A stretch of 64,000 bases of DNA, taken from Alphaproteobacteria bacterium. GTDB taxonomy: Bacteria > Pseudomonadota > Alphaproteobacteria > MPNO01. Numbering within the stretch: the stretch's first letter is position 1; every line of letters begins with the position of its first letter. Under the pieces are notes generated by a model. That model saw only the letters and a program-made list of their open reading frames with translations, was not told where the DNA came from and ran no database searches. Shown here in pieces: positions 1 to 64,000 of this stretch. Position numbers and translations under genes: made by a program. The DNA lies in contig OZ219865.1 of NCBI GenBank assembly GCA_964291675.2, positions 576,001-640,000 on the forward strand, read 5' to 3'.

Positions 1-906
1 GCAAACCAGATGCCCGGGCTCGCCATCGGCGACCGGCTTGCCGGTATCGGGGTCGAGCACCTCGAATATCGCCAGATCGGTCCAGATCCTGAACCCCCGG
101 CGGGACGGTCCCTCGGCGGCCAGCATGCTGATCTCGGTCATGCCGAAACAGTCGTAGACGGTCGCGCCCCAGTCGCGTTCGAGCTTCTCCCGCTTCGCCG
201 CCGACAGCGCCTCGGCCGAACACAGCATCGTGGAGACCGAGCCCCCGGCGAGGTCGATGCCCTCCGCGTTGGCGAGGTTGGCGAGGTGCAGGCCGTAGCT
301 CGACATGCCCATCCAGACGGTCGGCTCCAGCGACGAGATCAGGGCGAGCTGCTGGACCGACGGCAGCGACGCGCCGGACCCCGCCCAGACCGCTCCCATC
401 CCCATGATCTGCGCCGCGCGCGCCCACATATGCCCCACCGGATGGACGCCGAGCGGCGTCGAGATATGCGTCCTGTGGTTGTGCCCGGCGCGGATCCCGG
501 CGGATGCGAAGGTGCGGGTGAAGCCGACCATGTTGAACAGGATGTCCTCGAAGGTCTTCGGGTAGAACAGCGGCTTTCCGGTGCTCCCTCCCGAACGCCA
601 GTACTCGCAGACCGGCTGGCCGCCGACGGTGCAGAAATCCCCGTAGAACCGCTCGGTCGTCATCGCCCGGAGCTCGTCCTTGGTGAGGATCGGAATCTTG
701 GACCATTCCTCCGGATCGTCGAGCCGGCCGGTGTCGATCCCGGCGAGGCGCGGGCGCCAGAACGCGGACCGCCGGGCGCGTTCGACGGCGATGCGCTTGC
801 GCCGGCGCTGGATGCCCTCGATTTCCTCCGGGCTTTCCGGGATGCAGAGGGGAAGGTCGGCATAGACGCCGGAGCTCCGCCCGGCCAGGGACTCGAGCAC
901 GCTCAT
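1..906 (-). CDS. Phenylacetate--CoA ligase (PaaK)-family adenylating enzyme, 3' end outside window
   Basis: Manual translation from ATG at 906 (ATGA overlap with upstream stop): MSVLESLAG...KIPILTKDELR...RSGGSTGKPLFYP (AMP-binding loop)...YDCFGMTE...EVLDPDTGKPVADGEPGHLVC. Absent from the ORF track because it has no stop in the window. Confidence 0.85.
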   Translation of the reverse strand, partial: MSVLESLAGRSSGVYADLPLCIPESPEEIEGIQRRRKRIAVERARRSAFWRPRLAGIDTGRLDDPEEWSKIPILTKDELRAMTTERFYGDFCTVGGQPVCEYWRSGGSTGKPLFYPKTFEDILFNMVGFTRTFASAGIRAGHNHRTHISTPLGVHPVGHMWARAAQIMGMGAVWAGSGASLPSVQQLALISSLEPTVWMGMSSYGLHLANLANAEGIDLAGGSVSTMLCSAEALSAAKREKLERDWGATVYDCFGMTEISMLAAEGPSRRGFRIWTDLAIFEVLDPDTGKPVADGEPGHLVC

Positions 907-1913
907 CCGGCGCCGCTCTCTCCCAGGTAGCCGAGCGCGCCGATCCAGCGCCGCTGCTCCTCGTAGGCGGCGGGCAGCTCGCCCGCGGCCTCGGCGCGCG
1001 CCATGGCGGCGAGGCGTTCGGCCTTGGCCGGCGTCGCCTCCGGGATGTCGTCGAGGCTGTCGCCGATCATCCGCGCGAAGTCGTCGCCCACCGGGCAGAC
1101 GTCCTGGCAGCGCCGGCAGCCGGTGATGACGCCGGCCCCGCGCAATATGCTCTGCCAGAGGTTGAAGCTGGTCTCCGAGCGGATCATGTCGAGCCTGGCG
1201 GCGTCGTCCGGGGCGTCGAGGATGTCTCCGAGATGCTCGGCAAGCTGGGAGAAACCGTGCGGCGAGCGGTAGCGGTCGCAGGCCGGCCAGTCGCGGTCCC
1301 AATGCCCGACCACATCGCCCGGACAGGCGCTCAGACAGCGCCCGCATTCGGGGCCGAGGCAGAGCGTCGTCTCCAGCCGCTCGTCGGGCTCGCAATCCAC
1401 CGAGCACAGCACCGCGGTCACGATGACGCGCGGGCCGAACTCCGGCGTTATGAGCTGCTGGTTGAGGCCGAGCGTGCCGAGCCCCGCCTCGACGGCCGCA
1501 TGGGTCAGCGACAGTATCGTCGCCATGTGCTGGTTCTTGTCCCCGCGATAGAGCCACGGATCGGCGTGGGTCGGCGGGACGATGATCGCCGGGTAGCCGT
1601 TGTCCTCCAGCCAGAGGACGAGTTCCAGCGACGTCTCCTCCAGCATCGTGAGCACGAGCTCGTCGTTGTAGTATTTGTGCCGTTCGTCCCAGCGCGCGAT
1701 CCGCGTGGTGCCGGCGGAATAGCGCTTGGCGAGCACGATCGCCCGGCCGCCGTCATGCGCGGTGAGGTCCTTCGGACGGCGCGGGTGGCGCGGGTCCGGC
1801 GGGTAGGCGTCCATCACCGCGCCGTCGGCGATTCCGACCAGGTCCGCGCCGAGCGCCCTTGCCTGCTCCTTGATCCGGGCGGAATCGAGCGGGGTCTGGA
1901 ATACGCTGACCAT
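903..1913 (-). CDS. QueG/reductive dehalogenase-like cobalamin 2x[4Fe-4S] protein
   Basis: ARALGADLVGIA N-terminus, AAVEAGLGTLG...TPEFGPR, Cys motifs CLGPECGRCLSACP and C...CRRCQDVCP. Confidence 0.8.
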   Translation of the reverse strand: MVSVFQTPLDSARIKEQARALGADLVGIADGAVMDAYPPDPRHPRRPKDLTAHDGGRAIVLAKRYSAGTTRIARWDERHKYYNDELVLTMLEETSLELVLWLEDNGYPAIIVPPTHADPWLYRGDKNQHMATILSLTHAAVEAGLGTLGLNQQLITPEFGPRVIVTAVLCSVDCEPDERLETTLCLGPECGRCLSACPGDVVGHWDRDWPACDRYRSPHGFSQLAEHLGDILDAPDDAARLDMIRSETSFNLWQSILRGAGVITGCRRCQDVCPVGDDFARMIGDSLDDIPEATPAKAERLAAMARAEAAGELPAAYEEQRRWIGALGYLGESGAG

Positions 1914-2930
1914 CTATTTCTCCGTCGCCGCGGTCTCGCGCTCGCGCTGCATGGCCTTGAAGGCCTGAAGCTGGCGCGCAACGATGCCCTGGTAACCCTC
2001 CGGCCCCACCCAGCGGACGTTCCAGTCGTTGCGCCCGGCGATCTCCGCGCCCGACTTTCGGGCCTCCTTGAAGGCGTTGGCCTTGTCGACCTTTTCGGGT
2101 GTCTTCTCGGGGATGATCTTCTGGAGATCGGCGAGATAGGCGTGGTAGTCGTTGCCGACCGGACAGACCGCGAGGCAGCGCGGGCAGTCGCCGAAGGAGC
2201 CGACCACCCTGAGCAACCCCTGCCAGAAGCCGTAGACCTCGCGGTCGGCGATCAGGCGCCGCCTGGTCTCGTCGTCGCAAGCGACAAAGTGCTCCCAGAA
2301 CTGGAGTATGGTCCAGAAGCCGAACTCCTGCGCCTCGGTCGCGCAGGCGCGCTTGTCGATGCCGAAATGACGCACCGCGTCGGATGGGCAGGAATAGAGG
2401 CAGCGGCTGCAGCTCTCCCCGATGCAGACCTGCTCGGTCATCGGCCGGTCGGGCTCGAGCTCGCATTCCGTGAGCACGCCGGTGAGGTAGAGCCTGGGCC
2501 CGAACTCGGGCGTGAGGATGTTCACCTCGAGCCCGAACGTGCCGAGCCCGGCCTCGGTGCCCAGATGGCGGGTCGACAGCCTGCCGTAGCTCGCGCGCTT
2601 GTAGCTCCACTCGGTCTCCTGCCCCGCGGTGACGAAGCTCGGATGGCCGGCGCGTTCGAGCGCGTCCACGAGACGGTAGGCGATCCGGTCCATCCGTCTC
2701 AGGATCAGCATGTCCATGTATTGGACGGGCACGGTGGTCTTGCACCTGAAGGCGCCGACGGGGATATGCTGGACGATCACGACCACGCTCTTGACCCGCG
2801 GCGAGATCCGGTCCGGCGTCTGCGGGTAGAGCGGGTCGGGCGGGAACGCGTTGAGGACCGAGGCGTCGGCGATCCCCACCAGATCCGCGCCCAGATCCCT
2901 GGCCAGTTGCTTTACTTCCTCGGCGTCCAT
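1914..2930 (-). CDS. QueG/reductive dehalogenase-like cobalamin 2x[4Fe-4S] protein (paralog of the adjacent gene)
   Basis: MDAEEVKQLARDLGADLVGIA, EAGLGTFG...TPEFGPRLYL, CIGESCSRCLYSCP and C...CPRCLAVCP. Start taken at ATG 2930. Confidence 0.8.
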   Translation of the reverse strand: MDAEEVKQLARDLGADLVGIADASVLNAFPPDPLYPQTPDRISPRVKSVVVIVQHIPVGAFRCKTTVPVQYMDMLILRRMDRIAYRLVDALERAGHPSFVTAGQETEWSYKRASYGRLSTRHLGTEAGLGTFGLEVNILTPEFGPRLYLTGVLTECELEPDRPMTEQVCIGESCSRCLYSCPSDAVRHFGIDKRACATEAQEFGFWTILQFWEHFVACDDETRRRLIADREVYGFWQGLLRVVGSFGDCPRCLAVCPVGNDYHAYLADLQKIIPEKTPEKVDKANAFKEARKSGAEIAGRNDWNVRWVGPEGYQGIVARQLQAFKAMQRERETAATEK

Positions 2931-3034
2931 CGGCTCCCCGCCCGGCATGGCGGCGTCAAACTGGCACAGGGGGCGTGCGCGGGCAAGGCGGGGCCCGCGT
3001 TGCCCGGCCGCCATGCAGGGCGTATGTAGGAACC

Positions 3035-4183
3035 ATGAGTTCGGCGCCCGCAGAACACCCGCCGGGGCTGGCGATACCGGGGTTCGAGACCGGCGGTATC
3101 GCAGCGGTCGACCGCGCCGCGGGCGATCTTCGCCGCGGTCTCCCGGTGGTGCTGGCCGAGCCCGGCGAGGCCGGCGGCATCGTCGCCTTCGCCGCCGAGT
3201 TCGTCTCGGCGTCCCGGCTCGATGCGCTGCGCCGGCTCGGCGGAGAGCCCGACCTGGCGATCACCCACAACCGGGCGGCGACGCTCAAGATTCGGCTCTA
3301 CACGCCCGATGTGGTCCGCATTCCGGTGCCGGGCTGGCTGTCGATGGAAGCCCTGGCAAGCCTCGCCGATCCGGCGACCGACCTCGCCCAGCCGCTGCGC
3401 GGGCCGTTCGAGGCAAGGCGCGATCCGGTTCCGGCCGGGTTCGTCGCCGCCATCCGGCTCGCCAAGATCGCGCGTCTCCTGCCGGCCGCGGTCGCCGTCG
3501 AGGCGGCCGACCTCGCCGCCGCCCTCGGCGCGGAGAAGGCGGACCTGCTCCGTGTCGCCCCGTCGGCGGTCATGTCCTACGACGTCGCCGCCGCGCAGCG
3601 CCTGGAACGGGTGACCGGCGCGTCGGTGCCGCTCGACGGCGCCGAGGCCACGCGTATCTTCGCGTTCCGCCCGCGCGACGGCGGAACCGAGCATTTCGCG
3701 ATCCAGGTCGGCCAGCCCGAGCCGCCCGGCCCGGTCCTCGCCCGGCTCCATTCGGAGTGCTTCACCGGCGACCTGCTGGGCTCGCTCAAATGCGATTGCG
3801 GGCAACAGCTGCGCGGCGCGATCGCGCAGATCTCCGCCGCAGGGGAAGGCATCCTGCTCTACCTCGCCCAGGAGGGGCGCGGCATCGGGCTGATCAACAA
3901 GCTCCGCGCCTACGCCTTGCAGGATCTCGGCTTCGACACCGTCGAGGCCAACGAACGGCTCGGCTTCGAGGCCGACGAGCGGGTGTTCCTCCCGGCCGCC
4001 GAGATGCTGCGACGGCTCGGCTTCACGTCGGTGCGGCTGATGACCAACAACCCGGACAAGGTGGAGGCGCTCGCCCGCTTCGGCATCGAGATCGCCGAGC
4101 GGGTGCCGCACAGCTTCCCCTCGAACGACCACAACGCGTTCTACCTCTCGACCAAGGCGGAGAAGAGCGGGCACTTGCTGTAG
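3035..4183 (+). CDS. ribA: GTP cyclohydrolase II with degenerate N-terminal RibB-like region
   Basis: RLHSECFTGDLLGSLKCDCG, QEGRGIGLINK, LMTNNPDK, YLSTKAEKSGH. Confidence 0.93.
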   Translation: MSSAPAEHPPGLAIPGFETGGIAAVDRAAGDLRRGLPVVLAEPGEAGGIVAFAAEFVSASRLDALRRLGGEPDLAITHNRAATLKIRLYTPDVVRIPVPGWLSMEALASLADPATDLAQPLRGPFEARRDPVPAGFVAAIRLAKIARLLPAAVAVEAADLAAALGAEKADLLRVAPSAVMSYDVAAAQRLERVTGASVPLDGAEATRIFAFRPRDGGTEHFAIQVGQPEPPGPVLARLHSECFTGDLLGSLKCDCGQQLRGAIAQISAAGEGILLYLAQEGRGIGLINKLRAYALQDLGFDTVEANERLGFEADERVFLPAAEMLRRLGFTSVRLMTNNPDKVEALARFGIEIAERVPHSFPSNDHNAFYLSTKAEKSGHLL

Positions 4184-4214
4184 AGCAGCGCGCCCGCCCG
4201 ACCCGGCGACGGGC

Positions 4215-4250
4215 TTGACGCGACCCATAGTGTGTACTAAGTAGGACACA
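4215..4250 (+). promoter_or_regulatory. Putative promoter (TTGACG -35) with a 20-bp imperfect palindrome operator abutting the XRE start codon
   Basis: TTGACG at 4215; TGTGTACTAAGTAGGACACA (4231-4250) matches its reverse complement at 16/20 positions. Confidence 0.5.
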
Positions 4251-4603
4251 TGACGCAATTCGGTCCCGCGATCCGCGAACGGCGCGAGCATCTGAGGCGC
4301 GACGACCGGCGCTTCTCGGTGCGCCAGGTCGCCCGGCGCATCGGCATCGAGCCGGCCTATCTGAGCAAGATCGAGCGCGGCGAGGTGGCGCCGCCGTCGG
4401 AGGCCACCACGGTCCGCCTGGCCAGGGAGCTGGGCCAGGATCCGGACGTGCTGCTGGCGATGGCCGGCAAGGTGTCCGGCGACCTGCAGGAGATCATCCG
4501 CAAGCGACCCAGGCTGTTCGCCGAGCTGATCCGGCAGTTGAGAGAGGCGCCCGACCACGCGGTCCTTCGCGTGGTCCGCGAAGTCCGGGACGGAGACTGG
4601 TAG
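4250..4603 (+). CDS. XRE-family helix-turn-helix regulator
   Basis: SVRQVARRIGIEPAYLSKIERGEVAPPSE HTH motif. Confidence 0.9.
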   Translation: MTQFGPAIRERREHLRRDDRRFSVRQVARRIGIEPAYLSKIERGEVAPPSEATTVRLARELGQDPDVLLAMAGKVSGDLQEIIRKRPRLFAELIRQLREAPDHAVLRVVREVRDGDW

Positions 4604-4614
4604 GGAGACGACGC

Positions 4615-5607
4615 ATGATAATCCTCGAACGGGACTGCCTGGAATTCCGCTTCCCGGACGTTCACCGGGATGCGTCCTGCACGATCGAGTTCCAGCGCAC
4701 GCTGCGCATACCCGACGACGGCCGGGAGTATCCATTGCCGCCCGGGCTCGGCCGGTTTCCGCTGCGTCATCTCGACGATCATGCGGCGCATCTTCCGCGG
4801 GCCTGGCGCCGGCGCGGCGGCGTGATCGCGCCGATGCACCAGGCGGAGGCGTTGTGGATCAACTTCGACGCCCGCTACCCGTTCGCCGTCAAGGTGGCGA
4901 CCGGCAAGGTCTGCGCGATCACCGCCGGCGCCTGGACCGACCATCTGAACCGCGACCCGCAGGACTACGCCGCGCTGCCCGAGCAGCCCTGGCTCGACGG
5001 GTACTGCGTGGAGCAGGGCGTGATCCGCCAGTTCGTCGCCATGCCGCTGGGCGCCGGCTATACGGTGGAAGAACAGCTCTACGGCGCGGGCGAGCACGGC
5101 GGCTTGCAGATCGTCGCCTATCCGATGAAGCGGGAGCGCTACGAGGCGCTCGGCGCCCGGCACGCGTCCATCGATGACGTATCGAAGACCTTCGGCATGC
5201 CGCAAAGCCCCGGCATGGGTCTGGCGCCCGGCGGGCGGATGCAGCAGGACATCTATGCCGATCCGCACGACTTCGACGCCTGGGACCAGCGGCGCGGCAG
5301 CCGTTGCTTCGTCACCCTGGTCAACTCGCTGCAATGGCTGGCGATCACCGGCGATCATCCGCCGACCCGGCCGCCCTCGGCCAGAACCTATGCCGAGACC
5401 GGCCTGCCGTGGTTCGACCACTACGCCGGCGACGCCGAAGCCCTGGCTGGCGCCGGCCGGTTCAAGGAGGTGGCGAGCGTGGCCCAGCTTGCGAAACAAA
5501 AGGGCGAAGCGCCGCTGCCGGAGAACGAGACCGCCGAGATCGCCAATGTCGTGGTGGTCGGGCAGGACGGCGCGCGGCTGGTGCGGGAAAGCTGGGGGAC
5601 GGCATAG
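4615..5607 (+). CDS. Conserved hypothetical protein (FQRTLRIPDD...PLPPGLGRFPL family)
   Basis: 330-aa ORF with RBS GGGAG and good codon usage; motifs EALWINF, PEQPWLDG, IRQFVAMPLGAGYTVEEQ, GLAPGGRMQQDIY. Confidence 0.75.
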   Translation: MIILERDCLEFRFPDVHRDASCTIEFQRTLRIPDDGREYPLPPGLGRFPLRHLDDHAAHLPRAWRRRGGVIAPMHQAEALWINFDARYPFAVKVATGKVCAITAGAWTDHLNRDPQDYAALPEQPWLDGYCVEQGVIRQFVAMPLGAGYTVEEQLYGAGEHGGLQIVAYPMKRERYEALGARHASIDDVSKTFGMPQSPGMGLAPGGRMQQDIYADPHDFDAWDQRRGSRCFVTLVNSLQWLAITGDHPPTRPPSARTYAETGLPWFDHYAGDAEALAGAGRFKEVASVAQLAKQKGEAPLPENETAEIANVVVVGQDGARLVRESWGTA

Positions 5608-5616
5608 CCGCCCGGC

Positions 5617-6405
5617 CTATCGCCCCTTGAAGGCGGGCGGGCGCTTCTCCATGAAGGCGGTGCGGCCTTCGACGTAGTCCGCGCTGGCGAAGCAGGCATC
5701 GACCAGCGCCTGGCAGCGCGCGAGGTCGCGTTCGCCCTCGGGCTTCAGCACCTCGTTGACGATAAGCTTCATCCCCTTGACGGTAAGCGGCGCGTTGGCG
5801 GCGACGGTCCTGGCGTAGTCGGTCACGGTGTCGGCCAGCGCACCCGCCGCCACGACGCGCTGGACGAGGCCCATCGCATAGGCTTCCCCGGCCGGGATCA
5901 TGCGGGCGGAGAACACGATGTCGCGCGCCGCCCCCGGCCCGACCGTGTCGACCAGGCGCTTCAGCCCGCCGAACCCGTAGCCCAGCCCGAGCCTGGCGGC
6001 CGGCAGCGCGAAGCGGGACTCTTCCGAGCAGAAGCGGAGGTCGCAGCAGAGCGCCAGCCCGAGCCCGCCGCCGACGCAGTAGCCGTCGATCTCGGCGATG
6101 GTCGGCTTGGGCAGCGTCTCGACCATCGCATTGGCGGCGGAGACCCTGGCGTTGTAGTGCCGGATCGCTTCTTCCGAGGACCGCTCGGACTCGAATTTCG
6201 AGATGTCGGCACCGGAAACGAAGGCCTTGCCCCCCGCCCCGCTCAGCACCACGACCCGCACCTCGGGGTTCTCGGCGAACCCGCGCAGGATCGCCTCGGC
6301 CGCTTCCCACATCTCGAGCGAGACCGCGTTGCGGCGCTCGGGGTTGTTGAAGATCATCCGGCCGATCCCGGAGTCGATCTCGGACAGCATCTTGTCGGTG
6401 GCCAT
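5617..6405 (-). CDS. Enoyl-CoA hydratase/isomerase (crotonase family)
   Basis: NNPERRNA, AFVSGADISKF, GYCVGGGLGLALCCDLR, EGRTAFMEKRPP. Confidence 0.92.
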   Translation of the reverse strand: MATDKMLSEIDSGIGRMIFNNPERRNAVSLEMWEAAEAILRGFAENPEVRVVVLSGAGGKAFVSGADISKFESERSSEEAIRHYNARVSAANAMVETLPKPTIAEIDGYCVGGGLGLALCCDLRFCSEESRFALPAARLGLGYGFGGLKRLVDTVGPGAARDIVFSARMIPAGEAYAMGLVQRVVAAGALADTVTDYARTVAANAPLTVKGMKLIVNEVLKPEGERDLARCQALVDACFASADYVEGRTAFMEKRPPAFKGR

Positions 6406-6499
6406 TCCGGTCATCCTTCGCTTGGAACTGGATCGCGCCGCGGGCGCGGCGCCGGGCAATGCGGCATCGTGGCGGTCCCGCGAATCCAGTCGCGGCAGT

Positions 6500-7399
6500 C
6501 TAGCCGCCCTCGCCGCGGCCGCGATAGATCGAGAGATAGATCCCGGCCCCGATCAGGCCGACGCCGAGGGCGTGGAACCAGGCGAAGACCTCGCCCAGGA
6601 ACACGATCGCCATGATCACGGTGAAGGCCACGATCAGGTGGACGAAGATCCCCGCCAGGGACGGGCCGAGACGTTGGATCGCGTAGTTCCACAGATAGAC
6701 CGCGAAGACCGAAGAGAACAGCGCGAGCCCGACGACCGCGCCGATCGAGGGCAGCCCCCAGGTCATCGGCCGATCGACGGCCCACTCGATCAGGTAGAGC
6801 GGGATCATCATCAGCGCGCCCAGGAACAGGAGCAGGAAGAGCATCAAGCCCTGGTCCAGCGCGCGCGGGGCGAGCCTGAGATAGACGGCGTAGAGCGCCC
6901 AGCTCACATAGGCGAACAACACCAGGATGTCGCCGGCGTTGAAGTCGAGGGCGAGGATCGCCCGGGGATCGCCGCGCGCAATCAACGCGAACACGCCGAG
7001 CAGGGAGACCAGGACGCCGGCGATCTGGTTGGCCGTCACGCGGTCGCGGAAGATCGCCCAGGCGGCGACGATGATGAGCACCGGCTCGAAGGAGTTCAGC
7101 ACCCCGACATTGATCGCGATCGTGTATTGCAGCGAGAGGAAAAGGACGGCGTTGCCGCCCACGAACAGCAGGAAGGACAGAGCCAGGATGATCCAGAAAT
7201 GCCGCCGGACGAGGTGGATCTGCTGCACCAGCGGGCGCCAGGCGAAGGGCAGCACGACGGCCGCGCCGAGCAGGGTGCGCCAGAACGAGAGCCCCATCGG
7301 CGGGACCTCTTCGCGCAGGCCGCGGACCACCACGGTGCTGGCGGCCCAGCACAGCATGGCGACGGTGACCGCGAGATAGGGCGAGGTCAGGACGCGCAT
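6500..7399 (-). CDS. DMT/EamA-family transporter
   Basis: About 10 hydrophobic segments; GDILVLFAYVSWALY, YLWNYAIQRLGP. Confidence 0.88.
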   Translation of the reverse strand: MRVLTSPYLAVTVAMLCWAASTVVVRGLREEVPPMGLSFWRTLLGAAVVLPFAWRPLVQQIHLVRRHFWIILALSFLLFVGGNAVLFLSLQYTIAINVGVLNSFEPVLIIVAAWAIFRDRVTANQIAGVLVSLLGVFALIARGDPRAILALDFNAGDILVLFAYVSWALYAVYLRLAPRALDQGLMLFLLLFLGALMMIPLYLIEWAVDRPMTWGLPSIGAVVGLALFSSVFAVYLWNYAIQRLGPSLAGIFVHLIVAFTVIMAIVFLGEVFAWFHALGVGLIGAGIYLSIYRGRGEGG

Positions 7400-7583
7400 C
7401 GCGAGCCCGTCGGAGCTGGGTCGAAGCGGGCTCCTGCCCATCGGATGACCTTGTGTGACGAAGTTCCGCGCGCGCGGCGCGCGGGCAGGTTACGGCGCGC
7501 CCCGCCCGGCGGCAAGCGGGGGCTTGCCCGGCCCTCGGCGCGCGCCGAAACTGGCGCGGAGACATCTGGCCGGGAGGCGGGGC

Positions 7584-7976
7584 ATGGCGATCAGACGGGT
7601 TCAATCGACGGAGGTGGCGGAGCCGCCGCCGGAAACATGGTCGAATTGCCTGGTGGCGGGCGACCGGGTCTTCATCGCCGGCATGACCGCGCGCGGCGCC
7701 GATTTCAAGCCGCTCGCCGAGATGGACGAGTACGAACAGGCGAGGACCTGCCTGATCAAGATCCAGCGCCTGATTGAGGCGGCCGGCGGCACCATGGCGG
7801 ACATCGTCAGGGTCAACATCTTCGTCACCGACATCCGCAACCGCGAAGAGGTGTGGCGCGCCCGCCGCGAGTTCTTCTCGGGCGACTTCCCGGTCTCGAC
7901 CCTGGTGGAGGTGAGCGCGCTCGCCGCGCCCGAGATGACCGTCGAGATCGAGGCCGAGGGCGTGCTCGGCGGTTAG
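7584..7976 (+). CDS. RidA/YjgF family protein
   Basis: VFIAGMTA, ARREFFSGDFPVSTLVEVSALA, VEIEA. Confidence 0.9.
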   Translation: MAIRRVQSTEVAEPPPETWSNCLVAGDRVFIAGMTARGADFKPLAEMDEYEQARTCLIKIQRLIEAAGGTMADIVRVNIFVTDIRNREEVWRARREFFSGDFPVSTLVEVSALAAPEMTVEIEAEGVLGG

Positions 7977-9316
7977 GCGGTCGGCCGATCGCGCGAGCGC
8001 CCGGCCTTCAGCGCCGCGAGCTCGTTCTCGGCGGCCCTGGTGTCGTCGAGCCCGGCGCCGCGGTCGACCGGCACGGTTTCCCTGTCGTCGGCCGTCGGCA
8101 GCTTGTCGACCGGGTAGGTCGCGACCCGCTCGTTGCCGCCGGAGACATCGCGCTCCAGCGACAGGTCGCGCTCGTTGGCGGCGCGCGCAGCGACGATCCG
8201 GCCGCCCTCCTTCACCAGGTCGAGCCACCAGCGCTTGACCGGGTTGCGCTTGCCGTAGCCCAGCGCGTCGTCGAGCCAGATCAGGAAGCGGCGCGAGAAC
8301 GGCAGCCTGATCGCCGCCCACATCGCCAGGCGGTGGGCGAGCAGCCCCTCCTTGTTCCACGGGCACATCTTCATGCAGCGCCCGCAGGCCGATCCCTTGA
8401 GATTGGTCACGCGGTACCTGGTGCATTTCTCGACATCGGGCTTCCAGATCTCGTAGCCGTTGTAGAGCACCTTGTCGCCGTAGGGGATCGCCTGGGCCGG
8501 GCATTCGCGGGCGCATTTGCGGCACTTGTCGCAAAAATCCTGGAGCCCGAAATCGATCGGCTTGTCGGGCACCAGCGGCAGGTCGGTGGTGACCACCGCG
8601 GTCTTGTGACGCGGCCCGATGAACGGGTTGAGGACGAGCTCGCCGATCCGGCTCATCTCGCCGAGCCCGGCGAGCAGCATCAGCGGGATCTGCATCACGT
8701 CGCCATGGGCGTTGGAATGGGCTTGCGCCGGATAGCCGAGGCGGCGGATGTAGTCGGCGACGATGGTCGCCGTGGTCGAGCCGTTGAGATAGGCGCGGTA
8801 GCTCTGGGCGCCCGAGATCCAGTCGTCCCCGGACGAGGCCTCGAAGGTGTCCCAGCCCTGGTCGATGACGATGACGACGGCGTACTTGTGCCGTGTCGCG
8901 ATCGGCGTGCCGTCGCTCTCATGCGAGAACCAGGCGTATTCGGGAACCTCGCAGACCCCGACCATGTCGGCGTCGAGGAAATGGCAGAGAGACTTGATGT
9001 GCCGGGTGAGCTCTTCCGGGTCGTCGGGCAGCGGCGCCTTTTCATCCGCCGCATCGCCCTTGTGGGCGGGCACGTGCTTCCAGTGCAGATGGCCGATCGC
9101 GGCGTTCAGCGGGTTCTTGGTGATAAAGCGGCGGATTTCGCTCGCCGGCCTCGGCCCGAGATCGCCGTAGAAGGCGCGGACGAAAAAGCCGGCGCGCTTG
9201 GGCACCTGCCTGACGGCATCGGTGATCAGCGTCGTCGGCCGCTCGACCCGCCTGATCTTCTCCATCGGGTAGCGGCCGAGATGCATCGGCCGTCTCTTGC
9301 GCGAAAGGATCCGCAT
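7973..9316 (-). CDS. rdhA: Reductive dehalogenase (catabolic, cytoplasmic type)
   Basis: HLGRYPMEKI, ADMVGVC, AGLGEMSRIGELVLNPFIGPRHK, FCDKCRKCARECP, C...CGRCMKMCPWN. No Tat signal or rdhB anchor gene seen. Confidence 0.88.
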   Translation of the reverse strand: MRILSRKRRPMHLGRYPMEKIRRVERPTTLITDAVRQVPKRAGFFVRAFYGDLGPRPASEIRRFITKNPLNAAIGHLHWKHVPAHKGDAADEKAPLPDDPEELTRHIKSLCHFLDADMVGVCEVPEYAWFSHESDGTPIATRHKYAVVIVIDQGWDTFEASSGDDWISGAQSYRAYLNGSTTATIVADYIRRLGYPAQAHSNAHGDVMQIPLMLLAGLGEMSRIGELVLNPFIGPRHKTAVVTTDLPLVPDKPIDFGLQDFCDKCRKCARECPAQAIPYGDKVLYNGYEIWKPDVEKCTRYRVTNLKGSACGRCMKMCPWNKEGLLAHRLAMWAAIRLPFSRRFLIWLDDALGYGKRNPVKRWWLDLVKEGGRIVAARAANERDLSLERDVSGGNERVATYPVDKLPTADDRETVPVDRGAGLDDTRAAENELAALKAGRSRDRPTA

Positions 9317-9405
9317 CGCCGCCGCCCCCGTCCCGTAGACCCGAGTCGCGCGCCTCGCTTACCCGGCCGGCGCGTGCCGGCCGGGCGCGATCCCGGCGCT
9401 TCCGG

Positions 9406-10470
9406 CTACTGGATGCCGTAGAGCGCCTTGGTGTTGTGGTAGAGGATCTTTTCCTTGACCTCCATCGAGTACTCGTTGTCGGCGAGGAAGTCGGGCACGT
9501 CGGCGGTCAGATCTTCTTCCGTCGGCTCGTGCGGGAAGTCGGAGGCGTAGATGATGCGGTCCGACCCCATCGCGTCGATGACGTATTTGAGGCTCTTCTC
9601 CCCCATCTCGCAGGACAGCCAGATGCTCTCGGTATCGCGGATGACCTCTGACGGCTTCTTGGACAGCTTCGACCGGACGGGAACGCCGAACAGCGAATCG
9701 AACTCGTAGTCGAGCCGGTCCATCATGAAGGTGATCCAGGCGCAGCCGCCTTCGAGGAACGCGAATTTGAGATTGGGGAAGGTCTCGAACACCCCGTTGA
9801 ACATCATGTCGGTCATCTGGATCATCAGCGGGACCGGGTGTTCGAGGGTGTGGACCTTGAGGAAGGGCTTCAGGTTGTCGAGCCCGAAACCGCGGCTCAC
9901 CGCGCCATGGAAGGCGATGCTGATGCCCTGGCGCTCGGCCTCCTCGTAGATCGGCCAGTAGATCTCGTCGCCGAAATAGCGGCCGTTGACGGTGACCGTC
10001 GGCAGCAGCATGGCGCCGAAATTGACCCGCTCGGTGGCGCAGCGGGCGACTTCCTTCTTCGCCGCCTCGACGTCGTTGTAGGGGATCAACCCGACGCCCC
10101 AGAGCCGGCTGTCCTTCGTGGTGTAGTGCTCCTCCAGCCAGTTGTTGTAGGCGATGCAGGTGGCGGTCTGGAACTCCTCGCTCTGCATCAGCCCGTAGGC
10201 AAGCCCCGAGGTCGGGTAGAGGACGCTGCCTTCGAGCCCGATCTTGTCCAGGATCTCGGCCCAGATACCGGCGTCCGTCGTCCAGTATCTGCGGCCCTCG
10301 TCGCCCTCCTCCACGATCGAGCTCCGCGACCAGCCGTCGAGGCTCGGGAAGATGGTCATGCCTTCGAGGCGACGGTTGCCCGTCCACCTGCCCTCGTAAT
10401 GCTCCGCGAGCTCGCGGTCGGGCTCGAGGACATGGCCGTCGCCGTCGAAGACCGGGATCTCGTGTTTCAT
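9406..10470 (-). CDS. Amidohydrolase_2 family metallo-hydrolase/decarboxylase
   Basis: DGDGHVLEP, AYNNWL, FETFPNLKFAFLEGG, YASDFPH. Confidence 0.88.
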   Translation of the reverse strand: MKHEIPVFDGDGHVLEPDRELAEHYEGRWTGNRRLEGMTIFPSLDGWSRSSIVEEGDEGRRYWTTDAGIWAEILDKIGLEGSVLYPTSGLAYGLMQSEEFQTATCIAYNNWLEEHYTTKDSRLWGVGLIPYNDVEAAKKEVARCATERVNFGAMLLPTVTVNGRYFGDEIYWPIYEEAERQGISIAFHGAVSRGFGLDNLKPFLKVHTLEHPVPLMIQMTDMMFNGVFETFPNLKFAFLEGGCAWITFMMDRLDYEFDSLFGVPVRSKLSKKPSEVIRDTESIWLSCEMGEKSLKYVIDAMGSDRIIYASDFPHEPTEEDLTADVPDFLADNEYSMEVKEKILYHNTKALYGIQ

Positions 10471-10612
10471 GGCGTCACCCTCCGTTCCTGTTCGAACCGG
10501 CCAAGATTGAAGCGGTTCGCCCGGCGGCTCAAGCCCCGCAACGCCGCCCGGGGCTGGACGGCGGCACCCGCATGCCCTATCAGTTGGGCCGCCGCGCTCC
10601 AGGGAGCCCCGA

Positions 10613-11770
10613 ATGAAGTCAACCGCCCGGCCGATCCGCAGGTTCGCCGCCGGCGTCGGCTGCTGCGTCGCCGCGCTCGGCCTCGCCGCCGGGACGCCGG
10701 GCGCGATGGAGACGGTGGCCAAGCAGGCCTATATCCTCGACCTGCAGACCGGCGCGGTGCTGCTGGCGAAGGACGCCGACACGCCTTCGCCGCCGGCCTC
10801 GATGAGCAAGCTGATGACCGTCTACATGGCCTTCGAGGAGCTCAAGGCCGGCCGGCTCTCGCTCGACGACAAGTTCGTCGTCAGCCGCAAGGCCTGGCGG
10901 ATGGGCGGCTCCAGGATGTTCGTCGAGGTCGACAAGGAGGTGCGGGTCGAGGACCTGCTGCGCGGGATCATCGTGCAATCGGGCAACGACGCCAGCATCG
11001 TCCTCGCCGAGGGGCTGTCGGGCTCGGAAGCCGCGTTCTCCGATGCGATGAACCGCAAGGCGCGGGAGCTCGGGCTGACCGACAGCCATCTGGCGAACTC
11101 GACCGGGTGGCCGGCGGACAACCATGTGATGAGCCCGCGGGACCTCGCCGTGCTGGCCCGCCGCATCATCGAGGACTTCCCGGAGTACTACCCCTATTTC
11201 GCCGAGAAATCGTTCCGCTACAACAAGATCAAGCAGGGCAACCGCAACCCGCTGCTGTATCGGGATACCGGGGCCGACGGGCTGAAGACCGGCCATACCC
11301 GGGCCTCCGGCTACAGCCTGGTGGCATCCGCCATACGCGAAGGCCGGCGCGTGGTCTTGGTGCTCACCGGCATGGAGAGCGCCCGGATCCGGTCCTTCGA
11401 GGCGCGCCGCCTGCTCAACTGGGCGTTTCAGTGGTTCCGGAACTACACGCTGTTCGAGCGCGGCGCGGAGGTCGAACGGGCCGATGTCTGGCTCGGCCAG
11501 GAGGACACCGTCCCCCTGGTCGCCGCGCGCGACGTCAAGGTGTCCCTGCCGCGCGCCTCCCGCCGCGGCCTCGAGGTCAAAGTCGTCTTCGACGGCCCGG
11601 TCCCGGCGCCCATCGAAAAGGGCGCGGAGATCGCCAGGCTGCTGGTCACCGCGCCCAATTTCGACACGCTTGAAGTGCCCCTGCTCGCCGGCGCCGATGT
11701 GGGCAGGATCGGCGTGTTCGGCCGCCTCGGCGCGGCGATCGGCTACCTGATCTGGGGTGCCGGCGGGTAG
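10613..11770 (+). CDS. D-alanyl-D-alanine carboxypeptidase (PBP5/6, peptidase S11)
   Basis: PASMSK (SxxK), SGND, KTGHT motifs, signal peptide and C-terminal amphipathic anchor. Confidence 0.93.
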   Translation: MKSTARPIRRFAAGVGCCVAALGLAAGTPGAMETVAKQAYILDLQTGAVLLAKDADTPSPPASMSKLMTVYMAFEELKAGRLSLDDKFVVSRKAWRMGGSRMFVEVDKEVRVEDLLRGIIVQSGNDASIVLAEGLSGSEAAFSDAMNRKARELGLTDSHLANSTGWPADNHVMSPRDLAVLARRIIEDFPEYYPYFAEKSFRYNKIKQGNRNPLLYRDTGADGLKTGHTRASGYSLVASAIREGRRVVLVLTGMESARIRSFEARRLLNWAFQWFRNYTLFERGAEVERADVWLGQEDTVPLVAARDVKVSLPRASRRGLEVKVVFDGPVPAPIEKGAEIARLLVTAPNFDTLEVPLLAGADVGRIGVFGRLGAAIGYLIWGAGG

Positions 11771-11884
11771 TCGGGAGATACCCCTCCACGGAGCGAAGAC
11801 ACGACCTGAAGTAGCAGGCTTTACACGCCGCTTGCCGCCCGGCGTTCAATTGTTCGCGACTCCGCCCTGACGGCGCGGGCCCTT

Positions 11885-11912
11885 CTTGCGGCGGACCGTC
11901 GGCGTCCCATAT
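11885..11912 (+). promoter_or_regulatory. Putative RpoH (sigma32)-type promoter for the bufferin operon
   Basis: CTTGCG-N15-CCCATAT, resembling the alphaproteobacterial RpoH consensus CTTGAA-N15/16-CCTATAT. Confidence 0.45.
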
Positions 11913-12001
11913 GGTCGCCGGCATGGCGGATCGGTGCCGCCTGCCGACTGCCGGACACTTGGGTCCGTGCCGGCATCCTGCCACCAAGGAGAAAACGTCC
12001 G

Positions 12002-12304
12002 ATGAAGAAAAGCCCCGTGATCATGGCGGCCGCGCTGCTCGCCGCCGCCAATTTCGCCGCTTCCGACGTCGCCGAGGCGGCGGACAAGAAGGAGAAGTGC
12101 TACGGCGTCGCGCTCGCCGGCAAGAACGACTGCAAGGCCGGTCCGGGCACGACCTGCGCGGGCAGCTCGACCGTGGACTACCAGGGCAACGCCTGGACTC
12201 TGGTCCCCGCCGGCACCTGCGAGAAGATGACCTTCAAGACCAAGGACGGTCGCGAGGTGATGGGCAGCCTCAAGGAGGTCGACCGCGATATTCCGAAGTC
12301 CTGA
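12002..12304 (+). CDS. bufA1: DUF2282 bufferin precursor (BufA1 type)
   Basis: Sec signal then [24 protein letters not shown]...W..VPAGTC with four Cys; RBS AAGGAG. Confidence 0.9.
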
Positions 12305-12313
12305 TCCTGCAAT

Positions 12314-12356
12314 GCCCGGCGCGCCGCGGGAGCCCCGGTTCCCGCGGCGGCCGGGC
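12314..12356 (+). other. Strong GC stem-loop between the precursor and modifying-enzyme genes
   Basis: GCCCGGC-G-CGCCGCGGGAGCC / GGTTCCCGCGGCG-GCCGGGC inverted repeat. Confidence 0.6.
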
Positions 12357-12368
12357 GGTTTCCCGCCG

Positions 12369-13235
12369 ATGATGCCCGCCTCCTCTCCCTTCGCCGCCGT
12401 ACCGTCCCGAGCCGGCGCGAGCTTCAAGGGCGAGCATGCCGAGGCGGTCTTCGGGCAAGGTCCCGATATCGGCTGGTTCGAAGTCCATCCGGAGAATTAC
12501 ATGGTCGCCGGCGGGCCCCGGCTCGCCATGCTCGAAGCCCTGCGCGAGGCCTGGCCGCTGTCGCTGCACGGCGTCGGCCTGTCGCTCGGCGGCGCCGAGC
12601 GGCTCGACCGCGATCATCTCGCCGCGCTCGGCGCGCTCGCCGACCGGTTCGAGCCGGGCCTGGTCTCCGAGCACATCGCCTGGTCGGCGCATGGCGGCGT
12701 GTGGTTCGCCGACCTGCTGCCGCCCAGCCTCAGCGCGGCGGGGCTCGACCGGCTGTGCGACAATATCGACGAGATGCAGGAGGCGCTCCGCCGGGCGGTT
12801 CTGATCGAGAACCCGGCGAGCTACCTGGTGCTGCCGGACCGGGAGATGGACGAGCTTTCGTTCGTCGTCGAAGCCGCGCACCGCACCGGGTGCGGGTTGC
12901 TCGTCGACCTCAACAACATCCATGTCAGCGCGGTCAATACCGGCCTCGACGCCCAATCCTACGTCGATGCGATCCCGCACGCGCTGGTCGGCGAAATCCA
13001 TCTCGCCGGGTTCAGCCTCGACGATGCCGGCGATGAGCGCCTGCTGATCGACAGCCACGGCGCGCCGGTCGACGGCGCGGTCTGGCGGCTCTACGACCGG
13101 TTGGTCGGGCGCATCGGCGCCAGGCCCACTCTGGTCGAATGGGACAGGGACATCCCGGCCTGGGAGGTGCTGTTCGCCGAGGCGAAGAAGGCCGACCTGG
13201 CGCTTGCGCGCCTCGCCGAACCCGTGCCCGCATGA
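12369..13235 (+). CDS. bufB: DUF692 multinuclear non-heme iron oxidase (MNIO), bufferin maturase
   Basis: WFEVHPENYM, SLHGVGLSLG, SEHIAW, IENPASY, DLNNIHVS, EIHLAG, IDSHG, LVEWD. Confidence 0.92.
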   Translation: MMPASSPFAAVPSRAGASFKGEHAEAVFGQGPDIGWFEVHPENYMVAGGPRLAMLEALREAWPLSLHGVGLSLGGAERLDRDHLAALGALADRFEPGLVSEHIAWSAHGGVWFADLLPPSLSAAGLDRLCDNIDEMQEALRRAVLIENPASYLVLPDREMDELSFVVEAAHRTGCGLLVDLNNIHVSAVNTGLDAQSYVDAIPHALVGEIHLAGFSLDDAGDERLLIDSHGAPVDGAVWRLYDRLVGRIGARPTLVEWDRDIPAWEVLFAEAKKADLALARLAEPVPA

Positions 13236-14011
13236 CGCTCGCTTCGACGCAGGCGCAATTCGCCGCCGCCCTCGGGGACCCGGCGCCGGGTGCGGCGCCG
13301 GCCGGGCTCTCCGAACCCGCCCGGCGGCGCTTCCGGGTCTATCGCAACAACGTGCGCGTCGCCCTGATCGAGGCGCTGGCGGCGGCCTATCCCGCGCTGC
13401 GGCGGATCGTCGGCGAACGGTTCTTCGAGGCGATGGCCCGCGCCTACGCGACCGGCCGCCCGTCGGCGGCCCGCACCCTCAACTTCTACGGCGCGGACTT
13501 CGCCGGGTTCGTGGCCGGTTTCCCGCCGGCGCGCGATCTGCCCTACCTCGCCGATGTCGCGCGGCTGGAGCGTGCGGTGCTGGAGTCGCTCCACGCCGCC
13601 GATGCGCCGGCGCTCGACCCTGCGGCGCTGGCCGCGCTCGGCGCGGGCGTCGCGACGGCGCGGCTCGCGCCCCACCCGGCGGCCCGGCTGGTGCGCTCGC
13701 CCTGGCCGATCGCCCGGATCTGGCAGGCCAATGCCGGCGACTTCGCGCCCGGGGACGAGCTCGTCATCGCCGCCCAAGCCGGCGCCGCGCTGGTCGTCAG
13801 GCCGGCGCTCTCGGTCCGCGTCGAGGCGCTCGACCCGGCCGGCTGCGCCTTCGCCGGGGCCCTGCTGGCGGGCGGCGACCCGATGACGGCGGCGGCGGAC
13901 GCGGCCGCGCTCGACGGCGATTTCGACGTCGTCCCGGCGTTCAGGAACCTGCTCGCTTCCGGCGCCTTCGCCGGGCTCGCGGGCGCAACGGGCGAAGGAG
14001 CAGAGGCATGA
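13232..14011 (+). CDS. bufC: DUF2063 MNIO partner protein
   Basis: RFRVYRNNV...L...YP...VGERFF, PYLADVARLE; ATGA overlap with DUF692. Confidence 0.88.
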   Translation: MTLASTQAQFAAALGDPAPGAAPAGLSEPARRRFRVYRNNVRVALIEALAAAYPALRRIVGERFFEAMARAYATGRPSAARTLNFYGADFAGFVAGFPPARDLPYLADVARLERAVLESLHAADAPALDPAALAALGAGVATARLAPHPAARLVRSPWPIARIWQANAGDFAPGDELVIAAQAGAALVVRPALSVRVEALDPAGCAFAGALLAGGDPMTAAADAAALDGDFDVVPAFRNLLASGAFAGLAGATGEGAEA

Positions 14012-14490
14012 GCAACGGCACACCGACGGCGGCCGGCGCGGCCGGGCTGGTCAGGCAGGCGATCGATATCGGCCACCGGATCGCCGAGCCCGTCGAGCGC
14101 CGGCTCGGGCCGGTCGCGCTGCTGGTCCTCCGGCTGCCGATCGCCATCGTGTTCTGGCGGTCCGGCCGCACCAAGGTCGAGGGGTGGAACATCTTCTCGG
14201 TCAAGGACAGCCAGTACTTCCTGTTCCGCGAGGAGTTCGGCATGCCGATGCCGGAGCTGACGGCGCATGTCACCGCCATCGCCGAGCACGTCCTGCCGAT
14301 CCTGCTGGTGCTCGGCCTGCTGACCCGGCTCAGCGCGCTCGGCATGTTCGTCATGACCATGGTGATCCAGCTCTTCGTCTACCCCGACGCCTGGTTCAGC
14401 GCCCACATGTTCTGGGCGGTCATCCTGTTCGCCGTCATGGCGCTCGGCCCGGGGCGGTACTCGATCGACGGGCTGCTGTTCCGCCGCTAG
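14008..14490 (+). CDS. bufD: DoxX-family membrane protein
   Basis: FWRSGRTK, EHVLPILLVLGLLTRLSA, QLFVYP, GPGRYSID; ATGA overlap. Confidence 0.88.
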   Translation: MSNGTPTAAGAAGLVRQAIDIGHRIAEPVERRLGPVALLVLRLPIAIVFWRSGRTKVEGWNIFSVKDSQYFLFREEFGMPMPELTAHVTAIAEHVLPILLVLGLLTRLSALGMFVMTMVIQLFVYPDAWFSAHMFWAVILFAVMALGPGRYSIDGLLFRR

Positions 14491-15212
14491 TCGCGGCCGG
14501 CGTCCATGATCGCCTGGGCGAGGCGTTCCGGCGCGGTGAAGCAGACCTCGTGCCCGCCCGGGATCTGGACCAGGCGGAACAGGCCGAGCTTCTCGGACAA
14601 TCTGGGGTGCCAGGTCATCGAGTGCGGCAGCGAGGTGTCCTCGGTGCAGTTGATGTAGGACTTGGCGAGCTCCATCTCCGCCGGGTTTTTCGACAGCGAG
14701 ATTTTCTCGGTGAAGGTGCCGTAGGGGTGCGGGTTGAGCTTGTCGTAGGCGGACTGGGACAAGTCTGCGTCGGCGTCGTTCATGAACGCCTCGCGCCAGA
14801 TCGGGTAAGGCAAGACGACCGAGCCGTCGCCGATCTCGGCGGCGATCTGCTCGAACAGGGCGACATAGTGCGGCGGCACCATGTCGTTGAGCGATTCGCC
14901 GTCATTCGGCACGAAGGCGTTCCAGTAGACCAGCCGGCGGATGCGCTCTCCCGCCCGGTCGGCGACGCCGGTGATCACCATGCCGCCATAGGAGTGCCCC
15001 ATCAGGACCACGTCGGAGAGGTCGTTGTCGGCGAGATAGTCGACGATCGACCCGACGGCATCGGAAAGCCCGACCGTCTTCGCGTCGCCCGGCCGGTTGC
15101 CGGCGAGCGTCGGGCAATGCACCTCGTGACCCGCCGCGCGGATCGGCTCGGCGGCGGCCTCCAGCAGGTCGCCCGAATGCCAGGCGCCGTGGACGAGGAC
15201 ATAGGTGGACAT
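14487..15212 (-). CDS. Alpha/beta hydrolase (esterase)
   Basis: VLVHGAWH, GHSYGG nucleophile elbow, C-terminal GGHE. Confidence 0.9.
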   Translation of the reverse strand: MSTYVLVHGAWHSGDLLEAAAEPIRAAGHEVHCPTLAGNRPGDAKTVGLSDAVGSIVDYLADNDLSDVVLMGHSYGGMVITGVADRAGERIRRLVYWNAFVPNDGESLNDMVPPHYVALFEQIAAEIGDGSVVLPYPIWREAFMNDADADLSQSAYDKLNPHPYGTFTEKISLSKNPAEMELAKSYINCTEDTSLPHSMTWHPRLSEKLGLFRLVQIPGGHEVCFTAPERLAQAIMDAGRD

Positions 15213-15315
15213 GGGTTCTCCTCCCGGGACGGTTCGGTTGCGCTGCGGTCACGCTATGGGGGGCGACGGGGATTGGCAAGCGGGAAAAAGGTGTATGCGC
15301 ACTAGAAAATTGCAC

Positions 15316-15379
15316 CCTAACCCCTTGAAAAACTTGGTGCGCGCACCAGGACTCGAACCTGGGACCCACTGATTAAAAG
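15316..15379. repeat. att site: duplicated 3' half of tRNA-Lys plus flank
   Basis: 62/64 identical to 25439-25502; identity ends in the anticodon loop (TTAAAAG). Confidence 0.95.
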
Positions 15380-15474
15380 GCATTCCCGAGCGCCGTTCGC
15401 GACCGTTAGGCGCCGGCATGTCATCGTTAATAGATAAGCTATTTCAATCTCTTAGCAAGTCTCCAAATAGGCCA

Positions 15475-15518
15475 TTGCGTTAATCGCCGTTAGTCCGTAT
15501 CGTGGCGACATGGCGACA
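15475..15518 (+). promoter_or_regulatory. Sigma70-like integrase promoter overlapped by tandem putative arm-type sites
   Basis: TTGCGT-N17-TATCGT followed by TGGCGACA TGGCGACA (15503-15518). Confidence 0.55.
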
Positions 15519-15533
15519 CACTGGAGACTCGAA

Positions 15534-16739
15534 ATGGCGACCGATGGGAAATCAGTGGCACTCACGGAGCGGCGCATCCGGGACGCCAAGGCCACCGGCA
15601 AGACCTACATCATCCGCGACACCCGCGTTGTGGGGCTGGGCGTCCGCGTGTCCAGCGCCGGCACCCGCGCCTATGTGATCGACTACAGGACCGGCGGGCG
15701 CCGCCGCCTCGCCACGCTGGGGCGCTGCTCCGAGATGACGCTGGCGGACGCGCGGAAGCTGGCCGGGCGCGAGCTGGCCGCCGTTCGGAACGAGGGCGCC
15801 GACCCCCTGCGGCGGCGCGCGGACGCCAAGGCGGCGCCGACTGTCGCCGACCTGATCGACCGCTTCCTAGACGACTACGCGCCCCGGCGGATCGACCAAG
15901 GGCGCCTCGCCCCGAAGACGTTGAACGAGTACCGCCGGCAAGCGAACGGCACCCTCCGGCCGGCGCTGGGGCGGTTGAAGGTGGCCGACGTGAAACGCGC
16001 CGATGTCGAGCGGGCCGTTGCCAAGTGCGCCCCTGTCGAGCGCAACCGGCAACTGTCGCTCGCGCGGCGGCTGTTCAATCTCGCCGAGGATTGGGAAATG
16101 CGCGAGCCCGGCACGAACCCGGCGAGGCGAATCGACCGGGCGCGCGAGGAACCCCGCGACCGCGTGTTGTCGCCGGCAGAGATTGGCGCGCTCGGTGCCG
16201 CGCTGGCCGGGCTCGACAATCCCATCGTCGCCGGGGCGATCCGATTCATGACGTTGACGGGCTGGCGCGGCGACGAAGTGCGGCGCCTCCGGTGGGAGAA
16301 CGTCGACACCGAGACGGGCGAGGCGCTGCTGCCGTCGACGAAGACCGGCCGCGACCGCCGCACCATCGGCGCCGCCGCGCTCGGCATCCTCGCCGACATG
16401 CCGCGCATTCACGGCAACCCGTTCGTGTTCGCGGGCGCCAAGGCGGCGGCGGTCTCCTACAAGACCATGCACCAGGCTTTCGGGCTCGCGTGCGAGCGGG
16501 CCGGCATCGAGGGCGCCCAGCCGCACGATCTTCGCCGCACCCTCGCCACGTCCGCCGCCGCGTCCGGCATGACGCTGGTGGGGCTTCGCGACCTGCTCGC
16601 GCACAAGACCACGACGATGGCCGCGAGATATGCGAGGCGGTCCGATAGCGTCCTGCGGGCCGCGCAAGACGACATGGCCGACCGGATGGCCGGCATGCTG
16701 GACGGGGCGGACGCCGAAATCGTGGCGATTCGCAAATAG
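15534..16739 (+). CDS. int: Tyrosine integrase with N-terminal arm-DNA-binding domain
   Basis: GLGVRVS...YVIDYR...TLGR arm domain; catalytic TGWR, TKTG, HDLRR, LAH, ARY. Confidence 0.95.
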   Translation: MATDGKSVALTERRIRDAKATGKTYIIRDTRVVGLGVRVSSAGTRAYVIDYRTGGRRRLATLGRCSEMTLADARKLAGRELAAVRNEGADPLRRRADAKAAPTVADLIDRFLDDYAPRRIDQGRLAPKTLNEYRRQANGTLRPALGRLKVADVKRADVERAVAKCAPVERNRQLSLARRLFNLAEDWEMREPGTNPARRIDRAREEPRDRVLSPAEIGALGAALAGLDNPIVAGAIRFMTLTGWRGDEVRRLRWENVDTETGEALLPSTKTGRDRRTIGAAALGILADMPRIHGNPFVFAGAKAAAVSYKTMHQAFGLACERAGIEGAQPHDLRRTLATSAAASGMTLVGLRDLLAHKTTTMAARYARRSDSVLRAAQDDMADRMAGMLDGADAEIVAIRK

Positions 16740-16872
16740 GCGTTGCGCAACCACAATTCTGCGTATTGTTTAGGTGTCGCCCGTTAATTCGAGCGGGCGG
16801 CATGGTCACTCACCAACCGGGGGAACAGCCATGTCACGGAAGGAACCGACAACGACATAGGGGCTCCCCCCC

Positions 16873-17079
16873 ATGACCAGATTCGATCCCGAAGTCTTCT
16901 ATCGTTCGACCGATCCCGCGCTGGCCGTGATCGCGACCAGCGGCACGTTGCGTGTCTGGAGATGCCAGAAACGCGGGCCGCGCTATCACCGGCTGGGTGG
17001 GCGAGTCGTCTATTCGGGCAAGGACCTGAACGACTACATCGACTCGTGCGCCGTCGATCCTGCTGACGCCGCCGCCTGA
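16873..17079 (+). CDS. AlpA/excisionase-like winged-HTH protein
   Basis: TLRVWRCQKRGPRYHRLGGRVVYSGKDLNDY; lies directly after the integrase. Confidence 0.8.
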   Translation: MTRFDPEVFYRSTDPALAVIATSGTLRVWRCQKRGPRYHRLGGRVVYSGKDLNDYIDSCAVDPADAAA

Positions 17080-17084
17080 ACGAG

Positions 17085-17116
17085 AAAACCCCCGGGCCAC
17101 GACTCCCGGGGGCTTT
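17085..17116 (+). terminator. Stem-loop after the AlpA-like gene (possible terminator/attenuator)
   Basis: AAAACCCCCGGG-ccacgact-CCCGGGGGCTTT. Confidence 0.5.
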
Positions 17117-17142
17117 CCAGTGTTTGACCACGACGGCACATC

Positions 17143-17763
17143 ATGGACGGCGGGAACGTAGCCGACCGCGCGAGCCGGCGCAAGCCACCGCCGCTGATCG
17201 TGGCCGTTGCGCAGGCGCCGCGATACCGCGGCATCAAGCGGCTGGTGCTGTTGCAGCTTGCCCTTTGGGGCAACCGGGACGGCACCCGGATTTTTCCCTC
17301 CCTTGGCCACGTCGCCGAGCTCGCCGGCATCGACGTGCGCAGCGTGCGCCGCCACGTCCGGGCGTTCGAGACGGACGGCGTGTTGACCGCCGTGGCGCGC
17401 TCGCGGGGCGGGCGGGCGGCGAACGGGCGGGCCAGGACCACCGAATACAGGCTCAATCTGGCGGCGCTCAACCCGGACTCGGGAGTCCGGGTTAACCCGG
17501 ACTCTGGTGTCCCTCAACCCGGACTCTGGTGTCCCTCAACCCGGACTCACGAGTCCGACAACCCTGTAAGACCCTCCAAGACCCTTGCGCCGCCCGCCTC
17601 GCCTGCCGAGGGGCAGGCGGGCGGCGCTTCCGAAACGCGGGAAGAAATCGAGGCCGAGATAGAGGCGCTGCAAAACGACCTGCGGAGCTACATGGACCCG
17701 GACGCGGCGCGTGCCGTCCGCAGGCGGCTGGCCGAGTACAAGCGAAAGCTCACGACGGCATAG
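17143..17763 (+). CDS. HTH replication initiator-like protein containing the origin
   Basis: KRLVLLQLA...IFPSLGHVAELAGIDVRSVRRHV (HTH_36-like) followed by an iteron-encoded linker. Confidence 0.7.
   Translation: MDGGNVADRASRRKPPPLIVAVAQAPRYRGIKRLVLLQLALWGNRDGTRIFPSLGHVAELAGIDVRSVRRHVRAFETDGVLTAVARSRGGRAANGRARTTEYRLNLAALNPDSGVRVNPDSGVPQPGLWCPSTRTHESDNPVRPSKTLAPPASPAEGQAGGASETREEIEAEIEALQNDLRSYMDPDAARAVRRRLAEYKRKLTTA
17470..17557. repeat. Iteron array (putative replication origin)
   Basis: AACCCGGACTC at 17470, 17494, 17516 and 17538, inverted at 17483, partial inverted at 17551; 22-bp unit AACCCGGACTCTGGTGTCCCTC repeated. Confidence 0.85.
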
Positions 17764-17772
17764 GAGGCCGAA

Positions 17773-17985
17773 ATGCACTACCCGACCACGCTCCCCGATA
17801 CCCCGGAACGCTGCGACGCGGCGATAGGCCGATGGGAACGGTTCGCGGACAAGCTCAAGCCGACCGACGAGCGCGAGATTGCAATCGTCGGCGGCTACAT
17901 CGCGACGCTGCTTCAGCACAAGCGCGACCTGAAGGCGGTCGCCGAGGCGGAGAACGTTGAACCCCTGCGGAGGACGGCGGCATGA
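17773..17985 (+). CDS. Hypothetical protein (satellite)
   Basis: RBS AGGAGG, 70 aa, ATGA-coupled to the next ORF. Confidence 0.7.
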   Translation: MHYPTTLPDTPERCDAAIGRWERFADKLKPTDEREIAIVGGYIATLLQHKRDLKAVAEAENVEPLRRTAA

Positions 17986-18185
17986 CAGACCAGAAGCTCG
18001 AAATCGACCTTCCCGGAACGATGCATCCGGGCGATGAGGTGTACGGCGTAATCATCGGCATGGACGGCGGGGCGCGCGTGTGCTGGACCAATGCGTTCCT
18101 CGCCCTGCCACGGGAAGAACGTCAGCAAGTGGGCGTCCTGCTGCAAGAGGCGGTCAAGATCGTGCCGCCGAGGGAGCGTATCTGA
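17982..18185 (+). CDS. Hypothetical protein (satellite)
   Basis: Translationally coupled on both sides. Confidence 0.65.
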   Translation: MTDQKLEIDLPGTMHPGDEVYGVIIGMDGGARVCWTNAFLALPREERQQVGVLLQEAVKIVPPRERI

Positions 18186-18481
18186 TGCCCTGCGAACGCT
18201 GTATCTGGTGGCGCACCGAGGACGATGCGCCGACCACCGATGAAGGCGTGCCGCACTACGGCACATGCCACGCCGCACCCCCTCGCCCCGAGATACGCCT
18301 GACCGACGACCCGAACGAGCTTCAAGGCAAGTTCGTCCAAACGGTCTGGCCGTGGACCAAGCCGCACGATCATTGCGGCGGGTTCGTTGATAGCGCCTGG
18401 GTGGACCCCTCAACCGGCACGATCAAGAGGCCGAACGTGCTGCCGCCTATGGACGATGACGGCACCGAGACGCTGCAATGA
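18185..18481 (+). CDS. Small Cys-rich (putative Zn-binding) phage protein
   Basis: CERCIWW...GTCHAAPP...WPWT...DHCGGF; TGATG coupling. Confidence 0.7.
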   Translation: MPCERCIWWRTEDDAPTTDEGVPHYGTCHAAPPRPEIRLTDDPNELQGKFVQTVWPWTKPHDHCGGFVDSAWVDPSTGTIKRPNVLPPMDDDGTETLQ

Positions 18482-19245
18482 GCGACGGCGATGCCACCCC
18501 CCTGTCAAACTGGCTGTGTGCCGAGGCCGACCGGCTGAGGGACCGCGCGCGGGAACGGCGAAAGGACATCATCGCGGACGGGCGGGCGCTGCTGGCCGCG
18601 AAGGACGAATGCAGGCACGGCGAGTGGCTTCCGTTCCTCTCGCGCGCCGGCATCGGCGAGCGCATGGCGCAAGAGCTCATGAAGATCGTCCGGGCTATCG
18701 ACGCGGGCGAAATCGAATCCGCAACGGTTGCGGATTTGGGCATCCGCGCTGCGCTCCAACAGCTACGCGGGCCGAAGGTGGTCCGCATTGCATCGCCGGC
18801 AGAATTGCACACGTTGCAGGACACGGCGAACGCCACCGGCGATCCGATAGTCGCGGAGCTATGGGGCAAACGGGTTTCGCTCAAACCCATCTCGCCGGAG
18901 GCGTCCCGCAATCGGGGCAAGATGTTCATCGGCTGCGCATGGCGGCTTGGGAGAGCGATAGAACGAAACCGCCCCGACCTGGCCGAGCTCGGCAAGCGGC
19001 TGCGGTCATCGTTCGAGGTGATCCACAAGGCGAAAATCAGGACGCTTGAAGAGGGCGCGGAAAAGGCCGCCGCCTTCTATCTCCGCTATCCAGCCGGGCC
19101 GCCCGACGTAGACGCCGAGCATGAGGCCGGGGCGGTTTTGGAGGCGCATGACGTGCCGGAATGGACCACCGCCTTGCTTCTAAGCTGCTGGACGCCGGGC
19201 CACCTTCCCGAGGCGTTCTGGAGCGACTTCAACGAGAGGGGCTGA
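18478..19245 (+). CDS. DUF3102-like domain protein
   Basis: GRALLAAKDECRHGEWLPFL...GERMAQELMKI resembles DUF3102. Confidence 0.65.
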   Translation: MSDGDATPLSNWLCAEADRLRDRARERRKDIIADGRALLAAKDECRHGEWLPFLSRAGIGERMAQELMKIVRAIDAGEIESATVADLGIRAALQQLRGPKVVRIASPAELHTLQDTANATGDPIVAELWGKRVSLKPISPEASRNRGKMFIGCAWRLGRAIERNRPDLAELGKRLRSSFEVIHKAKIRTLEEGAEKAAAFYLRYPAGPPDVDAEHEAGAVLEAHDVPEWTTALLLSCWTPGHLPEAFWSDFNERG

Positions 19246-19330
19246 GGGCGCCGGCAGGATTGACACGCCGCGCGGGGCTCGGATGGTGGAGGCGCGAGCT
19301 ATTTGGAACCAATCGAAAGGAGATCGATCC

Positions 19331-19486
19331 ATGGATTATCGCCGAGAATTGCAGAAAATAATCCAATCTGAAGACGAATTGCGAGAGGACTACGTGATTG
19401 CCGTCGCTGCGCTGGCCTTGTTGGAAAAGATGGACGATTTGCACTCAGGTCTTTCGGACATCGACCTGACCATGACGATGAAGTAA
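19331..19486 (+). CDS. Small hypothetical protein, moron-like
   Basis: RBS AAGGAG, upstream TTGACA at 19260, visibly more AT-rich, 51 aa. Confidence 0.55.
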   Translation: MDYRRELQKIIQSEDELREDYVIAVAALALLEKMDDLHSGLSDIDLTMTMK

Positions 19487-19530
19487 TTCCCCTGCACCGC
19501 TCGGGCGAGCATCGAGCATTTCCGAACGAC

Positions 19531-19567
19531 GAGGGCCGGCAGCGGGGGTGACCTACTGCCGGCCCTC
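19531..19567. other. 12-bp perfect inverted repeat in the gap before the head module
   Basis: GAGGGCCGGCAG...CTGCCGGCCCTC. Confidence 0.55.
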
Positions 19568-19780
19568 TCCCGAACGAGGAAACCACCGGTTGACGAGACC
19601 GGCGTGCGAACCCTGCCACGGACACACGCCCCTCGCAACAGGATATTGCGCAAAAGGTACTGTGACGGGCGGAATCGGGCGCGGTTGGGGGGCATCATCG
19701 CAATCTTTTCCGATTTCCGGGGCGCCTGGCGCAACAAACGGTTTGACCGCTAGGCCATTCCGCGCCACCTTGTTCTCACG

Positions 19781-21016
19781 ATGTTCGAGCGAATCCGGCA
19801 TGCCTTCCGGGGCGAATCGAGGTCATCCGAGCTTGACGTGGGGGCGCTCTATCAAGCCGCGTTCCAGTTCGAGGGCGGGAGCTATAGCTGGGCGCGCTCC
19901 CCGGCCCTTCTGGTCAGCTCCCTGTCCCTCCCGGACGCCGCCGGCGACAGTACGGGCGTACTGCTGACCGAAAGCCGGCGCCTGGGGCGCACGTCGCCGC
20001 TGTTGATCGCCTATAGGGGCGTCATGGAGACCGGCATCCTGACGGGCGAGCCGGAGGCGCCGGAGTTCCCCGACACCGTGCCGGAGAACGTCGCCGCCGC
20101 CGTGGCCGACCTGTGGCTCGACACCCACGACTGCGACCGCGAGCGCGACCTACTCGATAGGGTCATCGTCGACGGCGAGTTCCTGATTCTCGAGACCGGG
20201 GAAGTCGTGCCGCCGGACGGGTTCGAGCCGATCATGGCCGGGGCGAAATGGAATCCCACCGTGACAGGCTACCGAGTCGGCAAGTCGAGCCGCGCCCGCA
20301 TGGTCGGCGTCCGGCATGTCGGCGACCGCCCGATGGGCGCCGCCCGGGCTCTGCCGTGGCTGGCGCCCGCGCTCCCGCCCGCCGCCGGGCTGTTGAACGC
20401 GCGGACGGGCGCCGGGCATGCGCTCGGCATCATGGCGAAGATCGCCGCCGTGATCGCCAACGCCTCCCCGGATCGCCAGACCGCAGCCGCCGGGCATCGG
20501 TCGGGCGTAGTCGGCGCCGACCGGAACGAGCTGCCGCGCCAACCGATAACGACCGTGGGCGTGGGCGCCGTGCCGTTCCTGAAGATGGGCGAGGCGGTCG
20601 ACCGCGTTGAGGCCGGGCCGGATGAGACCGCCCGTAAGTACGAGGGGCAGCTCGAACGAGATGTCGCGTCGGCGCTCCACCTTCCCCTGTCCGAGCTTCT
20701 GAGCGACTACAGCACCGGCTCATTCAGCAACCTGCGCATGGCATGGGCGGACGGCGTGGCGGAGAAGCGGCGCCGCCGCGCATGGTGGCACCGCCACTAT
20801 CGGCGCCCGGCCTATCTGGACGTGCTGTCCACCGCCTTCGCGGCGGGGCGCCTCCCCCGCATGAGCATGGCCGTCATGGCCGCGCTCAAGCGCCCGTCAT
20901 GGCCGGGGCCGACCCCCATCGCACCCGAACCCCTCAAGCAAGCGCTCACCCTGTCGGAGCTTGTCGAGGCGGGAATCATCGACCCCGCCGCAGCGGCGGC
21001 ACAATTGGAGCAATGA
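19781..21016 (+). CDS. Portal protein, lambda-like family
   Basis: VIVDGEFL; RDVASALHLPLSELLSDYSTGSFSNLRMA and W..P..IAPEPLKQ resemble the lambda-portal motifs IAAGLG.PYE.L..D.S..NYSS.R and IDPLKE. Confidence 0.75.
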   Translation: MFERIRHAFRGESRSSELDVGALYQAAFQFEGGSYSWARSPALLVSSLSLPDAAGDSTGVLLTESRRLGRTSPLLIAYRGVMETGILTGEPEAPEFPDTVPENVAAAVADLWLDTHDCDRERDLLDRVIVDGEFLILETGEVVPPDGFEPIMAGAKWNPTVTGYRVGKSSRARMVGVRHVGDRPMGAARALPWLAPALPPAAGLLNARTGAGHALGIMAKIAAVIANASPDRQTAAAGHRSGVVGADRNELPRQPITTVGVGAVPFLKMGEAVDRVEAGPDETARKYEGQLERDVASALHLPLSELLSDYSTGSFSNLRMAWADGVAEKRRRRAWWHRHYRRPAYLDVLSTAFAAGRLPRMSMAVMAALKRPSWPGPTPIAPEPLKQALTLSELVEAGIIDPAAAAAQLEQ

Positions 21017-21020
21017 GACG

Positions 21021-22259
21021 ATGAAGAAATCGGTACAGCTTGCCGTCCGGGCATCCGAAATCCGGTCGGAGATCAACGGGCTCGATCCGGGCGAGGCGAC
21101 CCTGGAGAAGCGCCGCGAGCTTCTGGAACAGCTCAACACCGTCGAGTCGGAGTACCGCGCCGCGCTCACCACCGAGGCCGAGACGGACGCGGCGGCGCCG
21201 GACGCGAACGGGCTGACCGCCGAGGAACGCGAGTTCCGCGCGCTCGAAAGCCGGGCCGAGCTTCGCACCGCGTTCCGCGCGGTCATGTCGGACGCCCCGC
21301 TGGCGGGCGCCGAGAAGGAGTTGCAGGAGCATCGCGGGCTCTCCGGTCACGCGCTCCCCTGGGACCTGATCGCGCCGCGCGCCCGCACCGAGGAACGGGT
21401 GGACGCCGTGTCGGCGGCGCCGTCCGACTCCCATCTGCAGCAGCACCCCATCCTCGCCCGCGTGTTCGCCCGGTCGGCGACCGCGACGCTGGGGGTGGCG
21501 ATGCCGATGGTGCCGGTCGGGGAACAGAACTACCCCGTCATCACGACCACCGATAAGGCGGTCATCCTCGCCAAGGACGCGGCCGAGGGCGACACGGCGG
21601 ACGCCGGTATCACGGCGCACACCATCGCCCCGACCCGGTTGCAGCGCTCCTACCTGTTCCGCCGCGAGGACCAAGCGGTTCTGAGCGGGCTCGAGGAGGC
21701 GCTGAGGGCCGACCTGTCGGGCGCCGTGTCCGACCTGCTGGACGCTCAGGTTCTCGCGGGCGACGGCAGCGCGCCCAATTTCGGCGGCTTCCTCGCCACC
21801 GCCGCGAACGGCGGGCTCACGGATCGCAGCGACACGCCCGCCCGCGTGACGTTCGCGCTGGCGGCCGGCGAGGCCGCGCGGGGCATCGACGGGCTCTATG
21901 CCGGCGGGCTCGGCGAGTGCGCCATCGTGATCGGCGACGACACCGCGCGCGATCTGGCGAGCAAGTTCACCACCAACGGCGAGGAGTCGGCGCTCGCGTA
22001 CATGAGCCGCACGACCGCCCGCGCGATGGCGAGTGCGAACGTCCCCGCCGTCGCGTCCAATTTCCAAGAGGGCATTCTTGCCCGCATGGGCGCCGCCGGC
22101 ATGAATTCGGTCTGCCCGGTCTGGGATGGCATGTTCGCGATCCGCGACGAAATCAGCGGGCGCAAGTCGGGGCAAATCAGCATCACCATCGGCATGCTCT
22201 GCGGCTTCGACATCCTGCGTGCGGGCGGCTACGACCGGCTGAAATTCCGAGTCGCCTGA
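21021..22259 (+). CDS. Major capsid protein, HK97 fold with N-terminal coiled-coil (delta) region
   Basis: Helical N-terminus of about 100 aa; LRADLSGAVSDLLDAQVLAGDG..P.FGG motif; 412 aa; between portal and protease. Confidence 0.8.
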   Translation: MKKSVQLAVRASEIRSEINGLDPGEATLEKRRELLEQLNTVESEYRAALTTEAETDAAAPDANGLTAEEREFRALESRAELRTAFRAVMSDAPLAGAEKELQEHRGLSGHALPWDLIAPRARTEERVDAVSAAPSDSHLQQHPILARVFARSATATLGVAMPMVPVGEQNYPVITTTDKAVILAKDAAEGDTADAGITAHTIAPTRLQRSYLFRREDQAVLSGLEEALRADLSGAVSDLLDAQVLAGDGSAPNFGGFLATAANGGLTDRSDTPARVTFALAAGEAARGIDGLYAGGLGECAIVIGDDTARDLASKFTTNGEESALAYMSRTTARAMASANVPAVASNFQEGILARMGAAGMNSVCPVWDGMFAIRDEISGRKSGQISITIGMLCGFDILRAGGYDRLKFRVA

Positions 22260-22753
22260 TGGCTGTCGAGTACCGATTCGCCGCGCTGGAGTTCCGCAGC
22301 GACGGCGCCGTGATCGAGGGCGTCGCCATGCGTTACGGCGACGTGGCGCGCATCTATGGCGCCTTCGACGAATCGGTTGAGGCCGGCGCGTTCCGGTTCG
22401 ATGACGTGATCCTGAACCGGATGCACCAGCGCGCCGACCCCATCGCCCGGACGGGCGGCGGCGGGCTCGAATTGTCGGACTCGTCCGTGCGCCTCGCCGT
22501 GCGGGCGGACGTGCCGGAGTATCGGGCGGACGTTCGCGACATGGTGAAGCGCGGCATCCTCCGGGGGTTCTCTGTCGAGATGGACGTGACCGCCGAGGAA
22601 TGGCCGTCGCCGTCGCGCCGGATCATCCGCGCCGCAACGCTGTCGGGCATCGGACTCGTCGACCGCCCGGCCTATGGAGACGCGACCGCCGAGATTGCCA
22701 AGAGGGCGAAGGAATGCCGGACGGCAACGCGGTTCCTGCCCCTAGCGGTCTGA
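22259..22753 (+). CDS. HK97-family prohead protease
   Basis: IEGVAMRY, E.VEAGAF, LNRMH, RGFSVEM, IGLVDRPAY; TGATG coupling. Confidence 0.88.
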   Translation: MAVEYRFAALEFRSDGAVIEGVAMRYGDVARIYGAFDESVEAGAFRFDDVILNRMHQRADPIARTGGGGLELSDSSVRLAVRADVPEYRADVRDMVKRGILRGFSVEMDVTAEEWPSPSRRIIRAATLSGIGLVDRPAYGDATAEIAKRAKECRTATRFLPLAV

Positions 22754-24576
22754 GGCGCTGGGCCGAGCGCAACGTCGTCGTCGGCGACGGGCCGCTTGCC
22801 GGCTCGCCCTACCGGGCAGGCGGCGGCGGACAGGGGCGCCCGCCAGTGCCGGCATGGGGCGAGGTGATCGACGCGTGCGACGACCCAGATCTAGAGCAAG
22901 TCACGATCCGGGGCAGCGTACAGAGCGGCAAGACCGCCGGGCTGATCGTGGCCGCGCTGGGCCATATGGCCGCCGGGCGCTCCGTGCTGATCTTCGAGCC
23001 CGACGACAGGCTCAAGCGCACCCTCGCCGCGCGCATTGTCGCGTGGGGGCGCCTCTGTAGGGACGAGGCTATCCGGGAGGCGTACGAACCCGCCCGGCCC
23101 CCTCACGCGCGCTCAGTGGCCGGCGGAGGGCGCCTGGAGGTGGTTTCCGCGCGAGAGGGCGGCGCCGGTCTCATGCGCACCGCCGAGATAGTCATCGTCG
23201 ACGAGCTGCGGGTGTTCCACCGCGACATGCTCGGCGAGCTGGTCGACCGCATGGCCGCCTATGGCGGCGCCGGCAGGCTTATCACCGCATCGTCGGCGGG
23301 GTACGAAGACGAGTGCCGAACGACCGTCGAGCTGGACAAGTCCGACGCCCGGCGATGGTTCCTGCGATGCCCCTCCTGCGGGCAGCAGAACATCGCTCAG
23401 TGGTCCAACGTGATCTACAAGGGCCGGGCGTCCCCGATCTACTGCATGCCCTGCTGCGGCGCCGCGCTCTCGTCAATCGAGTTCCGCCACGCAGTAGTGG
23501 CCGGCGAGTGGCGCCCGACGAAGGAGGAGTCCGTGCCTGGCACCCGGGGCTATCATCTGGACGCCTTCCTGAGCCCGTTCGAGTCCCTGCCGACCATCGT
23601 GCGCCAGTGGAAGCGCGCGGACGCCCACCGCAAGCAGACCGGCTCCATGGCCGACGTGATCAGCTTCCAATGCGGAAGGCTCGCGCTCCCGTACAAGCCC
23701 GAGGCCGCGCAAGGGGTAACGCCCGAGGCGCTGGCGACCGCGTGCCGCGAGGACTACGACCCCGACATCGTGCCGGCGGGCGCGTCCCTGCTGATAGGCG
23801 CCGTCGACGTGCAGGACAACCGCCTGGAGGCCGAGATAACCGCCTGGGGCGTTGTCGAGGTCGCCGCGCCGCAGGACGCGAGCGAAGTGAAGGGCTGGGG
23901 CTCGCACGAATTTCGCGGCCTCGCCCATGACGGGCGCTGGTATCGCCTGCGGCGATGGGCGATGGAGTACCGCCGCCTGTACGGCGACCCCGGCAACGCC
24001 GACGTGTGGGAGGCCCTGGCCGAGTTCATGGAGACGCCGCGCCCGCACGCGACCGGCGCCATGCTCCGCCCGGTCACGGTCGGCGTCGATATCGGCGGAC
24101 ACTACGGGCAGCAGGTTGCCGATTTCGTCCGCGTCCGTGGCGAGGGCTATCAGTGCCTGAAGGGCATTCCGGCCGGGCGGATCGGCGCGATGCTCGCGCG
24201 GCGATCGGTCACGGCGGACAGTCTCGACACCTACGGGCCGGCGGGGCTGATGCTGGTAGGGCCGGACTCCGGCAAGGCGACCGCCTTCAGCCTCATGCGC
24301 CAGAGCATCGCGGGCGCCGAGCCGCGCCCGATGGTCTGGCCGATGGAGGAGTCGCGCTACGGCCCTCAAGAGTTCGAGTCCATCGTGTCCGAGACCCTGG
24401 TGCGCGCGCTCGACAAGAGGACGGGGAGGACCACGCTGATGTGGAGGAAGATCGCCCGCGAGAACGAGGGACTGGACCTGATGGTGTACAGCTTGGCCAT
24501 AGCCTCCCACCTGGGGGTCGGGCTCATGCTGCACGAAGCCGCGACCATCGCCGCCGCCGAGAGGATCGCCGCATGA
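22714..24576 (+). CDS. terL: Terminase large subunit, lambda gpA family
   Basis: Walker A SVQSGKT, Walker B IVIVDE, WFLRCPSCG, nuclease GAVDVQDNRLE, RENEGLDLMVY. Confidence 0.9.
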   Translation: MPDGNAVPAPSGLRRWAERNVVVGDGPLAGSPYRAGGGGQGRPPVPAWGEVIDACDDPDLEQVTIRGSVQSGKTAGLIVAALGHMAAGRSVLIFEPDDRLKRTLAARIVAWGRLCRDEAIREAYEPARPPHARSVAGGGRLEVVSAREGGAGLMRTAEIVIVDELRVFHRDMLGELVDRMAAYGGAGRLITASSAGYEDECRTTVELDKSDARRWFLRCPSCGQQNIAQWSNVIYKGRASPIYCMPCCGAALSSIEFRHAVVAGEWRPTKEESVPGTRGYHLDAFLSPFESLPTIVRQWKRADAHRKQTGSMADVISFQCGRLALPYKPEAAQGVTPEALATACREDYDPDIVPAGASLLIGAVDVQDNRLEAEITAWGVVEVAAPQDASEVKGWGSHEFRGLAHDGRWYRLRRWAMEYRRLYGDPGNADVWEALAEFMETPRPHATGAMLRPVTVGVDIGGHYGQQVADFVRVRGEGYQCLKGIPAGRIGAMLARRSVTADSLDTYGPAGLMLVGPDSGKATAFSLMRQSIAGAEPRPMVWPMEESRYGPQEFESIVSETLVRALDKRTGRTTLMWRKIARENEGLDLMVYSLAIASHLGVGLMLHEAATIAAAERIAA

Positions 24577-25142
24577 ACGTCTATCGCCACATGATCGACT
24601 ACGGCGAGTCCCTCCGATGGGAGCCGCCCGCCGGGACCGGCAAGTTCTTCGTGTGGCGCAAGATCGGCGAGGTCGGCGCCGCCATGCGCTGGCGCCGTGT
24701 CGGCGGCCATGACGTGGCCGGCGGCACCGAGATCACCGTGCCGGAAGGGACGTTCGCGGTTCCCGCCGCGCAGGTCGCCCTCGCCTGGGGCGACGTGCTG
24801 GCGCTGTTCGATGGGTTCGACCCGGAAGTGATCCAGGTCACGGCGCACGGCGACGGCGAGGCGCTGATACGGCGCGACACCTACACCCTCCCGCCGCCGA
24901 CCAGTATCGACGCGGACACCATCGCCGCCCAAGAGCGCCGGCTACTGAAAGCCCTGCTCGACCAACGCGCCGCCGTGGCGGACGTGTCGGGCATGGTGAA
25001 GGTCACGGACCCGAGCGGCACCGCCGTCGAATACCAGAACCTTGCCGCGCTCGACCGGCGAGTCGCCGAGGTCCGGGCGCGCATCGCGTGGTTCGAGCAG
25101 GCGGCGGCGGGGAACGTGCTTCCGCGCGCCGAATTCTGGTAG
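24573..25142 (+). CDS. Protein with C-terminal gpW-like head-completion region and unknown N-terminal domain
   Basis: ATGA-coupled to terL; helix-hairpin-helix KALLDQRAAV...VKVTDPSGTAVEYQNLAALDRRVAEVRARI resembles lambda gpW. Confidence 0.6.
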   Translation: MNVYRHMIDYGESLRWEPPAGTGKFFVWRKIGEVGAAMRWRRVGGHDVAGGTEITVPEGTFAVPAAQVALAWGDVLALFDGFDPEVIQVTAHGDGEALIRRDTYTLPPPTSIDADTIAAQERRLLKALLDQRAAVADVSGMVKVTDPSGTAVEYQNLAALDRRVAEVRARIAWFEQAAAGNVLPRAEFW

Positions 25143-25169
25143 GGCGCCGCGTGCTGCTACACTGGCCGC

Positions 25170-25391
25170 ATGTCGATGTTGAAGGAATTCGGCGACATGC
25201 TCGACGGTAAGGGGCCTGGCCCTGTGTCGACTTGGGCTGCTCGGCTGTTTCTGCTGTGGCTGACAGTCATGCTCTTCTGCATCGGCGTCCTCATGATTGA
25301 CCTGGTGAAAGACGTGTGGCTGGGCGGCGACGAGGACGTGCTGCGGCAAATCCTCGACATCCTCGACGAGCGCCTTCCGCCGCCCCGCTGA
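25170..25391 (+). CDS. Small single-pass membrane protein (satellite cargo)
   Basis: One TM segment LFLLWLTVMLFCIGVLMIDLV; last ORF before att. Confidence 0.55.
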   Translation: MSMLKEFGDMLDGKGPGPVSTWAARLFLLWLTVMLFCIGVLMIDLVKDVWLGGDEDVLRQILDILDERLPPPR

Positions 25392-25438
25392 GGCGACATA
25401 TTGGCAACATGCCGCCGCCGCCGTGTCGCCTGATTTCG

Positions 25439-25502
25439 CCTAACCCCTTGAAAAGATTGGTGCGCGCACCAGGACTCGAACCTGGGACCCACTGATTAAA
25501 AG
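25439..25502. repeat. att site overlapping the 3' half of the intact tRNA-Lys
   Basis: Direct repeat of 15316-15379. Confidence 0.95.
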
Positions 25503-25533
25503 TCAGTTGCTCTACCACCTGAGCTATGCGCGC
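25458..25533 (-). tRNA. tRNA-Lys(UUU)
   Basis: GCGCGCA TA GCTC AGGTGGTA GAGC A ACTGA CTTTTAA TCAGT GGGTC CCAGG TTCGAGT CCTGG TGCGCGC A CCA folds into a full cloverleaf. Confidence 0.97.
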
Positions 25534-25579
25534 ACCGGTACCGGCGTCGGGGACGCGGCGGGAAGGTATGGGGCCTCGG

Positions 25580-26806
25580 TTACAGGGTCAAGCGAGGCCG
25601 CAGCGTCGTCGTCACCCTTACTTCCCCGTGCAGGGTCCTGTGGACCGGGCATTTGTCGGCTATTTCCAGCAGCCTGGCGCGCTGTTCCTCAGCCAGCGGT
25701 CCAACCAGCTCGATCTCGCGCTCGAAGGAGTCGACCTTGCCGTCCACGGTCTCGCACTCGGCGCAGTCGGCGGCGTGGATCTTCTGCTGGCGCACGGTGA
25801 CGGCGGCGCGTTCCAGCGGCCATTGCTTGCGCGCGGCGTAAATGCGGAGCGTCATCGTGGTGCAGGTGCCGAGCGCCGATGACAGCAGCTGGTAGGGCGT
25901 GGGCCCCCGGTCGAGCCCGCCCACCGACGCCGGCTCGTCGGCCCGGAGCCGGTGTTCGCCTGCCGCGATGTCCTGGCCGAACGGGCCGATCCCGTTTTCC
26001 GCCACCACCACCGCGCCGGCCTCGGCTTCCGCCTCCGAGGCGCGCTTGGGCAGCAGGAAGCGGCTCGCCCAGGCGGCCATCATTTCGGCGGCATAGACCG
26101 CGTCCTCGCGCCGCGTCAGCAGGTGGTCCGCGCTGTCGAGCGAGATGAAGCTCTTCGGGTGCCTGGCTGCCCGAAAAATCTCGGCCGCGTTGTCGATCCC
26201 GACCGTCCGGTCGAGCGGCGCGTGCATGACCAGGAGCGCCTTGCGCAGCGCCGCCACATTCTCGCGCAGGCGCTGGCCCCGGATGTCGTCGAGAAACTGC
26301 TTGCGGATGCGGAACGGGCGCCCGGCGATCCTGACATCGGCCTCGCCCTCGCACTCGATGGCGGCGATCTCGTCCTGGAACAGATGGGCGACATGGCCCG
26401 GGTCGCTCGGCGCGCCGATGGTCACCACGCCCGCCGCCTCCTCCACCGCGCCGGCGGCGGCCAGCACGGCGGCCCCGCCGAGGCTGTGGCCGATCAGGAT
26501 CGACGGCGCCTCGCGCTCGGCGCGCAGCCAGTCCGCCGCGGCGACCAGATCCCCGACATTGGACGAGAAGTTCGTGTTGGCGAAGTCGCCGCCGCTCGCG
26601 CCGAGCCCGGTGAAGTCGAAGCGGAGCGTGGCGATCCCGTTCGAGGCGAGCGCGGCCGCGATTCGCGAGGCGGCAAAAATGTCCTTCGAGCAGGTGAAGC
26701 AATGCGCGAACAGGGCGTAGGCGCGGATCTCCCCCGCCGGGCTCTCGAGCCGGGCCGCGAGCACATCCCCGCCCGCCCCGGTAAAGGTCGCTTTCTCCGA
26801 TTTCAT
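25580..26806 (-). CDS. Bifunctional alpha/beta hydrolase-OsmC protein
   Basis: [15 protein letters not shown], then ADEP...GPTPY...LGTCT and [10 protein letters not shown]. Confidence 0.92.
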
Positions 26807-26931
26807 CGGCTCCGCCTTCTCGGTCGCGGCGGAACTTACCACCCGCGGCCCGTCCCGCCACCCCCGCGCACTTGGCCGCAACCGCCCGGTATGGTCAGAT
26901 CCGGCGCCGCAGAAATCGAGGGGATGCCGCG

Positions 26932-28290
26932 ATGCTCGGGACCAGACCGCTCGCCGGACTCGCCGAAGACCTCGCCACCGGGCGGACGACGAGCCGCGAC
27001 CTGGTGGAACGGGCGCTGGCCGCCATCGAGGCGCCCGAGGGGGAAGGCAGGCGGGCCTTCGTCTTTCTCGACGCCGAACGCGCCCGCGCCGAGGCGGATG
27101 CGAGCGACGCGCTGCGCAGGGCGGGCGTGGTCCCCTCCCCTCTCGCCGGCCTGCCGGTCTCGATGAAGGACCTGTTCGACGTGGCGGGCGAGGTCACCAC
27201 CGCGGCCTCGCCGACGCTTGCCGACGAGCCGCCGGCCGAGCGCGATTCGACCGTCGTCGCCAGGCTGCGGGCGGCAGGCGCCATCGTGCTCGGGCGCACC
27301 AACCTCACCGAGCTCGCCTATTCGGGGATCGGCATCAACCCGCATTTCGGCACGCCCGCGAACCCGTGGGACCGCGCGCGCGGGCGCATACCGGGGGGAT
27401 CGTCCTCGGGCGCCGCGGTCTCGGTCGCCGACGGCATGGCCGCCGCCGCCATCGGCAGCGATACCGGCGGCTCGGTGCGCATCCCGGCGGCGCTGTGCGG
27501 CGTCACCGGCTTCAAGACGACGACGGGACGGATTCCGCTCGACGGCGTGTTCCCGCTGTCGAACACGCTCGATTCGGCGGGGCCGCTCGCGCCCACCGTC
27601 GCCTGCTGCGCCCTGCTCGACGCGGCGATGGCGGGCGGCGACGTGTGGGCCCGCCCGGAGCCCCTGCCGCTCCGGGGTCTCCGCTTCGGGGTGCCGACGA
27701 CGATCGTCCAGGACGGCATGGACGAATCGGTCGGCGCGGCTTTCGGAGCGGCGCTCGACCGGCTGTCGGAAGCCGGCGCGCTGCTCACCGACATCGTCTT
27801 CGAGCCGTTCGCCCGGATTGCCGAGGTCAGCGCAGCGGGCGGCATCCTCGGCGCCGAAGCATGGGCGCTGCACCGCGGGCGGCTGGCGGCGAAGGGAAAC
27901 ATGGTCGATCCAAGAGTACGCGCGCGGATCGAGCGCGGCGCCAACATCTCGGGGGCCGACCTGCTCGACACGATCCGCGCCCGGGCGGACATCCGGGCGC
28001 GGGCGGACGCGATAGGCGCCGGCTACGACGCGCTGCTGATGCCGACGGTCGCCATCGTCGCCCCGCCGATCGACGACATCGTGGCGAGCGACGAGCTGTA
28101 CTGGGAGATGAACCCGTTCATTCTGCGCAACACCACCTTCGGCAACTTCCTCGACCGCTGCGCCCTGTCGATCCCGATCCACGAGCCGGGCAAGGCGCCG
28201 GCCGGGCTGATGGTGGTGGACGATACCGGCGCCGACGCCCACCTGATCCAAGTCGGCCTCGCGGTGGAGCAGGCCGTACGGCGGTTCTAA
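26932..28290 (+). CDS. Amidase-signature family enzyme
   Basis: KDLFD, GGSSSG, GSDTGGSVRIPA. Confidence 0.92.
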   Translation: MLGTRPLAGLAEDLATGRTTSRDLVERALAAIEAPEGEGRRAFVFLDAERARAEADASDALRRAGVVPSPLAGLPVSMKDLFDVAGEVTTAASPTLADEPPAERDSTVVARLRAAGAIVLGRTNLTELAYSGIGINPHFGTPANPWDRARGRIPGGSSSGAAVSVADGMAAAAIGSDTGGSVRIPAALCGVTGFKTTTGRIPLDGVFPLSNTLDSAGPLAPTVACCALLDAAMAGGDVWARPEPLPLRGLRFGVPTTIVQDGMDESVGAAFGAALDRLSEAGALLTDIVFEPFARIAEVSAAGGILGAEAWALHRGRLAAKGNMVDPRVRARIERGANISGADLLDTIRARADIRARADAIGAGYDALLMPTVAIVAPPIDDIVASDELYWEMNPFILRNTTFGNFLDRCALSIPIHEPGKAPAGLMVVDDTGADAHLIQVGLAVEQAVRRF

Positions 28291-30245
28291 GCGGGGCTCG
28301 CGCCGGCCTGGCGGATCGCCTCGAGCGATTCCGGGTTGGCGAGCGAGCCGAGATCGCCCATGGGCTCGCCGGTCAGGGTCGCGCGGACGAGGCGGCGCAT
28401 GATCTTCTGGTTCCTTGTGCGCGGCAGGTCGGGGGCGAGCACGACCCGTTTCGGCCGGTAGGCCGCGCCGAGCCGTGCGACCACGGCATCCGTCAAGGCC
28501 CGCGCCAGGTCTTCTCCGCCGCTTTCCGCCGCCGCTGGAACGCACACGCAGGCGAGCGCCGAGCCCGTCACCGGGTCGGGCACGCCGACGACTGCCGATT
28601 CGGAGACCAGCCCGGTCCCGTTCAGCACCGCCTCGATCTCCGCCGGGCCGGTGCGCTTGCCGGCGATGTTGACGGTGTCGTCGGAGCGCCCGTGCAGGTA
28701 CCAGGAGCCGTCGGCACTGCGCGAGGCGAGGTCGCCCTGCAGCCACAGGCCGGGTATCGTCCGCCAGTACGCTTCGATGTAGCGTTCGGGCTCGTTCCAC
28801 AGCCCGCGCGTCATGCCGATCGAGGGGCAGCGCAACACCAGCTCGCCGACCTCGCCCGGCGGCAGCGAAGCTCCCCCGGCGTCGACGACGTCCGCGCCGC
28901 AGCCCGGCACCTTGTGCGAGAACGCGCAGGGTCCGATGGGTCGCATGAAGCTGCCGATCAGCACGGCGCCGCCGCATTCGGTGCCGCCGGCGTAGTTGAG
29001 GATCGGCAGGCGTTGCTTGCAGACGTGGCGAAAAAACCATTCCCAGGCCTCGCTCGTCCACGGCTCCCCGACCGAGATCGTCGCGCGCAGGGCGGACAGG
29101 TCGAGCCCGGCGAGCGCGGCCTCGCCGCCCGCGCGCATCGCCTGGCGCACCATGGTCGGCACCACGCCCAGGATGGTGACCCCGTGGCGCGCGGCCAGCC
29201 GCCACATGCGGGCCGGGTCCGGCCAGTCGGGGGTGCCTTCGGCGAGCACCAGGGTCGCGCCCATCAGCGCCGCGCTGACCACGATCTTGGGGCCGACGAT
29301 CCAGCCCATGTCGCTCATCCACAACAGTCGGTCGGACGGCTTGAGGTCGATGCACAACCCCATGTCGAGCGCGTTCTTCACCAGGACGCCGCAATGGGTG
29401 TGGATGGTACCCTTGGGCTTGCCGGTGGTGCCGGAGGTGTACATCAGCATCACCGGCGTCTCGGCGCCGAACGCCTGCGTGGGCAGCGCCGGCGGGGCGG
29501 GCAGGAGGCCGGACCGCCAGTCGACATGCCGCGTCCCGGTCTCCCGGCGCGCGTCCCCGCCGCGGCGCAGCACGACGACGGTGTGCACGGTCCCGGCCTC
29601 GGGCAGGGCTTGGGCGACCGTCGCGTCGAGCGCGATCGGCCGGCCGCGCCGCCAGGCGAGATCGGTCGTGACCACCGCGCGGGCGCCGCTGTCCGCCAGG
29701 CGGTCGACCAAAGGCTGCACGCCGAAGCCGGAGAACAGCGGCACGGCGATGGCGCCGATCTTGGCGACGGCGAACAGGGCGGCGGCCGCTTCGGGGACCA
29801 TCGGCATGTAGATCGCAACCGCGTCGCCGTAGCCCACGCCGCGCCCGCCGAGCAGCCCGGCGAGGCGGTCGGTCTCGCGCGACAGCTCGGCATAGCTCCA
29901 GCTCCGCGTCGCGCCGTCCTCCCCCTCCCAGACGATCGCCGGTTTCGACCAGGCCGGCGTGCCGCGATGCCGGTCGAGGCAGTTGGCGGCAAGGTTCGTC
30001 GTCCCGCCGACGCACCATCTCGGCCATTCGATCCCATCCGAGATGTCGAGCACGTCGGTGAACTTCTCGTCGAACCGGATGTCGAAGAAGTCGATCAGCG
30101 ACTCCCAGTACCAGCGCGGCCGCGCCTCGGCCTGGCGCAGCAGGTCGTCGATGTCCGACAGCCCGTGCCGCGCCATGAAGGCGCGCATGCTGGTCTGCCG
30201 GACGACTTCTTCGGTGGGGTGCCAGAGCGGCCCGTCCTCACCCAT
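28287..30245 (-). CDS. Acetate/acyl-CoA synthetase (AMP-forming)
   Basis: YTSGTTGKPKG, GGTECGG, GRSDD, LPRTRNQKIMRR. Confidence 0.92.
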   Translation of the reverse strand: MGEDGPLWHPTEEVVRQTSMRAFMARHGLSDIDDLLRQAEARPRWYWESLIDFFDIRFDEKFTDVLDISDGIEWPRWCVGGTTNLAANCLDRHRGTPAWSKPAIVWEGEDGATRSWSYAELSRETDRLAGLLGGRGVGYGDAVAIYMPMVPEAAAALFAVAKIGAIAVPLFSGFGVQPLVDRLADSGARAVVTTDLAWRRGRPIALDATVAQALPEAGTVHTVVVLRRGGDARRETGTRHVDWRSGLLPAPPALPTQAFGAETPVMLMYTSGTTGKPKGTIHTHCGVLVKNALDMGLCIDLKPSDRLLWMSDMGWIVGPKIVVSAALMGATLVLAEGTPDWPDPARMWRLAARHGVTILGVVPTMVRQAMRAGGEAALAGLDLSALRATISVGEPWTSEAWEWFFRHVCKQRLPILNYAGGTECGGAVLIGSFMRPIGPCAFSHKVPGCGADVVDAGGASLPPGEVGELVLRCPSIGMTRGLWNEPERYIEAYWRTIPGLWLQGDLASRSADGSWYLHGRSDDTVNIAGKRTGPAEIEAVLNGTGLVSESAVVGVPDPVTGSALACVCVPAAAESGGEDLARALTDAVVARLGAAYRPKRVVLAPDLPRTRNQKIMRRLVRATLTGEPMGDLGSLANPESLEAIRQAGASPA

Positions 30246-30383
30246 TCGCTTGCGCCGCCTCCGCCGATACCGGAACCGTCAATGCCTATACCGGGAGCGC
30301 GGGCCAGGCAATTGCGGCGCTGGGGCTCCCGGTATAGTCAGTCCGGATTCCCAAAACCCCCACGCGACAGGAGCGATGCGGCC

Positions 30384-31265
30384 ATGAGCAGCCAGACCGA
30401 CGAGCGGAGCTACACCGACATCCTCTACGAGGTAGTCGACAACGTGGCCTGGGTCTCGATCGACCGTCCCCACGTGCTGAACGCGTTCCGCGAACAGACG
30501 CTGGACGAGCTGGCCCATGCGCTTTCCTCGACCCGCGAGGACCCGTCGATCGCCTGCGCCGTGGTCACCGGGGCGGGGGACCGGGCGTTTTCCTCGGGCG
30601 GCGACTTCCGCGCCATGATGCGCCTCAACAAGGCCAACGCCTATATGTGGAACGACCGCATGCTCAAGGTCGCGATGACCATCCGCGGCCTCCCGATCCC
30701 TGTCATCGCCATGGTGCACGGCCCCTGCGTCGGCGGCGGACACGAGCTCGCGCTGTGGTGCGACCTGGTGATCGCGGCGGACGATGCGTATTTCGGCCAG
30801 ACCGGGGCCAGGGTGGGGGCATGCCCCACGGTCGGCGCGACCCAGTACATCCCGCGGCTGATCGGCGAGCGGCTGGCGCGCGAGATGATCTTTCTCTGCC
30901 GCACCTTTGACGCCGAGGAGGCGGTGCGCATCGGGCTGATCAACCGCCGCGTCCCCAAGGCCGAGCTCAGGCAGGCGACGGAGGCGTGGTGCGAGGCGAT
31001 CAAGGGCTATAGCGGCCAGACGCTGCGCGCGACCAAGAAGTCGCTCAACTTCGAGTCCGACCTGCTCTACGCTTCGTGGCAGCAGGGCATGGAGCTGCTC
31101 GCCAATATCTGGGGGACCGAGGAGTCGCTGGAGGGCATGCAGGCGTTTCTCGACCGCCGCAAGCCCGATTTCCAACAGTTCCGCGAACGCAACCGCGAGA
31201 CCGTGCAAGCCTATCTCGACGGCGTCGAGCGCGGCGAGAACCAGGCCCCGCCGAAGCCGCGCTGA
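30384..31265 (+). CDS. Crotonase family (MenB/BadI-like) enzyme
   Basis: IDRPHVLNAF, AFSSGGD, VGGGHEL, FGQTGARVG. Confidence 0.85.
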   Translation: MSSQTDERSYTDILYEVVDNVAWVSIDRPHVLNAFREQTLDELAHALSSTREDPSIACAVVTGAGDRAFSSGGDFRAMMRLNKANAYMWNDRMLKVAMTIRGLPIPVIAMVHGPCVGGGHELALWCDLVIAADDAYFGQTGARVGACPTVGATQYIPRLIGERLAREMIFLCRTFDAEEAVRIGLINRRVPKAELRQATEAWCEAIKGYSGQTLRATKKSLNFESDLLYASWQQGMELLANIWGTEESLEGMQAFLDRRKPDFQQFRERNRETVQAYLDGVERGENQAPPKPR

Positions 31266-31272
31266 AACGCGC

Positions 31273-32976
31273 TCAGCGCGGCAGCATGAAGGCGAAGTCG
31301 CAGCCCCGGTCGGCCTGCAACACCTCCTCGGCGTAGAGCCGGTCGTAGCCCCGGAGCTCGGACGGGTCTCGGGCGGCCGGCAGCGCGCGCCGTCGGCGCT
31401 CGAGCTCCGGCTCGTCGACCAGGAGGTCGATCCTGCGTTCGGCGACCGAGAGGCGGATCCGGTCGCCCGAGCGCACCAGCGCGAGCGGGCCGCCAACCGA
31501 GGCTTCCGGCGTGACGTGGAGCACGATGGTGCCGTAGGCCGTGCCCGACATGCGCGCATCCGAGATCCGCACCATGTCGCGCACGCCCTCGGCGGCGAGC
31601 CGGGCCGGGATGGGCAGGTAGCCTGCCTCGGGCATTCCCGACGGGCTCTTGGGGCCGGCATTCTGCAGGACGAGAAAATCCTCGGGCGCCACGTCGAGCT
31701 CCGGGTCGTCGATGCGCCCGGCGAGGTCCTGCAGCGAGGAGAACACCACCGCCCTTCCCTCGCGCTCGAACAGCGCCGGATCGGCGGCGGAGCGCTTGAG
31801 GATCGCCCCGCCGGGGGCGAGCGAGCCGAACAGGGCGACCAGCCCGCCCTCGGGCTCCAACGGCGCCGAGGCGGCGGCGATCGCCGTCCGGTCGACCGGC
31901 CCCGCTTCCCGTTCCAGCCGTTCGCCGAGGGTCTCGCCGGCCACCGTCCGGCAGTCGAGGTTGAGCAGGGGGCGGAGCTCGCGCAGCACCGCGCCCATGC
32001 CGCCGGCGGCGAAAAAATCCTCCATGTAGTGCTCGCCGACCGGCTTGAGGTTGACCAGGACGGGGGTCGTGTCCGAGAGCTCGTTGAACCAGGCGAGCGG
32101 GACGTCGATGCCGGCGCGCCCGGCGATCGCGGTGAGGTGGATGACGGCGTTGGTCGAGCCGCCGAGCGCGAGCAGCACGCGAAGCGCGTTTTCCACCGCG
32201 TCGCGGGTGACGATCCCGGTCGGCCTGACGGGGTCGCGCAGGAGCGCCATGGCGGCCGTCCCCGTCGCTTCCGCCGCGCGCAGCCGGTCGGCATGGACGG
32301 CGGGAATCGCGGCGGTGCCCGGCAGGCAGAGGCCGAGCGTCTCGGCGATGCAGGCCATGGTGGAGGCCGTTCCCATCACCGCGCAGGTGCCGGCGGTGGT
32401 CGCGAGCCTGCCCTCGACCGCGGCGATGTCGTCGGCCCCGATGGCGCCCGCCCTGTACTGCGCCCAGAAGCGGCGGCAGTCGGTGCAGGCGCCCAGCCGC
32501 TCCCCGCCGTGGCGCGAGGTCATCATCGGACCGGCGACGAGCTGGATCGCCGGGCGGTCGGCGGAGATCGCGCCCATGAGCTGCGCCGGCACGGTCTTGT
32601 CGCACCCGCCCATCAGCACGACGGCATCCATCGGCTGGGCGCGGATCATCTCCTCGGTGTCCATCGCCATCAGGTTGCGGAACTTGAGGCTGGTCGGGCT
32701 GAGAAACACCTCGCCGAGCGAGATCGTGGGGAATTCGAGGGGCAGCCCGCCGGCGGCAAGGACCCCGCGCTTGACCGCCTCCAGAAGCTCGGGGAAGTGG
32801 CGGTGGCAGTTGTTGAAGCCCGACGGCGTGCAGGCGATGCCGACGACCGGCCTGTCCAGCATGGCGTCGCCATAGCCCATCGACTTGGCGAAGGACTTGC
32901 GCAGATAGATCGCGAAGTCGGCATCGCCGTAATTCGTCAGGCCGCGCGCGAGCCCCCGCCCTGGCTGGCCGGTCAC
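31273..32976 (-). CDS. Dihydroxy-acid dehydratase (IlvD/Edd family)
   Basis: FNNCH, GGCDKT, GTCAVMGTASTM, GGSTN, SDARMSGT; GTG start overlapping the upstream stop. Confidence 0.9.
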   Translation of the reverse strand: MTGQPGRGLARGLTNYGDADFAIYLRKSFAKSMGYGDAMLDRPVVGIACTPSGFNNCHRHFPELLEAVKRGVLAAGGLPLEFPTISLGEVFLSPTSLKFRNLMAMDTEEMIRAQPMDAVVLMGGCDKTVPAQLMGAISADRPAIQLVAGPMMTSRHGGERLGACTDCRRFWAQYRAGAIGADDIAAVEGRLATTAGTCAVMGTASTMACIAETLGLCLPGTAAIPAVHADRLRAAEATGTAAMALLRDPVRPTGIVTRDAVENALRVLLALGGSTNAVIHLTAIAGRAGIDVPLAWFNELSDTTPVLVNLKPVGEHYMEDFFAAGGMGAVLRELRPLLNLDCRTVAGETLGERLEREAGPVDRTAIAAASAPLEPEGGLVALFGSLAPGGAILKRSAADPALFEREGRAVVFSSLQDLAGRIDDPELDVAPEDFLVLQNAGPKSPSGMPEAGYLPIPARLAAEGVRDMVRISDARMSGTAYGTIVLHVTPEASVGGPLALVRSGDRIRLSVAERRIDLLVDEPELERRRRALPAARDPSELRGYDRLYAEEVLQADRGCDFAFMLPR

Positions 32977-34133
32977 CGGATCGCCGCTTCCCTGTGCAGC
33001 ACGCTCGACCGCGGCTCCAGCGAGGCTGCGAGCGTCGCATGCAGGTAGCAGGTGCGCGCGGCGATCCGCATCAGCGTCTCGTAGGTCTCCAACTCCTCCC
33101 GCCGGTTCAGGAACAGATGCGTGTCGACCGGCCGGCCGGCCGCGATGTCCGCGGCGTCGGGGCAGTACTGGACAAGGCGCACGCCGTCGATGGCGAACTT
33201 CATGTGCTCGATATAGCGGTCGAGCTGGGTCATGAAGCAGAAGGCGAGCCCGGCCCACAGCAAGGCGAGCCCCCGCGGCGCCTCGTCCCGGTCGGCGCGT
33301 TCGTCGGATTTGAACGTGAAGTGGCTCGCGCCCGGCAGGGCGAGCCATGTCTCGGTCTCGGTGAGCCCGTCCCGCTGGACCAGCCGGCAGGAGCCGTCGA
33401 CGATCCTGACGATGCGGGTGGAGGTTCCCGCCGGCGCCGGCTCGACGGTTCCCGACTCCCGTTCGCCCGTCTTGCGGATGGGGTCGGCGGCGTGCGCCTG
33501 CTCGCCTTCGGGCGCCGGCGGCTCGGCATAGGTCGCGAAGGGGTCGGGTGCATCCGCAGCCTGGGAAGCGGGCATGGTCGTCAGGGGACGGCGCCGACCG
33601 TTGACGTAGAGGGCAAAGCCGGTCGCGACCGGCGACCGCATGACGGCAAGGGCAGGCGAGGCGTCGACGGCATCGTCGACCAGGGCCGAGACGGCTCCGC
33701 CGTCCGCCTCGGAACCGACCGCGACCTCGATCTCGGCCGGCTCCGCGAAACCCTGCCCGTCGCCCCGGAAGAACGACCCGGTCATCGAATAGAAGTTCTT
33801 CAGCCGGATCCCGAGCTCGGCGAGCCCGATGCCGCGCTCCTTCGCGAGCGCAACCAGCCGCCCGGCGAGATCGGCGTGCAGACCGGCATTGAAGAAGCCA
33901 AGCGGGAACGGGGCGAGGTCGGTGCCGCCGAGATGGACGCCCTCGTCGCTGACGACGCGCCACGCGCCGGGCTCCCCTCCCAGGCGGACCACCGCCTCCT
34001 TCTGGTGCGCCGAGGCCATCTTGCGTGCCTCGACGACGCAGGCCCCGCTTGCCGCCGCGGGATGCCCCGCGCGGGCGCTCGTGCGGAAGCCGAGCGGAAA
34101 GCCCGATCCTTCTATTGTGTCGGTTACCGGCAT
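32973..34133 (-). CDS. Tandem OsmC-domain protein
   Basis: SDEG...GGTDLAPFP (domain 1); SDE...AP...AGLAFCFMTQ and RTCYLH (domain 2). Confidence 0.7.
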   Translation of the reverse strand: MPVTDTIEGSGFPLGFRTSARAGHPAAASGACVVEARKMASAHQKEAVVRLGGEPGAWRVVSDEGVHLGGTDLAPFPLGFFNAGLHADLAGRLVALAKERGIGLAELGIRLKNFYSMTGSFFRGDGQGFAEPAEIEVAVGSEADGGAVSALVDDAVDASPALAVMRSPVATGFALYVNGRRRPLTTMPASQAADAPDPFATYAEPPAPEGEQAHAADPIRKTGERESGTVEPAPAGTSTRIVRIVDGSCRLVQRDGLTETETWLALPGASHFTFKSDERADRDEAPRGLALLWAGLAFCFMTQLDRYIEHMKFAIDGVRLVQYCPDAADIAAGRPVDTHLFLNRREELETYETLMRIAARTCYLHATLAASLEPRSSVLHREAAIR

Positions 34134-34140
34134 TTGGCCC

Positions 34141-35247
34141 TCAATGCACCGATCTGTACTTCGCGAGCCTCGCTTCGTCGACGGCGATGCCGAGGCCCGG
34201 ACGGTCCGGCGGGCGGAGACGGCCGCCGACGATCCGAAGCCTCTCTGCGACGATGTCGTCGGCGAGGTACTGGCAGGTGATGCTGGTGTCCCAGTCGAGC
34301 TGCGGGACGGCGAGCGCGAGATGCGCGACCGCCGCACTGGCGATGCCGGTCTCCGCGACCTTGCCGGCGAGATTGACATGCATGCCGAGGTCGCGCATCA
34401 GCCGCGCCGCGTCCATCACGGCGAAGGCGCCGCCGAGCTTGATGGTCTTGAGGCTGCCGCCGCTCGCCGCCCCGGCCTCGCTGTGCCGGCGGATGTCGGC
34501 GACGGAATGCAGCCCCTCGTCGGCGCCGAGCGGGACGCTGGAAGAACGCGCGCAGGCCGCCATGCCTTCGAGGTCGTCGGCCGCGACGAGCTGCTCCATG
34601 AAGTCGAGCCCGGCCTGCGCCGCGCCTTCGGCGAAGCGAAGCGCGTCGTCCCTGCCATAGCCCTGGTTCGCGTCGGCCGAGATGCGCACCTCGCTCCCCG
34701 CCGCCGCGCGCACGGCGGCGACCCGCTCCAGGTCGCGCTCGGGCGTGAAGGTGCCGACCTTCACCTTGAAGGCGGAGAACCCGGCCGCGAGCTGTTGCCG
34801 CGCGCTGTCGAGCTCGCTCTCCAGATCGCTGCCCGCGACCATCGTCAGCATGACCGCCTCGCCGCGCACCCTGCCGCCCAGCAGCTCGCAGACGGGCCGG
34901 TTTGCGCGCTTCCCCATCAGGTCGACCAATGCGATCTCGATCGCCGCCTTGGCGCCGTGGTTGCCGTAGATCAGCTTCTCGATCGTCCGGTACAGCTCCG
35001 CCGGCTCGCCGACCTCGGCCCCCTCCAGGCGTTCGGCCATGAACCGGGCCGCCGCTACCATGCCCTCGGCCGTCTCTCCGGTCATCAGCGGGGCGGAGGC
35101 CGCCTCGCCCCAGCCGAAATTGCCCTCCCCGTCGCCGACGCGGACGACGAGGTTGTCCGCCGACAGGATCTCCTCGCCCGCCATCCTGATCGGCGCTTCG
35201 AGCGGGATGCTGACCGCGCAGCAATCGATACCCGAAATTCTGAACAT
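34141..35247 (-). CDS. Mandelate racemase/muconate cycloisomerase family (enolase superfamily)
   Basis: GWGEA, FKVKVG, DANQG, EQ, ADE, K..KLGG. Confidence 0.9.
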   Translation of the reverse strand: MFRISGIDCCAVSIPLEAPIRMAGEEILSADNLVVRVGDGEGNFGWGEAASAPLMTGETAEGMVAAARFMAERLEGAEVGEPAELYRTIEKLIYGNHGAKAAIEIALVDLMGKRANRPVCELLGGRVRGEAVMLTMVAGSDLESELDSARQQLAAGFSAFKVKVGTFTPERDLERVAAVRAAAGSEVRISADANQGYGRDDALRFAEGAAQAGLDFMEQLVAADDLEGMAACARSSSVPLGADEGLHSVADIRRHSEAGAASGGSLKTIKLGGAFAVMDAARLMRDLGMHVNLAGKVAETGIASAAVAHLALAVPQLDWDTSITCQYLADDIVAERLRIVGGRLRPPDRPGLGIAVDEARLAKYRSVH

Positions 35248-35410
35248 GACCGGACACCTCCAGAGCCTGCGGTCATCATGCGGCCGGATCGCGCCAACAC
35301 AAGCCCGCCGGGCCGCGCGCCCCCTTGAAGCCTCTCTCCCTCCTCTCCATCATCCGCACCCGGTGTCCCGGTTCCGAAGTTTCATGTCTTTCGACGCCGC
35401 GTCACTTCCC

Positions 35411-35500
35411 GTCATGCCCGGACTCGTTCCGGGCATCCAATTCGACAGGCTGTTTCGGGGCGGCGGCTGCATGGATGGCCGGAACGAGTCCGGCCATGAC
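35411..35500. repeat. Alphaproteobacterial REP/RPE-like palindromic element
   Basis: GTCATGCCCGGACTCGTTCCGGGCATCCA ... TGGATGGCCGGAACGAGTCCGGCCATGAC inverted pair. Confidence 0.85.
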
Positions 35501-35529
35501 GGCGGTAGATAAGCGGAGGGGTTGAAGCC

Positions 35530-36561
35530 TTGAACGGGACGATCGCCATACTCGGCACTGGCGCCAACGGAAGCTGCGTCGCCGTGGACCTGGTCCGCGC
35601 CGGGCACGACGTCACCCTGATCGACCAGTGGCCCGAGCACGTGGAGGCGATGCGGGCGAACGGCCTCACTGTGCGGTGGCCGGAAGAGACGGTGCACGCC
35701 GCGGTCGACGCCCATCACCTCTGCGACCTGTGCGCGCTCAACCGGACCTTCGACCATGTGTTCCTGATGGTGAAGGCCTACGACACCGGCTGGGCGGCGC
35801 GGCTGATCGAGCCCTACCTCGCCCCGGACGGGCTGATGGTGGGCATCCAGAACGCGATGACCGCGGGCGAGATCGCGGAGACGGTCGGTACCGACAGGAC
35901 CGTGGGCTGCGTGATCGAGCTGTCGGCGGAGCTGTTTACCCCGGGCATCGCGCAGCGCAACACGCCGCCAAGCGGAACCTGGCTCGGGATCGGCGCGCTG
36001 GATGCGGCGATGGCCGGCAGGCTGACGGAGCTTGAGGAGATCCTCGCCGACATCGGCACGGTCTCGGTGTGCGACGATATCGTGGCCGCCAAGTGGATGA
36101 AGCTGGTGGTCAACTCGATGAGCCTGGGCCCGGTCGCCATGCTGGGGCTTCCGGTCGCCGAAGCCGCCCGCCTGCCCGGGTTCCGCGATTTCCTCATGAA
36201 GGTCGGCACGGAGTCGCTCGCTGTCGGGCAGCAGCGGGAATACCGCATCCAGCCGCTCTTCGGCTTGACGCCCGACGACATCGCGGAGTCCAACAGGCTG
36301 CTGGAAACCCTGTTCGACAAGCTGGTGGCCGATATCGGGCCGGCGGCGCGTGACTGCGTGCTGCAGGACCACCTGAAGAGGCGCTACAGCGAGGTCGACC
36401 TGATCAACGGCCTGGTCGCGGAAGAGAGCCTCGCGGTAGGCCGGCCGGCCCCCGCCAACGCGGCGGTGGTCGAGATCGCGCGGCGCATCCGCAACGGAGA
36501 GCTCGTACCCGAGCCCGCCAATTTCGAACGCGCGCTGGAGGCGATGCGCGCCGCCGACTGA
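35530..36561 (+). CDS. Ketopantoate reductase (PanE/ApbA)-family oxidoreductase
   Basis: ILGTGANG, VKAYD, IQNA, KWMKLVVN, SEVDLING; TTG start. Confidence 0.85.
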   Translation: MNGTIAILGTGANGSCVAVDLVRAGHDVTLIDQWPEHVEAMRANGLTVRWPEETVHAAVDAHHLCDLCALNRTFDHVFLMVKAYDTGWAARLIEPYLAPDGLMVGIQNAMTAGEIAETVGTDRTVGCVIELSAELFTPGIAQRNTPPSGTWLGIGALDAAMAGRLTELEEILADIGTVSVCDDIVAAKWMKLVVNSMSLGPVAMLGLPVAEAARLPGFRDFLMKVGTESLAVGQQREYRIQPLFGLTPDDIAESNRLLETLFDKLVADIGPAARDCVLQDHLKRRYSEVDLINGLVAEESLAVGRPAPANAAVVEIARRIRNGELVPEPANFERALEAMRAAD

Positions 36562-36586
36562 GCGTCGCGAGGACGAGCGGCGCGGG

Positions 36587-36692
36587 CGTCCTTCGACACG
36601 CGGCTTCGCCGCTACTCAGGACGAGGGCATCGGTTGGGCCACTTGCATTTCCCTCATCCTGAGCAGCCCCCGAAGGGGCCTATAGAAGGACG
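36587..36692. repeat. Second family of intergenic palindromic repeat between convergent genes
   Basis: CGTCCTTCGA...CTCAGGACGAGGG ... CCCTCATCCTGAG...GAAGGACG. Confidence 0.7.
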
Positions 36693-36696
36693 AAGC

Positions 36697-37581
36697 TCAG
36701 CCGGCGTCGCGGCGTTCGCGAATGCGTTCGAAATCGCGGTAGAGCAGCGAGAAATCGTCCTCCGACATGCCGAGGTCGAGCGCCGCCTGGAGAAAGCGGT
36801 GGGTGGCGCCCGATCAGGCCGCGTCCGCCCCGCTGGCCTCGGCCAGGCGCATGGCCATATCCCGATCCTTGCCGAGATTGTGGATCCGCGACCGGGCGTC
36901 CCAGCCGCCCGACAGGATGCGCCGGGGGAAGCGGAATTCGCTCGCATAGCTCCGGGCATCGGAGACGTTGAACACGGCGATCATGGCGTCCAGGCCGAGC
37001 CCCGCCCTCTCGCACAGCCTTCCGCCCTCGCAGGTCGCGAGGAACACGGTGTGGCAGACCATGTTGTGGACCAGCTTCATGGTGTGGCCGGCGCCGCTGT
37101 CGCCGAGATGGAAGACATTGGCGGCGATCGCATCGAGCAAATGCCGGGTCCGCTCGAAAGCGGTCCTGTCGCCGCCGACCATCAGCGTCAGCGTGCCCGC
37201 ATCGGCGCGCGAGGCGCCGCCGCTCATGCCGGCGTCGAGATAGGGAACGCCTCCCGCCGCCGCCCGTTCCGCCAGCCGCCGCGTGTCGTCGGGATACGAT
37301 GTCGTCAGGTCGTAGATCGCCGCTCCGTCCGTGGCTGCGGCGAGAAGCGGGCCGAGACCGGCCTCGATATCGGGGGTCGCCGGGACCGCGAAGAAGATCG
37401 TGGCACCCGCCACCGCCATCTCTTCGGGAGCAGCGAGGGCGACCTCTTCCGCGATGCGCCGGCGGGCGTCTTCGGAAATATCCCACCCCGCCGTCGCATG
37501 CCCGGCGCGGGCGAGGTTGCGGGCGATCCCGCCGCCCATGTTGCCGAGCCCGACGACGCCGACTTCGATCTCCGGTTGCAT
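36697..37581 (-). pseudogene. NAD(P)-dependent 3-hydroxyisobutyrate dehydrogenase-family gene with in-frame TGA at 36814-36816
   Basis: GLGNMGG, LDAGMSGG, KLVHN; the frame continues past the TGA as SGATHRFLQAALDLGMSEDDFSLLY, the usual family C-terminus. Confidence 0.7.
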
Positions 37582-37790
37582 GGCATTCCTTTCCGTCCCG
37601 AAACCGCGCGCCAGAAGGTCAACCCGTCTGCCGGTTCCCCGCCCCGCGGCCCATCGCAAGCCAGGCGAACCTGCCGGCCACCAGCACCGCGACGGGGACC
37701 GCGAATAGCGCGATGAAGGTCCCGAACACGGGCTTTGCCTGACGGGATAAACAGGGGAATATGGACCGACTGCAAGGGTGGAGGAACGGC

Positions 37791-38327
37791 ATGGACCCGC
37801 AGAGCATCTCGAAGCAGGACATGGAGCGCTGCGTCGCCCGGTTCTCCGAACTCCGGGGATCGGGCGAGGCCTATATCGACACCCGCCTCCCCGGTCACCG
37901 GCGGCTCAAGATCAACCTGATCGGCATGGGCGTCGTCGAAGCGTCCGACGATCCGGATCTCGCCCCCAACATCCCGCTGCCTGCGCACGGCTTCAACCTC
38001 GGCATGATCCAGGCGGAGCACGGCAACGGCGCCGCGCTGCACGCGCACGACACCGAGGAGGTCTTCATGCCGCTGGTCGGCCGCTGGGCCGTCACCTGGC
38101 TCGCCGACGGGGAAGAACGGGAGATCGAGCTCGACCCGTTCGACACGATCAGCGTGCCGATCGGCGTCTATCGCGGCTTCCGCTATGTCGGCGAGGGGAC
38201 GGGCACCCTGCTGACGCTGATCGGCGGGCCCGAGGCCGGCAAGGTCCACTGGCACCCGGATGTGGTCTCGGCGGCGGCGGAGACCGGGCTCTCGCGCGAC
38301 GAGGCGGGACTGCTGGAGACCGCCTGA
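37791..38327 (+). CDS. Cupin-domain protein
   Basis: GAALHAHDTEEVF and DTISVPIGVYRGF. Confidence 0.85.
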   Translation: MDPQSISKQDMERCVARFSELRGSGEAYIDTRLPGHRRLKINLIGMGVVEASDDPDLAPNIPLPAHGFNLGMIQAEHGNGAALHAHDTEEVFMPLVGRWAVTWLADGEEREIELDPFDTISVPIGVYRGFRYVGEGTGTLLTLIGGPEAGKVHWHPDVVSAAAETGLSRDEAGLLETA

Positions 38328-38333
38328 GCTCCG

Positions 38334-39218
38334 TCAGAACCGGTAGAACGCCGCCGGCGTGTCGACCATCACGGCGCGCCGCATCGCCTCGTCCCCCACC
38401 CAGTCGCCGAAGGCGTCGACGAGGTCGCCGTCATTGGGGTTGACTTCGTACTTGTTGGGGTGCGGCCAGTCGGTGCCCCACATGATGCGCCCCGGCGCGG
38501 CCTCGATCAGCGCCTCGGCCATCGGCTTCACGTCGTCATAGGGCGGCAGGTCGGTCTCGCTGACCCGGTTGGCGCCGGAGATCTTGATCCAGGTATTGCC
38601 CTCGCGCACCAGGTCGAGCAGCGCCCGGAACCCGTCCGCGGAGACGCCCGCGGTCGCCGGCTGGTAGGCGAAATGGGCGATCGACATGGGCACGGTGAGC
38701 GCCCTGAAGACCGGCATCAGGTTGAGAATGTCCTTGCCGGGAAACAGGAACTCGACATGCCATTCGAAGGGCGCGATGCGGGCGGCGAGCTCGGGTATCT
38801 GGTCGAGCCTGAGCGGCATGCCGCCCTTGTTGTCCATGTTGAGCCGGATGCCGCGCGCGCCGTCTGCGTCGAGCGCGGCCACCTCATCGTCGGTGAAATC
38901 CATGGTCAGCGCGACGACCGCGCGGGCGCGCCCGGGCGTCCGGTCGTTCAGCGACGCCACCCCGTCCATGATCGCCGAGTTGTCGACGCCGTAGACCGAG
39001 GGCTGGGTGAACACCACCCGGTCCACGCCGAGCGTTTCGTGCAGGTGCTCGAGATCGGCGAGCGTCGATTCGGGCGGGTTGTAGCCGCGCCCGGGCGACA
39101 GCTCGTAGCGGTCCTCGAAGACGTGGACATGGGTGTCGACCGCGCCCGCGGGCAGGGAGATTTTGGGCTTCCGCGGGCTGCGGTCGGGCGGCAGGCAGTT
39201 TCTTATTCCGGCGTTCAT
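38334..39218 (-). CDS. Amidohydrolase (LigI-like lactonase family)
   Basis: DTHVHVF, QPSVYGVDN, GARGIRLN, WIKISG, WGTDWPH. Confidence 0.88.
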   Translation of the reverse strand: MNAGIRNCLPPDRSPRKPKISLPAGAVDTHVHVFEDRYELSPGRGYNPPESTLADLEHLHETLGVDRVVFTQPSVYGVDNSAIMDGVASLNDRTPGRARAVVALTMDFTDDEVAALDADGARGIRLNMDNKGGMPLRLDQIPELAARIAPFEWHVEFLFPGKDILNLMPVFRALTVPMSIAHFAYQPATAGVSADGFRALLDLVREGNTWIKISGANRVSETDLPPYDDVKPMAEALIEAAPGRIMWGTDWPHPNKYEVNPNDGDLVDAFGDWVGDEAMRRAVMVDTPAAFYRF

Positions 39219-39235
39219 TTCGCTCCTCCGGCAGG

Positions 39236-39985
39236 TCAGCCGCGCCCGACGAAGGGCATCTTGGTCGCCATGATGGTCACGAACAGGACGTTCGATTCCA
39301 GCGGCAGCCCGGCGATATGGGCGATCATCTCGCCGCAATGATCGGGGTCCATCACCGCCTCCGCCATGATCTCGCCGTTGGCCTGGGGCACGCCGTGCTT
39401 CATGCGGCCCGCCATCGGGGTGTCGGCGTTGCCGATATCGATCTGGCTGCAGGCGATGTCGTGCTTGCGCCCGTCGAGCGCGATGCTCTTGGTCAGCCCG
39501 GTGACGGCGTGCTTGGTCGCGGTGTAGGCGACGGTGTCGGGGCGGGGCGCGTGCGCCGAGACCGAGCCGTTGTTGATGATCCGCCCGCCCTTCGGGGTCT
39601 GGCTCTTCATGATGGCGACGGCTTCGCGGGCGCAGAGGAAGGAGCCCGTCAGGTTCACGTCGACCACCCGCTTCCAGTCCTCGACCGGGAGGTCCTCCAT
39701 CGGGATTCGCGGCGCGCCCGTGCCGGCGTTGTTGAACAGCAGGTCGAGCCGCCCCATGGTCTCCCCGATCCTGGCGAACAGCGCCAGCACCTGGTCGGGA
39801 TCGGCCACGTCGGTCGGCACCACCAGCATTTCGCCGCCGGCCATCGCGGCGGTCTCCTCCAGCGGCTCCCTGCGGCGGCCGGCGAGCACCATGCGCCAGC
39901 CCGCCCTGTGCAGCGCAAGCACGGCCGCGCGCCCAATCCCGGTGCCGGCCCCCGTCACCACGGCGACCTTCGTTTCAGACTTCAT
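39236..39985 (-). CDS. Short-chain dehydrogenase/reductase
   Basis: [17 protein letters not shown]. Confidence 0.93.
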
Positions 39986-40109
39986 TTCGGGTCATCCCGG
40001 GTTTCGTCCCCACGCGATGGGTGGATCGGCCGACAAGCGCCGAATCGGAGGGGAGACCGTATAGCGGAACCCCGGCGCGCGTCCAAGGCCGCGGCATCGG
40101 GGCCACCTG

Positions 40110-41576
40110 TCAGAAGATGCGAAAATACTCGCGCTGCTCCCAGTCGGTGACGTCCGACAGGAAGCGGGCGATCTCGGCCTCCTTGATCATGCAGATATAG
40201 TCGACGAAGGGCGCGCCGAGCGCCGCCTCGAAGGCCCGGTCCGCGCGCAGCGCCGCCACCGCCTCGATCAGGCTTTTGGGCAAAGGCGGCGCGTCGGCGT
40301 CGTAGGGCGTCTCGGTCGCCGCTCCGGGATCGGCCTGCCGGTCGATTCCGTCGAGGCCGGAGACGATCTGCGAGGCGAGGTAGAGATAGGGGTTGGCGGC
40401 CGGCTCGCCGGCGCGGTTCTCGATTCTGGTGCCGGGCTCCCCCGCCCCGCCGACGATGCGCAGCATGGCGCCCCGGTTGTCGCGCGACCAGGCGGCGCGG
40501 TCGGGGGCCAGCGAGAACGCCCTAAAACGCTTGTAGCCGTTGATCGTCGGTGTGGTGAACACCGATGCGGCGCGCGCATGCTCCAGTATGCCGGCGGCGA
40601 AGCGGCGGCCGAGCGCGGACAGCAGCGCTTCCTCGCCGTCCTCCTCCCCGGGCATGAACAGCTTGCGTCCCGTCCCGCGCTCGCCGAGCGACTGGTGCAG
40701 GTGCCAGCCGCTCGCGAAGACGTTCTCTATCTGCGGCCGGCACATGAAGGTTGCGTGATAGCCGTGGCGCGCGCAGACCTGCTTGACCGCGTTGCGGAAC
40801 AGGATCATCGCGTCGGCGGATTCGAGCCCGCCGCGCGGCTGGAACGTCACCTCGACCTGGCTCGGCCCGAACTCGACCTCGAGCGAGCGGAGCGGCAGGT
40901 CGAGCGCCACCAGCGCGCGTCTCAGCACCGCGAGGATCGGGTCGAGCTCGTCGAGCCGGATCTCGGTCAGATACTGGTAGCCGTGGGTGAGCAGCGAGAC
41001 CTCGGGCGGTGCGGCCGGCTGGCCGGCGCCTTGCGCCTCCATCCTCGGGTCTTCGAGGCGGAAGATGTGGAACTCGACCTCGATGCCGGCGACATAGTCC
41101 CAGCCCCGCTCGGCGACACGGGCCAGCATGGCGCGGCACACATCGCGCGTGGAGTACGGAATCGCTCGCCCGTCCGGCCAGCGGATGTCGCACAGCACCC
41201 AGCCGGTCGCCGGTGCCCAGGGCAGCACGCGGAAGGTCCGAGGGTCGGCGACCATCAGGAAATCCGCGGCGCCGGTAAGCTCGGGCGCGTCGATCCCGGC
41301 GCCGGGGCGGAACACCGGCGGCACGGTCTTGTGCGCGGTGTCCTTGACCAGCAGCGTCGAGGTCATCGACACGCCGCCCGCGAGCGCGGCCGCAGCCTCG
41401 CCCGCCGTCACCGCCTTGCCGCGCAGGATTCCGTGCTGGTCGGGGAAGGAGAAGCGGACGATTTCGATGCCGTCGGCCTCGATGCGGCGCAGCATCTCGG
41501 TCGCCGCCTCGCGTGCGGCATCGTCCCACAGCCCGTGGCGTTCGACGAAGCCGGCCCGGCCGCTCGATCCCGTCAC
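40110..41576 (-). CDS. Glutamine synthetase-like gamma-glutamyl ligase
   Basis: DQHGILRGK, GIEVEF, EFGPSQ.E, SGWHLHQS, DNRGAMLR, ENRAGEPAANPY; GTG start overlapping the Rieske stop. Confidence 0.88.
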   Translation of the reverse strand: MTGSSGRAGFVERHGLWDDAAREAATEMLRRIEADGIEIVRFSFPDQHGILRGKAVTAGEAAAALAGGVSMTSTLLVKDTAHKTVPPVFRPGAGIDAPELTGAADFLMVADPRTFRVLPWAPATGWVLCDIRWPDGRAIPYSTRDVCRAMLARVAERGWDYVAGIEVEFHIFRLEDPRMEAQGAGQPAAPPEVSLLTHGYQYLTEIRLDELDPILAVLRRALVALDLPLRSLEVEFGPSQVEVTFQPRGGLESADAMILFRNAVKQVCARHGYHATFMCRPQIENVFASGWHLHQSLGERGTGRKLFMPGEEDGEEALLSALGRRFAAGILEHARAASVFTTPTINGYKRFRAFSLAPDRAAWSRDNRGAMLRIVGGAGEPGTRIENRAGEPAANPYLYLASQIVSGLDGIDRQADPGAATETPYDADAPPLPKSLIEAVAALRADRAFEAALGAPFVDYICMIKEAEIARFLSDVTDWEQREYFRIF

Positions 41577-42871
41577 GGCGCGGCCCAGCCCGAGCGCGCG
41601 CGGCGCGCGGCATCGTGGCTGCGCCAGGTTTCGTCCCACCCTAGGCGGGGCGCCACCGTGTCGACGGCGAGCGGCGCCTCGCCCGGCCCGTCGCCCCGCA
41701 TCGGCGCCTCGGCGCCGCCGGCGACCGCCTCGATCGCGCCGATCAGCCGCCTGCGGTAGTGGATGATCGCCCGGTCGGACACGCCCAGATGCTCGGCGGT
41801 GCGGTCGTGGATCGGCCCCGGCGACTCGACCGCCCACTGGTCGTGCACGTTGATGTCGTCGCCCATGCCGGTATAGGTCCCGCGCACCTGCTCGGACGCA
41901 TCGAAGCCGTAGTCGTTGGCCTTGTTCAGCCGCGGCCGGTAGTCCGGCAGGGTATAGAGCTTGAGCCGCTGGTCGCGCATCGCCCGCTTGTCGAGCGTGT
42001 CTGCATAGCTGGTGAACATGGCGTACCACCAGCAATGGGTGTCGTCGATCGGCACGTGCCACTGGCTGATGATCATGTCGTTGCCGAGCGGGATGACGAT
42101 GGCGTTGGGGAAGAGAAGGTTGGTGATGCGCACGTGCCTGCTCGCCGCGTCGAGGTCGCGGAGCGCCGTCAGCCGCATGCCGTAGCCGGTGTCCTCGATC
42201 AGGATCTCGGGACAGGGAAACTCGCGCATGATCCAGGTGAGCGGGCGGTTCGCGCCGTCCACCCGGTCGCGGAACTGGAGGCCGTAGCCCTCCTCGGGGT
42301 CCTCGTCCTCGAAGAAGCGGTGCAGGAAGGAGCCATGCGCCGGGTCGATCCCGACTTCCAGCGCCTGCAGCCAATTGCATTCGAGATAGCCCTTGAAGGC
42401 GAAGGTGAACGCATCCGGCGCGGCGAAGCAGTCGAAATCCGGCAGCGGCGGCGGCTCGCCCGGGCCGAGCCAGGCGAAGACCACGCCGTTGCGCTCGACG
42501 CAGGGATAGCCCGGCATTCGGATCTTGGTGTGGAAGTTGCTGCCCTCGGGCTCCGCCGGCTGTTCGAGGCAGCGTCCCCTGCCGTCGAACAGCCAGCCGT
42601 GGAACGGGCAGCGCAGGCCGCCATTCTCCAGCCGGCCGAAACGCAGATCCGCCCCGCGATGGGGGCAGCGCCGGGCGGTCAGCCGGGGTTCGCCGTCATC
42701 GGCGCGGAACAGCACCAGGTCCTCGCCCATCAGCCGGACCGGCGCGAGCGGGCGGTCTGTGGCCAGCTCCTCGGCGAGCGCGGCGGGCTGCCAGTAGCGG
42801 CGCATCAGCGCTCCGCCCGGACTCCCCGCCCCGGTCTCGGTCACCAGCGCGTTCTGCTCGGCGCTCAGCAT
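41573..42871 (-). CDS. Rieske non-heme iron oxygenase alpha subunit (phthalate dioxygenase-like)
   Basis: CPHRGA...CPFHGW; E.GIDPAHGSFLH; D...VES; EHLG.SD. Confidence 0.92.
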   Translation of the reverse strand: MLSAEQNALVTETGAGSPGGALMRRYWQPAALAEELATDRPLAPVRLMGEDLVLFRADDGEPRLTARRCPHRGADLRFGRLENGGLRCPFHGWLFDGRGRCLEQPAEPEGSNFHTKIRMPGYPCVERNGVVFAWLGPGEPPPLPDFDCFAAPDAFTFAFKGYLECNWLQALEVGIDPAHGSFLHRFFEDEDPEEGYGLQFRDRVDGANRPLTWIMREFPCPEILIEDTGYGMRLTALRDLDAASRHVRITNLLFPNAIVIPLGNDMIISQWHVPIDDTHCWWYAMFTSYADTLDKRAMRDQRLKLYTLPDYRPRLNKANDYGFDASEQVRGTYTGMGDDINVHDQWAVESPGPIHDRTAEHLGVSDRAIIHYRRRLIGAIEAVAGGAEAPMRGDGPGEAPLAVDTVAPRLGWDETWRSHDAARRARSGWAAP

Positions 42872-42950
42872 GCCCCGGTTTTAGCACAGAGCGGGCCGTC
42901 CCTCGATACGCCCCCCGCGCCCTCGCCACGGCATGGCCGGCCCCCACGCC

Positions 42951-43073
42951 GTCATGGCCGGCCCCGGATCGAGTCCGGGGGTGATCCGGCCATCCATGCG
43001 GCCCCTCCGCCTGCGAGGCGGCTGGGCGGAAGGGGCGGCGCCAGTGGATACCCGGAATAAGTCCGGGCATGAC
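42951..43073. repeat. REP/RPE-like palindromic element
   Basis: GTCATGGCCGG...CCGGCCATCCA ... TGGATACCCGGAATAAGTCCGGGCATGAC. Confidence 0.8.
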
Positions 43074-43114
43074 GAGGGGGGCGGGCGGCGGGCGCCGCGG
43101 GGCTCGCGCCGCAG

Positions 43115-43399
43115 CTACTCGGCCGGGGCTTCTTCGGCTGCCGCTCCGGTGCGATCGAGGATGAATCTTTCCACCAGGCCAAGCCTGCCCTTCACCTCGG
43201 ACAGACCCTCTTCGACCGAGCGCAGCCGCGCGCCGATGCCGTCGAAACGATCGTCGAAGCGCTTCTCGATGCCGTCGAGGCGCTTCTCGTTGGCGTCGAA
43301 CCGCTTCTCCATATCCCGGCGCAGCGATCCGTTCAGCGTGACGATCAGCGCGGCGAGCGCCGCGCCCACGCCCAGCATGGTGATCTGCATCGGGTCCAT
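43115..43399 (-). CDS. Small protein: N-terminal TM helix plus coiled coil
   Basis: ITMLGVGAALAALIVTL followed by heptad-like EKRFDANEKRLDGIEKRFDDRFD. Confidence 0.7.
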   Translation of the reverse strand: MDPMQITMLGVGAALAALIVTLNGSLRRDMEKRFDANEKRLDGIEKRFDDRFDGIGARLRSVEEGLSEVKGRLGLVERFILDRTGAAAEEAPAE

Positions 43400-43517
43400 T
43401 GCGCGAACTCCCGCACACGCGCGCCATGCCTTTTCGTCAAGGCCCGGCACAGGTTAGCAAACCGCGCGAAATTCTTCTACGCCGCCGCGACCGGGGGTTG
43501 AGCCGGGGGCTCGCGCA

Positions 43518-43630
43518 TCATGGCCGGACTCGATCCGGCCATCCATACGGCGCCTCCACCTGCGAGGCGGCCGGCGGGGAGGGGCGGCGGCGCCAGCGGA
43601 TGCCCGGAACACCTTCAGACTCGATCCGGA
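43518..43630. repeat. REP/RPE-like element, direct copy of 42951-43073
   Basis: TCATGGCCGGACTCGATCCGGCCATCCA and shared inner CCTGCGAGGCGG...GGCGCCAG.GGAT.CCCGGAA. Confidence 0.75.
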
Positions 43631-43715
43631 GCGTATCGAAGGGCGGGGCCGTCTTCTCTCGCCGCCTGCGAGCCGCTATACCACGCGCGGTTCAAGCCGG
43701 AGCGGGGAGCCGGAC

Positions 43716-44708
43716 ATGCGCGCGGTGGTCATCAGCGATACATCCAACCGGACGATCGGGATCGAGGAGGTCCCGGACCCCTCGCCCGCGGACGACGAGG
43801 TGGTGGTCGACGTAAGAGTCTGCGGCATCAACTTCACCGACCTGCTCTCGCTCGACGGCAAGTACCAGAACAACCCGCCGCCGCCCTTCACCCCGGGCAA
43901 GGATGCGGCCGGGGTGGTGTCCGCCCTCGGCGCCGGCGTCTCGGGGCTGAAGCAGGGCGACCGGGTGATCGCCCATGTGGTGCATGGCGGGCTCGCCGAG
44001 AAGGTCGCCTGCCCGGAGGCGCTGTGCTTCCCGCTGCCCGACGGGGTCGCGTTCGACGCCGCCGCCGCGATGGGGCTCGCCTACCAGACCGCCTACCACG
44101 CGCTGACCACGCGCGGGCGGCTGCAAGAGGGCGAGATCGTGCTGATCAACGGCGCCTCGGGCGGGGTCGGCATGGCGGCGGTCAACCTCGCCAGGCCGCT
44201 CGGCGCGGGGACGGTGCTGGCCGGCCTCTCCTCGCCCGCCAAGGCGGATGCGGTGCGCGCGGCCGGCGCCGACGCGGCGATCGACCTCACCCGGGAGAAT
44301 TTGCGCGAGTCGCTCCGCGCCCAGGTCTTCGAGGCGACCGGCAGGCGGCAGGCGGACCTCGTCTTCGACCTGGTGGGCGGGGAGGTGTTCGATGCCGCGC
44401 TCCGCGCCATCGGCGACGAGGGGCGCGCGGTGGTGGCCGGATTCACCTCCGGCGCCATCCCGCAAATCCGCACCAACTACCTGCTGCTGAAGAACATCGG
44501 CGTGCTGGGGATGACCATCAACAGCTACATCCACCGGCGCTCGCCCATTCTGGCGCAGGCGCAGTCCGCGCTGTTCGACCTCCTGCTCGCCGGCAGGATC
44601 GACCCCAACATCATGGCGCGCTACCCGTTCGAGCGCTACATGGACGCGATCGGGCTGCTGGAGGACCGCAAGGTCGTCGGCAAGGCGGTGCTGGAGATCG
44701 CCGCCTAG
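43716..44708 (+). CDS. NADPH:quinone oxidoreductase (MDR family)
   Basis: GINFTD, PFTPG, GASGGVG, LLLKNI. Confidence 0.9.
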   Translation: MRAVVISDTSNRTIGIEEVPDPSPADDEVVVDVRVCGINFTDLLSLDGKYQNNPPPPFTPGKDAAGVVSALGAGVSGLKQGDRVIAHVVHGGLAEKVACPEALCFPLPDGVAFDAAAAMGLAYQTAYHALTTRGRLQEGEIVLINGASGGVGMAAVNLARPLGAGTVLAGLSSPAKADAVRAAGADAAIDLTRENLRESLRAQVFEATGRRQADLVFDLVGGEVFDAALRAIGDEGRAVVAGFTSGAIPQIRTNYLLLKNIGVLGMTINSYIHRRSPILAQAQSALFDLLLAGRIDPNIMARYPFERYMDAIGLLEDRKVVGKAVLEIAA

Positions 44709-44756
44709 CGGACGGAGAGGCCGCACGGCGGGTCGGCTGGATCCGAGGAGGCAGGC

Positions 44757-45146
44757 ATGCACTACGTGGCCGTCATCGACAAGGACCCGGACAGCGCCTA
44801 CAGGATCCAGTTCCCCGAGGCGCCGGGATGCTATTCGGCCGCCGACTGCTTCGAGGACATCGTCCCCAAGGCGATCGAGGCGTTGAGCCTGTTCTTCGAG
44901 GACGGCGAGCCGGTGCCGCCGCGCGGCATCGAAGCGGTGCGCGACGAATGCGCCGCGAACATCGCGGACGGCGCCGTCCTCATGATGATTCCCTATGTCC
45001 GGGATCGGAGAAGCGCGGTGCGGGTGAATTTGCGTCTGGAGAAGGGGTTTCTGGACACTCTGGACGAGGCGGCGCGGATGCGGGGGATGACGCGCTCGGC
45101 GTTCGTCCAGAAGGCCGCGATGCGGGACATCGTCGACCCGGCCTGA
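44757..45146 (+). CDS. hicB: HicB-family antitoxin (C-terminal RHH)
   Basis: FPEAPGCYSA, A.EAL, RVNL.L...LD..A...GMTRSAF. Confidence 0.85.
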   Translation: MHYVAVIDKDPDSAYRIQFPEAPGCYSAADCFEDIVPKAIEALSLFFEDGEPVPPRGIEAVRDECAANIADGAVLMMIPYVRDRRSAVRVNLRLEKGFLDTLDEAARMRGMTRSAFVQKAAMRDIVDPA

Positions 45147-45166
45147 CGCACCGGGGTGGCGGCGCG

Positions 45167-46516
45167 TCAGGCCGGCGCTTCGGCAGCCTCGGCGACGGTG
45201 GCGGCGGCGGGGAGCTCCACGACGCTGCGGCAGAGCGTGATCAGCCGTTCGGTGCGGTCGGTGCCGAGCACCGGGTCCGCGAGCGTGTGCACCTTGGCAT
45301 CGAGATCGGCGTCGGTCATCGGGTTCTCCAGGCTGCCATAGGCGTGCTCGACGAAGGTCTCGAAGGTCCGCCCGTCATGGCTCTCGATCCGCACCCGCGC
45401 CTGGTCGCGTTCGAGACCGTCGTCGGGGCGCGCCTCGACGCGCGCGCGCAGCGCCACCGTATCGTCCCGCCCGATCGCCTGTTCGGTGAGCTCCGCGATC
45501 CCCGCCGCGCCGTGGACGATCCCGGTGGCGCAGACATGCTGGATCGAGAGCCGCGCCTCCAGCGCGGTCGTGGGCTCCGGGTTGTCGGTCAGCATCAGCG
45601 CGATCGGGTTGACCGCGACCTCGATGCGCGCGATCTCGTCGGCGGCGAGCCCGTGCGCGCGGCGCAGCCTTATGCAGCCGTCGATCGCCGGGTGCGCGAC
45701 GATCCCGGTGGCGAACGGCTTGTAGGTGTTCTCCAACGTCTCCCAGCGCTCGCCGAGGGCGTCGGTCATTTGCGCCCAGTCGTGGCGGCGCGACAGCACC
45801 TTGGCGAAGCCCGCCTCGGCCTCGATCCCGGCATCCGAGCTCACCAGCCCCTCGCGCGCGAACAGCGCCGAGGCGAGGCCGTTCTGGGCGGCGCGCCCGG
45901 CATGCAGGATACGCGCCATGCCGCCGAACATCTCGCGCAGCCCGGCGGCCTGGGTCGCCGCCGCGCTCAGCGCCCAGCGCGTCCCCTGCTCGTCGAGCCC
46001 GAGCAGCTTCGAGCACGCCGCCGCCGCGCCGATCACCCCGCAGGTGCCGGTGATGTGCCAGCCGTGGCGGTAATGGTCGGGCGAGATGCCGTTGCCGATC
46101 TTGCAGGCGACTTCGATGCCGATCACCAGCGCGTGCAGGAAGGCCGCGCCCGACACCGGCATGTGCTGCGACAGCGCGAGCACCGCCGGCGCAATCGGGC
46201 TTGCCGGGTGGATCACCGTCCTGAGATGGGTGTCGTCGAAGTCGAGAACCGCGCCGCTCGCCCCGTTGAGCAGGCAGGCGGTGAGCGGGTCGGTACGCCG
46301 GGCGCTGCCCAGCACGGTGGCCTCCGGGCCGCCGGCGAACGGCCCGACGGCACGCCAGATCGTGCCCAGCGCGTCGTGCGATGCGCCGCCGACGCAGCCG
46401 CCCACCCAGTTGACCAGAGTCCGCGCGGCCTCCCGCCGGACCGCCCGCGGCAGGTCCTCGAAACGCGCGCCGACGACGAACTCGGCGAGGATGGCGGTGA
46501 CCGGCGGACGCAGCAC
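45167..46516 (-). CDS. MmgE/PrpD family protein (start uncertain)
   Basis: LDFDDTH...HP, GWH.TGT.G, YKPFATG..AHP, GSLENPM. Confidence 0.85.
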   Translation of the reverse strand: MLRPPVTAILAEFVVGARFEDLPRAVRREAARTLVNWVGGCVGGASHDALGTIWRAVGPFAGGPEATVLGSARRTDPLTACLLNGASGAVLDFDDTHLRTVIHPASPIAPAVLALSQHMPVSGAAFLHALVIGIEVACKIGNGISPDHYRHGWHITGTCGVIGAAAACSKLLGLDEQGTRWALSAAATQAAGLREMFGGMARILHAGRAAQNGLASALFAREGLVSSDAGIEAEAGFAKVLSRRHDWAQMTDALGERWETLENTYKPFATGIVAHPAIDGCIRLRRAHGLAADEIARIEVAVNPIALMLTDNPEPTTALEARLSIQHVCATGIVHGAAGIAELTEQAIGRDDTVALRARVEARPDDGLERDQARVRIESHDGRTFETFVEHAYGSLENPMTDADLDAKVHTLADPVLGTDRTERLITLCRSVVELPAAATVAEAAEAPA

Positions 46517-46524
46517 GAACGGGC

Positions 46525-48240
46525 TCAGAATTTGTGGAACTCGGCCCACTCGGCCGAGCGGTAGTGGTTTTCCCAGCCGTCGACATGGACGTCGATGACG
46601 CTGGTCACGCCCGAGGCGGCGGCGCGTTCGAGCGCGGGCTCCAGCTCGTCGGGGCGCTCGACCTTCTCGCCGCGCGCGCCATAGGCCTCGGCGAGCCCGA
46701 CAAGGTCGGTCTGGCCGTAATCGGAGCCGATCTGCCGTCCGCCATAGACGTTTTGCTGGAACACGCGGAGCGCGCCGTAGCTGCAATCGTTGTAGACCAC
46801 GACGATCACCGGCAGGTTCTCCCGCACCGAGGTCTCGATCTCCTGCGCGTTCATGCCGAAATCGCCGTCGCCGATCGGCACCACCACCTGGCGTCCCGGC
46901 CGGGCGAGCTTGGCGCCGAGCGCGGCGGGGAAGGCCCAGGCCATGGTGCCTGAGCCCGCCGCCCACTGGTACTGGTCGGGGTAGCGGATGGGCAGGGCAT
47001 GGGCGAACTGGGTGTGCAGCCCGGCGCCGATCAGGAACAGCGCGTCGCGGTCGCAGACCGCCTCCAGCGCCCGCGTGATGCGCTGCGGCTTGATCGGCAC
47101 CGCGTCGAGCTCGGTGTCGTAGTAGCGCCGGTCCTGGTCCGCCCTGAGCTCGGCGACGCGGGCTTCGCGCGCCTGCCGCAGCGAGGCGCCGGCTTCGATA
47201 TCCCGGGCTTCGCAGTAGTCCAGCAGGTCGTGCAGGAAGGCGCCGGAGCAGGCGTGGATGCCGAGCGCGACCGCGTATTGCCGGCCGATCTCGATCGGGT
47301 CGGTCTCCACCTGGACGATCTTCGCGTCCGCCGCGATCGTCTGCCAGTTGATGGTATTCACGTTGAGGAAGCGCGAGCCGAGACCCAGCACCCGATCGGC
47401 CTCGCGCATCAGCGCGTTGGCCGTCGAATGGCCGAAATGGCCGGCGATGCCGCCCGCAAGCGCGTGGTCTTCGGGGATCGCGCCGCGCCCCATCTCGGTG
47501 GTGGCGACCGGGATGGCGAGGCGTTCGGCAAGCTCCCGCAGCCGGTCCGAGGCGCCGGCCCATTTGACCCCCCTGCCGGCCAGGATCAGCGGCCGCTCGG
47601 CGTCGACGAGCAGCGCCGCGGCCTCCTCGACCGCCCAGGCCTCGGGCCTGGGCGCGTTGGCGAGGCGCCGCGAATGGGCGCCGCCCCGGAGCGACAGGTC
47701 GGCCGAGTCGACCGCGACCGGCTGCGCCAGCAGGTCCTTGGGAAAGTCGAGATGGACCGGCCCCGGCATGCCCGACTTGGCGGCCTGGAACGCGGTCCGC
47801 ATCAGGCGCCTCGTGTCCTTGGCCTCGATGAGCTGGTCGTTCCACTTGGTGACCTTGCCCATCACCCCCATGACGTCGAACTCGTGCCACAGATTGCGGT
47901 TGAGCCGGAAGGTGTCGAGATTGGCCGACATCGCCAGAAGCGGCACCGCGTCCTTCTGCGCCGACCAGACGCCGAGCACGGTGTTGGAGATGCTCGGCCC
48001 GACATGGAACAGGCAGCAGCCGATCCTGCCGGTCACCCGCGAGTAGCCGTCGGCCATCGCCGTCGCGCCGGTCTCGAAGCGCGCGGTGATGTAGCGGATC
48101 TCGTTCTCGCGGTGATAGATCGCATCGAGGATCGGCAGCACCGTGTCGCCGGTCACGCCGAACACGTACTCGACGCCCTCTTCGACCAGCGCATCGACGA
48201 TCGCCTCCGCCGCGGTCTCGGCATTCGGACGGGCCGCCAT
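46525..48240 (-). CDS. Thiamine pyrophosphate-dependent enzyme (acetolactate synthase-like)
   Basis: RFETGATAMADGY, GPVHLDFPKD, GDGDFGM...YND. Confidence 0.9.
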   Translation of the reverse strand: MAARPNAETAAEAIVDALVEEGVEYVFGVTGDTVLPILDAIYHRENEIRYITARFETGATAMADGYSRVTGRIGCCLFHVGPSISNTVLGVWSAQKDAVPLLAMSANLDTFRLNRNLWHEFDVMGVMGKVTKWNDQLIEAKDTRRLMRTAFQAAKSGMPGPVHLDFPKDLLAQPVAVDSADLSLRGGAHSRRLANAPRPEAWAVEEAAALLVDAERPLILAGRGVKWAGASDRLRELAERLAIPVATTEMGRGAIPEDHALAGGIAGHFGHSTANALMREADRVLGLGSRFLNVNTINWQTIAADAKIVQVETDPIEIGRQYAVALGIHACSGAFLHDLLDYCEARDIEAGASLRQAREARVAELRADQDRRYYDTELDAVPIKPQRITRALEAVCDRDALFLIGAGLHTQFAHALPIRYPDQYQWAAGSGTMAWAFPAALGAKLARPGRQVVVPIGDGDFGMNAQEIETSVRENLPVIVVVYNDCSYGALRVFQQNVYGGRQIGSDYGQTDLVGLAEAYGARGEKVERPDELEPALERAAASGVTSVIDVHVDGWENHYRSAEWAEFHKF

Positions 48241-48343
48241 CGCCTCCCCTGCCCTGCTTCGGGTCAAGCATATCGTTCCGCCCGGGCCGTTGCACGCCAC
48301 GCGCGGCGGCCGATAATCGCCGCACAACGACGGGAGAACGGCG

Positions 48344-49780
48344 ATGGCGGAAGTGGCCCTGCTGGATTCGTGGATCGACGGCCGCGAAGACCCGCGCGAC
48401 GACCAGGCGCGCTACGAGCTGATATCGCCGGTGGACGGCAGCGTCGCATCGCGAATCGTCGATTCCGATGCCGCACTGGTCGATTCGGCGGTCGCGAGCG
48501 CGCTGGCTGCGTTCCGCGCGCACCGCGCCACGCCGGCGGCGACCCGCGCGGCGTGGCTCGCCGATGCCGCGGACGAGATCGAGGCGGAGAAGCAGGCGAT
48601 CGTGGCCGCGCTGATCCGCGACATCGGCAAGCCGGTCCGCCCCGCGACCTTCGAGGCCGGGCGGTCCGCCGCCTTCGTGCGCATGGTCGCGGCCGAGATC
48701 GGCGCGCTCAGGGGCGAGACCCTGCCGCTCGACATCGCCGCCCAGGGCGCCGGGCGGCACGGCTTCACCCGGCGGGTCCCATATGGCGTGGTGGGCGCGA
48801 TCACGCCGTTCAACGCGCCGGCCAATCTGCTGGTCCAGAAGGTCGCGCCGGCGCTCGCCATGGGCAACGCGGTCGTCGTCAAGCCGGCGCCGCAGGGGGT
48901 CGAGACGGCGCTGATCGTCGCCCGCGCGTTCCAGCGGGCCGGGCTGCCGGACGGGATGTTCAACATCGTGCCGGGCAACCGGGAGACCGCGCGGGCGCTG
49001 GCGGCCCACCCGGATGTCTCGGCGGTGACGTTCACCGGCGGCACCGCGGCGGGCGATGCGCTGGCCCGCGCCGCGGGCGCCAAGAAGTTCGTCGCCGAGC
49101 TCGGCTCGAACGCCGCCAACATCGTCTGCGCCGACGCCGATCTCGACGACGCGGCGACGCGGATCGCCGGCTCCGCCTTCGAGGCGTCGGGCCAGCAATG
49201 CATCTCGGCCCAGCGGGTCATCGTCGACCGGGAAGTCGTCGACGGATTCCTGAAAAAATTCGTCGTTGCGGCAAGGGCACTCGTCGTCGGCGAGGCCGCG
49301 GACGAGGCCACCGCGGTCGGGCCGATGGTCAGCACCGCCGCAGCCGACCGGGTCCAGTCGATGATCGACGATGCGGTCGAGCGCGGCGCGGCGCTCGCCC
49401 TCGCGCCCACCCGCGAGCACGCGATCCTGGGCCCCGCGATCGTGGTCGATCCGCCGCGCGAGGCGAGGCTGATGTCGGAAGAGGCGTTCGGCCCGGTCGC
49501 CGTCGTCATCCCGGCGGACGGGGTGGAGGACGCGCTCGCCATCGCCAACGATTCGGAGTTCGGGCTCCAGGGCGCCTGCTTCACCCGCGACCTTGCCACC
49601 GCCTTCCGGGTCGCCGACGAGCTCGACGTGGGCTCGCTCTGGATCAACGAGGGCAGCCGCTTCCGGCTCGACACCTACCCGTTCGGCGGGTCCAGGCGCT
49701 CGGGCTTCGGCCGCGAGGGCGTGCGCTACGCGATGGAGGAGCTGTCGCAGCTCAAATTCGTCGGCATACGCCTGCCTTGA
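48344..49780 (+). CDS. Aldehyde dehydrogenase
   Basis: ITPFNAP, FTGG, ELGSN, GQQCIS, EEAFGP, PFGG. Confidence 0.93.
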   Translation: MAEVALLDSWIDGREDPRDDQARYELISPVDGSVASRIVDSDAALVDSAVASALAAFRAHRATPAATRAAWLADAADEIEAEKQAIVAALIRDIGKPVRPATFEAGRSAAFVRMVAAEIGALRGETLPLDIAAQGAGRHGFTRRVPYGVVGAITPFNAPANLLVQKVAPALAMGNAVVVKPAPQGVETALIVARAFQRAGLPDGMFNIVPGNRETARALAAHPDVSAVTFTGGTAAGDALARAAGAKKFVAELGSNAANIVCADADLDDAATRIAGSAFEASGQQCISAQRVIVDREVVDGFLKKFVVAARALVVGEAADEATAVGPMVSTAAADRVQSMIDDAVERGAALALAPTREHAILGPAIVVDPPREARLMSEEAFGPVAVVIPADGVEDALAIANDSEFGLQGACFTRDLATAFRVADELDVGSLWINEGSRFRLDTYPFGGSRRSGFGREGVRYAMEELSQLKFVGIRLP

Positions 49781-49789
49781 CCGGGGCCG

Positions 49790-50005
49790 CTATTCGGCGG
49801 GCATGACGGATCCCGCCTGACGCACGAAGAGAGCCTCGATGGAATCGAATCTACCCTTGAGTTCGGAGAGCTCTCGGCCCAGGGCCTGATGATCCTTCGC
49901 CAGATCGTCGACCTTGCCTTCGACGCGCCGAAGATCGCTCCGCAGCCAAAGGAAGCCAACAATCAGAAGGAGCGGAGTACCGTACTGTGCCAGCAACAGG
50001 GCCAT
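49790..50005 (-). CDS. Small protein: N-terminal TM helix plus coiled coil
   Basis: TPLLLIVGFLWL then LRRVEGKVDDLAKDHQALGRELSELKGRFD. Confidence 0.6.
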   Translation of the reverse strand: MALLLAQYGTPLLLIVGFLWLRSDLRRVEGKVDDLAKDHQALGRELSELKGRFDSIEALFVRQAGSVMPAE

Positions 50006-50232
50006 GGGCGATGATGTCTCCTATGCACCGGTCTTGGCCACTATATGGGGAGCGAGCCGTATTTCAACTACAAGAGGTATTTTCCACCATATGGGGGCTG
50101 AGCGGATCGTGAGCCTGACGGAGTCCTGCGAGAAAAGTCGGGCAAACTGGGGCGCACCTCGCGCATCCGCCGGTGAGAAACGCGGCTCCGCTATGCTATA
50201 GTCCGACGACGGGAACACGGGAGAGAACGGCG

Positions 50233-51471
50233 ATGACCGAACGGACAGACGGCGTCAGGGAATTCGACATCAAGGAGTTCGACCGCGCCACCTCGACCTC
50301 GGACGTGCTCGCCCATGCGGAGCGCCATAGGAAGGAGCGCGGGCTCGACGACGTGCTGGTCATCGACGTGGATGCGCACCACTTCGAGAGCAGCTCGTGG
50401 GCGCGGATCGTCGAGTACATCGAGGATCCGGTCATGCGCCACATGGCGCAGGCCTTCGAACGGCCGGACGGCAGCAACCCGGGCGGGCTCCTGAACGCCC
50501 AGCCGGGGCTCAACTTCCAGAACGTCGCCGGCCGCATCCAGCATGCCGGCGGCACGCGCCTGGAGGAGATCGAGGACGACAGCGTCCATCGCGATGTCGT
50601 CATGGCGCAGCGCTCGATGGACGCGCTCGGCATCGACTACCAGGTGATGTTCCCGACGCCGATGCTGCAGCTCGGCCTCCACCCCAACCCGCAGATGGAG
50701 GTCGAGCTCGCCTTCGCCTACAACCGCTGGCTGACGCAGGAGGTGCTCACCGGCGACGAGCGCGTGACGACGATGGTCTACCTGCCGTTCTGCGACGCCG
50801 ACGCGTCGCTGAAGACGGTCGAGGAGTTCGCCGGCAAGCCCGGCGTGGTCGGCTTCAACATCACCTCGGTGCGGCACAAGCCGGTGCACCACAACCAGTA
50901 CATGAAGGTCTATGCGGCGATCCAGGAGACCGGGCTGCCGCTCGGCTTCCATGCCGGGCCGACCTGGCATGACGAGTGGACCAGCCAGATCGACCGCTTC
51001 ATCGGCGTGCACGCGATCTCGTTCGTGCTGTGCAACATGGTGCACATGACCAACTGGGTGCTGGAGGGTCTGCCGGAACGGTTCCCCGAGCTCCCGGTGA
51101 TCTGGATCGAGAGCGGGCTCGCCTGGGTGCCGTTCATGATGCAGCGGCTCGACAGCGAGTACTTCATGCGGTCGTCGGAGGCGCCGCTGCTCAAGCGCGC
51201 GCCGAGCGAGTACATCCGCGAGATGTACTACACCTGCCAGCCGATGGAGAGCCGCGACCAGAGGCTGCTGCGCTCCACCTTCGAGGCGATCGACGCCGAG
51301 ACCCAGCTGCTCTACGCCTCCGACTGGCCGCACTGGGACTTCGATTCGCCGAGCGTGATCTGGGACCTCCCGTTCCTCGACGAGACGGCCAAGCGGAACA
51401 TTCTGGGCGGCAACGCCAACCGGCTGTTCAACCTCGCGCCGCAGATCGGGGCCCGCGCCGCCGCCGAGTAA
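50233..51471 (+). CDS. Amidohydrolase_2 family protein
   Basis: DVDAHH, AYNRWL, ERFPEL..IESG, YASDWPHWD. Confidence 0.88.
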   Translation: MTERTDGVREFDIKEFDRATSTSDVLAHAERHRKERGLDDVLVIDVDAHHFESSSWARIVEYIEDPVMRHMAQAFERPDGSNPGGLLNAQPGLNFQNVAGRIQHAGGTRLEEIEDDSVHRDVVMAQRSMDALGIDYQVMFPTPMLQLGLHPNPQMEVELAFAYNRWLTQEVLTGDERVTTMVYLPFCDADASLKTVEEFAGKPGVVGFNITSVRHKPVHHNQYMKVYAAIQETGLPLGFHAGPTWHDEWTSQIDRFIGVHAISFVLCNMVHMTNWVLEGLPERFPELPVIWIESGLAWVPFMMQRLDSEYFMRSSEAPLLKRAPSEYIREMYYTCQPMESRDQRLLRSTFEAIDAETQLLYASDWPHWDFDSPSVIWDLPFLDETAKRNILGGNANRLFNLAPQIGARAAAE

Positions 51472-51482
51472 GCCGACGCCGC

Positions 51483-52952
51483 ATGTCCGAGCAGGGGGCC
51501 AGACCGCACCCGGTGCGCCCGAACCGGGGCTACGAAGACCTGCGCGAGCTGATCTCGATCTTCGAGGAGATGGGCGAGATCGAGCGCGTGGACGGCGCGG
51601 ACTGGAAGTTCGAGGTGGGCGCCGTCGCCGAGACCACCGCCGCGGCGAGGCCGGGTCGCGCGCCCGCCATCCTGTTCGACAACATCCGCGGCTACCCGGA
51701 AGGCTTCCGCATCATGTCGGGCGGCGCCAACGCCTTCCGCCGGCTCGCCGTGGTGCTGGGGCTCGACGAGCCGCGCCACGAGCTCGACCTGGTCAACGCG
51801 TACCGGGTCCGGATGCGCGAGGAGTTCGAGTCCATCCCCCCGGTCGAGGTGGCGACGGGGCCGGTGCTGGAGAACGTGCTGCGGGGCGAGGATATCGACG
51901 TGCTCAAGTTCCCCGTCCCCTTTGTGCACGAGCTCGACGGCGGGCGCTATATCGGCACCGAAGACCTGGTCGTCATGCGCGACCCCGATACCGGCTGGGT
52001 CAACAGCGCCACCTACCGGGTGATGGTGCATGACGCGAAGACGGTGGCGATCTGGATGTCGCCCGGCAAGCACGGACGCTTCATCAGCGAGAAATATTTC
52101 GACAAGGGCGAGCCCTGCCCGGTGCTGATCTGCTGCGGCCAGGACCCGCTCTTGTTCCTGACCGCGCATCAGGAGATCGACATCGGCACCGACGAGCTCG
52201 CCTATGCCGGGGGCTTGCGCGGGCGCGCGATCCCGGTGGTGAAGAGCGAGGTGCACGGCCTGCCGATACCGGCCCATGCCGAGGTCGCGATCGAGGGCGT
52301 GATGCTGCCTGGCGAGACCCGCGAGGAAGGCCCGTTCGGCGAGTTCATGGGCTATTACGCCTCGAACGCCAGCGAACAGCCGGTCGTGCGCGTCGAGCGC
52401 ATCTATCACCGCGACGACCCGATCCTGACGCTCGCCATCCCGTCCCGCCCGCCGGAAAACTTCACCTTCGCGCGCGCGACCGTGAAGTCGGCGATGATCT
52501 GGGAGGAGATCGAGAAGGCGGGGCTGCCGGGCGTTCAGGGCGTGTGGTGCCACGAGGCCGGCGCCGGGCGGCTGTTCAACGTGGTGGCGATCAGGCAGAT
52601 GTATCCCGGCCATGCGAGCCAGGCGGCGATGCTCGCCGCCAACTGCCATGCCGGCAACTATGCCGGGCGCTGGGTGGTGGTGGTGGACGAGGACATCGAC
52701 CCGTCCAACATGTTCGACGTGGTCTGGGCGATGTCGACACGCTGCGACCCGCCGGAGGACATCCAGTACATCAAGCGCGCCTGGTCGACCCCGCTCGACC
52801 CGCTGCTGCGCGAGCCGCCCTTCCACAACAACCGCGCCATCGTGGATGCCTGCCGCCCGTTCGGCTGGAAGGACGAGTTCCCGAAGGTCGCCGAGGCGAG
52901 CCCCGAGCTAAAGGACCGGGTGCGCGCCAGGTGGCCGCATCTCTACGAGTGA
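51483..52952 (+). CDS. UbiD-family (prFMN) decarboxylase
   Basis: DLRE.I, DGGRYI, YRVMV, EGPFGEFMGY, VVVDEDIDP...V.WAMSTR. Confidence 0.92.
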   Translation: MSEQGARPHPVRPNRGYEDLRELISIFEEMGEIERVDGADWKFEVGAVAETTAAARPGRAPAILFDNIRGYPEGFRIMSGGANAFRRLAVVLGLDEPRHELDLVNAYRVRMREEFESIPPVEVATGPVLENVLRGEDIDVLKFPVPFVHELDGGRYIGTEDLVVMRDPDTGWVNSATYRVMVHDAKTVAIWMSPGKHGRFISEKYFDKGEPCPVLICCGQDPLLFLTAHQEIDIGTDELAYAGGLRGRAIPVVKSEVHGLPIPAHAEVAIEGVMLPGETREEGPFGEFMGYYASNASEQPVVRVERIYHRDDPILTLAIPSRPPENFTFARATVKSAMIWEEIEKAGLPGVQGVWCHEAGAGRLFNVVAIRQMYPGHASQAAMLAANCHAGNYAGRWVVVVDEDIDPSNMFDVVWAMSTRCDPPEDIQYIKRAWSTPLDPLLREPPFHNNRAIVDACRPFGWKDEFPKVAEASPELKDRVRARWPHLYE

Positions 52953-52967
52953 GCGCGGGCGTCCCGC

Positions 52968-54017
52968 TCAGGCGAACTGCGGCAACACCTTCTCGCCGAA
53001 CAGCCGCATCGAGCTCTCGGCCGCCTCGGCCGGGAGATGGCCGAAATTGATCTGCATCGAGGCGACCTCGAACTCGACCTTGTCCCGGTAGCTGCGGATC
53101 TGGTCGACGACCTGTTCGGGCGTCCCCACCCAGGCCGCCCCCGATTCGACCTGGGTCTCGAAGGATTCCTTCAGCAGCGCCTGGTACATCTTGTCGTAGC
53201 CCGGGTAGTCCCTGCTCGCCGCGCCCTCGACCCAGGGCCGGGCCGAATCGAGGATCGCCTGGAGGTAGCGGTTGACCGGATCGCGGGCGATCTCGACCGC
53301 CTTGGCCGCGTCCTCGTGGCAGAACATGTGGAAGGCGAGCATCACCTTGCCGTTCCCGGGGTGGCCGGCCGACCGCCAGGCTTCGCGATAGACCCCGAGA
53401 AGGTCGAGCATCTTGGAGGAGATCAGCGGGATCGCCATGATGTAGTTGCCCTGCTCGCCCGCCTTGACGAAGGATGAGGGTGTCGTCGTCGTCGCCGTCC
53501 AGATCGGCGGGCGCGGCTTCTGCGTCGGGCGCGGCAGCGAGGTGACGTTCTCGAAGCTGTGGAAACGGCCCTCGCAGGTGACGTCTTCCTCCTCGAGGAG
53601 GAGGCGGATCTGCGCCGATCCCTCGTCGAACCGGGCGACGCTCTCGTCGAGGCTGACGCCGAATTTCTCGAACTCGTGCGGCAGGAAGGCGCGCGCCATG
53701 CCGAGGTCGAGCCGGCCGCCGGAGATCGCATCCAGCATGCCCGCCTCGCCGGCGATCTTGAGCGGGTGGTTGAACACCGGCAGCACGGCACCGGTCACAA
53801 TGCGCGCCTTCTTCGTCCGCTGGCTGGCGGCGCTCAGGAACACCATCGGCGCCGGGCTGTAGCCGCCATAGGCGAGGAAGTAATGCTCGACCGTGCGGAC
53901 ATGGCTGTAGCCGTAGACGTCGACCAGGTCGCAGAGCGACAGGCATTCGGAGAAATACTGGGCGCCGGACTTGGTCTCCGGCCCGACGGACGGAAAGAAT
54001 TGAACGCCGAATTCCAT
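52968..54017 (-). CDS. Luciferase-like (LLM) flavin monooxygenase
   Basis: EHYF..YGG, HPLKIA, LDAISGGRLDLG, P.P.QKP.PP. Confidence 0.9.
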   Translation of the reverse strand: MEFGVQFFPSVGPETKSGAQYFSECLSLCDLVDVYGYSHVRTVEHYFLAYGGYSPAPMVFLSAASQRTKKARIVTGAVLPVFNHPLKIAGEAGMLDAISGGRLDLGMARAFLPHEFEKFGVSLDESVARFDEGSAQIRLLLEEEDVTCEGRFHSFENVTSLPRPTQKPRPPIWTATTTTPSSFVKAGEQGNYIMAIPLISSKMLDLLGVYREAWRSAGHPGNGKVMLAFHMFCHEDAAKAVEIARDPVNRYLQAILDSARPWVEGAASRDYPGYDKMYQALLKESFETQVESGAAWVGTPEQVVDQIRSYRDKVEFEVASMQINFGHLPAEAAESSMRLFGEKVLPQFA

Positions 54018-54135
54018 GGCCGCTCCCCTCGCTGACGCGCAATGCTACCTGCTGGCAAGGCCCGCGATCAATTCGACCGCGCCCGCCCCCGCGCCTATGA
54101 TCCGGCGGCTTTCCTGACCCGGCGATCCATCCCCG

Positions 54136-56205
54136 ATGAGCTACACGATCGGCATCGATGTCGGCGGCACCTTTACCGACTTCTACCTGATGGTCGCGGG
54201 CGGGTCGGATCGAATGCACAAGACGCCATCGACGCCGGACGATCCGACCGAAGCGGTGATGCGGGGGCTCGCCGAGCTGGCGGAGAGCGAAGGCCACGCC
54301 CTCGAAACCCTGCTGGCCGGAACAATCCGCATCGTCCACGGCACCACGGTGACCACCAACGCCGTGCTCACCGGAAGATGGGCGAAGACCGGGCTGCTGG
54401 CGACCGCCGGCTTTCGCGACGCGCTGGCGATGCGCCGGGGCATACGCGAGCGGCTCTACGACAACAAGTATGCGGCTCCCAAACCCGTGGTCCCGCGCCG
54501 CCTCCGCCTGCCTGTAGGCGAGCGCATCGACCGGACGGGCGCGGTGCTGCGGCCGATCGAGCTGGACGACGTCGACCGCGCGGCCGCGATCTTCGCCCGC
54601 GAAGACGTCGAGGCGGTAGCCGTGTGCTTCCTCCACGCCTACGCCAACGACGCCCACGAACGGGCCGCGCTGGAACGGCTGCGCGAATGCCTGCCGGAGG
54701 CCCATGTCACTGCGTCGTGCGATATCCTGCCCGAGCTGCGCTACTACGAACGGACCTCGACCACGGTGCTGGCGGCGGCCGTCGGGCCCATCTTCGGACG
54801 CTACATCGCCCGCCTGACGGAACGCCTCGGAAAATCCGGCTTCGGCGGGCCGTTGGCGATCATGCAGTCGAATGGCGGCGTCGCTACGCCCGAACGCGCT
54901 TCCGCCAACGCGGCAACGACGCTGCTGTCAGGGCCCGCCGCGGCGCCCGCCGCCAGTCTCGCCGTGCTGGCGCCGCGCGGCGAAGACAGCTTCATCGCCA
55001 TCGACATGGGCGGCACCAGCTTCGAAGCCTCGCTGGTGCGGGGCGGCGCGCCGGCGGTGACCCGCGGTGCCACGGTCAACCGCTTCGCCATGGCGCTCCC
55101 CGCCATGGACATCAAGACCGTCGGCGCCGGCGGCGGGTCGATCGGCTGGATCGACGGCGGCGGGTTGCTCCGCATGGGGCCGGCGAGCGCCGGCGCCATG
55201 CCCGGGCCCGCCTGCTACGGTTTCGGCGGAACGAAACCTACCTGCTCGGACGCCAACCTGCTGCTCGGCTATCTCGCGGCGGAGAGTTTCGCGGGCGGGC
55301 GCATGACGCTCGATGCGGACGCTGCAAGGCAGGCGATCGAGCGCGAGATCGCCCGCCCGCTCGGCGTCTGTGCGATCACCGCCGCCGCGGGCATGTACCG
55401 CGTCATGACCGTCGGCATGGCGTCGGCCATAAGGGAGGTCTCCGTCGAACGCGGGCTGGATGCGCGCGACTTTCCGCTGGTCTGCGCCGGCGGCGCGGGC
55501 GCCATCCATGCGGCGGCGATCGCGCGCGAGCTGGGGATCGCCCGTATCGTGGTACCGCGCATCGCCTCGGTGCTGTGCGCGGCGGGGATGCTGGCGACCG
55601 ATCTGCGGCGCGATTTCGTGCGCTCCCTGCCCGGCCGCTTCGCGGCGGGGGAAACCGGTTTGGACCGGCTCCGCCGCGTGGCCGATGCGATGGCGCAGGA
55701 AGCGCATGCGGCGCTCTCGGCCGACAACGTCCCGCGCGACCGCCACCGGCTCGAATTCGCCCTCGACCTCCGCTATGCTGGCCAGTACCACGAGGTCGAA
55801 GTGCCCGCCGCCGATCCCGCGATGCTGACCGATATCGGGGCGATGACCGACGCCTTCCACGAGTCCCATGACCGGCTGTACGGCTATGCGCTGGCGGGGG
55901 AGGACACGCCGGTCGAGCTGGTCAATGTCAGGCTCGCGGCCTACGGCGTCACCGACAAGTCGGCACCGAAGCCGGTCCCCGACCGCCGGACGCCGCCGCG
56001 GCAGCGTTCCCGCGATGTCCGCCTCCCCGGCCGCGAGAGCTTCGAGGAGGTCGCGGTCCATGACGGCGAGACCCTTCCCGCCGGGTTTCGCGGCGCCGGG
56101 CCGATGATCGTCGAGACGCCGCTCACCACGGCGCTGGTGCCGCCCGGTTTCGACCTGGAAGTCGATCCCTTCGGGTCGCTGATCCTGACGGATACAGAGG
56201 CATGA
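54136..56205 (+). CDS. Hydantoinase A/5-oxoprolinase family subunit
   Basis: DVGGTFTD, HGTTVTTN, SGPAA, DMGGTS, GAGGGS, RYAGQ. Confidence 0.92.
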   Translation: MSYTIGIDVGGTFTDFYLMVAGGSDRMHKTPSTPDDPTEAVMRGLAELAESEGHALETLLAGTIRIVHGTTVTTNAVLTGRWAKTGLLATAGFRDALAMRRGIRERLYDNKYAAPKPVVPRRLRLPVGERIDRTGAVLRPIELDDVDRAAAIFAREDVEAVAVCFLHAYANDAHERAALERLRECLPEAHVTASCDILPELRYYERTSTTVLAAAVGPIFGRYIARLTERLGKSGFGGPLAIMQSNGGVATPERASANAATTLLSGPAAAPAASLAVLAPRGEDSFIAIDMGGTSFEASLVRGGAPAVTRGATVNRFAMALPAMDIKTVGAGGGSIGWIDGGGLLRMGPASAGAMPGPACYGFGGTKPTCSDANLLLGYLAAESFAGGRMTLDADAARQAIEREIARPLGVCAITAAAGMYRVMTVGMASAIREVSVERGLDARDFPLVCAGGAGAIHAAAIARELGIARIVVPRIASVLCAAGMLATDLRRDFVRSLPGRFAAGETGLDRLRRVADAMAQEAHAALSADNVPRDRHRLEFALDLRYAGQYHEVEVPAADPAMLTDIGAMTDAFHESHDRLYGYALAGEDTPVELVNVRLAAYGVTDKSAPKPVPDRRTPPRQRSRDVRLPGRESFEEVAVHDGETLPAGFRGAGPMIVETPLTTALVPPGFDLEVDPFGSLILTDTEA

Positions 56206-57941
56206 GCGACGGCATCGATCCCATCCTGACGGCGGTTATCCAGCGCCGGCTCAAGTCGATCACCGAGGAGATGGGGCTCACGCTCCTCAGGACCACGCGT
56301 TCGCCGATCCTCAACGAGGCGCGCGACTTCGTCACCGGCCTCTACGACGAGGCGGGCGACATGATGGAGCAGACCGAATACATCCCGGTGCTCGCCTTCG
56401 CGCTCCAGCCGGTCTGCAAGGAGATCGTCGCCTTTTTCGGCGACGACCTGCACCCGGGCGACGTGATCCTGCACAACGACGTGTTCTCGGGCGGCAACCA
56501 GAACAACGACGTGGCGGCGTTCCGCCCGGTCTTCGTCGACGGCGAACTCGTCGCCTGGGCCGCCTGCAAGGGCCACCAGGCCGATATCGGCGGCGCGGTC
56601 GCCGGTGGCTACAACCCGGACGCCCGCGAGGTCTGGCAGGAAGCGCTGCGCATCCCGCCGCTCAAGGTGATCGAGCGCGGCAGGCGGCGGGAGGACGTCT
56701 GGCGCATGGTGTTCGCCAACATCCGCTACCCCATCGTCGAGGAGGACATCAAGGCGCAGATCGGCGGCACCGCGGTCGGCGAACGGGGCATCCTGGAGCT
56801 GATCGGGCGCTACGGGCTGGGCGCGTTCCGCGCCCACAAGGCGGCGTTGTTCGCCGCCACCGAGCGCATGGTCGCGCGCGAGATCGAGGCCATACCGGAC
56901 GGGATCTATCGCGGCGAGAGCACGGTGTTCTATGACGGGGTGACCGACGGCACGGAGATGACGATCCGCCTCGCGGTCACCGTCGCGGGCGGGCGCATCG
57001 CCTTCGACTACAGCGGCTCCTCGCCGCAGACGCCGGGCTTCGTCAACGCGCCATTTGCCGCCACCGCGTCCGCGACCATGCTCACCTTCCTGATGCTGAT
57101 CGACCCCGACATCCCGCACAACGCGGGCCTGCACCGCCCGATCTCGATCGTCAACCCGGAGGGCTCGTTCCTCAACGCTTCCTTCCCGGCGGCGACCACC
57201 TTCGGCAACTCGATCACCGGGCCGACCTCGGATGCGATCATGCGCGCGCTCTCCCAAGCGCTTCCGCGCACGGTCACCGCCGGCTGGAACCGCTTCCTCG
57301 GCTTTGCGCTCACCGGCCGCGACGCCCAGCGGGACCGGCGCTTCGTCGACATCCTGTTCCTCGCGCTCAAGGGCGGGTCGGGTGCGACCTGGGAAGCGGA
57401 CGGCTACGATCACATCGGGCTGATCAACTGCGCCGGCGGCATCCTCGCCCAGGATTACGAGATGTTCGAAATCCAGAACCCGGTTCTGCTGGAACGCCAC
57501 GTATACCTGGCCGATTCCGCCGGGCCGGGCCGCTGGCGCGGCGGCCTCGGGGTCGAGACGGCAATGCGGATCGAGGGCGAGGACGTGACGGCGGTCGCCT
57601 TCGGCGACGGCATCGAGGACGGCGCCCGCGCCTTCGGCCTGTTCGGCGGCGAGAAGGGCAGCGTCAACACCAGCTCGTTCCGTTTGCCGGACGGCAGCGA
57701 GAGGGTGCCCAAGTCGAAGGAGATCGTCCGCAACATCCCGCCCGGCACGGTCTTCCGCCAGCGCGCCGGCGGCGGGGGCGGCTACGGCCCGCCGCGCGAG
57801 CGTCCCGCCGAGCTGGTGGCCGAGGAGGTGCAGGACGGCGTGATTTCGCCACAGGCGGCACGGGACGTCTACGGTGTCGCCGTCGACCCCGAAACCCTGG
57901 AGCTCGACCGCGAGGCGACCGCGGCGTTGAGGAGAGCATGA
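56202..57941 (+). CDS. Hydantoinase B/oxoprolinase family subunit
   Basis: EEMG..L.RT, EARDF, HQADIGG, DSAGPGRWRGG, GGGGYG. Confidence 0.92.
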   Translation: MSDGIDPILTAVIQRRLKSITEEMGLTLLRTTRSPILNEARDFVTGLYDEAGDMMEQTEYIPVLAFALQPVCKEIVAFFGDDLHPGDVILHNDVFSGGNQNNDVAAFRPVFVDGELVAWAACKGHQADIGGAVAGGYNPDAREVWQEALRIPPLKVIERGRRREDVWRMVFANIRYPIVEEDIKAQIGGTAVGERGILELIGRYGLGAFRAHKAALFAATERMVAREIEAIPDGIYRGESTVFYDGVTDGTEMTIRLAVTVAGGRIAFDYSGSSPQTPGFVNAPFAATASATMLTFLMLIDPDIPHNAGLHRPISIVNPEGSFLNASFPAATTFGNSITGPTSDAIMRALSQALPRTVTAGWNRFLGFALTGRDAQRDRRFVDILFLALKGGSGATWEADGYDHIGLINCAGGILAQDYEMFEIQNPVLLERHVYLADSAGPGRWRGGLGVETAMRIEGEDVTAVAFGDGIEDGARAFGLFGGEKGSVNTSSFRLPDGSERVPKSKEIVRNIPPGTVFRQRAGGGGGYGPPRERPAELVAEEVQDGVISPQAARDVYGVAVDPETLELDREATAALRRA

Positions 57942-59638
57942 CCTATCGCCCCCCGATCGACGACATCCTGTTCCTGCTGCATGAGGTCATCGGTGCGGAT
58001 GCCATTCTCGCCCGGACCGAATTCGCCCATGTCGACGCCGAGAGCCTGGAAGCCGCGGTGCGCCAGGCCGGCCGGGTCGCATCCGAGATCGTCGCGCCGG
58101 TGAACGCTGCCGCGGATCGCATCGGCGCCAGGCTGGAGAACGGGGTCGTCCGCCTGCCGCCCGGCTTCGTCGAGGCCTACGCGGCGTTCTGCGCCGGCGG
58201 CTGGCCGGGTCTCGCCCTTCCCGAGGAACACGGCGGGCAGGCGATGCCGGAGATCGCCCAGGCCGCGCTGTCGGAGATGTCGAACGGGGCCTCGCTCGCG
58301 TTCTCGATGCTGCCGGTGTGCGGACGGGCCGCGGCCCGGGTGCTGCTGGCCCATGCCGAGCCGGACATCCAGGCCCTCTGGGTGCCGAGGCTCGCGAGCG
58401 GCGAGTGGTCGGGCACCATCGTCATGACCGAGCCGCATGCGGGCTCCGATATCGGCGAGGCGCGGACCAGAGCGATGCCGAACCCCGACGGCAGCTACGC
58501 GCTGACCGGCACCAAGATCTTCATCTCCTTCGGCGACCACGACGCGACGCCGCAAAACGCCCATATCGTGCTCGCCCGGATCGCGGGTGCGTCGGACGGC
58601 GTGCGCGGTCTCAGCCTGTTCCTGGTCCCCCGGGTCATGGTCGGGGCGGACGGTACGCTCGGGCCGCGCAACGCCATCGCCGCCGCGCGCCTCGAGGACA
58701 AGATGGGCATCCACGGCTCGCCGACCTGCGAGATGCGGCTCGACGGCGCCACCGGCTACCTGCTGGGGGAACCGGGGCGCGGCATCCAGTGCATGTTCAC
58801 CATGATCAACACGATGCGCCTCGAAGTCGCGCTCGAAGGAGTGGGCATCGCCGGCGCCGCCCTCGACAGGGCCGCGCGCTACGCCGCCGAGCGCGTGCAG
58901 GGCGGCAGCGGCGGCGCGGCCACGGCCATCGTCGAGCATGCCGACATCCGCCGTACCCTGCTCAGGATGAAGGCGCTCACCGACGGTGCGCGCGCGCTCT
59001 GCTACGAGACCGCCGCGCTGCTGGATCGCGGCCGGCAGGACGAGGCGGGATTCCTGCTGCCGGTCTGCAAAGCGCTGGCGAGCGAGATCGCGGTCGAGGT
59101 CGCGAGCCTCGCCATCCAGGTCCATGGCGGGCACGGCTATATCGCCGAGCACGGCGTGGAGCAGCTGATGCGCGATGCCCGCATCACGCCCATCTACGAG
59201 GGCACCAACGGCATCCAGGCGATCGACCTCTTGCTGCGCAAGATCGGCCGCGACGAGGCGAAGACGCTCGCGAGGATCTGCGAAAGAGTGGAGGCGGATC
59301 TGGACGGCGAGGGCGAGATCGACGATGCGGTCGCGGCCGGGCTCGACGAATGGCGGCGCGTTTCCGCCCGCCTGCTCGACCGCCTCCGGGAAGACGCGAA
59401 CGGCGCCCTGTCCGGCGCCACCCCCTATCTCCGCCTCGCCGGCACGGTGCTGATGGGCTGGATGTGGCTGCGCATGGCGAAGGCCGCCGGGGACGACGCC
59501 TACGGCGACGAGATCCGCGCGCTGGCGCGGTTCTACGCGGCCGACGTCATGGCCGAGATCGACGCCCTCGCCCGAAGGGCTCTGATGCCCGCCGGCCTGC
59601 TCTACGCCCTCGACGCGGAAACGGTCGCCAGGGTCTGA
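57938..59638 (+). CDS. Acyl-CoA dehydrogenase
   Basis: MTEPHAGSD, GTKIFIS, KMGIHGSPTC, QVHGGHGY, IYEGTNGIQ. Confidence 0.93.
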   Translation: MTYRPPIDDILFLLHEVIGADAILARTEFAHVDAESLEAAVRQAGRVASEIVAPVNAAADRIGARLENGVVRLPPGFVEAYAAFCAGGWPGLALPEEHGGQAMPEIAQAALSEMSNGASLAFSMLPVCGRAAARVLLAHAEPDIQALWVPRLASGEWSGTIVMTEPHAGSDIGEARTRAMPNPDGSYALTGTKIFISFGDHDATPQNAHIVLARIAGASDGVRGLSLFLVPRVMVGADGTLGPRNAIAAARLEDKMGIHGSPTCEMRLDGATGYLLGEPGRGIQCMFTMINTMRLEVALEGVGIAGAALDRAARYAAERVQGGSGGAATAIVEHADIRRTLLRMKALTDGARALCYETAALLDRGRQDEAGFLLPVCKALASEIAVEVASLAIQVHGGHGYIAEHGVEQLMRDARITPIYEGTNGIQAIDLLLRKIGRDEAKTLARICERVEADLDGEGEIDDAVAAGLDEWRRVSARLLDRLREDANGALSGATPYLRLAGTVLMGWMWLRMAKAAGDDAYGDEIRALARFYAADVMAEIDALARRALMPAGLLYALDAETVARV

Positions 59639-61210
59639 TCACCAGTAGCCGATCAGCGTGCCGTGCTTGTGCGCGCCGTCGGTCCGCGCAAGAACCCGTT
59701 CCGTGGTGATGCCGGTGCGGTTCTTGCGCCGGGAGATGCGCTCGAACAGCGCGCGGTGCAGCTCGTCGCGGATGCCGGCATATCCCGGATCGCGGCCGAG
59801 ATCGACGAACTCGCCGGGGTCGTTGCGGAGATCGAAGAGCAGCGGCTCGAATCCCAGCGCGCAGACGTATTTCCAGTCCTCGGTCCGCAGCATGAACAGC
59901 CGCGCCTCGTGCACATCGACGCCGAGCTCGACGCGGGCCTTGTAGAACGCGTAGTCGAGCTCGCTATAGGCGTGGTCGCGCAGCTCCCCCTGTCCGCCGC
60001 GCAGCCGCCACAGCGCGGACCGGCCCTCGACGACATGGGTCGGGATCTCGATGCCGCAGGCTTCGAGGAAGGTGGGCACGAGGTCGATCGCCTCGATGAA
60101 GCCGCTGTCGGCGGTGCCGCGCGCCGCATCCGCCGCCTTGTCGGGGTCGTAGACGATCAAGGGGATCCGCACGGCCTGCTCGTGGAAAAACTCCTTCTCG
60201 CCGAGCCAGTGATCGCCCAGATAGTCGCCGTGATCGGAGGTGAACACGATCATCGTGTCGTCCATCCGGCCGGTCTCTTCGAGGTACCGGAAGACCCGCC
60301 CGAGGTGGTCGTCGATCTGCTTGATCAGCCCCATATAGGCCGGGATCACGGCCGCGCGCACCTCTTCGCGCGAGAACTCCCTGGACGCGTTGTGGTTCAT
60401 CATCGCGCCATAGACCGGGTGCGGGTCCGCGCGCTCGCGCGCCTCGCGGGAGGCGGCAAGCATGTGGTTGTGGCCGTACATCGCGTGATACGGCGCCGGC
60501 GCGATATAGGGCCAGTGGGGCTTGATGTAGGAGAGGTGGAGGCACCACGGCGCATCGCCCTGCTCGGCGAGGAACCGGAGCGCGCGGTCGGTCATGTAGG
60601 CGGTCTCGGAATGCTCCTCGGCCACCCGGGCGGCGAGCGGCGCGTTGCGCATGTACCAGCCCTCGCGCAGCTCCCCGTCCGGCCCCTCGCCCGAATTGGC
60701 GTAGTCGTTCCACGGGTTCGGGCCCTCGTAGCCCTGCGCGCGGAGATAGCGGTTATAGGGAAGATCGGGGTCGGCCTTGGGGTGCGGGTGCTCGCCGTCG
60801 TCCCGCTCGTAGGGCTCGAAGCCGCATTCCGAGACGAGGAGCCCGCTCTCGGTGTCGGGCGAGAGCCCGACCCGTTCCATCCCGGCAAGGTCGGGCATCA
60901 TGTGGGACTTGCCGACCAGCGCGGTGCGCATCCCGTGCGGGCGCAGGTAGTCGCCGAGCGTGAGCTCGCCGACCGGCAGCGGCACGAAGTTCCAGGTGGC
61001 GCCGTGGCTGAACGAGGTGCGGCCGGTATAGAAGGACATGCGCGACGGACCGCAGACCGGCGCCTGCACATAGGCGCGATCGAAGCGGACGCCCCTGCCG
61101 GCGAGGCCGTCGATATTCGGCGTCTCCAGATAGGGATGGCCGTAGCAGGACAGGTAATCCGCCCGTAGCTGGTCGGCCATGATGAACAGGATATTGCGAA
61201 CCTTGCCCAT
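59639..61210 (-). CDS. Sulfatase/phosphonate monoester hydrolase family
   Basis: NILFIMADQ, CGPSR (CxPxR), GKSH, PHWP, SDHGD...EK. Confidence 0.9.
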   Translation of the reverse strand: MGKVRNILFIMADQLRADYLSCYGHPYLETPNIDGLAGRGVRFDRAYVQAPVCGPSRMSFYTGRTSFSHGATWNFVPLPVGELTLGDYLRPHGMRTALVGKSHMMPDLAGMERVGLSPDTESGLLVSECGFEPYERDDGEHPHPKADPDLPYNRYLRAQGYEGPNPWNDYANSGEGPDGELREGWYMRNAPLAARVAEEHSETAYMTDRALRFLAEQGDAPWCLHLSYIKPHWPYIAPAPYHAMYGHNHMLAASREARERADPHPVYGAMMNHNASREFSREEVRAAVIPAYMGLIKQIDDHLGRVFRYLEETGRMDDTMIVFTSDHGDYLGDHWLGEKEFFHEQAVRIPLIVYDPDKAADAARGTADSGFIEAIDLVPTFLEACGIEIPTHVVEGRSALWRLRGGQGELRDHAYSELDYAFYKARVELGVDVHEARLFMLRTEDWKYVCALGFEPLLFDLRNDPGEFVDLGRDPGYAGIRDELHRALFERISRRKNRTGITTERVLARTDGAHKHGTLIGYW

Positions 61211-61234
61211 GTCAGCCCCCCGGGGGTTCGGGTT

Positions 61235-61966
61235 TCAGAGATGGCCCTTCATACGGGCTTCCATATAGCGCTCGTAGACCGGCTCCATCGAGGTCTGCCA
61301 GCGTTCGCGCTTGGCGGGATCGAGCGGGGTCAGGTTCACCGTTCGCAGGAGCTTTCGGCGTATCGCGCCCGTCGCCACGTCGACGTCGATGTCGAGAACC
61401 GACAGCCCGCCATAGTCCTGCTCCAGGGCCGGCATGGCGCCGAGACCGGTGCCGGCCGCCCAGCACAGTATGGCCCGGTTGACCGCGTCGTGCCCGACCA
61501 GCAGCAGGCGCCGCCAGCCGGAATCGGCAACCAGCCGCCGGACGGCGGCAAGCACCCGGGACTCGAAATCGGCGAAGCGCTCGCCATGCCCGAACCACGC
61601 CCCGCCCGACGCGGCGCCGTCATAGGCGTGGGCGAGCGCATCGAGCGCCTGCTCGGGGTCGACATCGGCGAACCGGCCGCCGCGGATCTCCGCGAGATCC
61701 GCGTCGTCCTCGATGGCGATGTCGCGGCCGGCAAGAGCCAGCTCCGCGGTCTCGCGGGTGCGCGGCAGGCCGCTGGTCACCGCGCGGTCGATCGCTTCGC
61801 CCTCCAGCAAATCCGCGACCGCCCGAGCCTCCGCCACGCCGCGCTCCGTCAGCCGCACGTTGCGCGGGTTGACCGGCCTGCCGTCGGCGTCGAAATACGA
61901 CACCTCGCCGTGACGCAGCAGGTACACGCGCTTGCGGACAAGCCCCGGCTCCACGGGTGCCTTCAT
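61235..61966 (-). CDS. Histidine phosphatase family protein
   Basis: YLLRHGE, SGLPRTRETA, LVGHD. Confidence 0.88.
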   Translation of the reverse strand: MKAPVEPGLVRKRVYLLRHGEVSYFDADGRPVNPRNVRLTERGVAEARAVADLLEGEAIDRAVTSGLPRTRETAELALAGRDIAIEDDADLAEIRGGRFADVDPEQALDALAHAYDGAASGGAWFGHGERFADFESRVLAAVRRLVADSGWRRLLLVGHDAVNRAILCWAAGTGLGAMPALEQDYGGLSVLDIDVDVATGAIRRKLLRTVNLTPLDPAKRERWQTSMEPVYERYMEARMKGHL

Positions 61967-63063
61967 CGTTCGCCGAGCGGCGGCGCCATGCGAAGCTCGC
62001 CGAGGGCCGCCCTGAAGGCGCGGTCGATGGGCATGGGCAAAGCGGGCATCTCCTCGCCCCGGTCGCTGCCCAGGCGCTCGGCGAACAGGCCGCGCTCGCG
62101 GAAATGCGGATCGGCCAGCGCCTCTTCCAGCGAGCGCACGATGGAACAGCAGCAATCGACCCCGCGAATCCGCTCTTCCCAGTAGGCCGCCGGTCGGGCG
62201 GCGACCAGCGCCGCCACCGCCGCCGCCGTTCCCTCGGGGTCGGCGGCATCGTCCCGCCACTTTTCCTCGAGCCCGACCACCTCGGCGAAGGCCTCCCAGA
62301 ACTGCTGCTCAAGCGGCGCGGCGGCCAGGACCCTGCCGTCCGAAGTCGGGTAGAGCCGGTAGCGCGGCGATCCGCCGGTCAGCAGGTCGCCGCCGTTCTT
62401 CGGCCAGAGCCCCGCGGCCTGGGCGTTGCCGATCGCCCAGAACATGAAGGGGAACAGGTTGTCGGCCATCGCCACGTCGAGCGTGGCCCCTTCGCCCGTG
62501 GCGTCCCGCTGCCTCAGCGCAAGCAGGATGTTGAGCACCGCGGGATAGGCACCGGCGGCGATATCGGCCATCAGCACCGGCGGCACTACGGGGCTGTCCC
62601 CGGGACCCATCGAGAGCGAGAGAACCCCGGTCTCGCCGATATAGTTGAGGTCGTGGGCGGCGATGTCCCGCCTGGCCCCGGTCTGGCCGAACCCGGTGAT
62701 CGAGCAGTAGACGATGCGCGGGTTGACCGCCCGCACCGTCTCGGCGGCGAGACCGAGGCGCGCCATCACGCCGGGGCGGAACTGTTCGACCAGGACGTCG
62801 GCGCGTTCGAGCAGCGGGCGGAGGCGCGCCCGGTCGGAGTCCTGCTTGAGGTCGAGGACCAGCGATTTCTTGCCGCGGTTCAGCATCGCGAAGTTGACGC
62901 TTTCCCCTCCCCATCTGGGGACGTAGCGGCGCATCTCCTCGCCGCCCGGGCGTTCGATCTTGATCACCTCGGCGCCCGCCTCGGCGAGCATCAGCGTCGC
63001 CAGAGGGCCCGGCAGCAGGGTGGAGAAATCGAGCACCAGGAGTCCGTCGAGTGGCGCGCTCAT
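61963..63063 (-). CDS. Class III CoA-transferase (CaiB/BaiF)
   Basis: LLPGP...GAEVIKIE, NRGKKS..LDLK, FRPGVM, HDLNY. Confidence 0.92.
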   Translation of the reverse strand: MSAPLDGLLVLDFSTLLPGPLATLMLAEAGAEVIKIERPGGEEMRRYVPRWGGESVNFAMLNRGKKSLVLDLKQDSDRARLRPLLERADVLVEQFRPGVMARLGLAAETVRAVNPRIVYCSITGFGQTGARRDIAAHDLNYIGETGVLSLSMGPGDSPVVPPVLMADIAAGAYPAVLNILLALRQRDATGEGATLDVAMADNLFPFMFWAIGNAQAAGLWPKNGGDLLTGGSPRYRLYPTSDGRVLAAAPLEQQFWEAFAEVVGLEEKWRDDAADPEGTAAAVAALVAARPAAYWEERIRGVDCCCSIVRSLEEALADPHFRERGLFAERLGSDRGEEMPALPMPIDRAFRAALGELRMAPPLGER

Positions 63064-63695
63064 CTTCTCTCCGAGCGCGCGGCGGCAACGCTCGCGGCGC
63101 GCGCCGGCGCATCGCCCGGCTGGCCGCTGGCGGCGAACAGCGCCGTGCAGACCGCATGGTGCCAGGCGAGCCCGCCGCGCACGGCGCGCTCGACCGGACC
63201 GTCGGGGTAACCGAGGCCGAGCCGGCAGGCGAGGTCCATGTCTTCCGCCTTCGCGAGCCCGTCGTCGAGCAGGCGGAGCGAAGCGTTGTATTTCGGCCGC
63301 ACCAGCCGGTCGACGATGCGCCCCACCCGGTCGGCGGAAACCGCGACGACGAGCCCGGCTTCCTCGAACACCGCGCGCGCCGCCCCCAGCGCCCGCTCGT
63401 CCGTGTTGGGTTGGCGCACCAGCTCGACGAGCCCGGACGGCGGGTCGTCGCCATTGCGATAGCGCGCGAAGCCGAGAACGTTCGAGCCCTCCTCCCCCGC
63501 CGCCTCCCCGGTGTGGACGCCGAGGCACTCGGTGCCGAGCTCGACCAGGATCGCGGTCTTGGACGGGTCGGGCTCGCAAGGCGCGCCGAGAAGGACGATC
63601 ACCTCCGCGTCGGGGACCGCGGCGGCGAGGAACGGATCGCCGTCGGGGAAGGAGCGGCTCTCGCCGTTCCGGCGAATCGCATAGGCCATGGTCAT
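63060..63695 (-). CDS. 3-hydroxyacyl-CoA dehydrogenase C-terminal-like protein (degenerate N-terminus)
   Basis: GRIVDRLV, DMDLACRLGLGYPDGP; no GxGxxG. Confidence 0.7.
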   Translation of the reverse strand: MTMAYAIRRNGESRSFPDGDPFLAAAVPDAEVIVLLGAPCEPDPSKTAILVELGTECLGVHTGEAAGEEGSNVLGFARYRNGDDPPSGLVELVRQPNTDERALGAARAVFEEAGLVVAVSADRVGRIVDRLVRPKYNASLRLLDDGLAKAEDMDLACRLGLGYPDGPVERAVRGGLAWHHAVCTALFAASGQPGDAPARAASVAAARSERR

Positions 63696-64000
63696 GCCCC
63701 GAACATCCGGCTGTCCTCGTAGTCGTGGAAGCCGCGGCCGGATTTTCGGCCCAGCCGCCCCGCCGCGACCATCCGGCGCAGCAGCGGCGGCGCCGCGGCG
63801 CGGGGGTCGAGGGTGATCGGATAGAACGCCTCGGACAGCAGGATCTGGGTATCCAGCCCGATCAGGTCGATCAGCTCGAGCGGACCCATCCTGTAGCCCA
63901 GCGCCGTCTTGATCGCGGTGTCGATGTCGGCCGGGCTGGCGACGCCCGCCTCGACCGCGCGGATCGCATCGTTGTTGAACGGGACCAGCAGCGCGTTGAG
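63692..64000 (-). CDS. 3-hydroxyacyl-CoA dehydrogenase, 5' end outside window
   Basis: NDAIRAVEAGVASPADID, MGPLELIDLIGLD, GRLGRKSGRGF. Confidence 0.85.
   Translation of the reverse strand, partial: LNALLVPFNNDAIRAVEAGVASPADIDTAIKTALGYRMGPLELIDLIGLDTQILLSEAFYPITLDPRAAAPPLLRRMVAAGRLGRKSGRGFHDYEDSRMFGA

Follow-up and report, generated by a model that had tools for sequence, protein, structure and literature searches.

To our knowledge, capsid-forming phage satellites have been described in Gammaproteobacteria, Betaproteobacteria and Firmicutes, always with packaging genes of the HK97/HNH type. Tail-less heads that accept foreign tails can carry genes across species boundaries. The cf-PICIs, such as EcCIEDL933 and KpCIDSM30104, are integrative islands of 10-18 kb with an integrase, an AlpA-type regulator, a replication module and their own capsid, protease, portal, adaptor and large terminase (TerL), and without tail or lysis genes; no phage has head genes close to theirs. 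Membership is judged by the 11 core components that SatelliteFinder uses and by the criteria of He et al. 2025. HNH, the small terminase (TerS) and a head-tail connector belong to this definition, and the packaging operon is derived from HK97-type phages.

Other systems are also relevant to the locus described here. In phage lambda, gene W follows gene A, and the replication origin is located within gene O. Roseophage vB_DshS-R4C (PDB 8GTA, 8GTD) is a complete tailed phage with a stopper, a terminator and a tail. Its adaptor is made up of an Ig-like domain for attachment, a pair of tube helices, an adaptor loop that docks a siphovirus stopper, and a C-terminal hook, and the gene numbers in its paper give the order adaptor, portal, capsid protein. 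The Streptomyces satellites MulchRoom and MiniFlayer, compared here by description only, have their own capsid and packaging genes and use helper tails; their paper reports no homology to known satellites. Finally, RcGTA-type gene transfer agents (GTAs) are vertically inherited and tail-encoding, and are made from phage-derived head genes in alphaproteobacterial chromosomes.

We analyzed a 64-kb stretch of an alphaproteobacterial genome (the window, to which all positions refer). It contains an island that spans positions 15316-25505, with its two repeat copies 10,123 bp apart and ordinary chromosomal genes on its flanks. With a probability of about 0.7, this island is an intact member of a family of ~10-kb integrative phage satellites of Alphaproteobacteria that encode their own head and packaging functions and no tail. 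Its features are the following:

15316..15382, no strand: attL, left copy of a 67-nt direct repeat, a duplicate of the tRNA-Lys 3' part; aligned with the empty site in genome G018
15510..16739, + strand: P4-type tyrosine integrase, 409 aa (PF00589, 1.3e-18; PF13356, Arm-DNA-bind_3, 1.3e-13; phrog_1, 3e-57)
16873..17079, + strand: small HTH protein (AlpA/Xis-like), 68 aa (HTH_17, E 1.6e-4, 22.3 bits, under the Pfam cut-off of 27)
17143..17763, + strand: lambda-O-like replication initiator, 206 aa (phrog_270, 1.1e-9; phrog_1032, 3.9e-9; phrog_391, "replication initiation O-like", 4.5e-9)
17467..17564, no strand: candidate iterons/origin inside the initiator gene, a 22-nt unit repeated in tandem 4.4 times (Tandem Repeats Finder score 115-118)
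17773..18185, + strand: two small ORFs, 70 and 67 aa, without family match and not kept in relatives
18185..18481, + strand: small Cys-rich protein, 98 aa, with the pattern CxxC..WWR..C..PP..WP..CG and no Pfam match
18478..19245, + strand: DUF3102-like accessory protein, 255 aa (PF11300, E 8.7e-4; phrog_15609, phrog_1748)
19283..19486, + strand: small helical ORF, 67 aa, immediately upstream of the conserved intergenic motif, without family match
19654..19730, + strand: conserved cis element ~125 nt before the portal start, a candidate for the cos site and/or a late promoter (AAGGTACTGTG ... G-run ... ATCGCA ... CGATTT)
19781..21016, + strand: portal of the lambda (gpB) family, 411 aa (PF05136, 48.8 bits, cut-off 32.9; phrog_21, 5.7e-17)
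21021..22259, + strand: major capsid protein (MCP), HK97 type, 412 aa, with a helical N-terminal (delta-like) region
22259..22753, + strand: prohead serine protease (S78), 164 aa (PF04586, 2.3e-13, 51 bits; phrog_80, 2.3e-19)
22714..24576, + strand: TerL, lambda gpA type, 620 aa (PF05876, 1.7e-16; PF20454, 1.5e-45; phrog_15, 1.8e-67)
24573..25142, + strand: head-to-tail adaptor, 189 aa, with an Ig-like domain and a helix-hairpin-helix (AF2 pLDDT 80)
25170..25391, + strand: small ORF, 73 aa, with one hydrophobic stretch, without family match and not found in relatives
25439..25505, no strand: attR, right repeat copy, overlapping the 3' part of tRNA-Lys; aligned with the G018 empty site
25458..25533, - strand: intact tRNA-Lys(ttt), the integration target (Rfam, 73.8 bits)

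A preliminary description of this DNA had placed att repeats on both sides of the island at tRNA-Lys. The two copies, each 67 nt long, are 96% identical, and their comparison gives a perfect core at 15335-15380 and 25458-25503. The tRNA-Lys(ttt) is the sole tRNA in the window. In G018, a genome of a sister species in the same genus, the two flanking genes lie ~417 bp apart with one tRNA-Lys and one att core, and its left and right sides align with the attL and attR flanks of the window. This empty site with a single core therefore identifies the island as a true insertion. The integrase named in the preliminary description was recovered by its Pfam and PHROGs matches (PF00589, PF13356 and phrog_1), and is 46-49% identical to the integrases of three related loci (L004-L006). 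In another genome of the genus (G014), the same att site is occupied by another capsid-encoding island, whose related integrase is 48% identical to that of the window.

Excision was checked with contigs of three sets (X1, X2 and X4) and raw reads of X3; a search had found two public runs with the stretch, and no RNA data set was among the matches listed. The attP circle junction and empty attB joints whose search had been proposed did not appear in these public assemblies (contigs and one raw read set), but contigs drop rare forms, so that their absence argues neither for nor against excision. The joints listed by this check have sides of 20-37 letters and match neither attP nor attB. Assembly contigs break at the att cores (15350, 25477), and depth in X1 is equal over the element (~9.5-11) and its flanks (~8-10).

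All island genes lie on one strand, and every reading frame in the window copy is open, as had been described. Coupling is tight: start and stop codons overlap at MCP/protease and TerL/adaptor, TerL starts 40 nt within the protease gene, and a ribosome-binding-site-like sequence, AAGAGGGCGAAGGA, precedes it. The earlier assignments of portal, MCP, protease and TerL were borne out by PF05136, PF05065, PF04586 and PF20454 with PF05876, respectively. PF05136 occurs in 120/120 portal homologues among the matches listed. The window copy of MCP falls under the Pfam cut-off (PF05065, E 0.0098), and in the family the match is at E<=0.001 for 15 of 26 members. An MCP profile of 26 members had no match among PDB sequences, and one of 84 members had as its best PDB match the R4C capsid protein (8gta_A, E 0.003). 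The AF2 model of MCP was too poor for a fold search (pLDDT 43.5); within it, the helices at residues 3-105 were modeled at pLDDT 70-88. TerL carries both ATPase and nuclease domains and, together with the lambda-family portal, supports the lambda-type packaging motor that had been proposed.

In Pfam and PHROGs, none of the 14 island ORFs matched a tail, lysis or holin family, in agreement with the earlier statement that tail and lysis genes are absent. The same scans gave no HNH match at E<=0.01 in the 14 ORFs and detected it without difficulty in two sister islands, L016 and L017. They also gave no match to a TerS family, including Nu1, or to a stopper or connector (second neck protein). Because TerS, stopper and connector were not recognized, unrecognized genes or a helper must supply them.

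The gene after TerL had been called gpW-like. Its position and C-terminal helix-hairpin-helix are compatible with gpW, but no Pfam gpW match was found at E<=0.01, and the protein is a larger, two-domain adaptor of the R4C type. The best Foldseek match is the R4C adaptor (chain 8gtd_M, E 9.7e-5), a modest structural match (TM 0.28, rmsd 14 A over 194 columns) at 17% identity, and the domain plan agrees with that published for R4C. An all-against-all structure search (VIA-align) gave only tied hits at Z ~7, the phage Chi neck protein among them, and a profile of the adaptor had no match among PDB sequences. There are 148 adaptor homologues, and none of the 120 listed has a Pfam family. Among the matches listed, the adaptor (43-61% identity) diverges faster than MCP (60-90%) and portal (60-79%).

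The early region begins, after the integrase, with the small HTH protein, which is 44-46% identical over its full length in L004, L005 and L006; the L003 copy was matched in two pieces, with a probable frameshift. Apart from this protein, comparison with the relatives revealed no small ORF common to the whole family. In pairwise comparison, the Cys-rich protein weakly matches small ORFs in L006 (E 0.005) and in L013 (E 0.033). The DUF3102-like protein is missing from relatives, and its nearest atlas clusters are DUF3102, mostly viral. The preliminary description had recognized no primase or helicase gene. The primase-replicase component of the cf-PICI set is indeed absent from the window copy, but an O-like initiator takes its place. 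Replication modules differ within the family: an initiator of the same O-like type by family match in L006, a 550-aa primase-helicase with Toprim and AAA_25 domains in L004, and an AAA_25 helicase in L013. The early region is thus modular and interchangeable, as in PICIs.

The core GGTACTGT of the motif upstream of portal occurs once in the window, with a chance expectation of 0.07 matches, and is found at the matching relative position in 6/7 family members. A sigma-70 scan found no promoter-like site, and an Rfam scan of the island had no match besides the tRNA. Folding of this conserved region with RNAalifold yielded -4 kcal/mol, and no conserved structure was convincing. The motif might also be read as sigma-54-like (GG-N10-GC), but this was rejected because the spacing fails in L005 and L006.

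A search for att-bounded elements with the same gene order, also proposed in the preliminary description, was productive. Syntenic relatives were recovered with MCP at five genome loci and one metagenome locus in other Alphaproteobacteria. All six have early genes followed by portal, MCP, protease, TerL, adaptor and a tRNA; the sites comprise five tRNA types, among them tRNA-Thr, -Met, -Lys (twice) and -Glu. Four of the five relatives tested have att repeats, and these elements measure 10.2, 9.9, 12.4 (with an IS1595 insertion) and 10.25 kb. An integrase was identified in 5/6 relatives, fragmented in L003 and cut by an IS in L007; the candidate integrase ORF of L005 was matched by tblastn only. 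The L003 primase is fragmented as well, and IS elements have inserted in L007 and L005, which shows that some copies are decaying. In the relatives' flanks, 47 ORFs were scanned: the 31 with Pfam matches all belong to housekeeping, IS or integrase families and include no tail or lysis family, and 16 had no match. Fifteen pairwise comparisons of portal, MCP and TerL gave dN/dS of 0.13-0.41 (dS 0.29-1.24); the head genes are under purifying selection.

The element is patchily distributed, with one occurrence in 12 genomes of the genus, in 78 of the order and in 401 sampled from the class. The MCP search returned 330 matches, of which the 119 listed homologues are 60-90% identical and mostly metagenomic. 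Among these 119 clusters, 38 have a longest contig of 7.4-13 kb; they were not counted as free elements, since assemblies break at the att repeat. Three scans of IMG/VR virus contigs (MCP alone, MCP alignment and TerL alignment, with 2-6 peptide patterns each) found no relative. In 50,697 phage records, MCP, portal and adaptor had no match, and TerL reached at most 27.5% identity. Two 11-kb "Ralstonia phage" records matched by TerL were rejected as similar satellites, with MCP and adaptor profiles unmatched; to judge from the sizes of their ORFs alone, they resemble parts of head modules from ordinary prophage predictions.

How does the family compare with the described systems? Of the cf-PICI components, the island has integrase, capsid, protease, portal and adaptor, no tail or holin gene, and a length of 10,123 bp. 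It shares with cf-PICIs the general plan outlined above, with the small HTH protein as a candidate for the AlpA-type regulator, and its head genes too are distant from those of all phages. Unlike cf-PICIs, it resides in alphaproteobacterial hosts and has a lambda-type gpA TerL and gpB-family portal rather than HK97/HNH-type packaging, a single R4C-type Ig-like adaptor, and, in the window copy, an O-like initiator rather than a primase. With lambda it shares both gpA domains in TerL, the portal family and an adaptor gene after TerL; it differs in that no Nu1-like TerS was found, the adaptor has 189 aa and an extra Ig-like domain, the cos site is only a candidate, and the protease is S78 whereas that of lambda is of the C type. 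R4C provides the best matches for adaptor structure and MCP profile, but sequence likeness is marginal (17% and E 0.003, respectively), and in the satellites, genes for integration and replication stand between the adaptor and the portal. MulchRoom and MiniFlayer differ in their Actinomycetota hosts, virulent helpers, direct terminal repeats and lack of an obvious replicase. RcGTA-type GTAs likewise have an S78 protease and an HK97-type capsid protein, but no integrase or att sites, while the island is patchy and mobile, and its host genome lacks PF04860 and PF13550.

We infer from this gene content a cf-PICI-like function outside the HK97/HNH definition, and regard the family as an undescribed, distinct lineage of capsid-forming satellites. 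In the proposed life cycle, the AlpA-like regulator would be switched on by a helper phage or stress, and the island would excise and replicate from the in-gene iterons. Capsid protein, protease and portal would assemble a small procapsid. The gpA-type terminase would cut at a cos site, for which the motif upstream of portal is a candidate, and package one 10-kb genome. The portal would then be capped by the adaptor, and the filled head completed with the stopper and tail of a siphovirus-type helper. Such completion with helper tails has been shown experimentally for cf-PICIs, and the new family probably spreads in the same way, by borrowing tails from other phages.

An unlikely alternative, although the likeliest of those considered, is that the island forms self-sufficient, tail-less, DNA-filled particles (a GTA-like agent or a minimal virus with another entry route) and needs no helper tail. 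The host genome is compatible with it in that no helper was found there: the only phage-like region found looks short-tailed, and five common head or tail families, including PF04860 (HK97-family portal) and PF13550 (tail), were searched and none found. The island also encodes an adaptor and no stopper, and several of its small ORFs lack a family match. However, these ORFs are not conserved in the family and so provide no shared entry device, and the element is patchy and integrase-borne, unlike vertically conserved GTAs. The conserved adaptor belongs to a type that, in R4C, binds a siphovirus stopper through its loop, and its divergence exceeds that of MCP and portal, as described for cf-PICI adaptors, in which faster divergence was interpreted as adaptation to different tails.

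Still less probable is that the island is an ordinary member of a published cf-PICI family. The logic is the same, from integrase, AlpA-like regulator and replication module to capsid, protease, portal, adaptor and TerL in ~10 kb, and here too tail and lysis genes are absent. Yet HNH, TerS and connector, which define cf-PICIs, were not found in the island, its TerL is of the gpA type and its portal of the lambda family, whereas the cf-PICI packaging operon is HK97-derived, and neither of the two papers found to mention both "capsid-forming" and "Alphaproteobacteria" describes such an element. The preliminary reading of a distinct lineage is therefore supported with respect to the published cf-PICI definition.

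A highly improbable and largely refuted reading is that a tailed prophage of the lambda-like or R4C-like kind lost its tail and lysis genes by deletion, and that the island is what is left of it and is decaying: head genes without tails are the expected outcome of a large deletion, some relatives have IS insertions or frameshifted genes, and no excised form was seen in public assemblies, in which contigs drop rare forms, but six independent relatives of 9.9-12.4 kb at five tRNA types share the late block, their head genes are under purifying selection, every window frame is open and coupled, MCP, portal and adaptor have no match in the 50,697 phage records, and the placement of integration and replication genes between adaptor and portal in every copy is a stable design rather than a random deletion end-point. 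A distinct satellite lineage was preferred over a decayed prophage already in the preliminary description, and the closest homologues do lie in compact syntenic elements and not in full-length tailed prophages.

If the satellite reading is correct, the capsid-forming strategy arose again from another phage lineage, and uncultured Alphaproteobacteria would harbor a family that is conserved, widespread and equipped with another packaging motor. Satellite-finding tools would gain new marker genes, and the five late genes would offer a minimal test system for small capsid sizing, cos filling and helper tail matching. More tentatively, and with somewhat less than even odds, capsid-forming satellites may have originated independently a fourth time in this family, which would be built on a lambda/R4C-like head module and get by with a smaller set of parts than the cf-PICIs described so far. 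In this reading it would work without HNH, without a TerS of its own and with a single neck protein, and the stopper, the tail and possibly TerS would come from the helper.

The two unlike capsid islands that occupy a single att site in sister species are a natural experiment on satellite module exchange. In this genus, one tRNA-Lys site holds either the lambda-type island or an HNH/HK97-type capsid island, with capsid and protease ~31-33% identical between them. Sequence comparison suggests that satellites may keep a common core of capsid and protease and exchange entire packaging motors around it.

A repeat search of the window identified a 67-nt direct repeat whose two copies are 96% identical and spaced 10,123 bp apart. 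An intact tRNA-Lys(ttt) gene (73.8 bits in Rfam) shares its 3' part with the right copy, and a tRNA search of the 64-kb window found no second tRNA. All plausible genes between the repeats lie on the plus strand. The island sits among ordinary chromosomal genes. Those to its left encode an MbnB-type enzyme, DoxX and a hydrolase; those to its right encode an OsmC-hydrolase fusion and an enoyl-CoA hydratase. In G018, a genome of the same genus, orthologues of these flanks (hydrolase 96% identical, OsmC-hydrolase 93%) are separated by ~417 bp, and this interval holds a single tRNA-Lys and a single att core. Since the sides of this empty site align with the attL and attR flanks of the window, the island is a clean insertion with defined ends. 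Thus, the repeats, their overlap with the tRNA and the empty site bear out the att-bounded island in tRNA-Lys that a preliminary description of this DNA had proposed. Public assemblies showed no excised form.

Features in and next to the island (window coordinates)
12312-14490: MbnB/TglH/ChrH-type RiPP-modification enzyme (PF05114, 5e-91) and DoxX-domain protein, adjoining the island's left side
15316-15382: left att copy
17467-17564: tandem repeats within the initiator gene
19654-19730: conserved non-coding block preceding the portal gene
22714: ATG of the large terminase gene, plus strand
24573: start of the gene after the terminase, plus strand
25439-25505: right att copy
25458-25533: tRNA-Lys(ttt), minus strand

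The early genes encode a P4-type tyrosine integrase (PF00589, Arm-DNA-bind_3, phrog_1 at 3e-57), a 68-aa HTH protein (HTH_17, under the Pfam cut-off), a 206-aa replication initiator that matches phrog_270, phrog_1032 and the "O-like" phrog_391 (E ~1e-9), and a DUF3102-like protein (PF11300, weak match). Within the initiator gene, a 22-nt unit is repeated in tandem (4.4 copies) and forms a candidate origin; the lambda origin sits inside gene O, a parallel layout. Six of the 14 island ORFs have no Pfam match, and Pfam and PHROGs linked no ORF of the 14 to a tail, lysis, holin, HNH, small-terminase or connector family. As reported previously, no tail, lysis or primase gene was recognized in the window copy; an O-like initiator is present.

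Inspection of start codons confirmed that the ORFs are tightly coupled on a single strand. The protease ATG overlaps the stop of the capsid gene, the terminase ATG lies 40 nt inside the protease gene with a purine-rich stretch before it, and the next gene starts via an ATGA overlap. The portal belongs to the lambda family (PF05136, over the cut-off), the protease is an S78 prohead protease (PF04586), and the large terminase (TerL) is of the gpA type (PF05876 and PF20454, phrog_15 at 1.8e-67); the packaging motor is thus lambda-type, as first described. Between portal and protease, a 412-aa protein scores under the Phage_capsid cut-off in the window copy, and 15 of 26 members of its family match PF05065 at E<=0.001. 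For a profile built from 84 diverse relatives, the top PDB match is the capsid protein of roseophage vB_DshS-R4C (R4C; 8gta_A, E 0.003), and the second and third matches are major capsid proteins (MCPs) too. In the predicted model, residues 3-105 of this MCP form a helical N-terminal region.

The 189-aa protein encoded after TerL has no Pfam or PHROG match. A search gave 148 homologues; among the matches listed (120 of 148), lengths are 103-331 aa and identities 43-61%. An AlphaFold model based on 30 homologues (pLDDT 80.1) folds into a beta-sandwich (residues 1-105), a helix (114-137), a hairpin (143-153) and a second helix (157-178). Its top Foldseek match is chain M of 8GTD, the R4C portal-adaptor complex (E 9.7e-5, 194 columns, 17% identity), and the remaining matches cover only the Ig-like domain. 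Global superposition on chain M is poor (TM 0.28), as is expected with two domains joined by a flexible linker. An all-against-all structure search returned tied scores only, and the adaptor profile had no match among PDB sequences. According to the R4C paper, the adaptor of that phage has an Ig-like domain for attachment (1-106), a tube domain of two helices, an adaptor loop onto which the stopper docks, and a hook at its C terminus; the 189-aa protein has the same domain plan. From its modeled fold, we read this protein as a head-to-tail adaptor, a functional counterpart of lambda gpW in the position of W. The label "gpW-like" used previously is better replaced by R4C-type adaptor: the protein has no gpW match in Pfam, the tests run gave no sign of membership in that family, and the nearest structure is the R4C adaptor.

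Only one non-coding block is conserved in the family. It begins ~125 nt upstream of the portal start and consists of AAGGTACTGTG, a G-run, ATCGCA and CGATTTTCGG. Its core was found in 6 of 7 family members and is unique in the window (0.07 chance matches expected); it has neither an Rfam match nor a clear fold. The block is a candidate cos site, late promoter or both.

The MCP search gave 330 matches; among the 119 matches listed, proteins are 60-90% identical and nearly all come from metagenome assemblies. One source names the homologues as phage major capsid proteins of Alphaproteobacteria or Rhodospirillales MAGs. With a wider net, 448 clusters (50% identity) matched at E<=1e-30. The family is patchily distributed: among 78 genomes of the order, only the window's own has a close capsid homologue, and among 401 sampled from the class, 1 does. 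The species-genome collection yielded five loci (four Alphaproteobacteria MAGs and one Micropepsaceae), and the JGI metagenome collection yielded one. The late-block order portal-MCP-protease-TerL-adaptor is present in all six, and in the five genome loci the block is followed by a tRNA (Thr, Met, Lys, Lys and Glu). Integrases were identified in 5 of 6 loci; that of L003 is fragmented and that of L007 is interrupted by IS3. Four of five loci tested have att repeats, giving sizes of 10.2, 9.9, 12.4 and 10.25 kb; the 12.4-kb relative carries an IS1595 transposase. Early regions are mosaic: O-like initiators occur in the window and L006, a 550-aa Toprim/AAA_25 primase-helicase in L004 and an AAA_25 helicase in L013, the metagenome locus. 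Conservation across the family is limited to the integrase, the HTH protein and the five late genes. Element G+C is within 2.5 points of that of the flanks.

Some relatives look damaged (L003, L005 and L007). The integrase and primase-helicase of L003 are in pieces (4651-5904, 6521-8412), with frameshifts or assembly errors possible; an IS1595 transposase lies at L005:16623-17570, and IS3-family transposases lie next to a truncated integrase at L007:3451-7763.

That the element is a deletion remnant of a tailed prophage is unlikely. Outside the att sites of the relatives, 31 of 47 ORFs have Pfam matches and 16 do not; the families are housekeeping (MnmA, arginase, Tgt, QueA, PurA and ABC transporters), IS genes and one integrase, and no tail or lysis family occurs among the 47. 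For portal, MCP and TerL, dN/dS is 0.13-0.41 (15 pairwise comparisons, dS 0.29-1.24). Capsid protein, portal and adaptor had no tblastn match in 50,697 phage records, of which TerL matched 226 at <=27.5% identity. A repeated, size-constrained and selected design, found with different tRNAs and integrases, argues for a mobile element family and not a deletion remnant; selection, recurrence and distance from phage records likewise agree with the earlier view that the island is not a decayed prophage. We put the probability that the island is a satellite at about 0.7; the preliminary interpretation is supported, with its details on the initiator and adaptor corrected.

The island would work like a capsid-forming PICI (cf-PICI). 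However, published cf-PICIs require HNH, have an HK97-type TerL system and carry a primase, TerS and connector, whereas the island has a gpA-type TerL, no HNH was found, the window copy has no primase, and neither TerS nor connector was recognized. Failing several published defining features, the island fits the proposed distinct satellite lineage better. Within the paper library searched, literature naming both capsid-forming satellites and Alphaproteobacteria describes no such element, a search for tail-less satellites gave only unrelated papers, and the main text of the SatelliteFinder paper does not mention Alphaproteobacteria.

By analogy to cf-PICIs, an AlpA-like protein would induce the satellite, the integrase would excise it and the iterons would serve as the start of replication. 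Portal, MCP and protease may then form a small procapsid, with the helical N-terminal region of the MCP as scaffold; the gpA-type terminase would cut cos and package DNA, the adaptor would cap the portal, and a siphovirus-type helper would supply stopper and tail. No small terminase or stopper was recognized among the island ORFs. A scan of the host genome (G000) found no obvious siphovirus, five common families being absent; its prophage-like region, L014, appears short-tailed and is questionable as a helper.

Other capsid-encoding islands or possible islands of the genus, and the prophage-like region
L017:1177-14470 (G014): in order, integrase (48% identical to the window's), Xis/AlpA-like protein (37%), O-like initiator, HNH endonuclease, HK97-type TerL (phrog_9), apparently interrupted by the IS21 insertion that comes next, capsid protein (31%) and protease (33%), portal (weak match)
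L001:11400-18514 (G000:C1 ~679,400-686,500, outside the window): second integrase-bearing island
L016:1-10996 (G018 contig C237, whole 10,996-bp contig): TerL (phrog_9), HNH, 275-aa ORF, MCP, protease, 1025- and 490-aa ORFs
L015:9271-18301 (G015): ~8.3-kb insertion splitting the orthologue of the window's left-flank hydrolase gene
L014:1610-12934 (G000:C2 ~3,004,600-3,015,900): TerL (phrog_2), 886-aa portal, major head protein, tail protein (phrog_6013), amidase

In G014, the same tRNA-Lys/OsmC-hydrolase site holds a different, 13.2-kb island (att copies at L017 1177-1239 and 14408-14470). Further distant capsid-protease pairs (30-36% and 31-45% identical) were found in the L001 island, contig C237 and the G015 insertion. 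Besides an integrase and a 204-aa ORF, the L001 island encodes a capsid protein at 29% identity, an S78 protease at 44% and several ORFs without assigned family; no TerL, portal or att repeat was found in it. Contig C237 is possibly an HNH-type capsid island or a phage fragment. The G015 insertion, in which no integrase was seen, encodes a 534-aa capsid protein, an S78 protease and a head-tail adaptor (phrog_442). The genus therefore holds several kinds of capsid-encoding islands, and their gene content suggests that a related capsid-protease core is paired with either a lambda-type or an HNH/HK97-type motor.

A small Cys-rich protein (CxxC..W-R..C..PP..WP..CG) is weakly recurrent in 3 of 7 elements, at differing early-region positions (window 18185-18481, L006:8337-8618 and L013:7918-8379).
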